Below are positions 1 to 64,000 of a stretch of DNA of 64,000 nt, piece after piece. Both the position numbers and the translations under genes were made by a program. Numbering within the stretch: position 1 is the first letter of the stretch; each line of letters starts with the position of its first letter. Under the pieces are notes generated by a model, which was not told the origin of the DNA, did no database searches, and was given only the letters and a program-made list of their open reading frames with translations. The DNA is from a virus: positions 49,161 through 113,160 of the IMG/VR virus record IMGVR_UViG_3300045922_000293; one strand, given 5' to 3'.

Positions 1-3
1 GCT

Positions 4-1215
4 TTGGCAAATAATGAGGACGTCACGAGTAAGGAGTTTAGGCGTAATCGCAGGCTGTTCGAGGCGCGCTTTTGTGAGGAGATCGGCGGACGTTTTGTGT
101 CCGTGAAAAATGATCCTGTGACGCAGAATGATATGCGCACATGGGTACGTCAAAACATCTTCCATACAGATAAGGCACAGGTTGAGGAGTATGTGCTCCC
201 TGATGTTGTTAGAGGCAATACTTCGATTCACATGCACCCTGATGTGCAGATCGCGTATCGTGAGGTCACATCTAAGATCCGCCTTCATATGCAAGGCCTT
301 GTGGAGAAGTTTAGGGATCAGAAAAGTACCGTGAGATCCCGTGATAAGATCGTAACTTCTGCCCGCACGAAGTTGGGTCCTGAGTTCAAGAAACTCATGC
401 TTCTTGCGAATCTACCTGATAAAGTCATCCCTGGCGTTCCGAATCCAAAGATTCAACAGTCAATCCGAATCGTAGAAGAGCGGATTGAGAAGAGTGATCG
501 TGTGATCTTTTTCACCGATCTTCCTGAAATGGCGGAGGAGAATGCCAAGCGTCTTAGTATGGAGTACCCGGGTACGCTCCATGCGTGCTGTCTCTCAAGC
601 AAGATCTATCTCTATCGTAATGGTGAGATTGATCAGACGTTTAGGAAAAAAGCCTATAAGTCAAGCACCCGATCCTATGCGGCGGATGAATGGCAAATGT
701 ATGTGATGCATGAATACATCAAGCCTAACACGTTTGATGTGCTTACCGCTAGCCTTACGGCGTCTTATGCGAAGGGTCATAATTTACAGGAGTTCACCAC
801 GATCGTTCACCTTGATCGGGATTCTTGGAATGCTGAAATGATGCAACAGCGTGAGGCTCGTAGCTGGCGTCAGGGCCAAAAAACATCAGTGGACTGCATC
901 ACCCTTGATGTGGTATATAGTGAGACGGCGGATGATTATGATCGCACACTGGATGAGATCATGCGATTCAGTCAGGAGATGGAGGAGCAGTTGTTTAATG
1001 ATATTATCGTCGCAAGTCAGACCCAAGCGCTTGGTGAAGAGTATTTCACGATGGAGCAGGAGACGACTACGAAGTATCAGGCGCAGCGCAAGATCATGGA
1101 GATGTCACTTTCCCCGTATGCGACGAATCATGCTAGGGCCGTGGAGGATTCTAACAACGGGGCCATGGTAGAGGAGGAGGATTTCACGGATCTTAACTTT
1201 CCTTTATTTGCCTAA
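4..1215 (+). CDS. SNF2/SF2 helicase, C-terminal part (5'-truncated by window edge)
   Basis: Helicase-C motifs: VIFFT, GHNLQ..TIVHLD..WN...QREARSWRQGQ; the frame is open from the window start. Confidence 0.8.
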   Translation: MANNEDVTSKEFRRNRRLFEARFCEEIGGRFVSVKNDPVTQNDMRTWVRQNIFHTDKAQVEEYVLPDVVRGNTSIHMHPDVQIAYREVTSKIRLHMQGLVEKFRDQKSTVRSRDKIVTSARTKLGPEFKKLMLLANLPDKVIPGVPNPKIQQSIRIVEERIEKSDRVIFFTDLPEMAEENAKRLSMEYPGTLHACCLSSKIYLYRNGEIDQTFRKKAYKSSTRSYAADEWQMYVMHEYIKPNTFDVLTASLTASYAKGHNLQEFTTIVHLDRDSWNAEMMQQREARSWRQGQKTSVDCITLDVVYSETADDYDRTLDEIMRFSQEMEEQLFNDIIVASQTQALGEEYFTMEQETTTKYQAQRKIMEMSLSPYATNHARAVEDSNNGAMVEEEDFTDLNFPLFA

Positions 1216-1260
1216 CGCAAAGATGGTGGGGTGAGCCCCATCTCACCCTTTGAACGGAGT

Positions 1261-1566
1261 ATGAAGACGATGCGTCGTAGAGCACAACAAACGGTTTTGA
1301 ATACGCCAGAAGACTGGCAAGTTTATATTAGTGGCTTGTCAGATGAGGATCTACAGGCTAAGGCACGCGGGGCGAATAGTCTTGAATTCGTCAAACAGCT
1401 TAAATCGGAGGCGATGACCCCCGATGTGATTACAGATATTCTCACGAGATTCGCGCTAGAGCTGCAATCTCGTGGTTTGCTTGTCCCTGAGCGAGGGGAT
1501 GGGAGCTACTTATCTTATGCCGCCCTCCTTCGGGATACCACGCCTGATGAGGATGTGGAGTTATAA
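1261..1566 (+). CDS. hypothetical protein
   Basis: Compact ORF in the gene array; GGAG just before ATG 1261 (track start is 1231). Confidence 0.65.
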   Translation: MKTMRRRAQQTVLNTPEDWQVYISGLSDEDLQAKARGANSLEFVKQLKSEAMTPDVITDILTRFALELQSRGLLVPERGDGSYLSYAALLRDTTPDEDVEL

Positions 1567-1587
1567 TGGTCTAAAGTAGAGGCTTGC

Positions 1588-2196
1588 ATGAAAGCGTTAG
1601 TACAGCTCTATCATAGTGTGGCTTCGGATCCTCTGCATCGGAATGTGATTGAGACGTTGCATGACCTTTCTCTAGAGAAAGGCTGGCAAAATAAGCCCGT
1701 CCGTATGGTGGACCGTATCAATTTAGCTCAATCACAGATGCTTCAAGATATTGTAGAGGAGTTAGAGGAAGATTATGGGGTAGATGTAGATTCCTTGGGT
1801 CTTACCTCTATCTCTGTTCGTAGCTTGAAATCGATGGATGGTATTTCAGAAAAGATGCTCCGCGAGATCGCCAAGTTTGGGGATATGCATCTTATCCTCC
1901 GTGATGATCTTGTGCAAGCGATCTCTCAATTTTGTGAGGGTCAGGGTCTAGGTAAAGCAAAAGAGACGTCATACTCTTATTCTTCTGGATTATTGACTTT
2001 GAATGTTTTGAAGGTCCCTAAGAAGGTGGATGCAGAGTTTCAAAATCTTTTCATTCGTGCGTTGACGGAGTATTTAATCAAACATGTGCCTAGCGCAGCA
2101 AACATGTTGAAGTCTGGCACGTTGATCAAGGCTGCCATTGAGGACCAGGGGACGTTGAAGATCTCTTGGAGCCCTAAGAGCGTGGAGTTGGTGTAA
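1588..2196 (+). CDS. hypothetical protein
   Basis: 202-aa ORF, GAGG upstream, abuts the next gene. Confidence 0.75.
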   Translation: MKALVQLYHSVASDPLHRNVIETLHDLSLEKGWQNKPVRMVDRINLAQSQMLQDIVEELEEDYGVDVDSLGLTSISVRSLKSMDGISEKMLREIAKFGDMHLILRDDLVQAISQFCEGQGLGKAKETSYSYSSGLLTLNVLKVPKKVDAEFQNLFIRALTEYLIKHVPSAANMLKSGTLIKAAIEDQGTLKISWSPKSVELV

Positions 2197-2198
2197 GG

Positions 2199-3563
2199 AT
2201 GTCTGGGTATCCTCCCTATAACAAGCGATACCCCCCTTTTGACGGGTATAAGGATCGCAAGACATCCCCGTTAGAATGGGAGGATACGCAGTACCCGTTG
2301 GCCCCGCTCAACGTGAACGTGCAATGGTCGTTTAACTCCACGCTCCCCGCGATGGATCTCTACTGGGACCCGCCGCAGTGGCTGATCTTCAATGGTGTGT
2401 TCCGCATCATGGGCGTGAATATCTACCGTGCTCTCGATTCGGAATATGGGCCTTACTTCAGATTAAATACGGCCCCGTTAGGTTCTACTTTTTACAGGGA
2501 TGAGACGATCAATCAGGACGTGGTAAATGAAGACGTAAGTTCTCAGTTTTTGGTCCGCCGTCCGGATCGATGTGTGTTCAAGGTTCAAAATTATCCCATT
2601 GTGAAAGCACACACCAACAATTTGTTAGCGGATCATCCCCTCGATGTCGCCGTGACCATAGATGGTGTCCCTGTACAGGTGGCTCGTGTCTGGGGTGAGA
2701 CGGGTGAGGTGGAGTTGAGGACGGACATTCTCTATGACAGCTCTTCCAATGAGCGTACTTATCCGATCTTGCCGCGTGAAGATTCAGTTGTAACATGCTC
2801 CTATGCCTATAATGTCAACTTTATAACAAATACACTGAACCAGCGTATCTTTTACCGAATGACAACGGTCGGTGTTGACGAGTTTACGGGGGAGATGCGG
2901 GAGACGCCCTTACATTTAAGTGAAGCCAAATACCATCATCAAATGGAAAATGTGGATTATATTTGGAAGGAGGCGATTCATCGCAATAAATGGATTTTGT
3001 ATCAGGGTGGCGAGCGTGTTAAGGTGTTCATCCGTAAATATGTTGGGCCTAAATGCTCTTGTTATGATCAGACAATAGGCCAGCCGCGTAATAATTGTCC
3101 CGTCTGCTTTGGTACGGGCGTTCGGGGTGGTTATGAAGGTCCCTTTGAGATCTTGATCGCGCCCCCCGAGGCGGAGAAGACGATCCGGCAGACGGAGATC
3201 GGATTGCGCCAGGAGCAACAGTATGAATCATGGACGGGTCCGTCCCCTTTATTGAATCAGCGTGATTTTTTGGTCAAGTTGAATGGGGACCGCTACTCCA
3301 TCGGCGCGACACGTCTTCCCACCAATCGCGGAAATGTCTTGCAGCAACATTTTCAAGTGGGCCTGATTGATAGCCGCGACATCAGACAACAAGTGCCTGT
3401 GACGGGAACCTTACCCTTGGCCTATCCTCAAACGCGCACAAGGGATCATGATGAGGATGAATTGAGCGCCGTCACCTACCCCCAGATGACAGATAAGTGT
3501 AATATTGAGGCTGAGCGTGAGCAGCGCGGTAGAACGCCGACATTTGAAAATATAGTCTATTAG
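2199..3563 (+). CDS. putative virion neck/head-closure protein with FN3-like N-terminus and Cys cluster
   Basis: FN3-like pattern (PLNV..LYWDPP..GVNIYRA..YRMTTV), an inserted beta domain, then CSC-x-CPVCFGTG..GGY; sits among structural genes. Confidence 0.6.
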   Translation: MSGYPPYNKRYPPFDGYKDRKTSPLEWEDTQYPLAPLNVNVQWSFNSTLPAMDLYWDPPQWLIFNGVFRIMGVNIYRALDSEYGPYFRLNTAPLGSTFYRDETINQDVVNEDVSSQFLVRRPDRCVFKVQNYPIVKAHTNNLLADHPLDVAVTIDGVPVQVARVWGETGEVELRTDILYDSSSNERTYPILPREDSVVTCSYAYNVNFITNTLNQRIFYRMTTVGVDEFTGEMRETPLHLSEAKYHHQMENVDYIWKEAIHRNKWILYQGGERVKVFIRKYVGPKCSCYDQTIGQPRNNCPVCFGTGVRGGYEGPFEILIAPPEAEKTIRQTEIGLRQEQQYESWTGPSPLLNQRDFLVKLNGDRYSIGATRLPTNRGNVLQQHFQVGLIDSRDIRQQVPVTGTLPLAYPQTRTRDHDEDELSAVTYPQMTDKCNIEAEREQRGRTPTFENIVY

Positions 3564-3572
3564 GAGACCCAC

Positions 3573-4139
3573 TTGATTATTACCCCAACATCTCATGCTC
3601 ATCACGATTTGATCTCGATCTGTTTAAAACATTATCAAGGCATATGTTTTGCTCATGAGGGTATTCATCAAGACCGTGATGGTTTTCTAGAGGTGCATGT
3701 GCCTAGTTTTATCTTGACACATGACTTTTACAAGCAATTCTTTTCTCAGGTCTATAAAATAGCTTATAGGCATCGGAAAAGTCTTCTTAAAATTGCGGCG
3801 GTTGCGCATCCTGTAGATTCTGTGTCTATCGTACAGCCGTCTATAGATTTTGTGGACATGTTGAAAGTCACCGTAGATACCATGTATCAGGAATTTACTT
3901 TGAAATATGATGCGACGTGCCCCCATATAGTGACCGCGGTGTCGTCCCCTTCATCTTCCCATAAATTTTACCAAGCAATTCAAGCCCCCCAAATTCAGCA
4001 TGTATTTAGAAAAGCCAAGGCAAAACGGCTTCTTTTCCACCTTATAAAGGGGGATGAGACTCTCCCTCAAAAGACATCATGGTCTACACAACCCATTGTA
4101 TCATTTTTGAGGATTGAAGATCTTTATGAGGAAATATAA
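3573..4139 (+). CDS. hypothetical protein
   Basis: 188-aa ORF filling the gap; AGGAG before the TTG start. Confidence 0.6.
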   Translation: MIITPTSHAHHDLISICLKHYQGICFAHEGIHQDRDGFLEVHVPSFILTHDFYKQFFSQVYKIAYRHRKSLLKIAAVAHPVDSVSIVQPSIDFVDMLKVTVDTMYQEFTLKYDATCPHIVTAVSSPSSSHKFYQAIQAPQIQHVFRKAKAKRLLFHLIKGDETLPQKTSWSTQPIVSFLRIEDLYEEI

Positions 4140-4617
4140 CAAAAATCAAAACAGAAAGAGGGGTTTAAGTAACCTTGAGAGTAAGATTCAAGTCAGTAAA
4201 AATAAGGCTTTTGAGACTCGTTTGAGAAAGCAATTGCTTCAAGTGTTTAGGTTAGCAATTTTCCAAAGTAGATTTAAGCGCACTCCTAGGCGTTTTCTCA
4301 GGGCTGCGAACATAGAATTCAAAGACAATACAATCTGTGCGTATATAGATGCTGAGGGCGTCACGGCGCAAGATCAAGGAGTGCGTCGCCACTACATGAC
4401 CTATCTTCGTGGAGCGGGCCCGGTGATGATCAAGCAGGGGGTGTTTAGGAAAGCTCCGGCTAAAAACAGCCTCATAGCGGACCAATGGCTTCATAAAGGC
4501 TACAAGGGTAAAAAATTCATGCAACGCGCGCGCGCGCGGATGTTAGAGGTCCTCAAGAAAGAGCTTGCACAACACACCAAAAAAATGCTATTTGGCCGTC
4601 TAAGGGGCCAGAAATAG
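4126..4617 (+). CDS. basic protein, possibly HK97 gp10-like neck/tail-completion protein
   Basis: K/R rich; C-terminal W-x-H-K-G-Y-K-G-K-K-F-M-Q-R-A resembles the HPG..P.F...A end of gp10-like proteins. Confidence 0.45.
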   Translation: MRKYNKNQNRKRGLSNLESKIQVSKNKAFETRLRKQLLQVFRLAIFQSRFKRTPRRFLRAANIEFKDNTICAYIDAEGVTAQDQGVRRHYMTYLRGAGPVMIKQGVFRKAPAKNSLIADQWLHKGYKGKKFMQRARARMLEVLKKELAQHTKKMLFGRLRGQK

Positions 4618-4632
4618 CAATGAAGATCACCT

Positions 4633-5307
4633 ATGAAATTCAGGTTTTTTTTAATTCTGTTCTTAGTGGAGGGATGGATACAGCATAGGATCAACAGGAT
4701 GCAAGGATCTTTTAATGTTACGGTCTTGTGGCGGATTAAAAACAAAACGACTGCCACGTTGCACATGAAAGATTTAGGGGTGACATTAGAATCTGGGGGG
4801 GAATGTGAGATCGTTCAAGATCGCGCTTCATGGTCCCGTGATCTTCAAGACGCGTTGAGGACGGGTCGTGCAGAGCGCGTAGGGATCAGTCATCTTGAAG
4901 ACCCCTCTTCTATGCCGATTCCAACCCCCGCTCTAAAGCGCTCACCCCCTAAATCTTTGCAAAGTCCCCGTGAGATCTCCTTACCCCCCACCGTGGATCC
5001 GACAACGGAGATGGTTGCGGCGCTGAAGGTCAATAATGACCTTTTGACGAAGGTGGTAGACTTGTTATCCCGACCCCAAGCGGTGCCTACTCGTTTTGTG
5101 CCAGATAGTGCCCCAACGTATGCTCAAGATCGCATTCCTTGCCCTCGTGAGGAGGATCATGCGGTGTTTATCCCTAACTTTAAGATCGATGAGTCGAAGA
5201 TCAGCGTTGAGGGGGATATCGCTCGGGAAGAGAGCGCGAACGCGGAAGCATCCAAAGATGCCTCGGCGGCCTTGAAGCGGCTCAAGGCCAAAAATAAAAA
5301 GGCATAA
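4633..5307 (+). CDS. hypothetical protein (small N-terminal beta domain, Pro-rich linker, basic C-terminal helix); start probably near 4699-4726
   Basis: Long ORF directly upstream of the actin-like gene. Confidence 0.65.
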   Translation: MKFRFFLILFLVEGWIQHRINRMQGSFNVTVLWRIKNKTTATLHMKDLGVTLESGGECEIVQDRASWSRDLQDALRTGRAERVGISHLEDPSSMPIPTPALKRSPPKSLQSPREISLPPTVDPTTEMVAALKVNNDLLTKVVDLLSRPQAVPTRFVPDSAPTYAQDRIPCPREEDHAVFIPNFKIDESKISVEGDIAREESANAEASKDASAALKRLKAKNKKA

Positions 5308-5355
5308 GACTCTTTAGGGTATCCCCCGCCTACGCTGAAAGCGTAGGAAAATAGG

Positions 5356-5382
5356 TTGTGTTGTGATGATGCTTGTTATAGA
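5356..5382 (+). promoter_or_regulatory. putative promoter/operator, class TTG-N7-RTGA-N2-STTG-W-WRTA (copy 1)
   Basis: TTGtgttgtgATGAtgCTTGtTATAga; same spacing at 25005, 36384 and 52297. Confidence 0.5.
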
Positions 5383-5538
5383 GTGTTGTCGTGAGGTTCG
5401 CGGGATAGCGATAGCGCAACCTCATACCAAGTCTCCTCCGCTGAGATGCGAAAGAGCGGATATAAACGTGAGGAAAAGGTGCAAACCCCACATGATTGTG
5501 ATATTTCTCCTGCCTCACCACGGTGGGGGGATTATGGA

Positions 5539-6621
5539 ATGGCGGTCAAGCGTAAGCGTGGCCGGCCTAGAAAACACCCACAACAAGAGGAAGGAAGTAG
5601 CATGAATAGTGATAGCATTGAGCTGGTCGAAAATGGCGTGGGTTTGGATATTGGCACAATGAATATTGTGTCTGCCCGCCAACAGGAGGATCGCGTTCTG
5701 TTCCGTAAACAGCGCGACGCATTCTTTGATTTGGATATCACCGCAAAGCCTATGCTGAGGTTGAATAGGGTTCCGTTCATTCAGCAAGATGATCGCTTGA
5801 TCATCCTTGGGGATTCGGCACTTGCCTTTGCCAATGTGTTCAATAGGGAATTGCGTCGCCCCTTATCACAGGGGCTCATCTCGAATACAGATCGTGAGGG
5901 GGCGGAGATTCTTCAAATTCTGATCCAAAACACGATCGGGAAGCCTCAGGGGGATCAAGAAACGTGTTGCTTTAGCGTCCCCGGCAATCCTGTGGATCTG
6001 CCGGGCCGTGATAATGTGTATCATCGCGGGGTGTTCTCCAACATCCTCAAGGGTCTTGGGTATAAACCTATTGCGTCGAATGAGGCCCTTGCGGTCATCT
6101 TCAGCGAGACCGCGCCTGAGATGTTCAGTGGCGTCGCGCTATCCTTCGGCGCTGGCATGGTCAACATCTCCTGCGCCTATCAGACTCAGGCGGTGCAAGC
6201 TCTTCAGTTTGCGGTTGCGCGGTCGGGTGATTATATTGATCAACAATCGGCACAATCCCTAGGCTTAACGGCGGCGAAAATGTGCAAGATCAAAGAGGAT
6301 GGCATTGATCTTCGTAGCCCTTCTACGCAAGAGGAGAGCGCGCTTGCGTTCTATTATCAAGAGGTGATTCGCTATGCCTTGGGTCACATCGTAGATCGCT
6401 ATAAAATGACGGCGGGTCAGAGCATCAGCTTCCCCGAAGCTGTTCCGATGATTCTAAGTGGCGGCACGACACTCGTGAAGGGATTTCACGAGTTGTTCAG
6501 TGCAGAGTTTGAGCGCTGCCGCAAGAAGTTTCCGATCCCAATCAGTGAGATTCGCATGGCGACAGACCCCCTCAATGCCGTCGCTAGTGGACTCTTGATT
6601 CAAGCGCAGCAGGAAGACTGA
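5539..6621 (+). CDS. actin-fold ATPase (volactin/MreB/ParM superfamily), possibly with an N-terminal AT-hook; alternative start 5602
   Basis: Phosphate-1 GLDIGTMNI, connect NEALAV, phosphate-2 SFGAGMVN, adenosine LSGGTT, terminal DPLNAVASG; in-frame MAVKRKRGRPRKH upstream of ATG 5602. Confidence 0.9.
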   Translation: MAVKRKRGRPRKHPQQEEGSSMNSDSIELVENGVGLDIGTMNIVSARQQEDRVLFRKQRDAFFDLDITAKPMLRLNRVPFIQQDDRLIILGDSALAFANVFNRELRRPLSQGLISNTDREGAEILQILIQNTIGKPQGDQETCCFSVPGNPVDLPGRDNVYHRGVFSNILKGLGYKPIASNEALAVIFSETAPEMFSGVALSFGAGMVNISCAYQTQAVQALQFAVARSGDYIDQQSAQSLGLTAAKMCKIKEDGIDLRSPSTQEESALAFYYQEVIRYALGHIVDRYKMTAGQSISFPEAVPMILSGGTTLVKGFHELFSAEFERCRKKFPIPISEIRMATDPLNAVASGLLIQAQQED

Positions 6622-6824
6622 TTAGATACTCAGGGGCAGGACCCTCCTTTCAATGGGGGATTCTAAAAAGAGGTCTGAAAATGCGTGAGAAGGATGGGGT
6701 TGACTCTCCTCTTAGAACGTCCTAAATGAGACTAAAATTGACCGTTAAAGCCCTCGTATGCTTCTCAAAGCTAAGAGGGTTTTAATGAGATCGTCCATGG
6801 TAAACATAGGTTCCATCTCGCGCC

Positions 6825-8627
6825 ATGAATTATCAATATCTCACGACATCCATCAAGCGGAGGATGCTTGAAGACCTGAAGCGGCACTTCAGCTACATCC
6901 CTCAGCACAAAGATATTGTTGAGCACATCCGCTACAAGTACGACTTCAAGGAGAGGCCCCAGAAAGGCATCTTCTTGATGAACGTATCTGCCACCCCCAT
7001 GAAGCTGTCTACAGATAACTACATGGCGGGATTGCATTCTTATGTGATGCTCGGAAAACTTGATCTTGGTACATCACGGCCAAGCGGAATGTTCGTGGAT
7101 TGGGTCAAGGAAGATACGGAATTAATTGAACGTAACAAAGGCATCCCGCCTGCTTTTGCAGGGCAGTACAATCTTGAAATTCAATCCCGCATCGATCCAT
7201 CTACGAAAGAAACGGAATGGGATCTGTATGTGGACCCCATTTACAAGGTGCTTCAGGAGCCTTTGCTCACATTCGTTACGGGCAATGAAACTTCTGCAAA
7301 TCTTCAAAACATCCCTGTCTACCCGAATAGCCCGCGCCTGTATCTCAATGGGCGTACACAACTCCTAAGCGGACCTGTGTTCAGTCTTCAAGCCAATCAA
7401 AGTCTCATCATTCATGATCCCCTCTTTGGTTTACCTCAAGGTCAGATCCGTGTGAGGGCGTTGTCCCCACAGATGGCCCCGTACACTATTGTGGCGGGCG
7501 TGAATGATGTGTTGGCTTTTGAAGTGAACGGCACCCCCGTCACGGTGCTTCTTCCCCCAGGCGTGTATACAGCACAGCAGATGAAACAGGAGATTGACGC
7601 TGCCGCTCATGCGGAGAGTCTGTTTGCACCCGAGTATATCACGAATGTGGTGGGGGATCAGCTTGAGATCACGGGAATCACGTCTGTATTTTTTGAGGAT
7701 CATATCTTTTCCCCCGCCTCCCCCACTCTCGGCTTCCCCTCCGCTAGCTTTATTCCCCCTATTGCGCAGGGGGTGCTTTTCAGGCCCCGTGTATTGGACC
7801 ATCAAAATGTCATGACCTTGATTCTGGACGGTATTGAGTATGCCATCATCTTTGAGCCCGGCATGTATAAAGATGCTGTGGAGATTCGGGATAGGATTCA
7901 AGATCAATTGCCCGTTGGGGTAACCTTAGTGTTACAAGATGGGGGGGAGTACACAGTGGATAACGTGACGGGTGCGGTGACGTTCCATGTGGCGTTTAGC
8001 CCCGGTGATCACGTGATTGCGGATTATTCTTATCACGGGCCCTCCCGCGGGCCTATAGCCGTAAAGAAGAATCAAGAGGTGCGCCATGCCGTGGAAGGCG
8101 CGATGATAGCCCTTGGCGAGTCCTTTGAAGATAAAGATAAGTGTTTCATCTTGATTTTACCCCATCGTGTTCATACCGCGGATTTGTATGGGGGTAAGAC
8201 TGAGATAAGTTTGGATTTTGATATTATCGCCCGTGATCCGATGGATCGTGAGAGCCTTGTTGACATTCTTACGATGTATTTTCATCATTATGAAAATGAG
8301 CGGTTTGCTGAGGAGGGCTTAGGTATTACAAGTGTGAGCGGGGGTGGTGAGAGTGAAGAGGTCTATGATGATGTGGGGGACGATTATTTCTACAAAAGTA
8401 GTGTGAGTGTGTCTCTCCAAAGTGATTGGGAGGTAGCAGTGCCGCGCCCCCTCACCATTGAAAAGATTTTGCCCGTGACGTATGAGCAGGAGGCTTTATT
8501 AGCTGCGCGGGAGCGTGACATTCTCCCTCATGATCAGGTTTTGCGCCCCGTAGTGTCCGTGACTCAAGAAGAGATAAAAGAGAAGGCACGGCGTGGTTTG
8601 ACACCCTTTAAAGAGAGAATCCACTGA
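6825..8627 (+). CDS. putative tail terminator/completion protein with inserted decoration domains
   Basis: C-terminal SLDFDIIARD...SVSVSLQSDW fits tail-completion proteins; internal domains shared with the sheath. Confidence 0.55.
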   Translation: MNYQYLTTSIKRRMLEDLKRHFSYIPQHKDIVEHIRYKYDFKERPQKGIFLMNVSATPMKLSTDNYMAGLHSYVMLGKLDLGTSRPSGMFVDWVKEDTELIERNKGIPPAFAGQYNLEIQSRIDPSTKETEWDLYVDPIYKVLQEPLLTFVTGNETSANLQNIPVYPNSPRLYLNGRTQLLSGPVFSLQANQSLIIHDPLFGLPQGQIRVRALSPQMAPYTIVAGVNDVLAFEVNGTPVTVLLPPGVYTAQQMKQEIDAAAHAESLFAPEYITNVVGDQLEITGITSVFFEDHIFSPASPTLGFPSASFIPPIAQGVLFRPRVLDHQNVMTLILDGIEYAIIFEPGMYKDAVEIRDRIQDQLPVGVTLVLQDGGEYTVDNVTGAVTFHVAFSPGDHVIADYSYHGPSRGPIAVKKNQEVRHAVEGAMIALGESFEDKDKCFILILPHRVHTADLYGGKTEISLDFDIIARDPMDRESLVDILTMYFHHYENERFAEEGLGITSVSGGGESEEVYDDVGDDYFYKSSVSVSLQSDWEVAVPRPLTIEKILPVTYEQEALLAARERDILPHDQVLRPVVSVTQEEIKEKARRGLTPFKERIH

Positions 8628-8629
8628 TT

Positions 8630-9076
8630 ATGCCTATTTTTAAGTTTGATTGCCCTGAATGTGGGTTGACGTTTGAAAAATTGGTTCAAAACCGCAACAT
8701 AAAAGAGATGGAGTGTATTCATTGTGCTTTCACTGCTCAAAAGCGCCTTAGCGCGTTCAATTCACAGTTTGCGGACGCTAAAAATGCATCACGCGGATTC
8801 TCAGGTGTTTATGATCTTGATGTCAATTTAGACAAAAATTTAGGGCGTGATGCACAAAACCGCTGGGAGATCATTAAGAATCGTGAGTCTCAAAAAGATC
8901 GTATGCATGCATCCGTTGCGCAGCAAACAGGGGTGAAAGACGCTAGGGTGGCGCTCAAGCGTGATCTTGATTTGAAGGAGCCCGTGTATGAACCCATGAC
9001 CCGTCAAGAGGTTCTGACGAACGTGAAGTTAAGGCGTGAGGCCCGGGCTTATGAAGCGGAAATGAAAAAGGGTTAG
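8630..9076 (+). CDS. FmdB-family zinc ribbon protein
   Basis: MPIFKFDCPECG..FEKL....CIHC N-terminus. Confidence 0.8.
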   Translation: MPIFKFDCPECGLTFEKLVQNRNIKEMECIHCAFTAQKRLSAFNSQFADAKNASRGFSGVYDLDVNLDKNLGRDAQNRWEIIKNRESQKDRMHASVAQQTGVKDARVALKRDLDLKEPVYEPMTRQEVLTNVKLRREARAYEAEMKKG

Positions 9077-9133
9077 AGTTTTTATGTGAGGGGATGTGTG
9101 CTCCTACCTTTCACATCTATCTAAAAACAAGGT

Positions 9134-10078
9134 ATGTTTTATCCTATGTATCAAAAGCCTGTGAGCGTGCAGAAGAGCTTATCCGTTATATCTGTAGAGT
9201 CTACCGCGTTTGATGTGCTGGCTAGTGAGGGTCGTATTGCCTCGGAAAGATTAACCTCGCAGATGCTTTATCCTAATATGCCTCTCATCGTGATCTGTGA
9301 GGAGAACGGGCAGAAGCATTCTTTACTGGCCATTGCGCTGAAAGAAGAAGATAAGGAAAAGCGTACAATTACGGTACATAAGGTGTCACATGGCAAAGAC
9401 GGCGGGAGTGTTAACGGGATCAAACCCCGTAATAAAGAGCAGAGCTTGTTATTAGCTCTGCTCCAAATGATGCATGTGCGAGTGCTTGTCGTCACAGGTC
9501 CGGCGGGTACGGGTAAGAGCTTGTGTATTGCAGCGCATGCTTTTGAGGTGATCAGTAAGACCAAAGATATGAAGTTGGTCTTGACGAAGCCCTTAGAGAT
9601 CGTGACGGGGACGCGTTTTTGGGGTACCATGCCCGGAAATGCAGATGAGAAGTTTGAGCCTTTTCTTAAATCTTTTTCAGTTCTCTTTGAGTCCATCTCG
9701 CCAAGGGGTGCGAGTACCCGTGAATATGTGGATGGATTGTTAAAGAGCAAGCGCATCGAATTCTATCCCTTAGAAGTGATGCGCGGGGTGTCTCACCGAA
9801 ATAGTTATGTGTGGTATGATGAAGCGCAAAACATGGATTGTCATGAAATGCTTACATTAGGATCACGCATTGATGATGTGGGACAGAGCCGTCTTGTTTT
9901 ATCAGGTGATTTGTATCAACAGGATCGTCATATCGCCCGTCCTGAAACAGGCTTGCACCACCTTGTGACCTCAAAGCATTTCTTGGAGTCCCCTCACACG
10001 GCACACATGGATCTCAATAAGATTGAGCGGGGCGTCGTGTGTCAGCTATTCCATGATATCTTCAGTGGTCTCGCCTAG
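9134..10078 (+). CDS. phoH: PhoH-family ATPase
   Basis: PRN.EQ, GPAGTGKS, G.MPG...EKF.PF, MRG.S, DEAQN, GD..Q.D. Confidence 0.9.
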   Translation: MFYPMYQKPVSVQKSLSVISVESTAFDVLASEGRIASERLTSQMLYPNMPLIVICEENGQKHSLLAIALKEEDKEKRTITVHKVSHGKDGGSVNGIKPRNKEQSLLLALLQMMHVRVLVVTGPAGTGKSLCIAAHAFEVISKTKDMKLVLTKPLEIVTGTRFWGTMPGNADEKFEPFLKSFSVLFESISPRGASTREYVDGLLKSKRIEFYPLEVMRGVSHRNSYVWYDEAQNMDCHEMLTLGSRIDDVGQSRLVLSGDLYQQDRHIARPETGLHHLVTSKHFLESPHTAHMDLNKIERGVVCQLFHDIFSGLA

Positions 10079-10247
10079 ACATGATCCGATCTTAGATCGT
10101 CTTTCGCGAAATTCCTTTTAATACCCCACCGTGTTTAAAGCCTTCGTGTAAGAAGGTCTTTTTATCAAGCCGCTATCTTTGCCATACGGCAAAGAATCCG
10201 GATATGATTTTAAAAGTGAATAGATAAAAGCGAAGGACTTGACGCCC

Positions 10248-13200
10248 ATGAGTATTTTCCCTACCTATGCTCCTCCCGGTGTATACACACAGACGCGCGC
10301 ACAGCAAGATGCGAGTGGCCCTCCCAATGGCCTCCGTCTCCCCGTGTTTATCGGTACGGGCAAAGAGACGTTGCGTCGCGTCAACCTAGAGCTGATTAGG
10401 GGTTCTTCTGTACAAGCGGATCAGCGCATTAATCGTGAGTCTGTCGCGGAGCGCGCTATTATAGCACAGACGGGCGAGACCACTTTCGTGCTAGGTGCGT
10501 TTGATGGTGTCACGAATCGTATTCAGGTTTTGAATTTTCCGATTACGAATGGGAGCGGCCAGGGCCTTCCGAGCAATAATGTGGCGGATGTGGTTGTGAC
10601 GGTGAACGGCATCCCCGTCCGTCCCGCCGGAATGCGCGGCGCGTTAGGTGTGATCACGCTTCAAATTCCCCCGTTGCCCGGTGATGATGTGCGCGTGACG
10701 TACTCGTTCAAGCGCACGGACACCCTCATCACAGATGATCTCAGTGCTCAGGTCACCACCCAACCCGCTCGATTGTTTGGTGCTTTGCCTGAACCTTATA
10801 CGATTGTATCAGGCGTCAATGACACCCTGATTTTGATCGTTGATGGTGTGACACATACCCGCACCTTACCTGCTGTGACGGGTATCACGGCTTCGGATCT
10901 TGCGGTACAAATCAATGGCTTGCTTATCCCCGGTTTGACGGTGTTTGCGGATACTGATAATAGGGGTCAGGGCCGTCTTGTGTTCGAGGCAGCGCAGGGG
11001 ATCCTTATCGGGGCGGGAACCGCAAACGGGGTGCTAGGATTCATCACGGGACAGCGTACAAGGCGCAATCAGGTATTCTTCACGAATCAGGGGCCGATTG
11101 TGGATGGTCGTAACGGCGGCATCACGACGACGGACCCAACAGATGTGAGCGTGCGCGTGGACAACGTGCCTGTCATTCCCCTTGCGGTGGATGGGACAAA
11201 CTACTCAGTCACGTTGCCCTTTGCACCAGCGCCGGGGGCTCGGGTTGAAATCACCTATTTCTTTAATGCTTGGCAAGACACGTTTGACTACCTTCCTGAT
11301 ACGGGAGTCACGAATGTGCTTCAGGTGGGAAACATCCCCGACAAGCGCGATTATCGTGAAGAGCTTGATTATGTGGTCCTAAATGATCGCATCCTATGGG
11401 GTGCCGCGACGAATATCATGTCGGGTGTGAACACGGGGGGCACGGATCCTTTCGGATCGGAGCAGATCTCAACGCTTCTGATCGATAACCGTATGTATCT
11501 AGAGCGCGCGACAAGATTTGTGGATCGTTCCGTAAGCCCCGCCCGCGAGTCGAATACGACGTTTATTCTTGAAAATATTCCCACGCTAGGTAATGGGCGG
11601 GATACGCCACTGAATCTTGACGTCTTTCATGCGGTCGCCAACGATCGTATTCAGGTGCCCTCAAATCGAACGGATTTGATTCAAGTCTTTACAGGCCCCA
11701 ACTTATCGAGTGCTCTGCTTGAAGGCCCGAGAAGCGTTGTGCGTGTTACGGCGACAAATCGTAGGGTGACATTAGCGGAGCCAATCCCACCTGATCATTT
11801 CATTTGGGTGTCTTATTACTATAATCGTCTGCGTGATGATCGTTATACGCTAGAGGTGCAGACGCAGACTTCGGGTCTTATTCCGGGCCAGTACACGGTC
11901 ACGTCACGACTCCAGGGTCAACGCTTGTATGATGTGCGTTTTGGTACGACAACTTCTAGCGTGCCGATTGCATGGCCCTCCGGTGTTGAGACGGATCCTG
12001 ACGGGTTCATTGTAGGAGGTCAGGGGCGTAATGAAACCGTGACGGTCACATTTACGCAGATTCCTGCCACCCCCGCAATTCTCACGAATACGTCAACGGG
12101 GCCTTATGACCTGTATGCGACTTTATCAGATCGGCTTTATATCAATGTATCAGGGACGCCGACTACAACGAATTTGAATCAGCCCGCTCCGGGCACCCTT
12201 GTGAGCGGCGCGCATCCTTCTGCAACATTGTTCACCTTTACCCCTTCAAATAACGTCTTCTCTTTTGAGCTGGATGGGGTGGTGTTCAATGCGAATATTC
12301 CCGCAGGTGTGTACACGGGTCCGCAGATTGTTGAGCGTATGAATCGCGCCGCGTTGCCCTTATCTACCGTGACGGCGGGCATTGCACAGCCTTATGATAT
12401 TATCTCACAGGTGCAAGGCACGAATGCCGCGCCGTTTGATATCTTCTCGCAGATCACGGGGTCACAAGTTGGGCCGTTCAATATCTTCGCAGCGGTGCAA
12501 GGTACGAACGCGGGGCCTTTTGATATCTTTGCAGAGATTCTTGGGACGAATGTGGGGCCTTTTGATACGTTCGCGACGCTGACCACGCCTAGCTCCGAGC
12601 CTTTTGATACCACACTCGGCAATCATGTTTTTGATCTTACGGTCAACGGTGTCCCTGTAAGCGTCAACCTCACGGTGGGCGCGGCAGAGACGGCGGCTAC
12701 CCTGATCGCGGATATTACCGCCGAGCTGACGCTTCAAGGCTTAAATGTCGGGCCTTTGACCTTCCCCACTACAAATGATGTGGAGGTCTTGAATCAGGCG
12801 GGTGCAATTGAAATACGCGCAACAGATTCAGTGGTCATCGGCGCAGGTACGGCGAACACACCTTTTGGTTTTGTAGGCGGCGAGACGAGTAACGCTGTGG
12901 TGAATTTTGACGTTGAAATTAACGGCACAGGTGTGAATGCGATTCTACAGGGAGCGGCGGCTGTGCCAACATCAGCGGTGATTACCGCGTTGAGCGCAGC
13001 GGCGACCGCAGCGGCATTCAATGTGGGCCCACTCAATGTATTGACAAATGATGTGGTGTTTGAAAACATTGCGGGGGCGGTGCGTATCCGATCAACCAAC
13101 ACCGTCGAGATCGGATTGCAGACGATCACTAACACCCTTCTCGGCTTTGCAGACGCAGATCTTGACCGAGCGGATAATGCACTTGAGTTCAATATTGATG

Positions 13201-16200
13201 TAAACGCCGCCCCCATCGCTGTCCCTGTAACATTGCGAGGTGGTATCGCGATCCCCACAAGCCGTATCGCGGAAGATGTCAATGATGCGATTGCGTTAGC
13301 GGGCCTGACTCAGGGACCATTGACGACACTCACGAATCAAGCCCATGCTCTTGTGGGCCCGGGGCAAACGCTACGCATTGAAGTGAAAGAGTCGATCACT
13401 GTGCTTGCGGAGACTGCAAACGGTGCGCTTGGTCTAGTGCCCGCTACGATCACCGCCCCGAATGTGTTTGACTTCACTGTCAATACCATTCCTGTCACAG
13501 CCTCTTTACTTGGGAATGCGGCGGGCCGTCATGTTCCCGCTGCAAATATTGCGACAGCACTGAACGCTGCCGCAGCTTTGGCGGGTGTGACCGTGGGCGT
13601 GCTTACGGTCCCCGGTAATGATTTTGATGCGGCGGTGTTAGCGGCTTCTATTCTACAGCTTCAGGCCACGCAGAATATCACGATCGGCGCGGGGACCGCT
13701 AACCCCGTATTAGGCTTTACCAATCTCGCTACAGCATCCTCCCCCAATACGTTTGACCTTGAAGTGAACGGCACCCCCGTCACGGTCTTGTTTAACGGGG
13801 GGAGGGGTATTGCTGCGTCACAGATTCAAACCGAGATCGAGGCTGCTTTGATCAGCTCTTTGATTGTGGTAGGGGACGTGAGTGTGAGTGGTAATGAGGC
13901 GGATGTGAGTGTTCAGAACGGGCGTGTCCGTATCAGGGCGAGGGACTCTGTTGAGGTGCTTGCAGGGAATGCCAACCCTGTGTTAGGATTTGCAGACAAC
14001 ACGGCGGTCACCACCTCAGATCAGCTCACCTTTATCATGAATGGTGTCCCCGTCAACGTCACATTAAATCGTCTTGCGAATCAAAGTGCCCTCTCTATTG
14101 CTGCCCAGATCAATGCTCAAGCGGTCGTGGCAGGTCTCAATGTGGGCCCAATCACGACACCGGGATTTGAGGCGCAGGCGGTGAGCGTCAACGGGCGTCT
14201 ACAGGTGCAAGCGTATCAGGATCTTGAGGTAGTTGCGGCGTCAGCGAACGGGATTTTTGGTCTTGTGCCTAGTGTGCTGCCCTCCAATGTGGAATTTGCA
14301 AAATATCGATCGGGCCTCAATACGGATCGATTCTTGATCCGATCCCGTGTACTCCCCACCAATCCCTCACAGGTAAGCCGTATCCGTATCCTGAGCGGAA
14401 CCGCAAATGCAACGCTTCTGTTTACCCCGTTTGCGGATGCCACGGGAACAGAGCGCGCGGTCAACAAGCCCGCTACGGTGATTGGTACGAATGTGACTCC
14501 TTTGCAAATTCAGAATCTTGCACTTCAAAATCCTGTCTTGCGTGTACGCTTGCAGGGGTCTGAATTTCAAGTCACGGGCTTTACGCTTGTCACGAACTTA
14601 GCGGATGTGGCCAACGTCATCAACACCGTGATCGCAGGGGCGGGCAGTGTGACAGTGGAGGGTCAGCGTTTGCGTGTGACCAGTGCGGTGGATACCCCCG
14701 ACAGCCTTGTGGAGATCGTGCCTGCTCCCGCCAATAGTTTCTTAGGATTTACGGGAACGGAGCGCGGGGTGTTGCGACGAGTCGCCGCATCAGAAGTGGC
14801 AGCGGTCCTCAATTGGCAGTCTTTAGACTGGCTCGCGCCCTCGGCTACAGACTTCAATGGTCAAGCCTTTGCGGATGTGTTGGGTGTTCAGGGTCAAGGG
14901 TCATTCTTGCGTATGACCACGTTTGAGGAAGGCGCGCTCCGCTCTCTTCTGATCGCGACGGGTGTACAGGATGCCACCAATGATACGGTGATTGGTCTAC
15001 AGCCTGGGGATAATGCTAGCGGTACAGATCCTATTGACGGGTTTCATGTCACGTCAAACATCCCGAATGGGTCAAGCGGTCATGGTACGGTGGGGCGAAC
15101 CTATACGGATGCCGTCACGGGGCTCAGGTTCACGGTCCTCGCTCCTACAGGTGGGGCTTATGTAGTAGGTGAGAGTTTTACTCTTGTTGTGTCGGACACA
15201 TTCTTGACGGGAGCAAGACCAACACAGGCGATGCCTGGCCTTGAGACGATTGTGACCACTACGGCTGGCGTAGGCGTTCTTGATACGGGTATTCTCGACT
15301 CTTATGATGGGGGTGGCTTTGAGCCCCGTGTCAATGATTTTTATTACATGTCTTATGACTATGTAAAGCCTGATTTCGACATACGCTTGTTCACTTCATT
15401 AGCGGATGTGATTGCGGAGTATGGGGATCTAGACGTAGATAATGCTTTGACTGTGGCGGCATTCTTGGCTTTCCAGAATGGTGCTAGCGTGATTGCATGC
15501 AAGCAGGTTGTGCGTCAGCCCGGACTTGATCAGGCATCCTCTACAGCTTATATTCAAGCGATTCAGGATCTGGAGAAACCTTTAGCGGGGGGCATTAACG
15601 CGGATGTGATTGTCCCTCTCACGTTTGATCTTAATGTGTTCAATGCCGCCGTGAGATCGGCGGAGGTACAATCCTCTATCCGCTATCGTCAAGAGCGTTC
15701 CTGCATCTTCGGTGTAGCCTCGGGTGTACGCCCGCAAGAGGCGCAGGCATTGGCGCGGGGGCTTCGCTCAGAGAGGGCGGTGATCGTGTACCCCGATTCA
15801 TTGATTATCTCCTTGCCGGATGCATTAGGCATATCACGTCAGTTTGTTGTGGATGGAGTGTTTGCTGCCGCTGCTTTCGCGGGTCTTAGTGTGTCACCTC
15901 AATTTGATATTGCGGAGCCAATGACCCGCAAGAGTATTGCAGGTTTTGATCGCTTGAATCGATCCCTTGATGAGATCGAGAAGAATAGTCTCGCTATTGA
16001 CGGTGTGACGGTTCTTGAAGATAATGGAGGATCGGTGCGTGTGCGACATAGCCGTACGACGGATCCTTCAAGTGTATTTACGTCAGAACCAAGCGTTGTA
16101 GCGATCAAAGACTTTGTTCAGATCCGAACCCGACGGGTATTGGATCGCTATATTGGTCAGAAGTTCTTGATCAGCCGTGCAGCGGATGTGGAAACCACCC

Positions 16201-16373
16201 TATCGGGCTTGCTCAATTCTCTTGTGGACTCTGAGATCATTAGGGGATTTGGTGGGGTGAGCGCCGTCCCCAGTCCGATTGATCCTACGGCGCTTGAAGT
16301 GGTAGCATTTTACAGCCCAGTCTTTCCTCTGAATTTCATCCGCCTCACATTTACCCTCCGATCCTCAACCTAA
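10248..16373 (+). CDS. giant contractile tail sheath protein (~2,040 aa) with nested inserted domains
   Basis: N-terminal YAPPGVYT and P.FIG.G; C-terminal sheath core (EYG...AFLAFQNGA, R.ER...G, GF..L....D..EKN.LA..GV.VL, YIGQK, FYSPVFPLNFI..TF); AAGGA before ATG 10248. Confidence 0.9.
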   Translation: MSIFPTYAPPGVYTQTRAQQDASGPPNGLRLPVFIGTGKETLRRVNLELIRGSSVQADQRINRESVAERAIIAQTGETTFVLGAFDGVTNRIQVLNFPITNGSGQGLPSNNVADVVVTVNGIPVRPAGMRGALGVITLQIPPLPGDDVRVTYSFKRTDTLITDDLSAQVTTQPARLFGALPEPYTIVSGVNDTLILIVDGVTHTRTLPAVTGITASDLAVQINGLLIPGLTVFADTDNRGQGRLVFEAAQGILIGAGTANGVLGFITGQRTRRNQVFFTNQGPIVDGRNGGITTTDPTDVSVRVDNVPVIPLAVDGTNYSVTLPFAPAPGARVEITYFFNAWQDTFDYLPDTGVTNVLQVGNIPDKRDYREELDYVVLNDRILWGAATNIMSGVNTGGTDPFGSEQISTLLIDNRMYLERATRFVDRSVSPARESNTTFILENIPTLGNGRDTPLNLDVFHAVANDRIQVPSNRTDLIQVFTGPNLSSALLEGPRSVVRVTATNRRVTLAEPIPPDHFIWVSYYYNRLRDDRYTLEVQTQTSGLIPGQYTVTSRLQGQRLYDVRFGTTTSSVPIAWPSGVETDPDGFIVGGQGRNETVTVTFTQIPATPAILTNTSTGPYDLYATLSDRLYINVSGTPTTTNLNQPAPGTLVSGAHPSATLFTFTPSNNVFSFELDGVVFNANIPAGVYTGPQIVERMNRAALPLSTVTAGIAQPYDIISQVQGTNAAPFDIFSQITGSQVGPFNIFAAVQGTNAGPFDIFAEILGTNVGPFDTFATLTTPSSEPFDTTLGNHVFDLTVNGVPVSVNLTVGAAETAATLIADITAELTLQGLNVGPLTFPTTNDVEVLNQAGAIEIRATDSVVIGAGTANTPFGFVGGETSNAVVNFDVEINGTGVNAILQGAAAVPTSAVITALSAAATAAAFNVGPLNVLTNDVVFENIAGAVRIRSTNTVEIGLQTITNTLLGFADADLDRADNALEFNIDVNAAPIAVPVTLRGGIAIPTSRIAEDVNDAIALAGLTQGPLTTLTNQAHALVGPGQTLRIEVKESITVLAETANGALGLVPATITAPNVFDFTVNTIPVTASLLGNAAGRHVPAANIATALNAAAALAGVTVGVLTVPGNDFDAAVLAASILQLQATQNITIGAGTANPVLGFTNLATASSPNTFDLEVNGTPVTVLFNGGRGIAASQIQTEIEAALISSLIVVGDVSVSGNEADVSVQNGRVRIRARDSVEVLAGNANPVLGFADNTAVTTSDQLTFIMNGVPVNVTLNRLANQSALSIAAQINAQAVVAGLNVGPITTPGFEAQAVSVNGRLQVQAYQDLEVVAASANGIFGLVPSVLPSNVEFAKYRSGLNTDRFLIRSRVLPTNPSQVSRIRILSGTANATLLFTPFADATGTERAVNKPATVIGTNVTPLQIQNLALQNPVLRVRLQGSEFQVTGFTLVTNLADVANVINTVIAGAGSVTVEGQRLRVTSAVDTPDSLVEIVPAPANSFLGFTGTERGVLRRVAASEVAAVLNWQSLDWLAPSATDFNGQAFADVLGVQGQGSFLRMTTFEEGALRSLLIATGVQDATNDTVIGLQPGDNASGTDPIDGFHVTSNIPNGSSGHGTVGRTYTDAVTGLRFTVLAPTGGAYVVGESFTLVVSDTFLTGARPTQAMPGLETIVTTTAGVGVLDTGILDSYDGGGFEPRVNDFYYMSYDYVKPDFDIRLFTSLADVIAEYGDLDVDNALTVAAFLAFQNGASVIACKQVVRQPGLDQASSTAYIQAIQDLEKPLAGGINADVIVPLTFDLNVFNAAVRSAEVQSSIRYRQERSCIFGVASGVRPQEAQALARGLRSERAVIVYPDSLIISLPDALGISRQFVVDGVFAAAAFAGLSVSPQFDIAEPMTRKSIAGFDRLNRSLDEIEKNSLAIDGVTVLEDNGGSVRVRHSRTTDPSSVFTSEPSVVAIKDFVQIRTRRVLDRYIGQKFLISRAADVETTLSGLLNSLVDSEIIRGFGGVSAVPSPIDPTALEVVAFYSPVFPLNFIRLTFTLRSST
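12363..12614 (+). repeat. six degenerate 42-bp (14-aa) tandem repeats inside the sheath gene
   Basis: STVTAGIAQPYDII / SQVQGTNAAPFDIF / SQITGSQVGPFNIF / AAVQGTNAGPFDIF / AEILGTNVGPFDTF / ATLTTPSSEPFDTT. Confidence 0.9.
12615..14280 (+). repeat. six ~90-95-aa degenerate domain repeats inside the sheath gene
   Basis: Each unit: F-x-x-x-(V/I)N(G), then a helix (IA..IN.A), G(L/V)NVGP, (L/V)RI.A...V.I, (T/S)AN..LG(F/L). Confidence 0.85.
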
Positions 16374-16456
16374 AGCCTATTTGAAAGCCCTCAAATCGAA
16401 CCTAGCTAGATCTTGGCTACATCCTAATTGTCCCCCACAAAAATCATACTTTAGAC

Positions 16457-16485
16457 TTGAAAAGTATGTGTGAGCAGGGTATAAC
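16457..16485 (+). promoter_or_regulatory. sigma70-like promoter upstream of groEL
   Basis: TTGAAA-17 bp-TATAAC; both boxes overlap short inverted repeats. Confidence 0.6.
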
Positions 16486-16489
16486 CTGC

Positions 16490-16700
16490 TCGGGTCACTT
16501 TGAACCCTGATGAGTTGTTTAAGAGAGCGTTAAGGGTGTATTCCCACAGCGGAGCCCAAACGTATGTATCTTCTTGGGGGAATTGTGGCCAGCGCCGCTC
16601 CATGGTTGATCTTGTAAGTGAGGTCCTTCAACCATCCTCATGCTCAAGGGTGTAGGCTTGAGATAGGCCGTGCTTGGGCTAGAAGTTGTCTCCGGAGGGT
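16490..16700 (+). ncRNA. candidate structured leader or ncRNA before groEL
   Basis: No ORF of 60 aa or more; several nested complementary segments (see findings); no known family recognised. Confidence 0.3.
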
Positions 16701-16737
16701 GTGTAGAAGTTAGGAAGACGATGAAACATAAGAAGGA

Positions 16738-18384
16738 ATGAAGATGTCTAAAAAAACGATTGTGTATGGTGATGAGGCTAGGGCGAAGTTAGCAGCAGGT
16801 GTAGATACGATCGCCCAAGCAGTCGGCGTGACATTAGGGCCGCGCGGGCGGCATGTCATGATCGATCGTTTGGGAAATCCGCAAATCACGAAGGACGGAG
16901 TGACTGTAGCTCGTGAGGTAGAGCTCGACACACCTATTAGCCGCCTTGGGGCCCAAATGGCGCGGAACGCTTCCACAGCAACTGTAGCACAGAGCGGGGA
17001 TGGCACGACGACAACGATGATCTTGACACAAGCTATGGTCAAGAATGCGAGGAAGCTCTTGACGGGCAATAGTAGCTTATCCCCTGTTCTGATGCAGAAG
17101 GGCATGATGCGCGCGTCAACCCTCGGGGCGGATTTTTTGAGAAGTATCTCAAGAAAGGTGGAGAGCCCCGAGGAGATCGCCAAGATTGCCTCATTGTCGA
17201 GTAATGGGGATCACCATCTAGGGGCATTGATCGCGCAAGCCTGTGAGACGGCGGGGGAGGAAGGCGTGATCATGGTGGAAGAAGGTAAGGGGATTCAGAC
17301 GGTTTTGGAGTTTGAGGAAGGTTATTGTCTTGATCGCGGCTATTTTGATGTGATTTTTTGTGGGGATCCGTCAAAAACAGAGATTGAACTCGAAGATGCG
17401 TTTATCTTGATTTGTAATAAGAAGCTGACAGATGTCCATGAGAGCAAGCACGTGTTGCAATGGGTGGTCAGCATGGATCGCCCGCTTATCGTGATCGCTC
17501 ATGACTTTGGGGGTGACTTTTTAAAGGCGATGTATCAAAACAGCATCGCCAAAAATATCAATGTGGTGCCTGTTGTCGCCCCCTTATTTGGGGATAAGCG
17601 TGACATTCTTCTTGAGGACCTCGCGGTATTGACAGGCGGGATGGTGATTGATGATATGGCGGGGATCACATTTAAAAGTGTGGAGCCGCAGGATATGATC
17701 GGGATTGCGCATCATGTACGCGTCACGAAGACGCGGACGATCTTGTTTGACTGTACTTCGGATGCAGTCCGCTTAGAACAGCGCATTCGCCATGCTCAAC
17801 ATTTTGCAAGAACAAGCCCCAGCGAGTATGATAAAGAATTTCATCAACGCCGCGGATCTTATCTCGGGGGAGGCATGGCGATCATCCGCGTAGGCGCTCA
17901 GACTGAAGCGGAGATGAAGGCATATAAGGCCCGTGTGGAAGACGCCCTGGCTGCAACGAAGGCTGTGATCAAGGATGGCTTTGTGTTAGGCGGTGGTATG
18001 GCCTATTTAAAGACCTCAGAGTATCTCAAGGGTGTGTATCCCCAGATGAGCTTTGCCACGGAGGATGAGGAGGTTGGCTATCATCTTGTATGTGACGCTC
18101 TTGAAGCACCTCTCGTGAAACTTTTGGAGAATGCGCAGCTCAAGCAGCCTCATCGGATCTTGTATGCCGCGCAAGATTTAGGGTTTGAGGATGGTGCGGT
18201 CTATGACGTAGCACGGGGGGAATGGGTGGATGGGTATAGGGGAGGCATCATTGATCCAACGCTCGTGGTCCTGTCATCCCTGCATAATTCTGTGAGCACG
18301 GCATCCACGCTGATGATGGTGGAGGCCGTGATAGGCATCTCCGATATGGGTGAGTTTTCACCTTTTGGCATTGACCTTGCTTGA
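16738..18384 (+). CDS. groEL: GroEL-like (Cpn60) chaperonin
   Basis: TLGPRGR, TKDGVTVA, GDGTTT, DRGY, KARVEDAL, GIIDP; no GGM tail; no groES neighbour. Confidence 0.95.
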   Translation: MKMSKKTIVYGDEARAKLAAGVDTIAQAVGVTLGPRGRHVMIDRLGNPQITKDGVTVAREVELDTPISRLGAQMARNASTATVAQSGDGTTTTMILTQAMVKNARKLLTGNSSLSPVLMQKGMMRASTLGADFLRSISRKVESPEEIAKIASLSSNGDHHLGALIAQACETAGEEGVIMVEEGKGIQTVLEFEEGYCLDRGYFDVIFCGDPSKTEIELEDAFILICNKKLTDVHESKHVLQWVVSMDRPLIVIAHDFGGDFLKAMYQNSIAKNINVVPVVAPLFGDKRDILLEDLAVLTGGMVIDDMAGITFKSVEPQDMIGIAHHVRVTKTRTILFDCTSDAVRLEQRIRHAQHFARTSPSEYDKEFHQRRGSYLGGGMAIIRVGAQTEAEMKAYKARVEDALAATKAVIKDGFVLGGGMAYLKTSEYLKGVYPQMSFATEDEEVGYHLVCDALEAPLVKLLENAQLKQPHRILYAAQDLGFEDGAVYDVARGEWVDGYRGGIIDPTLVVLSSLHNSVSTASTLMMVEAVIGISDMGEFSPFGIDLA

Positions 18385-18514
18385 GGTATGCCGTAAGAAT
18401 GATGGGTTGTGCAGCCCCTCAGAGGAGGAGGAGGACATACTTAATCGTATGGATAAAATTTGGAAAAAGCTCACACTAGAAGAGAAATCTATCACATTTA
18501 CATCGAAGCTTTAG
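18350..18514 (+). CDS. possible small hypothetical protein (54 aa, GTG start overlapping the groEL end)
   Basis: Open frame ..EEEEDILNRMDKIWKKLTLEEK.. fills the gap; below the ORF-track cutoff. Confidence 0.35.
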   Translation: MSFHLLALTLLEVCRKNDGLCSPSEEEEDILNRMDKIWKKLTLEEKSITFTSKL

Positions 18515-18547
18515 ATGCTTCGATCCCATAGAAAGAAGGCATTATAG

Positions 18548-19687
18548 ATGAGCAAGAGATTGATTATCTCCCATGCTGGGTGTAATGATGGTACATGGGC
18601 CGCGCATGTATGTCTAGCAAAATATCCTGATGCGAAGGTGTATTTTGCATCTTACCATCAAGACCCCCCTGATGTGACGGGTCTTGATGTGATCATGGTG
18701 GATTTTTCATATAAGCGAGCCGTTCTTCTTGATATGAAGGAGAAGGCAAACAGCTTGATTGTGTTGGACCATCATCTATCCGCTCAGGAGGATTTAGAGG
18801 GTCTTGATTTTTGCATCTTTGATCAAGAACATAGCGGCGCGGTCATGGCATGGTTGTATTTGTTCCCAGATCGCCCCGTGCCCGATCTTTTAAAGCGTGT
18901 GGAGGATTATGATCTTTGGCGGTTTCATTTTGAGGATACCAAGCGTGTAGTGCAGGGTATGTATTTGTACGGCAAAGATGATGTACAGCGTGAATTAGAT
19001 ATTGATGCTTTGCTTCAAGGTGTTGGTGACGATCGCCTGACCTTTTATGCAGATGTGGGCTCAGTGCTTGTCAAGTCTTCCAATCATGCGGTGTCGCGAT
19101 TAAAGAGCAAGGCCCATGATCTGAAGATAGGGGGGCATTGGGTCAAGGCTGTCAACACAACAGAATACGTCTCAGAATTAGGGGCCGAATTAGCTGCAAA
19201 GTCGAAATTCGCTGTGATTTGGAGTCTATCAAAGGATTCACAGCACATTCAATTATCTTTCAGATCGGATCGTGATAATCCGGACCATATCAAAGTGAAA
19301 GATATTGCGACATCATTAGGCGGGGGTGGTCATGAATATGCTTCAGGTGCTAAGATGACATTGTCAGAATTCTTGCTGTGTTTGAATCCTTATAGGAATG
19401 CACGTTCAGAGGCTTATAGGGAGATCACGCCGGATGCCGTGCTTGATTTCCTCAAGCATCACGGATGGATTGAGGTAGCTTCAACGGATTATAAGAGGGG
19501 GGAGGTGTATCAGCCTTTGTATAGCGTGTGGGATCTGCCCAAGACTGAATTTCAAGTCTTGGTGCCGCATGATCCTGAAAGGTCTGAATATACGCAGCGT
19601 ATGGCTGAAGTGGTGACACATCTTGCACAGGCACACCGTCGAGAGCGTCATGATATGATGTTCATGTTGATTCGTGGGTATAAGTGA
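18548..19687 (+). CDS. DHH/DHHA1 phosphoesterase (NrnA/NrnB-like) with an extra C-terminal domain
   Basis: H..C.DG, VDFS, LDHH, S.RS, GGGGH..ASG; about 90 extra residues after DHHA1. Confidence 0.85.
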   Translation: MSKRLIISHAGCNDGTWAAHVCLAKYPDAKVYFASYHQDPPDVTGLDVIMVDFSYKRAVLLDMKEKANSLIVLDHHLSAQEDLEGLDFCIFDQEHSGAVMAWLYLFPDRPVPDLLKRVEDYDLWRFHFEDTKRVVQGMYLYGKDDVQRELDIDALLQGVGDDRLTFYADVGSVLVKSSNHAVSRLKSKAHDLKIGGHWVKAVNTTEYVSELGAELAAKSKFAVIWSLSKDSQHIQLSFRSDRDNPDHIKVKDIATSLGGGGHEYASGAKMTLSEFLLCLNPYRNARSEAYREITPDAVLDFLKHHGWIEVASTDYKRGEVYQPLYSVWDLPKTEFQVLVPHDPERSEYTQRMAEVVTHLAQAHRRERHDMMFMLIRGYK

Positions 19688-20082
19688 TGCCGATATCCAA
19701 TATGAAGAATAATCAGGCTTTGACTTTCAAATGGGTGGTGGCGCATCCTTATTCAAAAAATCAAGTGAAGAATGTGCTGGTATTAGATGCCTTTGGGTTT
19801 CAGCCTAGTCTTGAGAGCCTTGACGTGTTTGAGCGTGATGTGCGTGAGGGGGGCTGGAAGGCATTTCGCGTGATTGTAAAAAAGGGTCAGATCACGTTTG
19901 CCATGATCTGGGATACAAAGCAAAAAGAATCGTATCTTGATTACATTTATACATGCGGCGTCTGGTCGGGGCGCATCTTGTCCTATCTTGAAACACATGT
20001 GAGCATCTCTGATACGATTCATGATGAAGAGGATGAAGAGGATGAAGAGGATCATGGGGAGGATCAGGAGGATGAGGATTAA
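19684..20082 (+). CDS. hypothetical protein with acidic tail
   Basis: Overlaps the previous stop; DEE repeats (gatgaagag x3). Confidence 0.65.
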   Translation: MMPISNMKNNQALTFKWVVAHPYSKNQVKNVLVLDAFGFQPSLESLDVFERDVREGGWKAFRVIVKKGQITFAMIWDTKQKESYLDYIYTCGVWSGRILSYLETHVSISDTIHDEEDEEDEEDHGEDQEDED

Positions 20083-20120
20083 GTGTTTTAATTTGAAGCA
20101 TCATAATAATCTGCCCTTTT

Positions 20121-20723
20121 TTGACAAGGTATTTTGTTATGATACGACACCTCGCTTTAGAATGCTTGTTCAAGCTGGCCTCCTTTCAATATGATCAAGA
20201 GCCTAGTGATCCCGCCCAATATCAACGTTGGTATGATCAACAACATGAGCACAACGTTGTTGTGGACGATTCATCAGGTCATAGTGAAATCTTGTCCCCC
20301 CGTGAGCCTTATTATGTGCGGGTAGCAGCGGCGATCCATCCGGATCTATCCCTAACAATTCAGCTTATTTCTAACATCTCAAAGAGTCTTACGGAAGGGC
20401 TTGACACATGGGATGAAGAGCGTGTAGAATTGTATCTGGATATGATTGAAGACCTTGCGGATTTTGCCGAAGATGTCTTTGATCTGGAACCCCTTGAAGA
20501 GGATCTAAGAGAAGTCTACGCTGTTACAAAAAGGCGGCGACCTTCTAAATCCACGGATTACCGTAAGTATCGCCAATATTGGCGTAAGAATCGTCAAAAG
20601 TATCGCCAAAAGAAGCGCAAACAGCGCTTAGATTATCGTAAAAATAAGAATAAAATCAAGCGTCGCCGCAAACTTTTAAAGAACCGCCCGAAGGGTCGTG
20701 TGAGAAAGCCACAAGCATTTTAG
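20121..20723 (+). CDS. hypothetical protein with very basic C-terminal tail (possible nucleic-acid binding)
   Basis: KYRQYWRKNRQKYRQKKRKQRLDYRKNKNKIKRRRK. Confidence 0.7.
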   Translation: MTRYFVMIRHLALECLFKLASFQYDQEPSDPAQYQRWYDQQHEHNVVVDDSSGHSEILSPREPYYVRVAAAIHPDLSLTIQLISNISKSLTEGLDTWDEERVELYLDMIEDLADFAEDVFDLEPLEEDLREVYAVTKRRRPSKSTDYRKYRQYWRKNRQKYRQKKRKQRLDYRKNKNKIKRRRKLLKNRPKGRVRKPQAF

Positions 20724-20751
20724 TACCGGAATGCATGTAGGAGACTAGCTA

Positions 20752-22380
20752 ATGAGTGATGAGAAAAAGGTTCATTCCCCCTTCTTCGAGAACATAGGTC
20801 CAGATGCCCCACCTGATGCAAATGCTAAACACGGATGGATGGGTTTTTTTCGGAACAAACTCAAAGAAGCCTCAGACTTTTTGAATCGTGATGATGTAGA
20901 GACTGTGCGCGAGGTTGCTACGGATATCTTCGAGGTGGCGTCGAGTATTGACCCCAAAAAGCCTTTGACCTATGCATTAGGGGCTGTACAGCTTGTGAAC
21001 GTAGCCGCCTCCTACTTAGAAGATACGGGTGTTCAAACCCCATTTGATATTGAGTGGTATACCATAGTTAATCGAAGTCACCCACTTATCTCAGGGGATT
21101 TGGCGTTATTTTTCTTTGAGGATCTTGATTCCCTGGGCTTCAAAACCCTGATGCTCAGTCATTCTAAAAGTAAATCGAAGGCTGTTAAGGCCAAGGATGC
21201 TGACCAGTCAAAAAATAACAGTAATGTGTCTTATGCGATTTATTGCTATGAGTTTTCTCCCGATGTGAAGATTTATTTCAAGGGGAGTACAGCGTATAAG
21301 TCGATGCCGAAGACGGACGGTGCGCGCTTTGATTATACGATTTATATAGATAACGGGATACCCCCTGTGGGGTATGATTCTCGCGACCCTCTTCAAAAGA
21401 AGCGCTGGGATGAAGCAGCACAGCGTGTGTTTTCGGTCCTAGCAAAGAAGGTGTGGACACGTTATTCTAATCATATCGAGATTTGTTGGGATGATATGAA
21501 GGGGAGTGTCATTTTTAAGAACAGGGAGGAGCCCCCTTGGGGTTATAAAGGGGATCGCGGTACCAAGTTGATTGACCAATGGGGTAAGTTTCTTCAGGCG
21601 GGCATCCGCCGTGCTGTCGTCCTACATGGCCCTCCGGGTAATGGTAAGAGTACGTTAGCGCGCGAGGCCGCGAAGCGGTTAGGGCGTAAAACCTTGTACA
21701 TACCTTTAGACACGCTGGATAAATCCCCGAGCTGGTATCTTGAGAGTGTGTTAGGAATCTTATCCCCCGAAATCGTGATCGTAGATGATCTTGATCGACT
21801 TGGGACAGGGAAGCTCTCCAAGCTGCTCGCTCTTTTTGAGGAGAATGTAAGTCTCCTGTCAAAAGTACCCCTAGTCATCGCGACCACAAATGATATCACC
21901 CGTTTGCCCAGTGCTCTGCGGCGCCCTGGCCGCTTTGATGAGGTGTGGTCAGTCACAGCCCCCGATCATGAAATGTTAGGGGATCTGATCTATCACCTTG
22001 CACAAGAAGAAAAGTGCTCACTTGGCGAGGGAGCTTATGAGCGAATCTTTGAGATGGCATCCAATTTGAGTCTGAGTGGGGCTCATATTCGCGAGTTATT
22101 AAGACGCGTGAAGGTCTTGGGCATTACGGCCCTTGACATTTCATCTGAAGATCTGACTTTCTCGGGGGATTTTTTTCTTGATGATGAAGAGATCGGTTCG
22201 GAAGACGATTGTAATGACGACGAGGAGGAGTTGATGGAAGGGGACGATGATGAGGAGGAGTTGATGGAAGGGGACGATGATGAAAGTGATCCTACCTCTG
22301 ATCGCCATCTTTATGCTGCTGCGAGATCCCGCACAAGAGATCGTAAAGGTGCCTACAATCTAAAGCCAAGGGAATTTTAA
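20752..22380 (+). CDS. classical AAA+ ATPase with acidic tail
   Basis: Walker A GPPGNGKS, Walker B IVDDLD, ATTN..L.SAL.RPGRFD, SGA.I. Confidence 0.9.
   Translation: MSDEKKVHSPFFENIGPDAPPDANAKHGWMGFFRNKLKEASDFLNRDDVETVREVATDIFEVASSIDPKKPLTYALGAVQLVNVAASYLEDTGVQTPFDIEWYTIVNRSHPLISGDLALFFFEDLDSLGFKTLMLSHSKSKSKAVKAKDADQSKNNSNVSYAIYCYEFSPDVKIYFKGSTAYKSMPKTDGARFDYTIYIDNGIPPVGYDSRDPLQKKRWDEAAQRVFSVLAKKVWTRYSNHIEICWDDMKGSVIFKNREEPPWGYKGDRGTKLIDQWGKFLQAGIRRAVVLHGPPGNGKSTLAREAAKRLGRKTLYIPLDTLDKSPSWYLESVLGILSPEIVIVDDLDRLGTGKLSKLLALFEENVSLLSKVPLVIATTNDITRLPSALRRPGRFDEVWSVTAPDHEMLGDLIYHLAQEEKCSLGEGAYERIFEMASNLSLSGAHIRELLRRVKVLGITALDISSEDLTFSGDFFLDDEEIGSEDDCNDDEEELMEGDDDEEELMEGDDDESDPTSDRHLYAAARSRTRDRKGAYNLKPREF
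22222..22281 (+). repeat. perfect 30-bp tandem duplication (EEELMEGDDD x2)
   Basis: gaggaggagttgatggaaggggacgatgat occurs twice in tandem. Confidence 0.95.
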
Positions 22381-22381
22381 C

Positions 22382-22672
22382 ATGTCTTCTTGTTATTGGG
22401 CGAGCCAAGGTCAATGTCTCCTCACAAAGCTACCTTGTGAGAGTGTTTTGGAGATTTTACACACGGTTCCAAACGCACGTCATGATCTTTTGAATTGTGC
22501 TCTAAATTGTGCTCAAAACGTGAATCCATTGTATTTAGAGTATGTGAATCAGGTGGGTTTGATTCAAGATCCATCTGATCAGAGTGCTTTGTTCCAGAAG
22601 AAGATCGGCAATAAGTTTGTGGATAACCATAGAAACATGCCTGATATGCGACTGCCTAAGAAGAATTCTTAA
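22382..22672 (+). CDS. hypothetical Cys-containing protein
   Basis: ATG immediately after the previous stop. Confidence 0.55.
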   Translation: MSSCYWASQGQCLLTKLPCESVLEILHTVPNARHDLLNCALNCAQNVNPLYLEYVNQVGLIQDPSDQSALFQKKIGNKFVDNHRNMPDMRLPKKNS

Positions 22673-22727
22673 CCATATATGATCACGATACCTTACCTAC
22701 ACGACGCCGTAAGGCAAATAAACCCCC

Positions 22728-22979
22728 ATGACATCAAAACGAGACAATGTGGTCTTAATTCAAGGTCTTTTGAGGCAAAATGAAATTCTGTCTCAAAGAC
22801 TGGATCAATTAGAATCTGAATTGTCTGAATTGAAAGAAATTCACTCTTTGACCAGTGATATGTTTGTGAATGTGATGTTGGATATGTTAAAAATAGCACA
22901 GCCTAAAAAGGCGTGGCTTGATCTCTACCTCAAATCCCGTGAGAATTTCTTGAATCAGGCTGGGGATGAGGATAAATAG
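22728..22979 (+). CDS. hypothetical coiled-coil protein
   Basis: Heptad-like LSQRLDQLESELSELKE. Confidence 0.6.
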   Translation: MTSKRDNVVLIQGLLRQNEILSQRLDQLESELSELKEIHSLTSDMFVNVMLDMLKIAQPKKAWLDLYLKSRENFLNQAGDEDK

Positions 22980-23052
22980 GATATAAACGCGATTCCGTCG
23001 CCTCATTTTCCAAAGAAATGGGGCGTGGGTATAAAAAGATGGAGACCCTAAG

Positions 23053-23427
23053 ATGCCATTTGATTACATTCCGTTATCCGATAATGAGATTGATGTGGTG
23101 CATAAGATGGTGGATGGGCAAGAGCTTTATGTTGAGGTCGTGGGCTGGGGCTACCATCCGAGCCCTAAGATCATTGCAGGTGATAAGCGTATTCAGGTTC
23201 GCTTTCCACTTGAATTCAACCGCCCGGATTTCAGTGTGCCCGTGCATTACTTTGATATCGCCTTAAAGTTGAGGAACGGGCGTGAGGTATACAAGGATCG
23301 TCTCCCCGTATCAGACCCGTATCAAGGTGGCCCCGTGATGATTACAGCGGGCGTGTTGCTAGATATGGTATGGGATATCAGCGTGGGTGCGATCTCACCT
23401 GATTTCTTGCGCTATATGGGTAAGTAA
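23053..23427 (+). CDS. hypothetical protein
   Basis: GGAG RBS, globular beta-rich composition. Confidence 0.7.
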   Translation: MPFDYIPLSDNEIDVVHKMVDGQELYVEVVGWGYHPSPKIIAGDKRIQVRFPLEFNRPDFSVPVHYFDIALKLRNGREVYKDRLPVSDPYQGGPVMITAGVLLDMVWDISVGAISPDFLRYMGK

Positions 23428-23637
23428 ATGGCAGGTTTTCTTCGACCACAGCGCCCCTTAGATAAAACGATCTACTGGCGCGAGCTTAAAGTCTATGCGC
23501 TTTCACGGTTGGATGAACACGCATGGCAATATGAATTCTTGACGCAGTGTCAAGATGATGAGGATGCGCTCCGGCGTTTATCTTGGATCACAAAAACAGA
23601 TATTGAAAGGGATACTGTACAACATGGCAAGCCGTAA
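23428..23637 (+). CDS. hypothetical protein
   Basis: ATG directly follows the previous TAA. Confidence 0.55.
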   Translation: MAGFLRPQRPLDKTIYWRELKVYALSRLDEHAWQYEFLTQCQDDEDALRRLSWITKTDIERDTVQHGKP

Positions 23638-23917
23638 GAAGACGAATGAGACGATGAATGATAGTGTACTCCAACATCATCCCGTGGCACGCACGGATAC
23701 AGATATTTATATTTTATATGTGGGCACCCCGTCCTCCCATCAAACACTCAAGGTCAGGGCGGATCAGATCGTGGGCTTTCTTGTGAAGGGTGACCACCCT
23801 GAGCGCGTGTACCTCAAGGGGGGGCATTCTATTGATCTCACGCCTTCTGTTCGCAATCACATTGACGCCGCCCAGCATAACTTTGAGGTGATGCAGAGAT
23901 GGGAATCGGGGGACTAA
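23624..23917 (+). CDS. hypothetical protein
   Basis: AAGGGA upstream of ATG 23624; overlaps the previous stop. Confidence 0.55.
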   Translation: MASRKKTNETMNDSVLQHHPVARTDTDIYILYVGTPSSHQTLKVRADQIVGFLVKGDHPERVYLKGGHSIDLTPSVRNHIDAAQHNFEVMQRWESGD

Positions 23918-24279
23918 GGCTCGCCTAGAGGGGCATGAAATACCAGCGTTAACTTCACATCACGGTTATAATAACGCTGGTATTTTTGTGCTAATCCCTT
24001 AGCTTCAGGGTACCAAATATCTTGATACATGTCTTTGAAGCCTTCACATGGGGGCCAAAGATCGATGACAAAGCAGAGAGAAGCCCCCCCATCATTGCTG
24101 ACCTCACGTATGCGCGGCAACATGTCAAGAAAGACACAAAAGCTCAATGACGACAGATAGGAATCCATGACGCGATGCGCAGCCATCGGGCTAGGCACTT
24201 GGTCCAAATCTTCCGGCATTGTGGTTATTTCACCTAACATAAGCATCCCCCCTTCTTTGATCTCTATCAATTTCAGCAC
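23914..24279 (-). CDS. hypothetical protein
   Basis: Coupled to 24273-24758 on the minus strand; the start may be ~30 nt internal (AGGGGG RBS). Confidence 0.6.
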   Translation of the reverse strand: MLKLIEIKEGGMLMLGEITTMPEDLDQVPSPMAAHRVMDSYLSSLSFCVFLDMLPRIREVSNDGGASLCFVIDLWPPCEGFKDMYQDIWYPEAKGLAQKYQRYYNRDVKLTLVFHAPLGEP

Positions 24280-24758
24280 ACAGGATATCGGACCCGATCC
24301 GATGACAGGTCGGGGAAGTGTTTGACCACTTCATGTTTGCAGAAGTCTTTAAATTCCTTCCACATGCTGACATAAGGGCGTTGATATTTATCGCCGATCT
24401 CCCGCCACGTCATCTCTTGAATGACGAGATCCGTGAGAACGAATTCATAGCCTTGCTGTACACAAAAGTGGTAGACTCGCTGCGCATCCATAAACATTTC
24501 AGTTGATACATGATACGAGCCCAAATCTCCTCTCATCTTCACATGATGCTCTACATGTTTTTGATGCCTCCTCGCATGTGATCCACAACGGGTGGCGGTG
24601 AGCTTGATCGCGTTGCGGATATGATCGAGGCTCTCATAAGAGCTTTTCTTAGCGAGCAGTTTGCAAATGGCCTCCTGAATCCAGTCCCCCTCTAAATTTT
24701 TAGGGAAGGTGTCAAGCATGGAAGCCCATTGCTGATCTGTGAGATCAGTCATGTACAT
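24273..24758 (-). CDS. putative sigma-factor-like / HTH transcription regulator
   Basis: C-terminal L...MTWREIGDKYQRPYVSMWK resembles a sigma region-4 HTH; ECF-like size. Confidence 0.45.
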   Translation of the reverse strand: MYMTDLTDQQWASMLDTFPKNLEGDWIQEAICKLLAKKSSYESLDHIRNAIKLTATRCGSHARRHQKHVEHHVKMRGDLGSYHVSTEMFMDAQRVYHFCVQQGYEFVLTDLVIQEMTWREIGDKYQRPYVSMWKEFKDFCKHEVVKHFPDLSSDRVRYPVC

Positions 24759-25004
24759 GTTGAATCCATATTGTTTAAAGGGTTCTTAGGGTGCGTACCC
24801 TGAGTGTTTTGGGCCAGATGAAGGCATGGGGATACGCGTGGATAGAAGAACACTAGGTGCGCGTAGCACACGTATAACGATAACGCCATACACTTCATCA
24901 CGCAATATTAAAAAACGTGTTAAGTACGTCTACAAAAATATTGACAGGGCCATCTTTAAGATAGCTTTCAATGAACATGTTGATATACAATGAGAAAATT
25001 TCAA

Positions 25005-25031
25005 TTGCAAATCCATGAGCCTTGTTATAAT
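25005..25031 (+). promoter_or_regulatory. putative promoter (extended -10 TGnTATAAT; copy 2 of the TTG-N7-RTGA motif)
   Basis: TTGcaaatccATGAgcCTTGtTATAAT in the AT-rich divergent intergenic region before gyrB. Confidence 0.6.
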
Positions 25032-25101
25032 TTCAAGGTCGTGTAGCGCCTATCGAAAGCCTGCGCTGTCACCTCTACGTCGCATCCATGGGGATCCCGT
25101 C

Positions 25102-26988
25102 ATGACTCAACCCGCCGCCGCCTACACCTCGGATGATATCAAACACCTTAGTGAGCGCGAGGCTGTCCGCCTCCGCCCCCACATGTACATTGGTTCCACA
25201 GATAGACGTGGCCTGCATCATGTGGTCGCTGAGATTTTGGACAATGCTTGCGATGAGGCTTTGAACAAGCACGCGAATGTCATCACGGTCGATGTGTCCT
25301 CCGATGGTGGGTACGTATCGATAGAGGATAACGGTCGTGGCATCCCATCGGAGCCTAACAAGGAAGGGGTGAGGGGTGTGGAACTCGTGTTCACGAAACT
25401 TCACGCGGGAGGCAAATTCGGGGATTCAAGTGCTTACGGGTCTTCTGGGGGTCTTCACGGCGTCGGCGCTAGCCTAGCCAATTTCTTATCAACGCGTCTT
25501 GAGGTGGATATCTGGCGATCAGGAATGCACACAAGATTCATCACCGTGGATGGTGAGTTTGAATCCGTTGAGGATCACCCCAGTCAAGATAAGAAGCGCG
25601 GCACGAAAGTCACATTCTACCCACTTTTTTCAAGATTTGAATGTGATCGTCTTGAATATGAAGACATCAAGACCATGATCGAAAATAAGGCATATTTGTT
25701 ATCCGGCGTGAAATTCATCCTCATGCGTGGGGGATCTAATCCCCACGTGATTTATTTTGAAGACGGGATGCGCGCTCTCTATGATCTGTGTAAAGATGGC
25801 TTGGATCAGGTACATCAACCGGAGTTGATCCTTGATCAAGAATATGAGGGATTCCAGGTCAAAGCCCGTATAGGATGGGTGTACAGCCGTGAATATGATC
25901 GTAAGACGTTCGTGAACATGATCCCAACACAGGACGGTGGGACGCATGAGCAGGCGTGTTTGAGCGGTCTTTTAACCGCCTGTAGGGCGCTAGAGCAGGG
26001 GAAGAAGCCTGTGTTAAGTCTTGAGGATGTACGCGGGGGCCTTCGGCTTGTTCTCAGTCTGACCGCCCCGAAAATAGCTTTTGAAGGGAATCTCAAAGCC
26101 AAATTATACACACCCGAATATTTATCTCCGCTCACACGAGTGTTCCAGCGTCATGTTGAACAGTATTTTGTGGACTACCCACAACAGGCCAAGATCCTGC
26201 TTGAATTCATGCTTGAGACAAGGCGTCTGCGCCTCCATCAAAAGGCCCAGAAGGATACATCATCTAGGAAGTCCCCCGTTTTGAATCTCCCCGCCAAGCT
26301 GGCGGACTGTCTACATGCCGATCCTGTCAAGCGCGAGCTTATCTTAGTCGAAGGGGATAGCGCGGGGGGTAACGCAAAGCAGGGTAGGGATCGGCACACA
26401 CAGGCAATTTTACCCCTTCGCGGCAAGATTCTGAACACCGAGCGCATGAGTGCTGAGGATATTTTAAAAAATAAGGAAATTCAGGCTATTGTGGACTCTT
26501 TGGGGTGTGGAATAGGTAAGAACTATGTGTATGAGCATGTGCGCTATCACAAGATCATTCTCTTGATGGATGCGGATAGCGATGGGGGTCATATTTTGAG
26601 CTTGATCTTAACGTTTTTCTACCGCCATCTTCCCGATCTTATCAAGCGCGGCCACGTCTTCATCGCGCAGCCCCCGCTGTTTGCGGTATCCTATAAAAAT
26701 GAAAAATTTTGGGCGCTCACGATAGAAGATCGCGATCGTCTCTTGAAGACCTACCCCAAAGCGGAAGTGTCCCGCTTCAAAGGCTTGGGGGAGATGCGCG
26801 CCCAAGACCTCAAAGCAACGACACTTGATGCAGCTAGCCGTCAGATCATCCCCGTGGCGTGGCCAGCGAATACGGATGAGGTCAAAGAATGTGATGATAT
26901 TTTTGAGGCCCTGATGGGAAAGCACGCATCCTTGCGATCCGATGCAATTGCGGCCTATATGAAAGATCATGCTACGGAAGACATTTGA
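25102..26988 (+). CDS. gyrB: type IIA topoisomerase subunit B (GyrB/ParE-like)
   Basis: EAVR.RP.MYIG, EI.DNA.DE, DNGRGIP, GGLHGVG, EGDSA, PLRGKILN, D.D.DG, RFKGLGEM; ATG 25102 preferred over 25015. Confidence 0.93.
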   Translation: MTQPAAAYTSDDIKHLSEREAVRLRPHMYIGSTDRRGLHHVVAEILDNACDEALNKHANVITVDVSSDGGYVSIEDNGRGIPSEPNKEGVRGVELVFTKLHAGGKFGDSSAYGSSGGLHGVGASLANFLSTRLEVDIWRSGMHTRFITVDGEFESVEDHPSQDKKRGTKVTFYPLFSRFECDRLEYEDIKTMIENKAYLLSGVKFILMRGGSNPHVIYFEDGMRALYDLCKDGLDQVHQPELILDQEYEGFQVKARIGWVYSREYDRKTFVNMIPTQDGGTHEQACLSGLLTACRALEQGKKPVLSLEDVRGGLRLVLSLTAPKIAFEGNLKAKLYTPEYLSPLTRVFQRHVEQYFVDYPQQAKILLEFMLETRRLRLHQKAQKDTSSRKSPVLNLPAKLADCLHADPVKRELILVEGDSAGGNAKQGRDRHTQAILPLRGKILNTERMSAEDILKNKEIQAIVDSLGCGIGKNYVYEHVRYHKIILLMDADSDGGHILSLILTFFYRHLPDLIKRGHVFIAQPPLFAVSYKNEKFWALTIEDRDRLLKTYPKAEVSRFKGLGEMRAQDLKATTLDAASRQIIPVAWPANTDEVKECDDIFEALMGKHASLRSDAIAAYMKDHATEDI

Positions 26989-27502
26989 AGCGTTGAATGA
27001 GTTCTTGCAAGACACGCATCGTCTCCGCTGCATCGGCCACAGCTCTGTGCCTGCCTTCAAGTGTAGGCACGCCTAATGCCGTCGCCACCGCCTGAAGGCT
27101 TTGTTTAGAAGGCTTATCAAAATCCACTATCATGGTATAGGCATTGTATAAGACCCGCATATCCTTCCATGTGTATTGTGATAAAACATGGGACTTCATA
27201 CGGAGGCGTCGTAAAGATTTACGAAGGACTTTATCGTCATTCCCCCAGAACCATAGGGATATGGGCTCTTTGAATTCACTTAGCCATGAAAAGAAATCCT
27301 CTAAGCCTTCTTGCTCAGAGGGGCAATGCTCAAGCATCTCATTGGTAATCCCCGTGAATTTAGTGATCATATGAGAAAGTTTTCGCGCTGGTTTGAGCAT
27401 GATGTGGTATTCAGTTTTTATGCACGCGTCTGTATAGGATACGACGCCTATCTCAATAATCTCCCCCGTATCAGCCATTTCAAGATCAAGCACAAGATTC
27501 AT
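26972..27502 (-). CDS. DEDDh 3'-5' exonuclease (DnaQ/KapD-like)
   Basis: VLDLE, EIIEIG, TGIT...L, WG.DD, HRA..DA. Confidence 0.88.
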   Translation of the reverse strand: MNLVLDLEMADTGEIIEIGVVSYTDACIKTEYHIMLKPARKLSHMITKFTGITNEMLEHCPSEQEGLEDFFSWLSEFKEPISLWFWGNDDKVLRKSLRRLRMKSHVLSQYTWKDMRVLYNAYTMIVDFDKPSKQSLQAVATALGVPTLEGRHRAVADAAETMRVLQELIQRFKCLP

Positions 27503-27516
27503 AGGATTTCATCACG

Positions 27517-29865
27517 ATGTTACACACCGCCGCGACAGTCACGATCTCTACGATTATTCTACCAACCATCACGCTTCATCACGATCTGGTTCCAGGCGAA
27601 AAGCGATCCGATGCGCTTTTCTTAGAACACTGGACTAAAAAAACCCAATTTGACTCAGCAGAGGTGGATCACAGCTTCTTCGTCCTCCTCATGGAAGGAG
27701 TGAAGGGGGTAGGTCTCTATTCCAAGGCTTCTTCCATTAAAGAATTGTCAAAGGGGAAATACCGCATGACATTCACGGCGATGTCGCGCGTGAATCTTGT
27801 GGATGTGGATGTGGCAGGTGGTGTCTGTACTTTTGAACATACGGTATTTGAGGGGAAACTTCTTGAGAAGGATTACGGGAAACTGATTAAACATGCTGAA
27901 GCATTAAATTTTGTGCAAAATGGTGTGAAAGACATCCCCGGAATGAGTCTCAAGCATGATCTCCTTGTCTTGGGATACTTCTCTTATCGCCTAAGCTATC
28001 ACTCCGTGGCCATCTCGAAGTACAGCCACAAGATCATCAAAATGTCAGCCTCACAGGCCCGAGATATTCTTGAGGCGGGTAAGATTCATGTATGGATCAA
28101 GACCATCTTTGATCTTTTGTCTCAGAGCCTGTTGGCGGTTGAGGTTGAGGAAGAGACCGAGAAGGCCGTGACTGCTCAGACAAAAGAGATTCAAAAGAAT
28201 GCGATTATCCGTGAAAAGATCAAAGCTCTCCAGAAGCAGTTGTCCGATGAGGATGATTCAGATGGTATAGATTTCGAGTCACGTGTGATGGAAGCGGATC
28301 ATTTAACAAATGAAGCACGTACGGCGCTGATGAAGCACGTACGGCGCCTGAAAGCCATGCAGCAGACGTCATCTGAATATTCATCCCTGACGCAATATGT
28401 GGATACCTTGCTGTCCTTGCCTTGGAACCGTTCCAGTCAAGCAACGCCGTTGAGTATCGTGGATGCGAGATTGGCTTTGGAACAGCAGCATTATGGCATG
28501 GATCAAACCAAGAAGCGTATCCTTGAGTATCTCGCCGTATGCGCCTTAACGCCGCGGATGTCACCCCCGATCCTGTGTCTTGTAGGGCCCCCTGGTACGG
28601 GCAAGAGCACGATTGCACAGAGCATTGCCCAAGCATTAGGGCGTGTGTTTGAGCGTATTAGCTTAGGGGGCGCTCATGATGAGAATGAGATCAGGGGCCA
28701 CCGTCGCACTTATGTAGGTGCGATGCCGGGGCGTATTGTCAAGAGTTTGATCAAGGCTGGGGTGAATAACCCTGTATTGCTTCTCGATGAGATTGATAAA
28801 GTTGGCACGGGTAGGCATAGTGGTGGCGCTCAGGCCGCTTTACTTGAAGTGCTGGACCCATCGCAGTATCATACGTTCCATGACTATTATGTGGATATCC
28901 CCGTGAATCTCAGCACATCGGTCATGATCGCTACGGCGAATGATCTCAGTACGATCAGCCCCCCACTACGGGATCGTATGGAAATCATTGAGGTGCCGAG
29001 CTACACTTCTGTTGAAAAACTAGAGATCGTGAAGAGGCACTTGTATCCTCAATCTCTTGATCGTCACGGTTTAACCCCTGCTGATATTGAGATCGATGCC
29101 GATAGGATCTGGCCTCAAGTGATCAGTGATTACACAGCGGAGGCGGGTGTGCGGTCTTTATCCAAGAAGATCGACGCAGTGGTACGTCACAGCGCTCTGT
29201 TCAAGCTGGAGCATAAGAAGCCTTTTGAGGTGAGTTTGGCTTCCCTTGATGATGTGTTAGGTTTACCGATCTCAAGCCATGATCGTATTAAATCCTCACC
29301 ATCCATTGGCCTTGTGACGGGCTTGGCTTGGACGCCTGTGGGTGGGGATATTTTATTTATTGAGGCCGCCCGTGTTCAAGGGGGCCCGCCGGGCGAGATC
29401 AAGATCACGGGGTCTCTTGGTGATGTGATGCGTGAATCTGTGCAGGCGGCTTGGACGTATCTACGTACTTTGCCTGATTTGATCATCCCGCCTGATATCT
29501 CCATCCATGTCCACGTGCCCGCAGGGGCGACACCTAAAGACGGTCCCTCGGCTGGAATTGCCTTGATGGCAGCCCTTTTGTCGGTCATCACGGGGCATCT
29601 TATCCCTGCGGATCTTGCTATGACGGGGGAGATCACGATCAGGGGTGATGTGCTGGCTGTAGGCGGGATTCGTGAGAAATTGATTGCGGCGCACCGTAGT
29701 GGGGTGCGCACAGTGATTATGCCTACCACATGTAAGCCCCACATGCGGGAAGTTCCCCGCATCGTCCAAGATGATCTGACCGTGCATTACGTGTCTCATG
29801 CCTCCGATGTGATCACCTTGCTGGGGTTAGTGATCCCCTTACGTCAGAGCATCACCACCCCGTGA
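27517..29865 (+). CDS. lon: ATP-dependent Lon protease
   Basis: LPW, HYG...K.RILEYLAV, GPPGTGKS, GHRRTYVGAMPG, LLDEIDK, GLAWT..GG, PKDGPSAG (catalytic Ser), GGIREK (catalytic Lys). Confidence 0.95.
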   Translation: MLHTAATVTISTIILPTITLHHDLVPGEKRSDALFLEHWTKKTQFDSAEVDHSFFVLLMEGVKGVGLYSKASSIKELSKGKYRMTFTAMSRVNLVDVDVAGGVCTFEHTVFEGKLLEKDYGKLIKHAEALNFVQNGVKDIPGMSLKHDLLVLGYFSYRLSYHSVAISKYSHKIIKMSASQARDILEAGKIHVWIKTIFDLLSQSLLAVEVEEETEKAVTAQTKEIQKNAIIREKIKALQKQLSDEDDSDGIDFESRVMEADHLTNEARTALMKHVRRLKAMQQTSSEYSSLTQYVDTLLSLPWNRSSQATPLSIVDARLALEQQHYGMDQTKKRILEYLAVCALTPRMSPPILCLVGPPGTGKSTIAQSIAQALGRVFERISLGGAHDENEIRGHRRTYVGAMPGRIVKSLIKAGVNNPVLLLDEIDKVGTGRHSGGAQAALLEVLDPSQYHTFHDYYVDIPVNLSTSVMIATANDLSTISPPLRDRMEIIEVPSYTSVEKLEIVKRHLYPQSLDRHGLTPADIEIDADRIWPQVISDYTAEAGVRSLSKKIDAVVRHSALFKLEHKKPFEVSLASLDDVLGLPISSHDRIKSSPSIGLVTGLAWTPVGGDILFIEAARVQGGPPGEIKITGSLGDVMRESVQAAWTYLRTLPDLIIPPDISIHVHVPAGATPKDGPSAGIALMAALLSVITGHLIPADLAMTGEITIRGDVLAVGGIREKLIAAHRSGVRTVIMPTTCKPHMREVPRIVQDDLTVHYVSHASDVITLLGLVIPLRQSITTP

Positions 29866-29950
29866 GGATCCATAGCACGAATGCGGGTGTCAAGTCGGCC
29901 ATTGATGTACCAAGATGTTAGGTTGTGTTCTTGTGTGTGGGGTATAAACA

Positions 29951-30457
29951 CTAAAACGCTGATAAGAGCCAAGCAATATGCCGTGACATCTGCGCCCAAC
30001 CTAATACAATGGATTTTTGAGTCACCACATTATCAAGGAATCGTGTCACAACAATCTTGTCACTGATCTCACAGAGAATCTTGCGCTCCCCTTGGACAAA
30101 GGTCAGTGATATGCCATCGAGGAGCTGAAGCGTCGGCCCCACGGCGATATGAGCGCGCGATGCTAGACTTAAAAATAACATTGTATTGTGGTATAACGTG
30201 GTTTTGGTCTGTTTGAGAGCAGCTTGAAAGAACAAAAAATCTTCTTGAAGATGTTTCTGGTCTACTTCCTCCAAAATGATCTCTTCGATCGATGAGACGG
30301 GCCGGTTATTGCGCAATAACGTCTCACCTTCTTTATGAGTTTTGGCGAGATTCAAAGGTCTGTACAGATCCTCGAACGCCTCACTATCCTCCTCCTCATT
30401 GACAGGGGGTTTGATCTTGCTGCTTGACCAATGGAATCTCTTCGATTTGTTTTCCAT
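29951..30457 (-). CDS. hypothetical protein
   Basis: AAGGGGG RBS before the ATG at 30457 (track extends to 30571). Confidence 0.55.
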   Translation of the reverse strand: MENKSKRFHWSSSKIKPPVNEEEDSEAFEDLYRPLNLAKTHKEGETLLRNNRPVSSIEEIILEEVDQKHLQEDFLFFQAALKQTKTTLYHNTMLFLSLASRAHIAVGPTLQLLDGISLTFVQGERKILCEISDKIVVTRFLDNVVTQKSIVLGWAQMSRHIAWLLSAF

Positions 30458-30746
30458 GATTACCCCCTTCTGTCCCTGAACTAGAGACACTAAACTCCAA
30501 GTTAAAAAAAGCTCGTGTGACCACGATGCAACGTCCATCCGCGGAGTGCTGTAAAGACACCGCCTTGTCATTCGATGCCCTAAGATGGTAGATGTTCCCT
30601 TGTTTATTCCGATACATTTTTGACACGTTTTTGCTCCCGCAGCAATATACTATCCCCGCAAAGCGCATAGGTATTAATAAATGCCATTCTTGTGAGGGCA
30701 CCCCCTTGGGTGTGGAATGTGTAGAAAGGTATAGACGGGTATCCTA

Positions 30747-31109
30747 ATGGCCGCAGATGATATGACAACAAGACTGCTGTTGCAAACCCTAGAGGCGTTT
30801 GAGCCCATCAGGGAAGATGTGACAGAGCTTAGAAGGGATATTGCAGATTTAAGGGTAAGACACGCGAATGTGAGCGTGATCGATGCTAGACTTAAGCACA
30901 TTGGTACGACCATTGAAGGCTTGAATGATAAGATCAAGGTCTTGGGTCAAACCGTAGATGAAAAACATAAGGCGCTTGATGCTAGACTTGATACGATTGA
31001 GAAGACCCATGCCCGCTGGCTAGGGGCGCTTGGCGTGGTGGCCGTGATCTTAGGTCTGATCTCAGGGCATCTTGTCAAATGGTTAGGTGCTTTGATGGTT
31101 GCCCCATAA
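30747..31109 (+). CDS. coiled-coil protein with C-terminal transmembrane helix (holin/XhlA-like)
   Basis: Heptads followed by WLGALGVVAVILGLI. Confidence 0.55.
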   Translation: MAADDMTTRLLLQTLEAFEPIREDVTELRRDIADLRVRHANVSVIDARLKHIGTTIEGLNDKIKVLGQTVDEKHKALDARLDTIEKTHARWLGALGVVAVILGLISGHLVKWLGALMVAP

Positions 31110-31755
31110 TGAGCCTATTTCTATGCGATATGAACATGAATTAAGTGCCCTGTTGACAGCTTATCTCACCTCAATGGGGTATTGTGTTCATGGTGAGGTA
31201 AGTGTGTTTCATCGCACTTTGACATTTGATCATGTGGCGCATCTTGGTCCGTGTGATTGCCCCGAGTATGTGCTCACATTTCAATTGAAGCTAGGATTTA
31301 CGCAAGACCTTATACGTCAAATGATGCGTGATGATCTTGGTCATTATGGTGATGCGCATTATATGGTGACGCCTAAGAAGCGCGGCTATACACGCGATCT
31401 TTATGCTGCGAAACTTGATCATTCGTGGTATATTAAGCCTGGCTGGATCGTGATCGGTGAGGAAGCGGATCTGATCGTAGATGCCACTGTGATGAATCCT
31501 CACTATGCTCTAAGAAATAAGTACAGGCTGCTTCTCACGGAGGCGAATAGGGGCATGATTGGGGGTGTCAAGGGCGAGGTGTATGACACTCACTGGAAGC
31601 TAGCCTGTAGATATCATCGGGAGTGCTCACAGCATAATCCGCTTTATTTGCAGAATACACAATCCATGAAGCAAGTGATAGCAAATGCGCCTTCCGCATT
31701 GAAGTGTTATAAGAATTTGGCAGCTACACTAAAAAAGGTAGCAAAATGCAAGTAA
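31099..31755 (+). CDS. DUF2161-like PD-(D/E)XK-fold protein
   Basis: E.EL...L..YL...GY.V.GEV...D.VA...(Q)LKLGF..DLI.Q matches the DUF2161 pattern as recalled; Q occupies the usual E position. Confidence 0.55.
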   Translation: MPHNEPISMRYEHELSALLTAYLTSMGYCVHGEVSVFHRTLTFDHVAHLGPCDCPEYVLTFQLKLGFTQDLIRQMMRDDLGHYGDAHYMVTPKKRGYTRDLYAAKLDHSWYIKPGWIVIGEEADLIVDATVMNPHYALRNKYRLLLTEANRGMIGGVKGEVYDTHWKLACRYHRECSQHNPLYLQNTQSMKQVIANAPSALKCYKNLAATLKKVAKCK

Positions 31756-32072
31756 ATGTAGAAAGAATCGTACAAGCTTATTTGAAGAAAGCGAAGGCGC
31801 ATTGTTTGCGATTGCGCCCTACACCACATTCGGGCGAGGTCAGAGTTTATTTTGATTATGAGGAGGGTCAGCCTACATGTCAGATAGTAGGTATTCAGGG
31901 GAATGATCAAAAGGCGTTTCCGCGTGAGGGGGAGTCCTTTGACGCGATCAAGCGTTGGGTCCACATGAATCCAAAAGCACAGGTATATCATGCCTCATTA
32001 GGATGGCTATCTCGTCCCGATATGAATGCATGGCAGCATCTTAGGGCTTATTTTTCAGGATCAGAAGAATGA
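31746..32072 (+). CDS. hypothetical protein
   Basis: Overlaps both neighbours; AAGGT upstream. Confidence 0.6.
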   Translation: MQVNVERIVQAYLKKAKAHCLRLRPTPHSGEVRVYFDYEEGQPTCQIVGIQGNDQKAFPREGESFDAIKRWVHMNPKAQVYHASLGWLSRPDMNAWQHLRAYFSGSEE

Positions 32073-32641
32073 GACGTGATACAATCACTAAAACGGCTCG
32101 CGTGAATGACACAACGGCCCGCGTTTATATTACCTTATATGATGATCATCAAGATCCCGCCCTAGACATCTCTGAGCATGACGTCTTTGCCCGGGTATCT
32201 AAGAATGGTGATCCTCAAACTTTTGAGACCTTCACGGCATTGACATGGGCGGAATTAGACCCACTTGATATACCGGGCGTCTATGTGATCACGCTCCCCG
32301 CCCCATGGTTAGATACAGTGGGGACGGTGTTCATTCGTGTAGACCCCGTCGCCGCCCCGCCCCAAACGGTTCAAGGTGTGGATTTGATTGTCGAGGTGCA
32401 TCCACTTGACTTGACGGATCTGGATCTCCAGATGAAGCGTGTCTTGGGATTATGTCAGGAGAATTATAGGGTCACGGGGCAGACATATAATCCTCGCGGT
32501 GATTTAATCAGCGCCATCTTGAGTATTTATGAAAATGCGGCGGATACCACGGCGGATATGAACCCGATTGCAACGTATCGTGTCTCGGCTAGTTATGACG
32601 GGACGGGGCGCTTGATTGAGTATGTTGTGACGCGGGATTGA
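32069..32641 (+). CDS. putative virion structural protein
   Basis: Ig-like N-terminal part (PGVY.I......DTVG); first gene of the large structural block. Confidence 0.55.
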   Translation: MRRDTITKTARVNDTTARVYITLYDDHQDPALDISEHDVFARVSKNGDPQTFETFTALTWAELDPLDIPGVYVITLPAPWLDTVGTVFIRVDPVAAPPQTVQGVDLIVEVHPLDLTDLDLQMKRVLGLCQENYRVTGQTYNPRGDLISAILSIYENAADTTADMNPIATYRVSASYDGTGRLIEYVVTRD

Positions 32642-32642
32642 G

Positions 32643-35600
32643 ATGATTCAAAAAGAGCGATTTGAGAAGAGCAAGCTGTTCCGGGGGGAATACGGGGCCT
32701 ATGTGATGACACGCTTCCCCGGTGAGATTCTTCTCAACGGGGTCGATCCCATAGCTCTTGTATTTACGGATAAAGCCCCGCTCACGCACCCACGCGCTGG
32801 CCTGCTAGCCGTAGCGTCTGATGTGATCGTGACCATAGATGGCAATCCCTCCTTGATCTTTGATATCGATCCATTGTTGGGCATCATTTATGTACGCGGT
32901 CATATCTTCGCGGGATCAAGCGTACAAGTTGAATATACGACGACACCTCATATCATTACACCTATCACGGGGATGAATGATCCGAATTATCTTCTGAATC
33001 AATTTAAAAATGATTATGCACATCCATTTACCTATTCAAGTGTCTTAGCCCCTTTTACCCCCCCTCCACAAGCCCTCACACGCGGGCATCGTTATAGGGC
33101 TTTTGAACGGGCTTATTCTTCTTTTACAAATGATCCTACATCTATGGTGTTGAATGAAGACAACAACAAGGCATTTGTCAATGAGGCCCTTGCGAACTTC
33201 ACTCCTCAAGAGATAGGATTTGAATCCGCATCTCAATCCCCACCGCGGGACTTTGAGCATATTGGACCCTCATTAGGGGTGTTCTTACCTCAGGGGGGAT
33301 ATCGTCTTGAGGACCTTCAAAGGTCAGATGACCTTATAGGCGCTGATCCTAACTTCTTTAGGAAGGCTGTGGATCTTCCCGACCAATACAGGGCTTTGGT
33401 CAATGCACGCCTCCGTGTGGATAGCTATACGGCGGAGAATGATTGGACGGGTGCAGCTTTTGGATATGCGGATGGCGGCAGGCTTTATTTTGTAGCTTTT
33501 CTTGATATTTCAGGATTCCGTACTGTGGCGCTTTTACGTTATGCGGGTGATGAATCACGTGCCACAAGTTATAGGGGTATGTCCGCCGTGGTAGAAGATC
33601 GCGGATTAGGGGCTAATCTTCTCGTGTGGCATGGCCCGCCGCCTTTTTTAGAAGGTACAAGACTTCTCTTTGATCATACCATGATTCGAGCGGCTGATGT
33701 GATTATTCAAGATCCTTTACAGCCTTCACAGTTTCTTATTGAGTTAAGTGGCCCACTACCGATGGCCGCATCTTATGATGTCATGATTGAGCAAGATTAT
33801 AGTAAAGATCAAACTTATAGGCTTACACTAGATCAGAATAGGATCGCCCTGTTTAGGTCCGCTTTTCCTTCCCCGTTGATGACTTTGGATCGTGATGAGG
33901 CCGCCGTAGCCCCACAAGTTTACGGCGCACTTGTTCGCCCGCAGGAAGTTTTCTGGGGTGCGTTATCGCGACGTGCAAGCACTGTGATCACGGTTTCTTT
34001 TTTGCGGTATAATTATATCCCTCTTATCACGCAGGACATATCCTTCAGGGAGCAGGTGCGCTATAACGCAGATGTGTTACCTGATCTTGCGGGATTTACC
34101 CCCGCCGTGCGTCATGGCGCGCCTTCATTGATAGGGCATACACTTCATCTACAGACCACGGGTCGTATAGATTCTCAAGGTATTGTGTATGATCGTGATG
34201 AGCCTTTTTTATCAGATCAGACCGCGATTCAGGTGATCTTCAGGGCGCGGGTGCAAAGCATGATCGTAGGGCAGCCCTTTACCCTTGTCTGTGCGGATGG
34301 CGTAAGAGAATTGACCCTCACAATCCTGAACAGTTATGCACAAGATGCGGTGATCAAAGCCGAAGAGACCTTATTGACATCGGGCCTTGAATTTCTACCC
34401 CCGAATCACATTGTGAATGCAGAGGCACTTTTTGAATCCGCTCAACATTTTGCACATGTGCTTTCAGGGGTAACATTTCCTGAAAATGAGGCATGGCAAT
34501 CTAATTTCACCGATCCTTTTCAATTTGAAGATCGAGCTATTCTATTTGATCATAATGGCCTTCAAACGAATCAAATATCGAAATCTGCAAACATTGCATC
34601 AAATCATTGGGTATGTGTTCACAGGATCAGTGTTGTTGAAGGCTACGAGGTCAATTCGTCCAATGCATTCGCTATTCCTGTTTATTGGGGTCTTGAAGAT
34701 GGCACGATTTCAGCGTTTTTGACCTTTACTGACAATGGTACAAAATATGTGGCCGTATGTGATCACAATGGTCAAGTGGTGATCACGACGGGGATGGGAC
34801 GCTTGCAATTTGCGTTCGATTGGCAGACGGATACGTTTTATACCGTAAGGCTCTTGAGAAATGCGGGATTTTTGACCCTGAGCATTGATGGTGCGGTCCT
34901 AGCTGTGATCCCGATCACCGATCTTGCTGCTTCCCCTGGCTCTACCGTGATGACACGCTTGGTCTTGTTACAAGGGCATCGTGTTCTCGTCAAGACGGAA
35001 GGCTTCTTCGCACATAGTACAGATATGAGTGTCACCGATCGCCGTGTAGGTATTTATAGGGGTGGGCATAGACTTTTAGCATCTTCTTACACAACTGCAT
35101 CTGTATCCCCGTCATGGTTTGGTAATTTTGTTGAGTTGAAGGTCTTCCGCGATCCAAAGCAGGATATTGTTCAGGTATTCGCGGATGATGTCTTAATTCT
35201 TGATATGCCTTACACCATGCTTCCGGAACAGACATCTTTAGATCAATTGAGTGTTTCAAATAGGTCTTTTGTGTCTTTTGGGTCGTTTGACGGCAGGTCT
35301 CTTGCAAATGTGAGTTTAGATTATCTTAGGTATGACATCCGATCAAGTTTCACACGAAACCGCACATTACCTCGATCGGCGCTCAATACAGCTCATGTGA
35401 TCACATCCCCTGAACCTTTACAAGATACAGAGGCATCACAGGCGGTCATTGTATCTGATACGAAGTTTCGTGTCAGGATTTCGCAAATCGATCGCAATCC
35501 CATCATCATTATCAGTGTCACATCCCTAGACGGCGGAGTGATGTACCCCTTTGCATGGTCTCTGGGGAATCGTCATATCATGATTTTAGGTGCGGGTTTG

Positions 35601-36302
35601 CCTTCAGATCGGACCCCCGTGATAGTGACATTCTTGGAAGGCCCCGTATGGACAGAAGCCTACCTGAGATCACGACCTGCGAACACACGGCTATTAGGAG
35701 ATACGCCTATTGTCCCACTATCCCAGCAGGCATTGCTTGTACGTAGTACGGAACCTTCCGAGCCCCTTGAGGCCAGCCCCACTACAGACATCACGGATCT
35801 GCTCTTCAACCAATCGCGGGTTTTGACGGATGGTGTCCATACAATCACGTTCAGTATTGTGTCCCCCGGCAATTATCACAGACCTTATTACACGGGTCTT
35901 GAGGTGTATACGGATAGCTGCGGATCAGATGATGTGCCCCTAAGCCCCGCATGTGATCACTTTACACAGATTTCTTTAGATACCCCGTATGAAGACACTT
36001 ATAGGATCCCTCTACAAGGGGATCCTACATTACCTTTCCCTTTCCTTTTGACATCTTCGCTATTAACAGATCAGGGTTTTGTGCTGATGCCGTATGCGCC
36101 TTACCCCATAAGTCTGACCCTAGCGTGGGGTTTGGATGATGCGACGTTACCCCTAGACGATAGATGGTCGGGTGCGTTGGAAGACTTCGCGGGGTCATCC
36201 TTACTGACCTTTGTGGGGTCTACTCTGACCACATCGGGTGCGGGGACGACCGTCTTCACCCTGACCACACCTCCTCTATCTGTGGTGACGCCGCTGTCCT
36301 GA
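32643..36302 (+). CDS. large virion structural protein (baseplate/fibre; beta-sandwich rich)
   Basis: 1,219 aa; N-terminal domain shared with the sheath and neck proteins; lectin/LamG-like segments. Confidence 0.65.
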   Translation: MIQKERFEKSKLFRGEYGAYVMTRFPGEILLNGVDPIALVFTDKAPLTHPRAGLLAVASDVIVTIDGNPSLIFDIDPLLGIIYVRGHIFAGSSVQVEYTTTPHIITPITGMNDPNYLLNQFKNDYAHPFTYSSVLAPFTPPPQALTRGHRYRAFERAYSSFTNDPTSMVLNEDNNKAFVNEALANFTPQEIGFESASQSPPRDFEHIGPSLGVFLPQGGYRLEDLQRSDDLIGADPNFFRKAVDLPDQYRALVNARLRVDSYTAENDWTGAAFGYADGGRLYFVAFLDISGFRTVALLRYAGDESRATSYRGMSAVVEDRGLGANLLVWHGPPPFLEGTRLLFDHTMIRAADVIIQDPLQPSQFLIELSGPLPMAASYDVMIEQDYSKDQTYRLTLDQNRIALFRSAFPSPLMTLDRDEAAVAPQVYGALVRPQEVFWGALSRRASTVITVSFLRYNYIPLITQDISFREQVRYNADVLPDLAGFTPAVRHGAPSLIGHTLHLQTTGRIDSQGIVYDRDEPFLSDQTAIQVIFRARVQSMIVGQPFTLVCADGVRELTLTILNSYAQDAVIKAEETLLTSGLEFLPPNHIVNAEALFESAQHFAHVLSGVTFPENEAWQSNFTDPFQFEDRAILFDHNGLQTNQISKSANIASNHWVCVHRISVVEGYEVNSSNAFAIPVYWGLEDGTISAFLTFTDNGTKYVAVCDHNGQVVITTGMGRLQFAFDWQTDTFYTVRLLRNAGFLTLSIDGAVLAVIPITDLAASPGSTVMTRLVLLQGHRVLVKTEGFFAHSTDMSVTDRRVGIYRGGHRLLASSYTTASVSPSWFGNFVELKVFRDPKQDIVQVFADDVLILDMPYTMLPEQTSLDQLSVSNRSFVSFGSFDGRSLANVSLDYLRYDIRSSFTRNRTLPRSALNTAHVITSPEPLQDTEASQAVIVSDTKFRVRISQIDRNPIIIISVTSLDGGVMYPFAWSLGNRHIMILGAGLPSDRTPVIVTFLEGPVWTEAYLRSRPANTRLLGDTPIVPLSQQALLVRSTEPSEPLEASPTTDITDLLFNQSRVLTDGVHTITFSIVSPGNYHRPYYTGLEVYTDSCGSDDVPLSPACDHFTQISLDTPYEDTYRIPLQGDPTLPFPFLLTSSLLTDQGFVLMPYAPYPISLTLAWGLDDATLPLDDRWSGALEDFAGSSLLTFVGSTLTTSGAGTTVFTLTTPPLSVVTPLS

Positions 36303-36383
36303 TTCGCGAACCTGTAGCGATCGTTGAAGTGCTGAGGGGGTTCGCGGAAACGGAACCATTGGGGCTCTTTAGGGGATTTTATG

Positions 36384-36410
36384 TTGTGTTGTCGTGAGTG
36401 TTGTAGTAGG
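36384..36410 (+). promoter_or_regulatory. copy 3 of the TTG-N7-RTGA-N2-STTG motif
   Basis: TTGtgttgtcGTGAgtGTTGtAGTA; flanks share CTCTTTAGGG and CATACCAAGT with 5310-5432. Confidence 0.45.
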
Positions 36411-36593
36411 GTGGTTAGCGGTCGGACCTTAGTCCTACCACATACCAAGTGCCCCCTAAGAGGATGAGGGCATCCTCCACCTTAAGGTGGAGAATCGGAA
36501 AGACACATCGCTGCTCACGGGTCTGATCTCCTCCTTATGATGGAGGATCGGATAGAAATGATCGGCGCGGACATGAAAAAATGTCTTAATATC

Positions 36594-36638
36594 TTGATCC
36601 TACATAGGCCCCCTTTTGGAGAGCCTATGTAGGATCAA
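36594..36638. repeat. perfect 16-bp inverted repeat, 13-nt loop
   Basis: ttgatcctacataggc ... gcctatgtaggatcaa, 12 nt before ATG 36651. Confidence 0.9.
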
Positions 36639-36650
36639 AAGAAATAGAGA

Positions 36651-37313
36651 ATGGATATGCCCAAGAATATCTTAACGTCTAAGCTCTGCGCTTATGTGGC
36701 GTCGGCACGCAGCGCAATGGGCCTCACTCATTATGACGATGTACCTACCCCCCGTATGCGAGGCGATATTTTTTTCCGCATGATTGATACATCTACTGGT
36801 GAGGTGTTGTGTGATCACGCGATTCGTAACATCATCACGCGCGACATGTCCATTCTTGTGGCTCGATTGCTCAGATCAAATGGAGAGCCTTCACGTGGGT
36901 TGTCTATGCTCGCTGTGGGTACGGGCGATATAGGTTGGAACCCTATGGCCCCTCCCGTAGAGACAAACACGCAGAGATCTCTCTACAATGAGATCGCGCG
37001 TAAGCCCTTTGCGATGACAACTTTTGTGGATGCAGGGGGGAATCCGACGCTTATTCCCACAAATGTGATTGATCTGACTACCACATTCTCCGAAGCGGAG
37101 GCTGTTGGGCCGCTTGTTGAGATGGGATTGTTGGGCGGGGATGCGGACCCGATGAATATTGCATTGACAAATCCAATCCTTCCTCCTAACGGACCTTATG
37201 ATCCGGCTGAGAATGTGGTGGGTAAGGATATGTTGTGTAATTATAAAACATTTCCTGTGATTAACAAGCCCGCCACGGCTACATTGACAATTACTTGGCG
37301 CATTACGACTTAA
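36651..37313 (+). CDS. putative baseplate / tail-collar protein
   Basis: NII...., AVGTG, L.NEIARK, F...EA.G.L.EMGL, F.VINK......WRI pattern of tail-collar/baseplate proteins. Confidence 0.7.
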   Translation: MDMPKNILTSKLCAYVASARSAMGLTHYDDVPTPRMRGDIFFRMIDTSTGEVLCDHAIRNIITRDMSILVARLLRSNGEPSRGLSMLAVGTGDIGWNPMAPPVETNTQRSLYNEIARKPFAMTTFVDAGGNPTLIPTNVIDLTTTFSEAEAVGPLVEMGLLGGDADPMNIALTNPILPPNGPYDPAENVVGKDMLCNYKTFPVINKPATATLTITWRITT

Positions 37314-37325
37314 TGGATTAAGCAC

Positions 37326-39869
37326 ATGGCTGATTACGGACCTCATATTAGCGCCTATCTTGATCCAACAGGGCGTAACTTTGATCTGATCGTGTACCAG
37401 CAAGTCCGCCCGTTGGCGGAATCCGAGCTGAACACGTCTCAAGACGCTTATCAAGATAAATTGCGCAAGATCTTGACGGTGTCTACGCCATCAGGTTTTT
37501 TGACGGGTGACTTTCTTCAACCTGAAGTGTTGGATTATGTGTTTGACCTGACTCCAAACACATTCAGGCTAGTCAACCGCCCTATTGTACATGTCAACGG
37601 GTGGGTGATGCCGATTGAATTTACAGGCACCTCAACATCGGGGGAGAATGTCATTACCTTACCCGCACCCCCGGCGGGGGCTACGGATGTGGGTGCGGAT
37701 TTTGTGTTTCTTGAGGTCTGGCGAGCTTTGGTGAGTCCTACACCAAGCATGATCAATAAGCCTAATGCAAATGAAATCTATCCGAATGGTAATATTCTAG
37801 CGGATGCGGGGACGTATCTACCTGACGATTTAATCAATCCCGTCTTGGCGCTGGAATCTACACGGCGAGTACAGATACAATATCGTATTCGATCCGTGCG
37901 CCTGTCAACGCGACAAGAGAGAATTGGGTACCCCGATTCTAATGTCACTTCACAAGGCCCGCAGGCTGCCCCCGGTGTAGACGCTTATGCCCCCGTAGCT
38001 ACGGATAGTGGTCTTTGGGTCAGTGGTTCAGGTGTAGCGGGGGATTTAGGTACGGTGGACGGGGTGATTTATAGCATCCCAATCGCGATCGTGTTCAGGC
38101 GCAACACGAGCCCATGGGATTATTTGTCAAACGGGAATGGAGGTAGCCTGATCCTGAGTGGTGTGTCAGACAGGCCCGATGGGTATTATGCGGATCAGGT
38201 TGTCTTAGAAGACGTGCTTGATTTACGTCATGCTGTCAGCTTTACGGGCGTATCTCACGAACATGTTTTGAATCATAGCGCCGCTTTGCTCATGGATCAA
38301 AACCTTCGGCAATGGGTGACGGACAGCAATCAGACGGGATGGTATTCGGCGGGCGATCATGTAGGCAATCGTTATTATAAAGGTGATGATCTTGTGCCAT
38401 CCACGCCTGTCACGGACCCACCTAGCGGAAATACGTTCGGATCTGTTGACGGGCTCAGGGAGCGTTATACGGATCGACCCCATATCCAGACACACACAAG
38501 ACGCTTTGGAGCCCCTGTAGGAGGGTGGACTGTGGGGGATGTGATCACATTTGATCTCTTGGCCCTAAGTCCTTTAGGCGCCCCGCTAGCGGATGAGCAG
38601 CCGACAGGGACGGTGATCAGGGATGTCACTAGATTGACGCTTAATGATAGCGCGGCGGGGGTGGGAAGCCCACCGTTCCCTCCTCAAGTCATCTTAGGTT
38701 TGCAGACACAGACGGTCACGATTACTATGGGCACAAGCCCCGTTCCGAATAGTCTTGAAGATCTATGGATTGATTTTGAGCTTGAATACCCTTCGGGGTC
38801 AGGTCTTACAAGTCATGTCACCCAAGAGATGACAAATTTTGATATTCTTGTTCATGCTCCTTCTAATTTAAGCACAGCGATTGGTGTAGCCCTCACGGAT
38901 GATGCTGCGGGCCGAGCACTTGTGCGCAATTATCTCTTTACTGAATATGAGGCCGCGCATCGCGAAGTGGTGTTGTATCATACAACCGATAGCGCCGTGA
39001 CAGATCAGATCCGCGCTACAGATGCCTTGACCCTCCGTTTATCTGAGCCTGTGCATCAAGGGTTAGCTGGTGTGGTCAGTGTGGTGGATAGTTTATTGAC
39101 GCCTCATCTTGTTGCGGGTGTAGATATTCAATCACGCACGATCTTTCTCGACCCGCTTGATCCCCTCCCCTCCCCTGATGATTTAGTGACGGTGACCTAT
39201 TTTCCGCAACGCGCACTCCCCATCACCTCAACGCCTGTGACGTTGTATTATAGGACGGCTGCATTGCAGGCGATTCCAGCGGAATATCTACCTGTCACGC
39301 TGATTGTGAATCCTGTTGCTGTGAGTAAGCAGCTTTATGTCGCGACAGCAAGCTCAGGTTCCGCACTCACGCCTTACCCCTATGAGAGCCCCTCCAATCA
39401 GCTCCCAAATCATGCCCAAGCTTCCTCATGGATCGGTGAGGAGGTGTTGAGATCCCCCGCCCCAATTTCAATCGATGATTTTAGTGTGGATTCCGGTTTC
39501 TTGGAATTGCCCGCCTTGGTGCCTTTTGCACAGGGTGTGTCATGGATTTTTGACAACCCTGTGAATATTACCATTGAGGATCAAGAATTCGTGGACCATT
39601 ATAGGACAGCCCCTTTGTTGAGTTATAAGCCCAGCGCGATCGCACAAGGCTTGAGCGCACATACCCCACACAAGGTATTCGCTTTTGTCCTTGCACACCT
39701 GTTGCAAGATACGCTATTCGCCCGGCGTGGTGAGCTTATCATGCTCGGGATAGCACAGGTGCATCAAGGAAATAAAGAAAATCGCTTGGCCTTATCTGAC
39801 AATACGGCTGATGGCGCTGCCGCTGTATCGATTTACCGTGTGAAGGGTGCTTGGAGGACGAATGCCTAG
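37326..39869 (+). CDS. baseplate/tail structural protein (paralog of 46828-51237)
   Basis: QQ.RPL.ESELN..Q start; D.VFLEVW, RVQIQYRIR, TVDG..Y.IPIA.VFRRN, DG.YADQ....D.LDLR. Confidence 0.7.
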   Translation: MADYGPHISAYLDPTGRNFDLIVYQQVRPLAESELNTSQDAYQDKLRKILTVSTPSGFLTGDFLQPEVLDYVFDLTPNTFRLVNRPIVHVNGWVMPIEFTGTSTSGENVITLPAPPAGATDVGADFVFLEVWRALVSPTPSMINKPNANEIYPNGNILADAGTYLPDDLINPVLALESTRRVQIQYRIRSVRLSTRQERIGYPDSNVTSQGPQAAPGVDAYAPVATDSGLWVSGSGVAGDLGTVDGVIYSIPIAIVFRRNTSPWDYLSNGNGGSLILSGVSDRPDGYYADQVVLEDVLDLRHAVSFTGVSHEHVLNHSAALLMDQNLRQWVTDSNQTGWYSAGDHVGNRYYKGDDLVPSTPVTDPPSGNTFGSVDGLRERYTDRPHIQTHTRRFGAPVGGWTVGDVITFDLLALSPLGAPLADEQPTGTVIRDVTRLTLNDSAAGVGSPPFPPQVILGLQTQTVTITMGTSPVPNSLEDLWIDFELEYPSGSGLTSHVTQEMTNFDILVHAPSNLSTAIGVALTDDAAGRALVRNYLFTEYEAAHREVVLYHTTDSAVTDQIRATDALTLRLSEPVHQGLAGVVSVVDSLLTPHLVAGVDIQSRTIFLDPLDPLPSPDDLVTVTYFPQRALPITSTPVTLYYRTAALQAIPAEYLPVTLIVNPVAVSKQLYVATASSGSALTPYPYESPSNQLPNHAQASSWIGEEVLRSPAPISIDDFSVDSGFLELPALVPFAQGVSWIFDNPVNITIEDQEFVDHYRTAPLLSYKPSAIAQGLSAHTPHKVFAFVLAHLLQDTLFARRGELIMLGIAQVHQGNKENRLALSDNTADGAAAVSIYRVKGAWRTNA

Positions 39870-41838
39870 AATGAAGAATCCGAATGATCTGCTTGTAGGA
39901 TCGGGACAGGCGGCTCAGGGGAGTGTCTCGACGAGTGCGTTGGTTACGGTTGATTTCGCGGCTCGTCCCCCTGTGAGCGTCAATGCGGATGCTATTCCTG
40001 TTGACACACCTTTGGCCATTTCGGGTAGTAATGTTCAATTACATGTTGATGGGGTCAGCGGATTAGCCCCGCGCCCGCTCCCGTTGACTTTGGGGCAAGT
40101 GTATCAAGTGGATCCTGAAGTGGGGTTTGTTCCCACCCCCTCACTCGGATCTCCCGCGGGGTCAAATATCTTGTGCCTAGTGTTTCCTAGTGCATCGTTT
40201 CAATACCTCAATGTAGGCTTTCCCGCCGATCGGGGCGTGCTCGCGGTGGAGTTTGACCCAACGTTAACGGGCCTGAATTATCAGGCCGTGAGCGCCCTGG
40301 ACATGACCAAAGTGTTTGTAGAGGGGTCACCGGATGATGACGTGACAGCACCTTCACGGCGTGTGGGGCAGCTCGATTATATCGCGGGGTCAGACCCCGC
40401 TGCAAGCGTCGGGGTATTACCTCAAAACGTCACTTTACGTGATCGTTTACCTCGTCTTGATGATTATACACGCTCAAATTTTCCGTTTCTCAATCCGGTG
40501 GGGGATGACCCCGTTTACCCCGCGTTTCATGAAGATTTCACAGGTCAATATCTCTCTAAATTTGAGATTACGGTCAATCTTTCCGTGGGTCAAAATGGAT
40601 TGATGCGTTTTGTGCATTATAAATCCCGTGTAGATTTTCAAGCGGGTCAAGCGGGGGATCCATTCGCATCGTGGTCAATTGTTGACACGACATTCGCTCC
40701 CTTAAATATTAGTATTTTCTTTGATAATAGTGTCATCCCTGTAGGGATTACTTCCTACACTTTGGACGCGAATAATCTTGTGGACTCGAATGAGATTGGG
40801 CCCTCAAGGCGATTTTTGAGTGGCGTTTTGTACTACTCCCCCGTAGATACGTTCACGCTCACATGGGGCGCGACAGGGATGTATGCGAATAGTTATGCAC
40901 TTGAAGGTGCAGCCCTCCCGCGTGGTCCCCTTGATACAGCGGATGAGTCCTTATTTGGTTTTAGCTCTTATAGCCCCCCTGTACCCAACATTGCGGACGT
41001 ATCCACATTCAATGACCCTTTATTTACCTTCGCGGTGGGGGGTGTTCGTGCTGCAAGACCTCTGCTAAGGGTGTTTAAACCTAATGGTTCCCAGAACACA
41101 CAACCCTACCCCGCCCTTCATCCTACTCTTTTGGTGCATGAGGCTAACTTTTTGACGATCCATGCTCAAGAAGAGAATTTTAGACACGAACGATCACGAT
41201 ACCCCTTTACAGGTAACGCCATCCTTGCTTATGATCCTTCAGGGACAACGAGTACGTGGGATGCTACGGCGTCTATTGTGGGCTCACAAGAGCTTCAGGT
41301 GCGGGGTGTGGATGTGGTGACACGTCCGTATTTAGGCTTAGGTGGTGGTGAGCTAGTCTTCCCCGTGACGGATTATAGCACGGGGCATGTGCCCCAAACA
41401 TTTGACGGTGTGACGCCACAGCGGGATTATAGTGTGGTGCCTGGCTTCCCTTTCTTGGTGTTTGTGCGTGCTTTCGATGTGGGAGGGCCCCGCCGCGAAG
41501 GGCGTATTCAAATCGACGGGACTTTTGATACGGGTCTTCATGCGACCCTTGCTGCCATGCTTCTTGAGCCCAACACCTCTGGGGTCGATATTGAGCTAGC
41601 GGCCACAGGCGCCCAAGGAGTCTTTTTCAGCTCTGTGTTAAGACCCGTGGGGCAGGGTGGAATCCTTACAGGAGTTGAAATAGTCAGTGAGACGAGTGTC
41701 ATCTTGGACTATCTGTTACCTCATACGCCTAATTTTCAGTTTAATGCTTGGCCCGTTACGTGTCAGGTAAAGATTCAGACGGGGTCACAAGCATCTCTAG
41801 CGCCTTTTGGACTTCAACGAATTCGGATTGTAGTATGA
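39862..41838 (+). CDS. virion structural protein
   Basis: GGAGG RBS; translationally coupled within the structural operon; beta-rich. Confidence 0.65.
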   Translation: MPRMKNPNDLLVGSGQAAQGSVSTSALVTVDFAARPPVSVNADAIPVDTPLAISGSNVQLHVDGVSGLAPRPLPLTLGQVYQVDPEVGFVPTPSLGSPAGSNILCLVFPSASFQYLNVGFPADRGVLAVEFDPTLTGLNYQAVSALDMTKVFVEGSPDDDVTAPSRRVGQLDYIAGSDPAASVGVLPQNVTLRDRLPRLDDYTRSNFPFLNPVGDDPVYPAFHEDFTGQYLSKFEITVNLSVGQNGLMRFVHYKSRVDFQAGQAGDPFASWSIVDTTFAPLNISIFFDNSVIPVGITSYTLDANNLVDSNEIGPSRRFLSGVLYYSPVDTFTLTWGATGMYANSYALEGAALPRGPLDTADESLFGFSSYSPPVPNIADVSTFNDPLFTFAVGGVRAARPLLRVFKPNGSQNTQPYPALHPTLLVHEANFLTIHAQEENFRHERSRYPFTGNAILAYDPSGTTSTWDATASIVGSQELQVRGVDVVTRPYLGLGGGELVFPVTDYSTGHVPQTFDGVTPQRDYSVVPGFPFLVFVRAFDVGGPRREGRIQIDGTFDTGLHATLAAMLLEPNTSGVDIELAATGAQGVFFSSVLRPVGQGGILTGVEIVSETSVILDYLLPHTPNFQFNAWPVTCQVKIQTGSQASLAPFGLQRIRIVV

Positions 41839-44800
41839 CAAAAAATAAGCAGGGTGTGTTGAATACGGGTGCCAATCGTGCGCAAGAAGCGGAAGCCTTC
41901 GCTTCAAGGGTTCAGGCTATTCCAAGCCGTCGTCCGTTGGCCTTGATCACGGACCCCACACGTTTTGTAGGGGATCTCAGCCGACAGACGCTCTTCAATG
42001 CCACGGTTCCAAACTCACACCCTACGCGTAACAGGCGTTTGACTGAGACGTTACAGGTGTACGGCGTCACGGTTTGGGCGGAGGGCACAGAGGGGGAAGT
42101 GGTCAATGTCAATGAATTTGACACAGGGGGTATTGATGTCACAGGTTTCCCCTCCCATCTCCGGCTGGTGCTTCTCCGCGGAGCTATCAAGCTAGGGTCC
42201 TATCGTATCACCTCCATGACGGGCACCTCAATCTTCACGGAAGAGGAGATGGATTTTGCCGTCACTGTGTGGCAGCTTGTGGAAGAAACACCGATGCAAG
42301 CCCTGCCCGTCCCTTCAGATCAGGCTATGCCCGGCACGGAAGTGACCTATTTGATTGTGAAGCCCCCGCGCTGGCCGCTCTTACGCAACAATCAATTCAC
42401 CTTAGCCCAATCCCCCGCGCTTTCAGGCGGGATCACAATGGATGCGATCACGGGGCGCTTGACCTTAAATGGCTCACACAATCAACCGAGTCAAATTTAT
42501 CAGGTGGATGATGTGGTCAATGTGAGCCTCAATATCAATCTTAAAGGTATTATGGCTAGGGTTCAAGATGTGGTGTTTACCCCCGGCCTTCCCAATACAG
42601 AAGTGTTGACCTTAGAGCCTCTATTTAATGAGGCCGTCCCCATCTACACCTCGCCTTCAAATGCGGCTTATAAAGTTGCACAGGTTCGGGACGTCTTGGC
42701 GAATCCTTATGCCCCTGTGAATGGGGTCAATATTTGGAATAATAAAGACGTGCTTGAATCCATGCGTTTGTACCCCTTAGTGGCCCCCGTTAATGGTGAT
42801 CCGTCACGCATTCCTTTTGGCGTACATTCGTTGTTTTCAAACAACGCTGCACCTTATGTACCCCCCACGGCGGCGGGTTTTCGAGTCGTGCTTTATCCTG
42901 CTACAGTGGCGGGTACCGCCGATCTGACGCGCCCGATTACGGATTTCAATGATATCATCATTGATCCTATGGTTACAGAGCCCCAGAGTGTAGAGATAGA
43001 TTATGCACAGGGGGCGATTCTTCTATCTCATGCAATCCCCGCAGCGGGAGGGGATCTCAACCCTAATGGTTATGTGTCTCCTAGCGGCACTCGGCATCTG
43101 TTCGTGGCTTGTGCAGCATATAATTCAAGCTACGCACCCGAGACCGTTGAGGGTTTGCGCACCAGTGCTGAACGTAGCTTGACCTATGAGATCGGGCCTC
43201 TTAATCGTGATTTGATTAATCTTGCGAGAGGTTGGACATTTCGTGATCAAAGTTTTGATCCTTATCATGAGCAGCAGGGGCAATCACAGAGGCCGACGAA
43301 GCCCGCTGTGATGATTGCAGCAGGATCGGGGGGGTCAGCGAGTGTTGTAGTGGAGGGGAACCCCCAGATCTTTTTTCAGACAAAGAGCACGCGTACCCCC
43401 AGCACAGCCATCGGGGCGCTGGGTTACGGTCCCGTGCTCAACCTGACGGACACACAGCAACAGATATCCATTCTTCCCTCTGCTCAGGGCGGGGGGCTGG
43501 TGGATTTAAGCGCAGGGTCAGAGACTGCGATCACGTCAGAGGGGCATAGTTATATCACCTTTTCAGAGGGGTGGAAAGATCTTGTCATCAACGCGAATGT
43601 GACCATTACAGCGGGCGTGAATGACCAGATTCGTTGGCATATGAATGATGTCGCAATGGTGCTCACGTTGAGCCCGGGTTTCAAGACTGCGGCTGCGTTA
43701 CAAACTGAGTTGGCATCCTTGATTGTGGCGGCTGGAGTGTCAGCGGGCGTACCACAAATTGTCGTACCGACTAGCCCAAACCAAAATATCAATTTACAGC
43801 CAACACCGGATAAAACAGGGCTCCGGGTCAGTGTGCGCGATTATTTTGTGACGGGGACGGGGTCTTCTCACGCAACTTTAGGGATTCCGAATCATGTGCG
43901 CGTCTTGCCTGTGGGTCTGTTTCAGAAGATTGTTGCGGGCTCAGACCAAACAAGTCCTATGGCATGGGATTATCAGCATAGGGAAAACAAGCGGTCTGCA
44001 CAGTGGCGCGGTGAGGACGTGAAGATCCTTGGGGGTTCTTCTTTACGGGCCGTTGGGGAAGCTTTTGAAGTTGGGCATACAAATTATGTAGTACGTGCGG
44101 ATGATACCCCTATCACATTTAATGCGAATGATGTAAAGATCCCGCCCATGGATCTTTTTGTCACACGCAATGAGGATAATCAGACAGGAGTGCGTTTAGT
44201 TCAGGTTCCTGATACAACTGTGAGTATATCGGGGCCTTCCGCCGTATACCTCATCTATTGGGATGAGATTTTAGAATCTCTTGAATTTGTGGACTATGCC
44301 CTTGTTCTTGATAAGACACTCCGCACCCCCCCTTATCGCGGGGTAGGGGTAGCTTTGGTGTCTTACAATTTCATTACGAATATTAATTTTGTGATAGACA
44401 TACGCCCTTTTCTCACCAATCAAAAGCAAAATGATACCATCACGGTGGGGACAGGGGGTATGTTCCGAACGTTACAGGGTGCAATGGCTTGGATTGAAGC
44501 ACATCCTCAGGGGTCAAGACATGTTAAGTTGATTTCAGATGTGGAGCATGTAGGTCCGACAGCTATACCCATTCCTTCAAATGTCACCCTAGATGGTCAG
44601 GGATACACTGTCACTGTGTCCGGATATGATACCGTGTTCGGTGACTTGTTCCATCTTGACCATGATAGCACATTTTCAGCCGAAAGCTATGTGAAAATGT
44701 GTCATTTCAAGGTGGTCTTTGCGGCCCCCCAAGTACAATTTTCAACATTTTTCATTAATAAGCCAGGAGCCCAACTTGAGCCGTCAACCCTTGTCTTAGA

Positions 44801-46199
44801 GGATATTCTTATTGTGGGGCATCCCCTCAGGTCCTTCGGCTTTTTAGTGGGGTCTGATTCCGCAAGTGATTTGAAGATTCATGCCACCCGTTTCGTGACG
44901 CAAGGGCTGCGCTTTGCTCTTGGATTTATAGGCAAAGAAGTTCATTTAAACCATTGTAAATTTCTAGACCTTGCTCCTATTGCAGACGGACGATTAATTG
45001 ATGTCAGGGATGGTTCAAAAATATCAATTCACAACACATTGGCCCTATTAAATGCGTCATTAGGGGGTCAAAGCATCTCAATTTTATCTAGTGCTACATC
45101 ATCTACGACAACAAATGATGTGGACATTGAGATTTGTCATTCACGCTTCTCTGTAGGGGATATTGACGCGATACGCTTAACCATGATATCCCCAACGGTC
45201 CCCTCACGTTTATCCATCCGGCACACTGAAATTCTTGTGGATGAAGCTTCCAACCACTTCATAGCCGATGGAAGTGGTATTGGGGATGCCTTGCGCGCGA
45301 TTGATATTGATCTTGATCATTGTGATTTGTTACGCACAAAACGTGCTTACCCTCCTTCTGCGGGGATTCAAACGGGGTCTTTATTCACGACAACGATCCC
45401 CGTCAAGTTATCATTAGATACATGTAGGTTAGATCATGTTTATATTAGCGGGTCAAGCAATTCGGGGCACACCTTTTTGATACAAAATTGTAGCACGGTA
45501 TTCAACGAGGGATCTGCGGTTGAAATACTAGGCACAGGTGGCGGTAAGGTGATTTTGAAAGATAATCGTTGGGATAATGGGTATTTTGGTTTTTCAGAAT
45601 GCGATGTCACGATTGAGGGGGGTGTATACAGGTCTTTCGGGTTCATTCAGTCGCCCACATCGGTGGGTTCAGGGTTTTTTGCTTTCTTTAGATGTACCGT
45701 CAATGCGGGGTCGGGTCTTCAGATCGTGAAGACCTCCCCCGATAATATTTCTTGTATGAGCTTCTTTCAAACCTGCTCTTTGCAAGCGGATCAAGTGTCT
45801 ATTCGACATGGGGGGGCGCTTGACCAATCTCTCTTAGGTATAGTTGCGGAGTCGAATGCAATATTTGATCGTTTTCAGGTAAATAATCTCAAGTCGATTT
45901 TCACGGGGCCGCCCCCCACGAACCCTGTCAATGCGAGTGCGATTGTGTTCCTCCCCCGTGTAGCCCTCGCTCGTGCATCCTGTGTGATGACGAATTTTAT
46001 CGTAGAAAATTATCCTACTTTAACTGTAGCCCCTGACCCTGATATCAGATCCAATGCTGTACGGGTGAGTTCAAATTGGGAGATTGTGAACATTACTTCG
46101 GGTTTGGTCTTGACAAATACCACCATTCCTGTAAAGTTTAATTTTGCTGCGACGGTCAACATCTTCGTGGATGCGACGGTTAGGTTCATCACTCTTTGA
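41835..46199 (+). CDS. tail fibre/spike with a putative C-terminal parallel beta-helix (receptor binding or depolymerase)
   Basis: ATGA overlap start; ITVG.GG.F.TLQ.A lead-in followed by I.I.N/HC beta-helix-type rungs. Confidence 0.65.
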   Translation: MTKNKQGVLNTGANRAQEAEAFASRVQAIPSRRPLALITDPTRFVGDLSRQTLFNATVPNSHPTRNRRLTETLQVYGVTVWAEGTEGEVVNVNEFDTGGIDVTGFPSHLRLVLLRGAIKLGSYRITSMTGTSIFTEEEMDFAVTVWQLVEETPMQALPVPSDQAMPGTEVTYLIVKPPRWPLLRNNQFTLAQSPALSGGITMDAITGRLTLNGSHNQPSQIYQVDDVVNVSLNINLKGIMARVQDVVFTPGLPNTEVLTLEPLFNEAVPIYTSPSNAAYKVAQVRDVLANPYAPVNGVNIWNNKDVLESMRLYPLVAPVNGDPSRIPFGVHSLFSNNAAPYVPPTAAGFRVVLYPATVAGTADLTRPITDFNDIIIDPMVTEPQSVEIDYAQGAILLSHAIPAAGGDLNPNGYVSPSGTRHLFVACAAYNSSYAPETVEGLRTSAERSLTYEIGPLNRDLINLARGWTFRDQSFDPYHEQQGQSQRPTKPAVMIAAGSGGSASVVVEGNPQIFFQTKSTRTPSTAIGALGYGPVLNLTDTQQQISILPSAQGGGLVDLSAGSETAITSEGHSYITFSEGWKDLVINANVTITAGVNDQIRWHMNDVAMVLTLSPGFKTAAALQTELASLIVAAGVSAGVPQIVVPTSPNQNINLQPTPDKTGLRVSVRDYFVTGTGSSHATLGIPNHVRVLPVGLFQKIVAGSDQTSPMAWDYQHRENKRSAQWRGEDVKILGGSSLRAVGEAFEVGHTNYVVRADDTPITFNANDVKIPPMDLFVTRNEDNQTGVRLVQVPDTTVSISGPSAVYLIYWDEILESLEFVDYALVLDKTLRTPPYRGVGVALVSYNFITNINFVIDIRPFLTNQKQNDTITVGTGGMFRTLQGAMAWIEAHPQGSRHVKLISDVEHVGPTAIPIPSNVTLDGQGYTVTVSGYDTVFGDLFHLDHDSTFSAESYVKMCHFKVVFAAPQVQFSTFFINKPGAQLEPSTLVLEDILIVGHPLRSFGFLVGSDSASDLKIHATRFVTQGLRFALGFIGKEVHLNHCKFLDLAPIADGRLIDVRDGSKISIHNTLALLNASLGGQSISILSSATSSTTTNDVDIEICHSRFSVGDIDAIRLTMISPTVPSRLSIRHTEILVDEASNHFIADGSGIGDALRAIDIDLDHCDLLRTKRAYPPSAGIQTGSLFTTTIPVKLSLDTCRLDHVYISGSSNSGHTFLIQNCSTVFNEGSAVEILGTGGGKVILKDNRWDNGYFGFSECDVTIEGGVYRSFGFIQSPTSVGSGFFAFFRCTVNAGSGLQIVKTSPDNISCMSFFQTCSLQADQVSIRHGGALDQSLLGIVAESNAIFDRFQVNNLKSIFTGPPPTNPVNASAIVFLPRVALARASCVMTNFIVENYPTLTVAPDPDIRSNAVRVSSNWEIVNITSGLVLTNTTIPVKFNFAATVNIFVDATVRFITL

Positions 46200-46206
46200 G
46201 GTATCT

Positions 46207-46815
46207 ATGTATTATCTTGTTGAGAACAAGACTCAAACTATTACGGCATCTCTCTTGCCTCATTTAAATGGTGTGCCCGTCGAGGGTCAACGGGTTGTGA
46301 CGATAGATGATCGGGCACCTATTGATGAAGAGAGCCCACCACCTCTTACGTTGAATGGCTTATTGTCTCAGAAATTTGCGGGCCTTCTTGCGTTGAATCC
46401 TCAATATAATCACATTACGTATGACGACTTTGCATCTCAAGCAGTGTGGGACCCCGCCGCGCCTTCAACCATGGCGGCGATTGGGGTGGGCCTTGTGTGG
46501 CTCCCCCCCTTTGCGGGGTTATTACAAACGATCACGATAGCCGCCGCTGTGCCATTTGATCGTGGTGTCTTGACTTGGAACGCGGCGAGGTTTACAAGGG
46601 AATATGAGGATGCCGTCCGTTTGCATCTTTTCTATGAGCCTGTATCCTCCGATACCTTGACCGCCTTTATCTCCAATGATGGGGGGGGTTCTTTTACCCC
46701 CGTTATCAATGGGTTGGAGTTTGTGTTGCCCTCCTTCGGGGATCAAATAGTGGTCAGATTTGAGAATACGAGTACGCAACGCGTGTATATTGAGCCCTTT
46801 GGCGTACTTTATTAA
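46207..46815 (+). CDS. virion structural protein
   Basis: GAGG RBS before ATG 46207; ISNDGG.SF motif. Confidence 0.65.
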   Translation: MYYLVENKTQTITASLLPHLNGVPVEGQRVVTIDDRAPIDEESPPPLTLNGLLSQKFAGLLALNPQYNHITYDDFASQAVWDPAAPSTMAAIGVGLVWLPPFAGLLQTITIAAAVPFDRGVLTWNAARFTREYEDAVRLHLFYEPVSSDTLTAFISNDGGGSFTPVINGLEFVLPSFGDQIVVRFENTSTQRVYIEPFGVLY

Positions 46816-46827
46816 CATAGGTAGATC

Positions 46828-49800
46828 ATGTCACAATTCTTCGGATCGGGTGTTAGCCGCACTCTTCAGGCGAGGGGCCGTCAGTTTTCTTCTGTTGTGT
46901 GGCAAGAGAAGCGCCCCCCGATGGATGATGAGTTTAATCTTGTGTCACAATCACAAGAAGAATTGCGCCGTCTTTTGTTGCTGGCCAATACGCCCTCGGG
47001 CTTTGTGACGACGTCGCATGCCCCCAAATTAGATTATAGCTTTGACCGCCAAGCCACGAACATGTTTTGGCTAGGCAATCATCCTAGTGATATTGCTTAT
47101 GCTCTTGTAAACGGCTGGATTATACCCATTACCGGAACTCTTTGGTCAGAAGATGCTAGGGCGGCGATTAAGTTACCGCCGCCGTCAGCCCCCCCTCAAG
47201 AGGCGGATGTGAATTTCGTGTTCCTTGAGGTGTGGCAATCTCTGATCGCACCCACAGGCGTGGCGAATAAACCCGCCGTGGATTCTTTATGGCCCTTTGG
47301 TAATGTTGAATTCGGCGGAACGATTCTACCCCATGAATTGATCCATCCCAAGATCGGTTTAGAGACATCTAAACGTGTGCAGATCCAATACCGCATCCGT
47401 GTGATTCCGAGGGTGAATCCCGCTTTGAGCCCTTACGGCTTTAATCCTAGCATTAGGCCGCAAGGGCCACTCCCCTCCCCCACAACGGCAGCAACACCGT
47501 TGTATCAATATCAAAACATGCGTGACGAGATGGGGGATGCGGGCCTGTGGCGCGCGGGGGATGGTAACGGTCAGACAGGCTTGCTTCAGACAGTAGACGG
47601 GTATGTCTATGCGGTGCCGATTGCACTTGTATTCAGGCGGAATTCAGGCACATGGGGACTTACCCAAGGGATGCACGATTTGGCTTTCAATCGCAATCCA
47701 TCCATGGTGAACCGCTTAGATGCTAGGGTGTTACCTCATGTCACATTAATGGCACCTTTGACCCCAGATGCGTTGGTTGCTACCGTGAATCTAGCCCGTC
47801 AGGACACCCCATTTCCCGCTATGGGGTCCATCAAGATCGGGGAGGAGGTCATCACGTATTCGGATTGGACTGGTACAACATTGACGTTTAGTGAGCGGGG
47901 AGCACGTGGAACGCATCCGAGCGCACATCAGGAAGATGCTTTGGTGCAAGCACCTACCTCCAACCCGCTGGGTTTGTACGCCGATCAAATTATTGAAGAA
48001 GATGTTTATGATCTGAGACCCGCGGTGCAGTTAAGGGGGCATGATCATCACGGCCTTCTTGAGGCCACATTAGACAGGCTTCTCAACGGTCAGCTTACAA
48101 GTGCATGGAAGCGAAGCGAAGCCAACATGAAGGGCACCAGGCACTTTCAAGTGGATGTTTTGACTCAAGGCGCCGTCCCCCCTAATGGTACTCTTGAGGG
48201 GGATGCACCGGATGGTTTCAGGCGCGTGTTCAGTGATGCCGTGGTGCCTCAGTCCAAAAATCTGATCGTGTTCGGGGAATCCGATGCCACAGCAGCGATT
48301 GATTGGTCGTTGAACCCGATTGGGACTGTGCAACGCACGGTGGCGAATCAATGGAATACAGGGGATATTTTAAGAATACCGCTTGACCAATACCGTAATA
48401 CGTTCAAGACAGGCGCCAATCAAAAGGTTCGTTTTGTGCATCCGCTAGAGTATTTTCAAGGATCTGATCATGACCCCGTGAAGGTGTGGTTCGGGTCAAC
48501 GGATGAGGCATCCTCAAGCCCTACGGAAGATGATTATCTGAGCTATAGCCCTCTAGGTGCTTTGGTGAATTTCGGGCGCCCGTTCACGGTGCTAGGGGAA
48601 AAGCCTGTTGGGCTGCCCGTCCCCGTAGAAGGATCGGGACCTATTCAGTTCATTTCGACAAACGTTGCTGTGATTACAGGTGTGGATTTTTCACTCTTGT
48701 TTCAAGGTCAAACTGTAGCTAATTTCCTTGCTTCAACAGAAGCATGCTTGATCGCGGGGGATAATAACCCCAATCCACTGAATCCTATCAATCATGGTGC
48801 ATGGCGTATTGTGGGATCTGATGGTGGTACGGGTCTTTTGCTTGAGCGGCTTGACGCCTCTTCCCCCGCTTTTGACCCTGTGACGAATGTGAGAGATTGG
48901 GCGATCCGTTATGAGTCTTGTACGGAGGCGGATACAGAGGTGTATATTGTCTTGACGGGTCAGCCACTCGCGCCTTTCTCCTTGAGCCCGACGCTATCTA
49001 TCTCTTATACGCTTCTTTATCATGCCTCGCGAGGGTTAGCCCGATGCCCCGAAAACGGACTCTTTGTACGTGTGGACACCCCTAATCCGGGCGTGACAAA
49101 TTATGTGCGTGAATTGAATTTCCCTGATGAGCAGAGCGCCACTGCGGCGACCGTGAGGGATTTCCCGTGCTATCCTTTAGCGCAGATCGCACAATTCACG
49201 CTTGAAGACTTAAACCTTAGCCCCCGCATCACACCCACATTAAATGTGGCGGTTGCGCCCAAGGTTTGGGGAGAGGCTTATACAGATAGGGCGTCTAAAA
49301 CACTTGTGTTTCAGCCTGTGCGTAGGGTTCAGGCGAGGCTCCTCCCGCGTGCCTTACCTAACACACTCCCCGCTATTGCAATCCCGAATTTTTTGACAAC
49401 AGCGGGATCCCCCTCTTATGCAATCCCCTATGATATCTTGCCCCCCAAAGGTATGCAACAAGTGCCTTTTGTGTCTACGCGCTCGAATGGTAGTCTTGAT
49501 GTGCCTTTCGGTGTGAATTTCTTATTTCTCTTGAGCGGGGGTCAGAATCCGGCGGCTCAAAACCCTAATCCTAGACTGATGCTTCAGCGCGTGCTGTTAT
49601 CCTATAACCCCGCATCTGGTGTGCCTTTTGGCAATTATGTGCCTCTTAGCACCTATGGGGGTAATGCATTGACAACAGAGGCGTTATCGATCCGTCGCTA
49701 TAACCAAAACGGTGTTCAGGGGTTTGAGCTGCCCTCACATCTGGGTATAGCACGTCTTTTTGGTATCTATCGCGCCCCCGACTTCTATACAAACGGGGGA

Positions 49801-51237
49801 TTAGGCGCCTTTGCCGCTCCCGTTTTCCGTAATGATGCGGGGTCTACGATCGAGAACCTTATCCGGACGGATCGGGGCGTATTACACATTACGGATCAAG
49901 GCACGTTTGTGATCCCTGATGAGATGTTGGATGCAAGTCGCTTGGATGCGGCCACGCCCGTCCCCATCATTTTTGAGGTTGCATTATTCGCATTCGATAC
50001 ATGGCCAAATCGGCGTGATGGTTTCATGCGCGTTTTGACCACAAATGCTGCGGGTGAACCTCCTGGTGTAACTCTGAGTCTTCTGTTGAATGGTCCTGCC
50101 ACACAGGTCGATACCATTTTCATGGTGAGCACGCGTCGCCCTTATCAAGGTTCGTTCACGGGTACCATGCCCGTGTCTACGACAAATTCATCTAATCTAG
50201 ACCCCGTAGATTATATCCCGAAGCGGGCCACTGAAACGCCTCCCCAGATTATGGCGCTCCGTGAGAGTCTTGACCCCTTGACAGCAAAGCAACTCAACCC
50301 CGCTAGCCTTCAGATATTGGCTTATAAGGTCTTCGTGACGACGCAAGGTACGGGGCGCGTGAGTGGCCCCTTTGTGCCCGGATCATATACAGATGTGGGC
50401 CATATGGGATTAGCGGGCTACCCGTTCAGCACGATTACGGATCCAACTTTAAGAGTACGATCAAGGGCGTTGTCTTTCCCTAACACGGGCACACCCGATG
50501 GTTACGCACACACGGAACGCCTCCCGCTAGGCATTCTAGCTCAGGATGCTTATTTCTTAGGTGAGGGTTTAGGTCCGAAAGACTCAAGTTTTTGGCTAGA
50601 GACGTATATATCGGGGCCGTCACGGTCAGCCCTTCAGGCTAGAAATAACCGCATCTTGACCACGCAACCTTGCGGGTCGGGGATTATTGTAGTGAGTGAC
50701 GGTACGTCATTAGGGTCTTCTACCCAGATTGGCTATAACGCGTCCTTTGGCCTGTACCGTACTTATCGTGGGGGTACGCTTACGGACCGTGAAGGTCAGC
50801 CGTGCGCATGGCAAGGGCCCGTTGTCTATAAAGATCTCACCATCTTGCCTACCCCGTTGCGCGTACAAGACCGTCAAATTCATGGGGGCGCGTTATTCTG
50901 TGTGGCATTCTTGGTCCGGACGACTCGTGAGGTAGCCACGGATCTTGATATTGTGACAAATTACGGGGACGAGCTGCAAGTTGTGGTCGTGACTGGTTTA
51001 CAGTTGGGGCGTGATCTTGACGTGAGTACTCTAGGTTTGAACCGTGAGCCGATGGAATTGTTAGCTGATCTTCATGTGACGGGTATCGGTGAAGGCTATT
51101 GCGCGGTGGATAGATACCGCTGTGAGGGCAGACCTATGGAGCGCGGAGCGGTGGATTTGAAGACACGTGACGTAGCGAGGACAAGTGATGGCGGAAACAC
51201 TCCACAAGTACCAGATCCCTGTTTATGTGCGCCTTAA
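46828..51237 (+). CDS. large baseplate/tail structural protein (paralog of 37326-39869)
   Basis: WQ..RPP.D.E.N start; N.VFLEVW, ETSKRVQIQYRIR, TVDGYVYA.PIA.VFRRN. Confidence 0.7.
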   Translation: MSQFFGSGVSRTLQARGRQFSSVVWQEKRPPMDDEFNLVSQSQEELRRLLLLANTPSGFVTTSHAPKLDYSFDRQATNMFWLGNHPSDIAYALVNGWIIPITGTLWSEDARAAIKLPPPSAPPQEADVNFVFLEVWQSLIAPTGVANKPAVDSLWPFGNVEFGGTILPHELIHPKIGLETSKRVQIQYRIRVIPRVNPALSPYGFNPSIRPQGPLPSPTTAATPLYQYQNMRDEMGDAGLWRAGDGNGQTGLLQTVDGYVYAVPIALVFRRNSGTWGLTQGMHDLAFNRNPSMVNRLDARVLPHVTLMAPLTPDALVATVNLARQDTPFPAMGSIKIGEEVITYSDWTGTTLTFSERGARGTHPSAHQEDALVQAPTSNPLGLYADQIIEEDVYDLRPAVQLRGHDHHGLLEATLDRLLNGQLTSAWKRSEANMKGTRHFQVDVLTQGAVPPNGTLEGDAPDGFRRVFSDAVVPQSKNLIVFGESDATAAIDWSLNPIGTVQRTVANQWNTGDILRIPLDQYRNTFKTGANQKVRFVHPLEYFQGSDHDPVKVWFGSTDEASSSPTEDDYLSYSPLGALVNFGRPFTVLGEKPVGLPVPVEGSGPIQFISTNVAVITGVDFSLLFQGQTVANFLASTEACLIAGDNNPNPLNPINHGAWRIVGSDGGTGLLLERLDASSPAFDPVTNVRDWAIRYESCTEADTEVYIVLTGQPLAPFSLSPTLSISYTLLYHASRGLARCPENGLFVRVDTPNPGVTNYVRELNFPDEQSATAATVRDFPCYPLAQIAQFTLEDLNLSPRITPTLNVAVAPKVWGEAYTDRASKTLVFQPVRRVQARLLPRALPNTLPAIAIPNFLTTAGSPSYAIPYDILPPKGMQQVPFVSTRSNGSLDVPFGVNFLFLLSGGQNPAAQNPNPRLMLQRVLLSYNPASGVPFGNYVPLSTYGGNALTTEALSIRRYNQNGVQGFELPSHLGIARLFGIYRAPDFYTNGGLGAFAAPVFRNDAGSTIENLIRTDRGVLHITDQGTFVIPDEMLDASRLDAATPVPIIFEVALFAFDTWPNRRDGFMRVLTTNAAGEPPGVTLSLLLNGPATQVDTIFMVSTRRPYQGSFTGTMPVSTTNSSNLDPVDYIPKRATETPPQIMALRESLDPLTAKQLNPASLQILAYKVFVTTQGTGRVSGPFVPGSYTDVGHMGLAGYPFSTITDPTLRVRSRALSFPNTGTPDGYAHTERLPLGILAQDAYFLGEGLGPKDSSFWLETYISGPSRSALQARNNRILTTQPCGSGIIVVSDGTSLGSSTQIGYNASFGLYRTYRGGTLTDREGQPCAWQGPVVYKDLTILPTPLRVQDRQIHGGALFCVAFLVRTTREVATDLDIVTNYGDELQVVVVTGLQLGRDLDVSTLGLNREPMELLADLHVTGIGEGYCAVDRYRCEGRPMERGAVDLKTRDVARTSDGGNTPQVPDPCLCAP

Positions 51238-51376
51238 AGGTTTAAAGGCTTATAAAGCGCGTTTAACACATCAGCTTGAGATGTGTGCTTTTGATGCGAT
51301 TCAAAAAGCATTTTTAAACAATCTTCTAATAAAATGCGTAATAGAGATCAGGGAGCTTGAGCAAAGCCAAACCTAA
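51188..51376 (+). CDS. small hypothetical helical protein
   Basis: GAGGA RBS; overlaps the previous gene end. Confidence 0.45.
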   Translation: MAETLHKYQIPVYVRLKGLKAYKARLTHQLEMCAFDAIQKAFLNNLLIKCVIEIRELEQSQT

Positions 51377-51415
51377 TCTTTGTGAGTGATGTGTGTACGT
51401 AGTGGGGAGGTTATC

Positions 51416-51967
51416 ATGTGGGAAGTGATAAAAAACAAAATGCTCTCGATTAAGTGGGGCAACGTCATCTTAGAAGATGATGCCCTCTCTTTCGGTCGAA
51501 TCGCCGGTTGGATCACCCTCATGATGTTGATGCGTGTGTGGCATGCTGGTGGTGATCCCCCTTTGAGCTTAGTCGAGACGTTTTGGGCTCTTCTGATCTA
51601 TAACGCGGGTAAGAAGATGACATCCCCCATGGCGTCTTTCTTGACATCCAGGTCGTTGTCGAATCGTGTCATTCCCCCTTCGTCACAATCCCGTGTCATC
51701 GCAACGGAAGCCAAGAAGCCTAAAAAGAAGCATCTTGAGGTTGAGGATGATATGATTGTGGAGGAGGGGGATCTGGATCTTGATGACGTGAAGACGCCGC
51801 ATCCCGGATCGTTAGATCGCTTGCCCATTCCGCCCGTGTTCCATCATTCCCGTGAAGAGATGAGGGCGGGTGTGGTGCCCTCCCGCTCGGTTATCCACCC
51901 CTCGCCAACCTCAAGGCGCGTAGAGATCAAAACAACGGAGATCGATGATCCGTTCTCCCCTGATTAG
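51416..51967 (+). CDS. putative holin-like membrane protein
   Basis: GGAGG RBS; S.GR followed by two hydrophobic segments, Y..GKK and a charged disordered tail. Confidence 0.5.
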   Translation: MWEVIKNKMLSIKWGNVILEDDALSFGRIAGWITLMMLMRVWHAGGDPPLSLVETFWALLIYNAGKKMTSPMASFLTSRSLSNRVIPPSSQSRVIATEAKKPKKKHLEVEDDMIVEEGDLDLDDVKTPHPGSLDRLPIPPVFHHSREEMRAGVVPSRSVIHPSPTSRRVEIKTTEIDDPFSPD

Positions 51968-51978
51968 AGAGTTTTTTC

Positions 51979-52254
51979 ATGGATGTAAGGAAATTGACGT
52001 CTAAAGCTTCAAAAATGTTTCTGGATCTTCAAAAAGAGCATGAGATCTCGGAAGCGTCCATGCTGTTAGCGGGTTATGTAGGGGGCCGTGTTGCACGGGA
52101 GGGGGGGTCAGAGAAAGACCTGACATCATGGCTTCAGGCTAACTATGGTACGGTTTTTGTTAAACTTTCCCCTTCTTTTGACTGTGGGCATAATCTAAGA
52201 GATCTGTTGAAATTTGCACTGAAAACCTTTTTAAAGGTAAAGTCAAGTCTGTGA
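51979..52254 (+). CDS. hypothetical protein
   Basis: 91-aa ORF in the array. Confidence 0.55.
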   Translation: MDVRKLTSKASKMFLDLQKEHEISEASMLLAGYVGGRVAREGGSEKDLTSWLQANYGTVFVKLSPSFDCGHNLRDLLKFALKTFLKVKSSL

Positions 52255-52255
52255 G

Positions 52256-52297
52256 ACACCAAGACCTAGATATCATCGAGTCTCTAGGTCTTGGTGT
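52256..52297. terminator. perfect 15-bp inverted repeat immediately after a stop codon (possible terminator or processing stem)
   Basis: acaccaagacctaga-12 nt-tctaggtcttggtgt; no clean U-tract. Confidence 0.55.
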
Positions 52298-52323
52298 TGC
52301 ATTGTGATGAATCTTGATGTAGT
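52297..52323 (+). promoter_or_regulatory. copy 4 of the TTG-N7-RTGA-N2-STTG motif
   Basis: TTGcattgtgATGAatCTTGaTGTA followed by gtggGGTTCGCGG, as at 5391-5403. Confidence 0.5.
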
Positions 52324-52374
52324 TAGTGGGGTTCGCGGGGCCCTCGCTTCTTGGCCCACACGGGGATAGCACAT

Positions 52375-53460
52375 ATGGACATTTTGCGTTCTGCTTTAGA
52401 TCACGTCCTTAGTTTTTTAAGACTGATGTGGGTGTACATGATCCGATACCCCTTGGTGATCGTGGTCATGATGTGTGTATGTGTAGGGATGATTTTATAT
52501 ATGATTCTATCGCCTCAACATGCCGCAAGACTCAATGTGGGGGGTATCTTAGGGTGGCTGCTTGGCCGTAACAACCCTGTAGATATTCCTTCAGAAAAAG
52601 TGCGTGTACAGAAACGTGAAACCCCTATTGACATGCCGGACGATCACGGGTATGTGGAACGTGATCAGGATGCTCGGATTATCTATAATCAAGGGCTCTT
52701 GAGAGATAAATCCACGGTGAAGATCGTCCATTCAGATGGTTCCAATCGTGTGGTTGCTTTGCCGGAAGGTGTCATTGACACGGATGTGTCACGAGTCATT
52801 CTTTTTGATGCGGATAGAGCCGAGATCATTGTGCGTAAAAGACCTGATGCGACTGTCACACAAGACCTCCTAGGATTTTTCATTGTCTTCATGTCATTCG
52901 TTTTGTCTATAACAGCCCATGCTCAAGGGGCATGTCCCGAGGGGTATCGTTGTCTACCTCATGCGGAGGCGGCGAAGGTCCGCAAGGTCTTAGAGACCTA
53001 TCAGTGTATGGAGGAGGCGGCGAATACGAATCGAATCAGTATGTCATTAGATCCTTATACGATCATTCTTACACAAGAGGGGGCGATCTTAACAGATGAG
53101 AGGCTGAAAGGCCATCTTGTGTGGTGTGACTGGCACATTGAGTGGTCGGCAAAGCCTCGTTTCAGAATAGCCAAAGCCCCTGATAAAGTGACCCCCGATT
53201 ATGGAGCCCGTGTAAGGTTCCGGTTAGGTGTGGGTTATCTGTTCCATCATCCTCATGGGGGTCCTGACACAAGTGTATTAGTTGAGCCATTTTACTATAA
53301 AGCCTTTCATCCTGTGGTTTTAGCCGGATGGAAGTCGATGGGATTAGGTATAGCATTTGATATAACAAATACCGTAGATCTTTATGGCGCTGTAGCGTTC
53401 CCTTGGGGGGCTATAGGGGATGTAGCGCCGTTGATAGGTATAAGTGTAGCACTTCACTGA
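52375..53460 (+). CDS. membrane protein: N-terminal TM, internal signal-peptide-like segment, C-terminal beta-barrel-like domain
   Basis: PLVIVVMMCVCVGMILYMIL; FFIVFMSFVLSITAHA|Q; amphipathic strands ending PLIGISVALH. Confidence 0.55.
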   Translation: MDILRSALDHVLSFLRLMWVYMIRYPLVIVVMMCVCVGMILYMILSPQHAARLNVGGILGWLLGRNNPVDIPSEKVRVQKRETPIDMPDDHGYVERDQDARIIYNQGLLRDKSTVKIVHSDGSNRVVALPEGVIDTDVSRVILFDADRAEIIVRKRPDATVTQDLLGFFIVFMSFVLSITAHAQGACPEGYRCLPHAEAAKVRKVLETYQCMEEAANTNRISMSLDPYTIILTQEGAILTDERLKGHLVWCDWHIEWSAKPRFRIAKAPDKVTPDYGARVRFRLGVGYLFHHPHGGPDTSVLVEPFYYKAFHPVVLAGWKSMGLGIAFDITNTVDLYGAVAFPWGAIGDVAPLIGISVALH

Positions 53461-53471
53461 TTGAGGTAAAG

Positions 53472-53717
53472 ATGAGCGATAATTTTACACGTGATGAAAA
53501 TGCGGCCTATGATGAGATGATCCACTGGGCAAAGCATACGATGATGCCAAACATGTTCAGGGAGACCCATGCAAAGCTGCTTGAGGTAAGTAAAAAGCAC
53601 GGGGTAGAACCTTGGGGGGTATTGGCTAGAATGCACAAATACCCCTTCTCAGAGGTGTACCCTTGGCTGCCTACGTTCCTGTATCATGTGTTGCACATAC
53701 GATCAAACAGGCTCTAA
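53472..53717 (+). CDS. hypothetical protein
   Basis: GAGGT RBS before ATG 53472. Confidence 0.6.
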   Translation: MSDNFTRDENAAYDEMIHWAKHTMMPNMFRETHAKLLEVSKKHGVEPWGVLARMHKYPFSEVYPWLPTFLYHVLHIRSNRL

Positions 53718-53832
53718 GAGTCGAAAAGCATGGGGGTGTGGGGATATAAAGGATGATCATCGTTCGCACTTCTCTGCTATGATCCCCCCATAGCGGGGGG
53801 ATGAGGAGGATGGTATCAACACAGGAAATAAT

Positions 53833-55533
53833 ATGTCTGATCCCATTTATACAGAACACCCCCTAGTTGAATCACACCTATTAGATAAACAACAAAAGAT
53901 CAGGGGCAATGATACCTTAACTTTACGTCCCTCAAAATTTCTAGCGGATTTCATCCCTACCTCTCATGGCCTCGTCCCCCTCAAACTGAGGCCCTATCAG
54001 ATTCAAATGGTGTTTCATCTCTTGATGATGAACCGTTTTGTGATTGGCGATCCTACGGGCACGGGCAAGACGTTAGAGGCATTGGCGGCTTTTACATATA
54101 TTTGGGAAAAGGAAACGGATCTCAGACTGATTATTGTCACCACAAAGAGTTCGTTCAGGCAGTGGGCGGGTGAGATCAAGAAGTTCTGTAAAAACGTTGA
54201 TTATGCGTTAGTGGAGGGGAATCCTCAGCAACGTCTAGAGATTTATGATGCGTATTTCAACTCCCCGTGGGAAGAAGAACATCCCCGTGTTTTGATTACC
54301 ACTTACGCGCGCGCACGACTCGATAAGATCGAATTATATCAACATCTTAAAGGCATTAAATATGCGATTCTGCTCGATGAGGTTTCGGCGGTGAAGAGCC
54401 CCCAATCTCAGGTCCATGCAGCGATGAAAGAATTAGGTCAAAATGCTTGGCGTATGTATGGCATGACGGCCACGATGATCAAGAATCGATTGGATGAGGG
54501 CTACGGGATCTTCAAAGTCATTTATCCTCAGCTTTTCACAAGCCATGCAAAGTTCTTACAAGAATATTGTGTGACCCGCATGCAAAAGGTTGGGAGGCGG
54601 CAGGTTCCCGTGCTTGTTGGACACACAGCGGAGCATATCCATAAATTCAGGCAGCAGATATTCCCCTTTTATCTAGGGAGAGCGAAGCATGACATTGCAA
54701 AGGATCTGCCCTATTTGACTACAAAAGAGATTGAAGTGGAGATGAATTCCGAGCAGGGCAAACTTTATGACGATGCCCTACTGGGGATGCTACAGCTTAC
54801 GGATACGGAAGGGAATCCAAAAGACGTTGAGATGACAAAGCTCACACAGCTTATCTATACACAACAGATCGTCAATCATCCCGCACTGCTGGGTCATGAA
54901 TGTGCGCGTAGTGAAAAACATGACGCGTTGATGGAGTTGCTGGAGGAGGAGTTGCAGGATGAGAAGGTGATCGTCTTCACCAGGTTTAAGAAGATGGTGA
55001 ACGTGTTACAGGCTAGCTTAGAATCAAAAGGCTGGTCTTTGGGGTATACAAAGGCCGGTAAAAAGTGTACATCTAAGACAGCTCAGGGGCCTTACTTTGT
55101 AAGGGTGACGGGTGATGAGGATTCAGAAGAGCGAGAGGCCGCGCAGCGCGCCTTCACGGAGACCAGCGGGACAAAGATCATCTTCTTGACGATGGCGGGC
55201 TCCGAGAGCCTTAATTTACAGGCGGCGGGGACGATGATTTTCTATGATCTCCCGTGGTCAGCGGGGGATTATATCCAGCTAGTGGGCCGCATGGTCCGTA
55301 TCGGAAGCCCACAGACACGCGTTGTTGCGATCCATATGCTGGCACGTTGTTCTCAAACGCTTCACAAGAGCATTGATCATCACGTATCCAAGACACTAAA
55401 AAAGAAGATGGATTTGATTGAAAAAACTCTAGGAGGTCAGTTGCAGGGTGATATCGAAGTCAGTTCAAGAAATCAAGATGCGCTTGATATTTTTGAGACG
55501 ATGCTGCAAGACGCCAAGGAGAAGAAAAAATGA
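53833..55533 (+). CDS. SNF2-family helicase
   Basis: LRPYQ, D.TGTGKT, LDEV..VK, TAT..N, K.IVFT.F, E.LNLQ.A...IFYDLPW.....Q..GR..RIG. Confidence 0.92.
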   Translation: MSDPIYTEHPLVESHLLDKQQKIRGNDTLTLRPSKFLADFIPTSHGLVPLKLRPYQIQMVFHLLMMNRFVIGDPTGTGKTLEALAAFTYIWEKETDLRLIIVTTKSSFRQWAGEIKKFCKNVDYALVEGNPQQRLEIYDAYFNSPWEEEHPRVLITTYARARLDKIELYQHLKGIKYAILLDEVSAVKSPQSQVHAAMKELGQNAWRMYGMTATMIKNRLDEGYGIFKVIYPQLFTSHAKFLQEYCVTRMQKVGRRQVPVLVGHTAEHIHKFRQQIFPFYLGRAKHDIAKDLPYLTTKEIEVEMNSEQGKLYDDALLGMLQLTDTEGNPKDVEMTKLTQLIYTQQIVNHPALLGHECARSEKHDALMELLEEELQDEKVIVFTRFKKMVNVLQASLESKGWSLGYTKAGKKCTSKTAQGPYFVRVTGDEDSEEREAAQRAFTETSGTKIIFLTMAGSESLNLQAAGTMIFYDLPWSAGDYIQLVGRMVRIGSPQTRVVAIHMLARCSQTLHKSIDHHVSKTLKKKMDLIEKTLGGQLQGDIEVSSRNQDALDIFETMLQDAKEKKK

Positions 55534-56294
55534 CAGATCATGTGTGCCCTTATTGTCACGGGGATAAGGTGATCCGATCGATCGAGAAGAATGTCTATGG
55601 AATCGAGATGACGTATATGAAGCCTTGTGTCTGTGCCTTGATAGATCAGTTCAGGTCACGGGTTGGCCCTGATATTTTTAATGCAGCGACCTTGAAGGCA
55701 ACCCCCTTCAAGGATTGGACCAAGACCAATCTCTACATTGAAGGGGCGCGATTTGACATGCTTCCGCATCTCAAGAACGCATTGTGGTATGCAGGCACAG
55801 AGTTCTTTTTTAGACAGATCACAGATAATCAGCTCCTTGATGCATGGCTGAGTAAAGAGAAGTCCCATGCGGAAACTTTTAAGGGGTTCACTTCTTTGCG
55901 TGATGCCGTAGAAGACCCTGAATTGTTGCTTCTTCAGATCGGCATCTTGTCTTATGCGAATCGAGCGATGCCGGGCATTTTTCTCGAAACACTCAAGATG
56001 CGGGACCATCATAATCGAGCTACATGGATCTTGACGCCTAGGCATATGCCCTTTCAAGAGGGTCATTTATGTTATAGTGTAGAAGGCGAGCAGTACATGA
56101 AGCATATGGGGTATATGGGCTTAAAAGTAGTGGGCGATAATCTTTATAAGATCGGGGATATGCATGGACATCAGGCACCTTCTTCCCAAACCCCCCCGAA
56201 ACTTCAGGGGGTGGCAAAAGCTTCCCCTCTTCAAGAAATGAAAAAAGACCCTACAAATGCATCAAAATCCATTTTAAATAACTATACGTTCTAA
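55530..56294 (+). CDS. DnaC/IstB-like helicase loader with zinc finger and degenerate ATPase motifs
   Basis: CPYCHG...PCVC; directly upstream of DnaB; ELLLLQIG at the Walker B position; R...NRATWI. Confidence 0.55.
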   Translation: MTDHVCPYCHGDKVIRSIEKNVYGIEMTYMKPCVCALIDQFRSRVGPDIFNAATLKATPFKDWTKTNLYIEGARFDMLPHLKNALWYAGTEFFFRQITDNQLLDAWLSKEKSHAETFKGFTSLRDAVEDPELLLLQIGILSYANRAMPGIFLETLKMRDHHNRATWILTPRHMPFQEGHLCYSVEGEQYMKHMGYMGLKVVGDNLYKIGDMHGHQAPSSQTPPKLQGVAKASPLQEMKKDPTNASKSILNNYTF

Positions 56295-56308
56295 GAGGGT
56301 GGTGAATC

Positions 56309-57823
56309 ATGGCTACAATCGAAGACACCTTGATCCGATCCTTGATCCGTGATGGCGATCCCCAAGACATGACACAGAATGTCCATCTCTGCCAGAATTA
56401 TGCTGTGATGGATCGCACCCGTCTCGCCTTTGAGGGGGATCATGCTGAAATATGGGCCTTTCTCCAAGATTTCTACACCGAGTATAAGGAAGTTGTGCAT
56501 GTGAACATTGCCATGCAAGTCTTCTCAAAGCACGCCAAGAGCACGATTGCGGATTATCTGGAATCGATCCGTGTGGTCAAGCCTTTATACCGATCGGAAT
56601 TTGAGCACCTTGCAAAAGAGGTGATGAACCATCAGAAGACCCGTGAATGCTCACAGCTCTTGAAGACCGCAGCTCAGATTTTGACCACAGGCATGATGAT
56701 CAAGCCGGATAAGGGGGGTCGCGATGGGAAAAAGGAAGTGTTCTATAAGGGGTATACGGATGCGATGCGCTATATTATGGAGCGCGCAGACTACTTCCTA
56801 AGCAGTCCTGACGGTCAGAAAAACAGTGGTGATTTGAATGAAGACGGCGAGGAGCTAGAAGCCGATCTTGATCATGTTCTAGAACATCCCGGTGATTCAT
56901 GGGGGCAGGCGACAGGTATGGACCCGATAGATAGTGTGTGCCGTGGTCTCAAGAAGGGTGAGCTTTGGATTCATGCTGGCAGTGTGGGGGAGTTGAAGAC
57001 GGGTTTTGCAATGAATTGGGCCTATAAGCAAGCCTTTCTCTTCGGGCATAATGTTTACTACTGGTCATTAGAGATGCCTTATAGCCAGATAAGACGCATG
57101 TTCGCGGTGATGCACAGCGCCCATCCTAAATTCCGTAAGGCTGGCTATCCGCTTTTGAATTATGCTGAGATACGTGATGGTGTGACGAAGACCGGGAAGT
57201 TGTTGAGTGAAGATACAATTGAATATTACAGGTTTTTGTTGCGGGATCTTGATAGTGAAGAGTACGGTCGCCTCCATATTGAGGTTCCCGTGGACAAGAT
57301 CACGATGCCTGAGATCAAGCACCGCATGGAGGTATATCATCAACAGTATCCTATACAGATGGCGGTCATTGATCACCTAGGCTTGGTGACCCCCGCGCGT
57401 CAGACCTCAAATTATTATTCGGATCTCAACACGGTGATGCGCGCTGCGAAGATGTTATCGATGCATTTCAACGGTGGCGAACAGATCCCCGTTCTTGGCC
57501 TCCTCCAGATCAATCGCCAGGGCAAGGCAGAGGCGGATAAGAATAACGGCCGCTATAAGACGCAGGCACTAGCGGATGCGAATGAGGCAGAGCGCAGCGC
57601 AGACGTGATCTCTTACAGCTATCTCAATGATGAGCTGCGCAACGCGGCTCAGGTTCTGATCGGGTGCCTGAAGAATCGTGAGAATCCTCATTTTAACCCC
57701 TTTATGGCATCCGTGGATTGGGGGCCGCGCTATATAGGCCATTCGTTTGATCAGGGTCACATCATGCCCGATATCAGTGTGCTCGATGGTACCCAAAGTG
57801 ATCTTATGATAGGTCTGGGCTAA
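56309..57823 (+). CDS. DnaB-like replicative helicase
   Basis: TG...ID....GL.KGEL, variant Walker A GSVGELKT, SLEM, VIDHL.L, Q.NRQG, E..AD, KNR. Confidence 0.88.
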   Translation: MATIEDTLIRSLIRDGDPQDMTQNVHLCQNYAVMDRTRLAFEGDHAEIWAFLQDFYTEYKEVVHVNIAMQVFSKHAKSTIADYLESIRVVKPLYRSEFEHLAKEVMNHQKTRECSQLLKTAAQILTTGMMIKPDKGGRDGKKEVFYKGYTDAMRYIMERADYFLSSPDGQKNSGDLNEDGEELEADLDHVLEHPGDSWGQATGMDPIDSVCRGLKKGELWIHAGSVGELKTGFAMNWAYKQAFLFGHNVYYWSLEMPYSQIRRMFAVMHSAHPKFRKAGYPLLNYAEIRDGVTKTGKLLSEDTIEYYRFLLRDLDSEEYGRLHIEVPVDKITMPEIKHRMEVYHQQYPIQMAVIDHLGLVTPARQTSNYYSDLNTVMRAAKMLSMHFNGGEQIPVLGLLQINRQGKAEADKNNGRYKTQALADANEAERSADVISYSYLNDELRNAAQVLIGCLKNRENPHFNPFMASVDWGPRYIGHSFDQGHIMPDISVLDGTQSDLMIGLG

Positions 57824-58401
57824 TGTCACATTACTGGAGAAGAAGAGCGGATCATGTGAAAGGACATGTGACGATCTTTGATATTCTGAGCCACTTCGGC
57901 ATCCCGCTTCAGACCCGCAGTCACGGGGAGGTGACCCATCCCTGCCCGCTTCACGGGGATGGTCGTGATGGGAAAGCGAGCGCCAAAGCCTATGCCGATA
58001 GCCAAAAGAGTTTTTGTTGGGCTTGTGGTAAGGCAAGAGACATCATAGCGTTCACTGCGGATCATGAAAATCTCAGTTTTTCGGAGGCGGTGAAGTATGT
58101 AGAACGAGTCTTCCATGTCACCCCCTTGCATGGTTATGATCCTCAAGAGATGGCGGAAGATGGTAGTGATACGGTTTTGATGTCAGAGCTGAAGGCGATT
58201 TTAGACCCGAAAAAGTTAGAATCGAAAGATCATTTTGTGCAATTGGACAAGGTTCTACTTAGGTCTAACATGAAATTGGAATTAAAAATGAAATGTTATG
58301 CGTTACGTGACATATTAGAACATGACCACCATAAAGGGGTAGATGTCACGTCAAAGATAGTATCTTTGATTGAAAAGGTCAAAAGTTTTGAAGAAGTTTA
58401 A
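57823..58401 (+). CDS. CHC2 zinc-finger protein (primase zinc-binding domain without TOPRIM)
   Basis: CPLH.D...SA......FCWACG...DII.F....ENLSFSEAV. Confidence 0.8.
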   Translation: MSHYWRRRADHVKGHVTIFDILSHFGIPLQTRSHGEVTHPCPLHGDGRDGKASAKAYADSQKSFCWACGKARDIIAFTADHENLSFSEAVKYVERVFHVTPLHGYDPQEMAEDGSDTVLMSELKAILDPKKLESKDHFVQLDKVLLRSNMKLELKMKCYALRDILEHDHHKGVDVTSKIVSLIEKVKSFEEV

Positions 58402-58861
58402 GATTCAGGACAAGTCAGGATGCTACACGAATGTTGCGGTGATCCGTAGAGGATTAGACGGATTATTAGAATACCCTTATGATGCATTAGAATCCGACCC
58501 GCGTTATGAGGGTTTTTTTGCTGCGGCGACGCATTTAGACCCACGTAATGAAGCCCATCACAGGGCTTGGGAGGATGCGCTCCACGGCTTTGGCCACCCT
58601 TTATATCAGCTACTTAAAACCCCGCCCGCTTACCTGCATAGCTATGTTCAAGACCCCTTCACATGTAGACACCATGAAACATGTACCGAATATCAAAAAT
58701 CTTCATGTGTTTACTTTTCAAGGAAGGCCCCCTTGTGTTATGATCCCCCCCGCGGGGGTGAGGAGGTGGCTGTAGCACTCCTAGCGATCCGTGATGCTTG
58801 GCTAACCCACCATTATATGATTATCGTGCCTGATAGTATGACGGCGCTACGAACACAATAA
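58370..58861 (+). CDS. hypothetical Cys-rich protein
   Basis: C....C......C.......P.CY cluster; within the replication operon. Confidence 0.6.
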   Translation: MKRSKVLKKFKIQDKSGCYTNVAVIRRGLDGLLEYPYDALESDPRYEGFFAAATHLDPRNEAHHRAWEDALHGFGHPLYQLLKTPPAYLHSYVQDPFTCRHHETCTEYQKSSCVYFSRKAPLCYDPPRGGEEVAVALLAIRDAWLTHHYMIIVPDSMTALRTQ

Positions 58862-58867
58862 GGTAGG

Positions 58868-61800
58868 ATGGATACCGTGAGCCTCTTCGGAGATGACTTC
58901 GCCTATGAGAGCAAACAAGCCTTCAAAGCCGCCAACATGCCGGGGGAGCTTCCCCCGTATGAATGGATGCAGGCGCACGAATTTATCGGGGTGAAGACCT
59001 TAGAGGAGTTGGCAGAGCTTGTTGAGGAATGCAAAACGAAGCCTTATGTGGCCATAGATCTTGAGACGACGGGCCTTGATAACCGCCGCGATAGCTTAGG
59101 GCATACAAAAGATCGCATTGTAGGTATTTGTATGAGTCCCGATGGCAAAAGGGGCTATTATGTCCCGGTAAGACACGCTGATCCATCATGGAATCTCCCC
59201 CCCTCTAAGGTCTTCCCCCTGATTAGGGATCTTTGTGAAGCAACGGTGATTATTGTCCATAATGCCATCTTTGATCTTGATATGCTAGCGGGTGAGGATA
59301 TCATCGTAGAGAGCCCCCACAAGTTTGAAGACACCTTAATTTTATCCTACCTCAGGGATTGTGCATCAAAACGCCACGGTTTGAAATATCTCAGCTCTAC
59401 ATTGCTCGGAAAGACAGACCCTGAGACGGGACGTCCTACGGGCCATAAAATGTTCGAGATTCATGAGCTATTTCCGAAAGGCTTTAAACATGACATCACC
59501 TTTCAAGACTTGGACCCCTATCACATCAATACACTACGCTACGCGTGCGCGGATGTCGTGAACACCTACTTGCTCTATTTACATATGCAACAGGTAGGTC
59601 AGGAACAAAGCGCAATCTATATGATAGAGAAGTCTACTGTAGCAGCCTTGATGTGGATGGATCTCAACACATGCAAGATCAATTTATCTACATGTGAGAG
59701 AATTCTTCATGAGATTCAAATCTTATTTGAAGCAGCAATTGAAGATATTTATGAGAGTTTGGAAGAGTCTTTTGAAAAGGTCGTGGACGTATTCCATGAT
59801 CATATTCGTCAAGTGCATGAGAAGAAGCCTTATAAGATTCATGAGATTTTAAGTCTAGGTTTACGCGATCAGATCAAGGCTATGTATGCGATTACGAGTC
59901 CCATGCAATTGGGTGAGGTGTTCGCTTTTTTGTCGAAGCACCAAAAACATACGGGATTCGATGTCGCACTAGAATATACGGGGGATGAGAATTCTGAACG
60001 GAGGCAGGTAGGTACAAGCGAAGAAGTAATCAATCGGATGATTGCGGCAGCGGGGCACAGGTTTCACTTTTTGAATCGCATCGGCACCTACCGCACCCTT
60101 CAGAAGATTGAAGGCACTTATGTGAGGCCGATCTATGAGGCCGCTAAAAAGAATCAAGGCTTCGTTCGTTTTTCGTTCAACCCGTATTTTACAGATACGG
60201 GACGCTTTTCTGCATCAAAAGGTGATCCCAATTTAGGCTACAGCGGGATCAATATTCAAAGTACACCCGCGTGTTATAATACCGCCAAGATCCTAGGGCG
60301 TCCTATTCATGAGCGGCCTCAGGGTACGGGTATCGGTGCACTGCACCAAAGCTACCTTGATGCGAAAACCAAGGGTGGTTTTATCCGCCTCGTGCATGAC
60401 GGTCATTTTATAAGGGATAACGTGACGGGGGGAGAGTTTTGTATACGCTCCGAATGTGATGAAACTTGCCTCTTCGCTGCTTCCTGCAAGCACGGGAGAA
60501 CGATCAAACAGCGTATGGTGAGTTTGGAGTCGAGCGCGCGGCTGTGTCTTGAAGCAAGGGATGAGGACCATATTCTTGTGGCTGTGGATCAAAGCGGCGT
60601 GGAGCTTCGTGTCGCCGCAAACGCTTCACGGGAGCGTAAATGGATCGATGAATTTTTCCGTTGTGCTTCATGTGGCCATCAGTTTGAGCAAGAGCGCTCT
60701 AAGGGGATCGCGCCCCCTAAGCTGTGTCCCCTCTGTGAGAGTGATAAGATCGGGGATCTGCATACTCTGACGTGCAAGATCGTTCATGGCGAAGCCATCA
60801 CGGAAGACCCAAAATTTAAAGAATTTAGACAGGCGGCAAAATGTGTTGTGGGGAGCACACGCATTCTTAGCAGTCAAGGTCTTGTCACAATAGAGAGCCT
60901 TAAGCCTTGTGATCGTACAAAGCCAGATACGTTTTATCCCGTGACGGGCCTTCACGTTTGGTCAGAGGCAGGCGTCCAAGAAGTCTCTCATTTTTATGAC
61001 GGCGGTGTACAGCCTACATTGAGGATCAAGACTGCTTTGGGCATGACCTTAGAGGGTACAGCTTCACATCGTATCCGTGTCTACGATCAAGAGTTGGGTT
61101 ATGTATGGCGGAATTTAGGAAGCCTCAAGGTGGGGGATCTTGCGGTTCTTGATCGGGGATCGGATGCCTTTCATGTTGAGATTTTACCTCATTGGGAATC
61201 TTCTCATGACGTGCGGCCTGAAGACGTGAAGTTTTTGAGCCAACGTCGCGCCATTTTTGATCCTATTCTTTTCATTGAGGATGGGGGGCCTCAACAGGTG
61301 TGGGATCTTACAGTGCCGGAATCTGAGAGTTTTTGGGGCAATGGCTTCATCAACCATAATTCTGCGAACTTCGCAATCCTCTATGGGGGGGGCCCAAATG
61401 CGGTCGCTGCCGCGACGGGGCTATCTGTGGAAGGGTCAGCGGCGTTCAGAGATAAATTTCTTTCGGGCCTTCCTACGCTCAAGCGTTGGTTTGACACCAC
61501 GATATCACAGGCTCGAAAACAAGGCTACGTCCAAACACTCTTAGGGCGCCGCATTCTGCTCCCTGATATTAATCATGAAAATAGTGGACGCCGGACAAAA
61601 GCCGAGCGTAATGCGATCAACAGTATTATTCAGGGCACGGCCACGGGGGATCTCATCCGTTATGCGAAAGCACGGATTTACCGTGAGCTGGGTAAGATTC
61701 CTGATGGCCGTAAGCATTGCAAGCTCATCATTACGGTGCATGATGAGCTTGTATTCGATATCAAGAAAGACAAGCTCCCGATCCTCATCCCTGTCATCTT

Positions 61801-62335
61801 GAGTTGTATGACCCAATTGGGCACTGCATTGAAATGGCCCGTCCCCCTCGCATGTGATGTCGAGTTAGGCGATACATGGGACGTGACCTATAACTGGAAT
61901 AGCTTTACAAACCCTAGCCCTAAAACGGGTCTATGTGCGGATCCCGTCCCTAAAACGCTGTTCAATCACATCCCGCATCATCCCGGAATGTGGATTGAAG
62001 ATGAGGCTACGGGGGATCAGATGATCTTGGTAGGGCGAGCGCCTGTAGGTGCTGAAGAAAATGAGCCGGTTTTGGACAGGGATGAACCCTCAAACGATCC
62101 CGTCCATAAAGATTGTTTTGAGATATTTTTAGAGGGTGCTCAAAACATTCAGGCGTTGAAGGATACGATTCAAAGTATTGAGTCTTTTATCTTAGATTAC
62201 CAAGAGGAAAGTGAATCTTATCTCCACATATCGGTGAAAAATGACGAAAAAATCGTATATGTCACAAAACCTTTAAATATAGATCATTTCATGTTGATTC
62301 TTCATTATGTGTCTTCAATAGGCGGTATACAATGA
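58868..62335 (+). CDS. polA: family A DNA polymerase with 3'-5' exonuclease, Cys-rich insertions and a mini-intein
   Basis: Exo I DLETTGL, Exo II HNA.FD, Exo III YACAD; TGRFS; motif A DQSGVELR; motif B R..AK[intein]SANFAILYG; AER.AINS.IQGTA; motif C VHDEL. Confidence 0.93.
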   Translation: MDTVSLFGDDFAYESKQAFKAANMPGELPPYEWMQAHEFIGVKTLEELAELVEECKTKPYVAIDLETTGLDNRRDSLGHTKDRIVGICMSPDGKRGYYVPVRHADPSWNLPPSKVFPLIRDLCEATVIIVHNAIFDLDMLAGEDIIVESPHKFEDTLILSYLRDCASKRHGLKYLSSTLLGKTDPETGRPTGHKMFEIHELFPKGFKHDITFQDLDPYHINTLRYACADVVNTYLLYLHMQQVGQEQSAIYMIEKSTVAALMWMDLNTCKINLSTCERILHEIQILFEAAIEDIYESLEESFEKVVDVFHDHIRQVHEKKPYKIHEILSLGLRDQIKAMYAITSPMQLGEVFAFLSKHQKHTGFDVALEYTGDENSERRQVGTSEEVINRMIAAAGHRFHFLNRIGTYRTLQKIEGTYVRPIYEAAKKNQGFVRFSFNPYFTDTGRFSASKGDPNLGYSGINIQSTPACYNTAKILGRPIHERPQGTGIGALHQSYLDAKTKGGFIRLVHDGHFIRDNVTGGEFCIRSECDETCLFAASCKHGRTIKQRMVSLESSARLCLEARDEDHILVAVDQSGVELRVAANASRERKWIDEFFRCASCGHQFEQERSKGIAPPKLCPLCESDKIGDLHTLTCKIVHGEAITEDPKFKEFRQAAKCVVGSTRILSSQGLVTIESLKPCDRTKPDTFYPVTGLHVWSEAGVQEVSHFYDGGVQPTLRIKTALGMTLEGTASHRIRVYDQELGYVWRNLGSLKVGDLAVLDRGSDAFHVEILPHWESSHDVRPEDVKFLSQRRAIFDPILFIEDGGPQQVWDLTVPESESFWGNGFINHNSANFAILYGGGPNAVAAATGLSVEGSAAFRDKFLSGLPTLKRWFDTTISQARKQGYVQTLLGRRILLPDINHENSGRRTKAERNAINSIIQGTATGDLIRYAKARIYRELGKIPDGRKHCKLIITVHDELVFDIKKDKLPILIPVILSCMTQLGTALKWPVPLACDVELGDTWDVTYNWNSFTNPSPKTGLCADPVPKTLFNHIPHHPGMWIEDEATGDQMILVGRAPVGAEENEPVLDRDEPSNDPVHKDCFEIFLEGAQNIQALKDTIQSIESFILDYQEESESYLHISVKNDEKIVYVTKPLNIDHFMLILHYVSSIGGIQ
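60842..61360 (+). mobile_element. mini-intein (173 aa, no homing endonuclease) in polymerase motif B
   Basis: Starts CVVGSTRI, block B GTASHRI, ends VWDLTV......NGFINHN followed by +1 Ser; removal restores RQAAK-SANFAILYG. Confidence 0.93.
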
Positions 62336-62985
62336 AAAAGATGAAAGAGGACTTTACAGAGGATTGCATGTCGGGAATGCCCCCGAATTTGCAAAAAGAG
62401 ATAGGTGTTCAGGGATTGAGGGAGGGTTTTTGTGTCACATGCATGAATATGGCATGCGTCCGCGCGCAAGGATTCTCATCTAAATGGGAGGCTAGGATGG
62501 AGCGCCAAGAGGAGGCGCTCCATCGCCCTGTGTTCGGAGACATCCATGATCCCAATTATAAAGAGATCCATGAGCAAGCGTTCATTAGCCTGTATGACGC
62601 CTCAGCCAAGCGTGATCTGTGGTCACCTGTCCTCACGCTCCCCGCAAAAGAGGATGAAGTCCTTCAAGAGGAAGGTGTGGATGAGCCCGATTATACCCCA
62701 CAGTCTAAAGAAGCCCCTGTAGAAGATCACGATAAGAAACGTGAAGCCTTGGCGAGGCTGAAAGCCGCAGGCCCCGTGCTAGAGCGCAAGACATTGCCTA
62801 ACCCGATCAATACCCACGTCCCCCCAGGGGGCATTTTACTAAGCCCTCCGGATCAAAATCCAAGCCTTCCCTCCCGAGAAATACGTTTGAATCAAGAAGT
62901 TGATACATGGGCTCCTAAAACCCCTGTAGGGCGGGGGGGTAAAAAGAAAAATGTGATCAAACTAAGCGGCGGGGGTCATACCTAA
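62332..62985 (+). CDS. hypothetical protein (N-terminal Cys cluster, Pro-rich C-terminus)
   Basis: ATGA coupling to the polymerase; FC..C.N..C.R. Confidence 0.7.
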   Translation: MKKMKEDFTEDCMSGMPPNLQKEIGVQGLREGFCVTCMNMACVRAQGFSSKWEARMERQEEALHRPVFGDIHDPNYKEIHEQAFISLYDASAKRDLWSPVLTLPAKEDEVLQEEGVDEPDYTPQSKEAPVEDHDKKREALARLKAAGPVLERKTLPNPINTHVPPGGILLSPPDQNPSLPSREIRLNQEVDTWAPKTPVGRGGKKKNVIKLSGGGHT

Positions 62986-63387
62986 CTCCGAGCATGTCGG
63001 TCGAAATGAAGGGCATTCCCTGTGTGGAAGAGAAGAAGTCCATGGTGAGAACAAGACTCTCAACTTTCACCACAGACCCTATTGTTCTGGGGGAGTAGAT
63101 TGGTTCAGTTGCTGAAATATTATCGGTCAATTTAGAACAGAGTCAGATCGTCGCCTATCTGTTTAGGCGGGGGATCGAAAATAGGTGAGCAATCGTGGCG
63201 AAACACATTCATCGGGTCCTCAAACACTCCGCTGTGAAGGGCCGCTTGATTTAATCCGCCACCCTCGCGTGAGTTGCTACCTTGATGCAAGGTGTTGAGT
63301 TTGGACAAATGCATCACTAAGATGATGAAAAAGTTGCGCAAAACGCCGCGTGAGTCTTGAGCCACGCGAGAGACCTTTTGGATGTAG

Positions 63388-63810
63388 ATGTCATGGATAG
63401 ATCACAAGATGCGGGGGGCGAGGCGACTTCTACACGCAAAGCATCCTGCACCGGGGGCAAAGTTTAGGCTCATATGCCTTGCTCTGGCCGGCCGTCGGCA
63501 TGTGTCTTACGGCTTTAACTCGATCAAGACCCATACACGATCCCAGCGTGTGATTGAGTCTCACCATATAGTGAGCCGCTACGCGAAGGGGGAGAGCCCT
63601 TATTTGTGCCCCCATATCCATGCCGAGTGGGCGGCCTTGAATAAGGCTCGTGGCGTCGTGGACACCGTTGTGATCTATAGAGAGCGGAAGGACGGGTCCG
63701 CTGCGATGGCGCGCCCGTGTAATGTTTGTATGGCGCTTTTAAAGGCCCGCGGCGTCAGGCTTGTGATCTATACCGGCAAGGATGGGCTGCCCCTCATGGA
63801 AAAAATTTAA
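63388..63810 (+). CDS. cytidine/dCMP-deaminase-fold zinc protein
   Basis: G.N...TH, HAE, ARPCNVC, GVR.V.YT. Confidence 0.85.
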   Translation: MSWIDHKMRGARRLLHAKHPAPGAKFRLICLALAGRRHVSYGFNSIKTHTRSQRVIESHHIVSRYAKGESPYLCPHIHAEWAALNKARGVVDTVVIYRERKDGSAAMARPCNVCMALLKARGVRLVIYTGKDGLPLMEKI

Positions 63811-63910
63811 AAATTATTTTAGAAAATTCTAATGCCGCTGCGTATAAGTTGGTGTGAGCGGCGCACGGTGCATCGCCTCACAGAAACACCCAAAGAAGAG
63901 AGAGTGAAAG

Positions 63911-64000
63911 ATGAAGAAGACGGACGGACTTTATCGTGTTCAGATTGATCCCGAGAACAACGGGGACCTTTTTTGGGCGGGAGTTTTCCCCCCCGAGTTA
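63911..64000 (+). CDS. start of a hypothetical protein (3'-truncated)
   Basis: Purine-rich RBS and ATG; open to the window end; preceded by an AT-rich stretch, TATAAG and a hairpin (63853-63882). Confidence 0.5.
   Translation, partial: MKKTDGLYRVQIDPENNGDLFWAGVFPPEL

Follow-up and report, generated by a model that had tools for sequence, protein, structure and literature searches.

A volactin-family actin and a conserved partner gene in the virion-assembly region of a large tailed phage

A reading frame in the virion-assembly region of a large tailed phage encodes a full-length actin-fold ATPase of the volactin family, and a gene for a conserved partner protein lies directly upstream. We consider it reasonably probable that the actin is an ATP-driven, volactin-type filament made by the phage and working with the upstream protein as its adaptor; phages of this lineage would then probably make an actin cytoskeleton of their own. 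Any assignment of cargo (DNA, particles, or an assembly zone) is put forward with far less assurance. The window, as we call the whole 64,000-nucleotide stretch analyzed here, comprises bases 49161 to 113160 of a 113,160-bp IMG/VR virus record. CheckV puts the completeness of this record at 25%, so that the whole genome would measure about 450 kb. The DNA runs that hold this stretch are labeled hot-spring and microbial-mat metagenomes, with no RNA run among them. The source is a large tailed phage, because the window and the preceding 15 kb contain head, sheath, replication, and other genes expected of one (Table 1); no tRNA was found in the window. A preliminary description of the locus, made from the sequence alone, had called the actin phage-encoded, and the viral record and the structural and replication genes around it bear this out.

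Table 1. Coordinates of the actin gene, its partner, and neighboring features (window numbering)
Feature	Position	Strand	Remarks
Conserved 454-aa gene, probable virion or neck protein	2199..3563	+	Same place and strand in 65/81 viral loci
Conserved partner gene, 224-aa ORF	4633..5307	+	True start may be an internal ATG
Promoter-like 27-nt motif, GTTGNNTTGTNNTGANNNTTGNNNTAG	5355..5381	+	Spacer between partner and actin
Optional leader, AT-hook-like peptide KRKRGRPRKHP	5539..5601	+	In frame with actin
Actin-fold ATPase core, volactin family	5602..6621	+	339 aa, canonical start; Pfam Volactin, AlphaFold2 model, tree
Conserved 600-aa gene, probable virion (tail or neck) protein	6825..8627	+	77/81 viral loci
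Zn-ribbon protein, 148 aa	8630..9076	+	Zn_ribbon_8, E 1.6e-7; 41/81 viral loci
Giant tail sheath, 2044 aa	10239..16373	+	phrog_2839, E 2.3e-36, residues 1690-2040; 72/81 viral loci
Head maturation protease and major head protein	Upstream, in window or preceding 15 kb
GroEL, DHH phosphoesterase, topoisomerase II	Window or 15 kb before
PhoH	Window or 15 kb before
Two helicases and DNA polymerase	Window or 15 kb before

The actin frame on the plus strand is open without interruption from 5395 to a stop codon at 6619-6621 and contains in-frame ATG codons at 5446, 5539, and 5602. Translation from ATG 5539 gives 360 residues, and translation from ATG 5602 gives 339. The feature had originally been drawn as 5539-6621; the reading frame stands, and the start does not. 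We prefer 5602 because it is the start in the source record's own gene call (339 aa), because it leaves an N-terminal tail of 11 residues, typical of the family, and because it is preceded by a GAGGAAGG ribosome-binding site, which is better than the site of ATG 5539. The segment 5539-5601 is best regarded as an optional leader that is not certainly part of the actin protein.

Every actin-fold motif listed in the preliminary description was found in the translation: GLDIGTMNIVSA, GDSALAFANVFNRELRRPLSQG, FSVPGNPVD, YH, NEALAVIFSE, SFGAGMVN, FAVARSGDYID, IKE, ALAFYY, PMILSGGT, and PLNAVASG, a set that is far above chance. The ORF matches Pfam PF25216 (Volactin) with a score of 228.8 bits (E 1.5e-67; curated cut-off, 35 bits), the alignment extending from position 3 to position 321 of a profile of 321 positions, and the match fell at the same place when the whole record was scanned. 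The score against MreB_Mbl (PF06723) was 12.1 bits (E 0.088), below the cut-off of 27 bits for that family, and that against Pfam Actin was 10.9 bits; Salactin, StbA/ParM, FtsA, and HSP70 gave no match at E<=1 in the same scan. The earlier assignment to volactin rather than to MreB, FtsA, or ParM is thus upheld by Pfam, and the tree described below agrees. PHROGs holds no family for the protein, the sole match being a spurious 16-bit primase, and comparison with planctomycete MreB by hhalign gave a probability of 17%.

The actin was modeled with AlphaFold2 from an alignment of 65 homologues, with a mean pLDDT of 91.3 and a pTM of 0.86; low confidence is limited to the first ~30 residues, and the leader has a pLDDT of about 55. 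The model consists of the four-subdomain actin core alone, ending at 360 aa. Comparison by Foldseek and VIA-align placed the MamK filament first (Z 27.9, rmsd 3.1 Å, 295 residues aligned), followed by BeeR (Z 26.8), Caulobacter MreB (Z 25.4), and F-actin (Z about 25), so that the best matches of the predicted structure among solved ones are all filament formers. A plain sequence search of the PDB with the actin found no relative. The family profile, searched against the PDB, also gave MamK first (E 1.6e-4), then FtsA weakly (E 0.01), and nothing else, with no ParM among the matches at E<=10. The nucleotide-site motifs are intact: phosphate-1 residues D37, G39, and T40, connect-1 residues N181-E182-A183, phosphate-2 residues S202, G204, G206, and N209, and the adenosine residues G308-G309 are invariant in 65 relatives. 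Across the whole family, the first residue of the phosphate-2 loop is Ser, not the usual Asp. From its position in the motif, E182 would be the counterpart of the catalytic Glu of MreB.

The gene had been placed within a morphogenesis cluster, and this placement is confirmed by the major head protein upstream, the sheath downstream, and the synteny of the 454-aa, 600-aa, and sheath genes (65 to 77 of 81 viral loci). The 454-aa gene, actin, the 600-aa gene, the Zn-ribbon gene, and the sheath gene lie on the same strand and are conserved as a block, each neighbor recurring at its relative place and strand in the number of loci given in Table 1. In the window the actin is 3.6 kb ahead of the sheath, and the major head protein is about 14 kb upstream. 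The 454-aa protein resembles phrog_1004, "virion structural protein," only weakly (E 1.2e-6), and the 600-aa protein has a repeated surface-domain sequence in common with the giant sheath, phrog_19400 being present in both. None of the four phage block neighbors was found at 76 genuinely cellular volactin loci. The block also holds nonstructural genes, namely, PhoH, GroEL, and a helicase-like ORF, so the position of the actin says little about the timing of its expression.

The preliminary description did not pick up the partner gene. In 82 of 85 phage-type loci, the actin is immediately preceded by an ORF with a median length of 218 aa, the median distance between the two being 6 nt, and 58 of these 82 ORFs, that of the window included, fall into one BLAST cluster. 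The family was recovered by clustering and an HMM; synteny scored by tblastn at E 1e-5 gave 0 of 81. An HMM of 46 other members matched the window ORF at 49.5 bits (E 3.5e-17) and matched none of the 24 ORFs upstream of the actin that fall outside this cluster. Members of the family consist of an N-terminal domain of ~50 residues, a Pro-rich linker, an FIP motif, and a basic C-terminal tail, D.A..ALRA.RK, and all three conserved segments are present in the window ORF. No Pfam or PHROG match and no recognizable DNA-binding domain was found in the window protein. By analogy with ParR-type adaptors, its C-terminal tail may bind the filament.

Given the location of the gene, the protein could instead be a noncytoskeletal assembly ATPase of the ASKHA type, one that forms no filaments and serves as a chaperone or scaffold when neck and tail are joined or the giant sheath folds. 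Its conserved site between probable neck and tail genes, shortly before the sheath, would fit such a role no less well than a filament, the phage GroEL nearby is in keeping with it, and in the viral structure library BFVD the top matches of the model are Hsp70 nucleotide-binding domains, at fold level (TM 0.51-0.60). The protein nevertheless lacks a substrate-binding domain, and it has no Hsp70 match in Pfam at E<=1; filament formers rank first among solved structures, the only volactin family member to have been studied forms filaments (PMC10869688), and the short conserved C-terminal tail of the partner resembles filament-adaptor designs. We therefore consider an assembly ATPase unlikely and favor a filament.

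Relatives of the actin are numerous. A large protein collection contained 1368 of similar length, and the best 120 of these all belong to PF25216, with 50-67% identity, many being encoded on contigs of 300-470 kb. An exhaustive search of clusters at 50% identity returned 1038 at E<=1e-3 and 299 at E<=1e-30. IMG/VR held 422 confirmed relatives, on contigs of up to 618 kb, and those from GenBank phages include one in LR745208.1 (485 kb, 48% identity). GTDB genomes held 448 relatives, the best of them mostly chromosomal genes of Planctomycetota (38-45% identity), together with Omnitrophota and Elusimicrobiota. Cellular relatives of the planctomycete type match PF25216 at 273 bits and lie in a cell-envelope neighborhood (S41 peptidase, amidase, and rhomboid), and the GTDB genomes with a volactin-like actin also keep a canonical MreB. 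Orthologues on haloarchaeal megaplasmids (Haloarcula, Halogeometricum, and Natrinema) were 36% identical over 91% of the query by tblastn (E 5e-64) and scored 437-447 bits on the Volactin HMM; the Halogeometricum gene has an SMC-like gene and rdfA in its neighborhood.

A tree of 63 rows, thinned to <80% identity, was built with IQ-TREE in quick mode under LG+C20. MreB was its sole outgroup, and the placement of the actin relative to VolA, ParM, AlpC, and MamK comes from the Pfam and PDB profile results. The branch to MreB is very long, and Planctomycetota and Omnitrophota are basal under that root; above them is an unresolved split of Elusimicrobiota, haloarchaea (100), and a viral clade (SH-aLRT 99) of 43 viral rows and four short MAG contigs with phage synteny. 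Within this viral clade the window actin is the first and longest branch and the most divergent member. Judging from the tree, the viral clade is old and separate, not a set of recent host captures. HMM searches and phylogeny together revealed a position far from MreB and no grouping with ParM or Hsp70, the outcome that would have told against the preliminary description. The haloarchaeal kinship proposed there holds as far as membership in the volactin family is concerned; haloarchaea are one of several cellular groups that are equally close in the tree, the others being bacterial, mainly Planctomycetota.

Nineteen longer actin homologues are interrupted by inteins with homing endonucleases. 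Four or more insertion sites were identified, all of them within the two most conserved motifs, either in the SFGxGMxN loop or immediately following the Arg of ARGGD. As a rule, inteins are retained where the protein is indispensable and the site conserved.

The chromosomal homologues raise the question of host takeover, in which the phage actin would copolymerize with, cap, or compete with a host actin (MreB or volactin-like), and altered cell shape or size, or blocked division, would make room for very large virions. Homologues with 38-45% identity in envelope neighborhoods of Planctomycetota, Omnitrophota, and Elusimicrobiota are consistent with such a role, and haloarchaeal volactin affects cell shape (PMC10869688). 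However, an old and separate viral clade is not what recent capture from hosts would give, the phage actin has its own phage-specific partner, and its gene has late-type genes as neighbors, not those of an early region for host takeover. On balance host takeover appears distinctly unlikely, and a filament serving the phage itself remains our preferred reading.

The spacer between partner and actin in the window measures 232 nt to ATG 5539 or 295 nt to ATG 5602, and the two genes are uncoupled. It contains a promoter-like 27-nt motif of which there are exactly three exact copies in the 113-kb record (window positions 5355, 36383, and 52296), all on the plus strand and intergenic; shuffled sequences are expected to yield 0.24 copies with 3 mismatches allowed, and the reversed pattern gave 0. 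The second copy precedes a gene run starting at 36651, and the third precedes a block at 52351 that leads into helicase, DnaB, and polymerase genes. The topoisomerase gene (about 25005) has no such motif upstream, even with 3 mismatches. Between 4600 and 7000, no sigma-70-like promoter or intrinsic terminator was found above shuffled expectation. Since the actin has its own spacer and motif, it may be transcribed on its own schedule, unlike the flanking structural genes, and its regulation may differ from theirs; the co-regulation with morphogenesis proposed in the preliminary description stands as a conjecture.

The optional leader begins at ATG 5539, which lies 9-10 nt 3' of GGTGGGGGG, and encodes MAVKRKRGRPRKHP, an AT-hook core. 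Against Pfam AT_hook (PF02178) it scored 14.1 bits (E 0.043; cut-off, 17.4 bits). The AT-hook leader is absent from the called N termini of relatives with 63-67% identity and is not conserved among relatives generally; most members of the clade have no DNA-binding leader. A palindrome, GGCCGGCC, lies inside the RGRP codons and might, rather than the peptide, be the selected feature. In-frame leaders of 45-100 residues are present in the clade closest by path length (L087/L088, L105/L106, and L099) and in P0012 and P0022. They gave weak helix-turn-helix (HTH) matches (HTH_23, E 4e-4; HTH_11, E 7e-3), and one was modeled as three helices at residues 10-45, with a pLDDT of about 80, followed by a disordered linker; this model was made from a five-row alignment with an overall pLDDT of 51, and residues 10-45 alone were used. 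An internal Shine-Dalgarno sequence and ATG are kept in the HTH-leader relatives, and the long start of L087 is preceded by a GGGGTGGGATTA-type sequence, as is that of the window. On this sequence evidence, production of a long isoform from ATG 5539 is possible, and we lean against it.

Long N-terminal extensions were sampled in 20 distant members. Most are without a recognizable domain; the sample included one HU, one Zn-ribbon, and one BY-kinase fusion and two tandem actins. The N-terminal HU domain, in a distant bacterial representative, scored 37.7 bits, and the HU-volactin architecture also occurs in an Atlas cluster of 69 mostly acidobacterial proteins. DNA binding thus appears to be a recurrent, not a general, theme of the extensions. 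The idea that N-terminal tails of the family are generally basic or DNA binding was considered and rejected: the median tail is 11 aa, with a net charge of about 0.

DNA-binding-type leaders (AT-hook and HTH) in frame here and in the closest clade, together with the HU fusion in bacteria, bring to mind partition of the ParMRC kind, in which the phage genome would be kept as an episome, in pseudolysogeny or a carrier state, with the leader or the partner as the DNA adaptor; ParM and AlpC/AlpA provide precedents (PMC5539076). We judge this very improbable. The actin has no ParM/StbA match in Pfam at E<=1, most clade members do without a DNA-binding leader, and the gene is situated inside a virion module, not beside replication or maintenance genes. 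Repeats in 5200-6900 are just short, two-copy, and at chance level, with no iterated centromere-like array.

We propose instead that phage volactin is an ATP-binding and ATP-hydrolyzing protein that, during infection, most likely polymerizes into dynamic filaments inside the cell. The partner would carry a cargo or an anchor on its N-terminal domain and dock with its basic C-terminal tail on the filament, which might then position phage DNA or nascent particles, or organize an assembly zone, later in infection. Use of the alternative start at 5539 may add the AT-hook and so yield a minor, DNA-tethered isoform. An extended version of the proposal, a two-gene machine in which one gene gives rise to an abundant plain actin and a rare DNA-binding form (with an AT-hook here and an HTH in the closest clade), strikes us as rather doubtful. 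If it were true, a dual-isoform filament tethered to phage DNA would amount to a one-gene version of the ParM-ParR principle, acting during virion assembly.

The Tubulin family was also searched for in five related records, four from IMG/VR of 300-620 kb and the 485-kb LR745208.1, without a match; as the window's own record is about 25% complete, this survey speaks for the five related genomes and not for the rest of its own. Because actin and partner lie in the head-to-tail block and the related genomes contain no tubulin, we read the system as a counterpart of the PhuZ spindle.

To our knowledge, the PhuZ tubulin is the only well-studied cytoskeleton of very large phages, and the phage actins of which we are aware, AlpC among them, are those of a handful of small temperate elements. 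Phage actins, phage cytoskeletons (PhuZ), and the volactin family (PMC10869688) are thus already known, and automatic labels based on Pfam already tag viral sequences as "Volactin domain-containing." A literature search found no paper describing volactin-type phage actins: they are not mentioned in a survey of huge phages (PMC7162821), in overviews of jumbo phages (PMC7824862 and PMC13282480), or in a paper on phage G (PMC12484599), and the literature containing the word "volactin" makes no mention of phage volactins. The window adds an uncoupled partner-actin layout, a private promoter-like motif, and an AT-hook leader. A family so far studied only in a haloarchaeon is strongly conserved in a widespread lineage of large-to-huge phages, where it appears to belong to the core genes. 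If phage volactins polymerize, large phages have solved intracellular organization at least twice, with actin and with tubulin, and compact filament systems of just two genes would become available for study. As to what the filaments carry, the DNA-binding leaders (AT-hook, HTH, and HU) supply a directly testable idea.

Among known systems, the volactin of Haloferax volcanii (VolA, HVO_2015) forms dynamic filaments in vivo and affects cell shape (PMC10869688). VolA and its haloarchaeal orthologues have in common with the phage actin a full-length PF25216 match and the SFGxGMxN phosphate-2 loop, and in both systems the actin is immediately preceded by a conserved gene of the same orientation. 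That gene encodes a DUF7139 protein in haloarchaea, whereas the phage partner is an unrelated-looking protein of ~210 aa with no Pfam match. The phage actin scores 229 bits on the Volactin HMM, compared with 437-447 for the haloarchaeal proteins, and the phage sequences form their own clade; the phage gene lies in a virion-assembly block, and haloarchaeal volactin lies in a cellular, shape-control context. The PF25216 actins of Planctomycetota, Omnitrophota, and Elusimicrobiota, with 38-45% identity, stand at the same distance from the phage clade as haloarchaeal volactins. Unlike the phage actin, they are housekeeping proteins that occur along with canonical MreB in an envelope context, without the phage partner or virion genes; a kinship with "saltatorellin," a MamK-like protein of Saltatorellota (bioRxiv 10.1101/817700), is possible. 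MamK and MreB themselves adopt the same fold (Z 27.9 and about 25, respectively) but are only 12-18% identical to the phage actin.

Two phage-encoded filament systems offer functional parallels. In Corynebacterium glutamicum, the actin AlpC of prophage CGP3 and its DNA adaptor AlpA move viral DNA (PMC4446434, PMC5539076), and the likeness lies in a phage-encoded actin with an adaptor and in a proposed movement of viral DNA. By description, AlpC stands apart as a ParM-like Alp: its prophage is small and temperate, and it works with alpS sites and an adaptor that binds DNA and is separate from the actin. Phage volactin, in contrast, belongs to a virion module of a ~450-kb phage with no adjacent repeat sites, and its DNA element, if real, is an in-frame leader. 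The PhuZ spindle of the nucleus-forming jumbo phages (Chimalliviridae) is a phage-encoded cytomotive filament kept across a lineage of very large phages. PhuZ belongs to the tubulin superfamily and phage volactin is an actin; it is in function, the positioning of DNA or capsids, that we propose the two to be analogous.

A 27-nt motif, GTTGNNTTGTNNTGANNNTTGNNNTAG, is present in exactly three copies in the 113-kb record, the first of them in the spacer upstream of the volactin-family actin gene. The copies starting at window positions 5355 and 36383 are followed on the 3' side by a further ∼70 nt of similar sequence, which includes a hairpin. The motif and the segment downstream of it are a candidate phage promoter with its leader; the site near window position 25005 showed no match to the motif. 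In the optional leader of the actin ORF, the RGRP codons of the AT-hook core (window 5560-5575) contain an 8-bp palindrome, GGCCGGCC, which may have its role at the level of DNA or RNA instead of in coding.

Features in the window and at cellular loci that carry a volactin-type gene
Feature	Sequence	Positions	Strand	Remarks
27-nt motif	window	5355-5381, 36383-36409, 52296-52322	+	every copy intergenic
PhoH, phage-encoded	window	9134-10078		
GroEL, phage-encoded	window	16738-18384		E 6.5e-118
DHH phosphoesterase, phage-encoded	window	18548-19687		
Run of very large ORFs	window	32643-51237		1219, 847, 663, 1483, and 1469 aa
Rhomboid protease gene	L072 (Planctomycetota)	3905-4672		few kb from volactin-type gene; planctomycete chromosome
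Rhomboid protease gene	L172 (Natrinema)	5729-6966		few kb from volactin-type gene; haloarchaeal replicon

The conserved 600-aa protein (6825-8627) and the giant tail sheath protein (10239-16373) have in common a repeated module of ∼60 to 80 aa, VND.L.F.VNGTPVTV..PPGVYTA.Q, and the phrog_19400 matches in both proteins reflect this same module. The tail genes are interleaved with those for GroEL, PhoH, and the DHH phosphoesterase. A search of the run of very large ORFs against PHROG gave zero matches; the second copy of the promoter-like motif precedes this run.

Outside the window, phage volactin-type actins (homologues P0123-P0141 and P0142-P0283) are interrupted by inteins of the LAGLIDADG or HNH type. 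There are at least four distinct insertion points, all of them either within the phosphate-2 loop SFGxGMxN or directly after the Arg of ARGGD. Among distant family members (P0287, P0206, P0187, P0146, and P0149), the volactin domain is fused to HU (Bac_DNA_binding), an N-terminal Zn-ribbon, or a Wzz/BY-kinase module, or is arranged as a tandem double actin; many other members carry N-terminal extensions of 100 to 580 residues without a known domain. In the cultivated, 499-kb Bacillus phage G, gp506 (G3MAP7) was identified as an actin-fold protein by a BFVD structure match, a fold-level comparison (Foldseek E value of 5.8e-11, TM of 0.51); a paper on phage G (PMC12484599) makes no mention of this protein.

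The occurrence of a rhomboid protease gene near a volactin-type gene in both a planctomycete and a haloarchaeon may be a coincidence. On Halogeometricum pHBOR01 (locus L164, 5992-12966), the volactin orthologue, which carries the annotation FtsA, has known haloarchaeal shape determinants at a distance of ∼3 kb: rdfA and an SMC-related gene that is archaea-specific.

What the first reader, a model, noticed from the sequence alone, without database searches (positions are those of the whole stretch)
12363..14280. Tail sheath with six first strands followed by six headless domain bodies: a nested out-and-back rod
Seen in sequence: the intact module elsewhere reads [x-x-L-x-G-x-x-x-P-(Y/F)-x-I] then [N-x-(L/F)-x-x-x-V-(D/N)-G...helix...AN..LGF], for example PARLFGALPEPYTIVSGVNDTLILIVDG at ~10764. 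At 12363-12614 the first part alone is repeated six times (14 aa each). It is followed by exactly six ~92-aa bodies lacking that part (starting NHVFDLTVNG, VNFDVEING, ALEFNIDVN, NVFDFTVN, NTFDLEVNG, DQLTFIMNG). The block itself interrupts another copy, opened at NNVFSFELDG..MNRAA and closed at RFLIRS..GTANATLLF. Established: T4 gp18 (659 aa) has nested domains. Inference: repeated insertion of the module into itself, so the chain runs outward as a strand through six domains and folds back completing each. Every sheath subunit would carry a long, clamped appendage, giving a hairy tail encoded within the sheath gene.
Basis: partly seen in the sequence, partly recalled or inferred. Interest (0 to 1): 0.85.

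Follow-up and report, generated by a model that had tools for sequence, protein, structure and literature searches.

The report
Giant phage sheath with self-nested domains
A 2,041-residue tail-sheath gene of a very large phage carries six short "first pieces" of a surface domain followed by six domain bodies that lack that piece, most likely a domain inserted into itself six times to make a rod that runs out and back.

Summary
ORF 10239-16373 (true ATG 10248) is a tail sheath. It has six exact 14-aa units (aa 710-793) followed by six ~93-aa bodies (aa 794-1352), all inside a split copy of the same module. An HMM built only from free-standing modules of other phages covers strand plus body in normal modules and in unit 6 + body 1. 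Bodies 2-6 start at HMM position 19-26, so they lack the strand part.

Homologs have 0/0, 1/1, 6/6 (four proteins) and 7/7 (one) strands/bodies, with no unmatched case.

A related sheath clade carries a second, unrelated domain as seven ~45-aa N-parts followed by seven ~70-aa C-parts (44 proteins). Single copies of that domain are contiguous.

AlphaFold2 of unit 6 + body 1 gave pLDDT 94.9 and a FliD/flagellin-like, sheath-outer-domain fold.

The pairing of strand k with body 7-k could not be tested: the whole-block fold failed (pLDDT 39) and the complex job gave no answer.

Verdict: nested self-insertion making an out-and-back rod is the best reading (about 0.68). It is a new variant of known sheath and flagellin domain nesting. 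The "hairy tail" function is inference. Other first-stage readers flagged this same stretch in overlapping windows.

The parts
10248..16373 (+). Tail sheath gene (2041 aa from the ATG; the ORF opens at TTG 10239)
   Evidence: PHROG 2839 tail sheath E 2.3e-36 on aa 1690-2040; tblastn to annotated sheaths of Tunturi_5, phage G and cluster C mycobacteriophages
10752..11075 (+). Free-standing module 1 (strand part plus body, aa 172-279)
   Evidence: independent module HMM positions 1-109, 87 bits
12066..12188 (+). Probable outer split module, N-part (aa 610-650)
   Evidence: HMM positions 3-43, 11 bits; spliced to aa 1516-1610 it gives 26.9 bits over HMM 3-107
12222..12365 (+). Host module, first half (strand b, beta1, beta2, helix; aa 662-709)
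   Evidence: HMM positions 13-65; uninterrupted in short homologs
12366..12617 (+). Six 14-aa strand units S1-S6 (aa 710-793)
   Evidence: weak in-register matches to HMM 6-19 of the strand region of free-standing modules; predicted as 7-residue strands
12618..12896 (+). Body B1 (aa 794-886), contiguous with S6, the innermost complete module
   Evidence: HMM 5-105 for aa 778-885; AlphaFold2 pLDDT 94.9
12897..13172 (+). Body B2 (aa 887-978), no strand part
   Evidence: HMM starts at position 25
13173..13457 (+). Body B3 (aa 979-1073), no strand part
   Evidence: HMM starts at position 25
13458..13742 (+). Body B4 (aa 1074-1168), no strand part
   Evidence: HMM starts at position 19
13743..14015 (+). 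Body B5 (aa 1169-1259), no strand part
   Evidence: HMM starts at position 19
14016..14294 (+). Body B6 (aa 1260-1352), no strand part
   Evidence: HMM starts at position 21
14295..14450 (+). Host module, second half (aa 1353-1404)
   Evidence: HMM positions 71-107; spliced host gives one 47-bit hit
14460..14756 (+). Free-standing module 3 (aa 1408-1506)
   Evidence: HMM positions 2-100
14784..15008 (+). Probable outer split module, C-part (aa ~1516-1590)
   Evidence: in-silico splice test
15306..16358 (+). Conserved C-terminal sheath core domain (aa 1690-2040)
   Evidence: PHROG 2839; tblastn to many annotated sheaths
6825..8627 (+). Tail terminator homolog upstream (context)
   Evidence: BLASTP E 5e-13 to the Tunturi_5 tail terminator, same gene order as in that phage

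Best explanation
The sheath subunit keeps a conserved polymerising core: its N-terminus plus aa 1690-2040. Everything between is surface decoration built from one ~110-aa module. That module has a two-part N-terminal strap ('a' strand, loop, 'b' element), a hairpin turn, and a beta-beta-alpha-beta-beta-beta body ending in a tail strand.

In this phage the module has been placed inside itself six times, each time at the turn between 'b' and beta1. The straps of the six modules therefore lie in a row (S1-S6), followed by the six bodies in reverse order (B1-B6). The chain runs outward along the straps, turns at S6+B1, and returns through the bodies, with S(k) completing B(7-k). 'b' of one unit and 'a' of the next form one continuous strand. 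The tail of one body runs into beta1 of the next, so neighbouring modules are joined by a two-stranded ribbon.

The result is a rod of six flagellin/FliD-like domains whose two ends meet. That is what an insert in a loop of the host module needs.

Shown: the anatomy, the missing strap in B2-B6, matched counts in homologs, the fold of the innermost module, and a second domain family with the same arrangement.

Inferred: the reverse-order pairing, the rod shape, and the function. The proposed function is a projecting decoration on every sheath subunit, for reversible adhesion to host surface polymers or for lateral bracing of a long tail.
For: 1. An HMM from free-standing modules of other phages covers strap plus body in module 1 (HMM 1-109), in module 3 (HMM 2-100) and in S6+B1 (HMM 5-105). 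B2-B6 begin at HMM 19-26. Five bodies thus lack exactly the part that occurs five extra times upstream.
2. Array units align in register to the strap consensus, HMM 6-19.
3. Counts in homologs are 0/0 in many, 1/1 in P0015 and L083-L087, 6/6 in P0001/3/4/6 and 7/7 in P0005. The unit period is exactly 14 aa in all five array proteins.
4. The last unit, cis to B1, has polar residues where the other units are hydrophobic, as in free-standing modules.
5. AlphaFold2 of aa 778-888 with an 80-row alignment gave pLDDT 94.9. The residues directly after 'b' of S5 form a confident strand, and the B1-to-B2 linker also forms a strand. The fold matches domains that are themselves insertions with adjacent ends: H. 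pylori FliD at Z 9.8, and outer domains of the XM1, A-1(L), PhiTE, E217 and Mu sheaths at Z 5.3-7.0. BFVD tail sheath proteins match at E 1e-4.
6. The low-confidence whole-block model still predicts 7-residue strands spanning 'b' of unit k and 'a' of unit k+1.
7. An independent replicate exists. A different domain occurs as 7 N-parts then 7 C-parts, never interleaved, in 44 sheaths of 49-100% identity. It is contiguous N+C where single.
8. Module-in-module insertion is demonstrable for the host module and probable for an outer one.
Against: No three-dimensional evidence for any trans strand-body contact was obtained; the whole-block model is unusable (pLDDT 39).

Count variation rests on one 7/7 protein against one 6/6 clade, so only about one independent change is observed.

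Trees and identities of bodies do not mirror similarities among strands. For example, S3/S5 and S4/S6 of P0005 are alike, but the bodies predicted to be their partners are not notably alike.

In B4-B6 the preceding tail plus a two-residue turn could form a hairpin with beta1 and stand in for 'b' in cis (sequence reading).

77 of 402 free-standing modules align only from HMM position 16 or later, so a canonical strap is not universal. Those inspected had a different upstream strand.

Units of 14 aa with a similar pattern form long arrays without bodies in other phage proteins.
Confidence: 0.68

Rival explanations
1. Beads on a string with a return strap. The six bodies fold on their own, each using the previous body's tail as the partner of beta1. 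The 14-aa units are only a spacer that carries the chain from the host loop to the far end of the array. Counts match because one 14-aa unit spans one body, not because the units complete the folds.
For: Tails before B4-B6 look strand-like and are followed by a two-residue turn. Some free-standing modules lack the canonical strap motif. No trans contact was shown (searches gave nothing usable).
Against: The units keep the same core-facing residues as cis straps across proteins only about 40% identical. B2-B6 start exactly at the hairpin turn. The second array type has 45-aa N-parts that cannot be mere spacers.
Confidence: 0.2
2. The 14-aa units form their own beta structure, either a small meander or solenoid or a shaft shared between neighbouring subunits. 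This would resemble the long 14-aa repeat arrays of other phage fibre-like proteins, and it would be independent of the bodies.
For: phmmer links aa 706-795 to proteins with 30-50 consecutive 14-aa units of similar pattern and no bodies, at E 3e-11 to 5e-4. The units are predicted as strands.
Against: There are only six or seven units, and their number tracks the body number. The units align to the strap of the module family. This reading does not explain why five bodies lack the strap. The phmmer scores come from summed periodic matches at 19-31% identity.
Confidence: 0.08
3. Two independent tandem expansions that happen to match in number, with no structural coupling.
For: No recent co-duplication signal appears in the trees.
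Against: Counts match at 1/1, 6/6 and 7/7, and also at 7/7 in an unrelated domain family. An insert in a loop needs its ends together.
Confidence: 0.04

Closest known systems
Multi-domain ('type 3') myophage sheaths such as T4 gp18
   Same: A conserved core made of N- and C-terminal parts, with surface domains nested as insertions one inside another. Large phages have more domains (PMC9230969; established knowledge for gp18). The module fold here matches the outer insertion domain of simple sheaths.
   Different: Known cases nest a few unlike domains, and that survey of 112 contractile sheath proteins reports five or more domains at the most. Here one module family is nested in itself six to eight deep. 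Its first parts are reduced to 14-aa units lined up as an array, and the protein is about three times longer than gp18.
Flagellar axial proteins (flagellin D2/D3, FliD D2/D3 and extra domains, FlgE), including giant flagellins
   Same: Best structural match is H. pylori FliD at Z 9.8 over 100 residues, with FliC D2/D3 at Z 4.3-5.5. These proteins have an out-and-back hairpin topology in which outer domains are inserted into inner ones. Domain insertion is common in FliD, flagellin and hook proteins (PMC7316729). Giant flagellins give thick filaments (PMC6248924).
   Different: No sequence-family match was found (Pfam). Flagellar proteins are not sheaths. Their nests are shallow and not built from arrays of equal short first parts followed by equal bodies.
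Myosin X PH1N-PH2-PH1C
   Same: A domain split by insertion of a domain of its own kind, giving a rigid supramodule (PMC3216653).
   Different: One level only, in a eukaryotic lipid-binding protein.
Streptococcal antigen I/II stalk (recalled knowledge, not checked here)
   Same: Repeats on the outward part of the chain pair with repeats on the returning part to build a long stalk with the two ends together.
   Different: An alpha helix pairs with a polyproline helix, and there are no complemented beta domains.
Second array type in related megaphage sheaths
   Same: Same giant sheath family and the same 'n first parts then n bodies' layout inside a host-module hairpin.
   Different: A different domain, with ~45-aa N-parts and ~70-aa C-parts, always 7/7, at a different insertion site.

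Membership tests
Contractile tail sheath (PHROG 2839, gp18-like) | Conserved C-terminal sheath domain | tested here: met
   aa 1690-2040, E 2.3e-36; tblastn to 227 phage records with annotated sheaths
Contractile tail sheath (PHROG 2839, gp18-like) | Conserved N-terminal segment shared with sheaths, with the variable middle as the insertion | tested here: met
   Matches to the Tunturi_5 sheath and LR745208 begin at residue 9-10 and end at residue 2037-2043 in two pieces
Contractile tail sheath (PHROG 2839, gp18-like) | Location in a tail gene module | tested here: met
   The upstream ORF 6825-8627 is homologous to the Tunturi_5 tail terminator, which is also upstream of that sheath. No tube gene was identified next to the sheath.
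Contractile tail sheath (PHROG 2839, gp18-like) | Polymerises around a tube and contracts | not testable with these tools
   Needs virions
Nested domain insertion (domain within domain) | One domain's sequence is interrupted by complete other domain(s), and relatives without the insert have it contiguous | tested here: met
   Host halves match HMM 13-65 and 71-107, and the splice gives one 47-bit hit. The host is uninterrupted in P0008-P0013 and many loci.
Nested domain insertion (domain within domain) | Split pieces reunite in three dimensions (here S(k) with B(7-k)) | tested here: inconclusive
   The whole-block model had pLDDT 39. The tools return no contact output.
Flagellin/FliD outer-domain fold | Structural similarity over the whole domain | tested here: met
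   6iwy_A Z 9.8, rmsd 2.7 over 100 of 111 residues; other FliD chains Z 5.6-6.9. By Foldseek the match is only weak.
Flagellin/FliD outer-domain fold | Sequence-family membership (for example Pfam Flagellin_IN) | tested here: inconclusive
   No Pfam hit at E up to 10 for seven modules. One Atlas neighbour cluster carries Flagellin_IN in 22% of members.
Free-standing 14-aa repeat arrays of phage fibre-like proteins (P0016-P0031) | Tens of consecutive units with no following bodies | tested here: not met
   Six units followed by six bodies here; 30-50 units and no bodies there

The most novel reading that the evidence does not exclude
Iterated self-insertion of a domain into its own first hairpin is a way of building long, rigid, single-chain rods whose ends coincide. 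It would have arisen at least twice, with two unrelated domains, in the sheaths of megaphages. Each outgoing 14-aa unit completes a returning body, so folding must proceed from the tip inward while up to about 640 residues of strap wait unpaired.
Probability: 0.6. Interest if true: 0.82.

Novelty: new variant of a known kind. Interest (0 to 1): 0.72.

Why it matters
Domain insertion is common, but I know of no natural protein in which one domain is nested in itself six to eight deep, and my literature searches found only a single-level case. If the topology is right, it is a clean natural example of how a repeat array can be inserted into a loop: the array brings its own return path.

It also poses a folding problem, since the straps are made long before their bodies. 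A phage chaperonin gene sits directly downstream.

It predicts that some megaphage tails carry a ~20 nm projection on every sheath subunit. That would bear on adsorption, on tail stability, and on how such virions look in cryo-EM.

Finally, it offers a design principle for engineered rods displayed from a loop.

Tried and rejected
- AlphaFold2 of the whole block (aa 645-1405) with a 5-row alignment gave mean pLDDT 39, so it is not usable for topology.
- Complex prediction of body B5 (81-row alignment) with a 30-residue piece spanning S1-S3 gave no answer (ipSAE 0.01), and the controls were not run. This is no evidence either way.
- Searches for more strand/body arrays found nothing beyond five full proteins and one fragment. 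These were viral contigs with the block, metagenome contigs, genome contigs, the 'shorter' protein search and the 1.84-billion representative scan.
- Another scan for further variants of the second array type returned only the query's own locus.
- Pfam and PDB sequence searches of the module found no family.
- A tree of 32 bodies shows positional orthology among P0001/3/4, but it cannot say which unit is extra in the 7/7 protein and shows no mirrored co-duplication.
- Mutual information between strap and body columns in 194 free-standing modules peaks at the invariant aromatic of 'b', so it cannot rank pairings in the array.
- 'S-less bodies never occur outside arrays' could not be shown cleanly, because 77 of 402 free-standing hits start late in the HMM owing to divergent upstream strands.
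- Tandem Repeats Finder found no DNA repeat. DNA identity among the units is at most 32 of 42 with synonymous differences, so the array is not a recent slippage product.
Full report
**What is there.** The window belongs to a 113-kb IMG/VR virus record that CheckV rates about 25% complete. The nearest phage records are a 485-kb uncultured phage, the 309-kb Tunturiibacter phage Tunturi_5 and Bacillus phage G.

ORF 10239-16373 (+) encodes 2044 aa from a TTG. Homologs start at its fourth codon, so the gene most likely begins at ATG 10248. Its last 350 residues match PHROG 2839, tail sheath, at E 2.3e-36. tblastn hits annotated sheaths, with Tunturi_5 and LR745208 matching both ends of the protein. 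The upstream ORF 6825-8627 is homologous to the Tunturi_5 tail terminator, which also lies upstream of that phage's sheath. This is a tail sheath about three to four times the usual length.

**Checking the observation.**
- Their P-[FY]-[DN] core recurs at exactly 14-residue spacing. Twenty thousand shuffles of the protein never gave a run longer than 2.
- The six bodies, aa 794-1352, are 20-42% identical to each other and are not DNA tandem repeats, so the array is old.

I built an HMM of 109 positions only from free-standing modules found in other phage loci, with no window sequence in it. Against the sheath it gives:

| Segment | HMM positions covered |
|---|---|
| aa 172-279 (module 1) | 1-109 |
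| aa 1408-1506 (module 3) | 2-100 |
| aa 778-885 (unit 6 plus body 1) | 5-105 |
| Bodies 2-6 | start at 19-26 |

Five bodies therefore lack exactly the N-terminal part that is present five extra times upstream. The units align weakly but in register to positions 6-19 of the strap consensus, and nothing in the inter-body linkers does.

The block sits inside another copy of the module. aa 662-713 cover HMM 13-65 and aa 1359-1404 cover HMM 71-107. Splicing the two in silico gives a single 47-bit hit. Homologs of 1410-1430 aa have this module uninterrupted. A further split copy probably encloses the host module and module 3: aa 610-650 cover HMM 3-43, and splicing to about aa 1516-1610 raises the score from 11 to 27 bits over HMM 3-107.

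**Relatives.**

| Strand units / bodies | Proteins |
|---|---|
| 6 / 6 | P0001, P0003, P0004, P0006 (42-59% identity) |
| 7 / 7 | P0005 (39-42% identity) |
| 1 / 1, inserted at the same host loop | P0015, L083-L087 |
| 0 / 0 | well over a hundred other giant sheaths |

The unit period is exactly 14 aa in all five array proteins, while body length varies from 88 to 98 aa. No unmatched case was found. However, the only count change among arrays is 6 against 7. Exhaustive searches found no further arrays.

**A second instance.** In a related sheath clade of about 2480 aa, a different domain shows the same layout. Seven N-parts of about 40-50 aa are followed by seven C-parts of about 70 aa, inserted in a hairpin of a host module.
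- By HMM count or by spacing, all 44 proteins of this clade (49-100% identity) are 7+7, and the parts are never interleaved.
- Where this domain is single, in L027, L031 and L065, the N-part is directly followed by the C-part.
- N-parts of this size cannot be linkers. This makes the nested reading of the window's array more credible.

**Structure.** The whole block with a 5-row alignment folded poorly, at mean pLDDT 39. Even so, it predicted 7-residue strands that span the end of one unit and the start of the next.

Unit 6 plus body 1 (aa 778-888), with an 80-row alignment of free-standing modules, gave mean pLDDT 94.9. Its elements in order are:
1. A confident strand made of the residues that directly follow the core of unit 5. 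This is the 'a' element of unit 6.
2. A loop.
3. A bridge at the aromatic residue of unit 6, the 'b' element.
4. A turn.
5. Two strands, a helix, three strands and a short helix.
6. A short strand in the linker leading to body 2.

The fold is that of flagellar cap and flagellin outer domains and of the outer insertion domain of ordinary myophage sheaths:
- H. pylori FliD: Z 9.8, rmsd 2.7 Å over 100 residues.
- XM1 chain 7kh1_A6: Z 7.0.
- A-1(L), PhiTE, E217 and Mu: Z 5.3-5.9.
- BFVD tail sheath: E 1e-4.

Those domains are themselves insertions, so their two ends are adjacent.

**Putting it together.** Three geometric facts fit one another:
- In a free-standing module, 'b' and beta1 form a hairpin, and 'a' lies beside the tail.
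- In the array, 'b' of unit k runs without any linker into 'a' of unit k+1.
- The tail of body j runs within a few residues into beta1 of body j+1.

If each module is inserted in the b/beta1 turn of the one outside it, the inner module's a/tail ribbon is simply the continuation of the outer module's b/beta1 hairpin. The chain then goes out along S1-S6 and back through B1-B6, with S(k) completing B(7-k).

This explains four things: the missing straps, the matched numbers, the strict 14-aa period, and how a six-domain array fits in a loop. It also explains why the last unit, the only one cis to its body, keeps polar residues as free-standing modules do, whereas the other units are hydrophobic there.

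These last steps are inference. No tool here returns contacts, and the complex job gave no answer, so I do not count it.

**What speaks against it.**
- The tails before B4-B6 could pair with beta1 in cis.
- Some free-standing modules lack the canonical strap.
- Trees of bodies show no mirrored duplication history.
- 14-aa units of similar pattern form long body-less arrays in other phage proteins, so such units can make a structure of their own.

I put the nested, complementing rod at about 0.68. A non-complementing return strap is at about 0.2. A self-structured unit array is at about 0.08. Coincidence is at about 0.04.

**Function.** Nothing was tested. By analogy with extra sheath domains and flagellin outer domains (PMC9230969, PMC6248924), the rod most likely decorates the tail surface. 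The likely roles are reversible adhesion or lateral bracing. A 'hairy' tail is a reasonable but unverified prediction.

**Novelty.** Nested domains in sheaths and flagellar proteins are known, and one-level homotypic insertion is known (PMC3216653). A six- to eight-deep self-nest, with first parts lined up as an array and matched bodies behind them, seen with two unrelated domains, appears to be a new variant. My literature searches found no description of it.

Noticed in passing
L032:7956-15431 (also L047, L060, L069-L080; proteins P0032-P0075): Related ~2480-aa sheaths carry a different domain as seven N-parts (~45 aa) followed by seven C-parts (~70 aa). Single contiguous copies occur in L027, L031 and L065. 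This is the same 'first parts then bodies' layout as in the window.
   Followed up: yes
window 7519-7546 and 13759-13786: An exact 28-bp match links the tail-terminator-like gene and body B5 of the sheath, inside the shared module. It suggests gene conversion or recent exchange between virion genes.
   Followed up: partly
proteins P0016-P0031: Phage-like proteins of 790-1750 aa hold 30-50 consecutive 14-aa repeats with a hydrophobic/aromatic-[DN]-[IV]-[IL] core, some alongside Laminin_G_3 or Phage_attach domains. No Pfam family covers the repeat, and its structure is unknown.
   Followed up: partly
window 16738-18384 and 9134-10078: A GroEL-type chaperonin gene lies directly downstream of the sheath, and a PhoH-like gene sits between the terminator and the sheath. 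The chaperonin could be relevant to folding a protein whose straps must wait for their bodies, but this is speculation.
   Followed up: no
window 12066-12188 and 14784-15008: There is probably a further split module enclosing both the host module (with its array) and module 3. That would make the nest about eight modules deep.
   Followed up: partly
L083, L086, L087 (match 8001-14259 in L086/L087): The tblastn match to P0005 spans about 6.3 kb, but the longest ORF is only about 1520 aa and starts about 1.7 kb into the match. This may be a second sheath-like piece, a split gene or a frameshift upstream.
   Followed up: no
BFVD hits: The same module fold occurs in predicted baseplate J-like proteins of uncultured phages at E 3e-4 to 6e-3. 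The module is therefore a shared decoration of several tail proteins.
   Followed up: no
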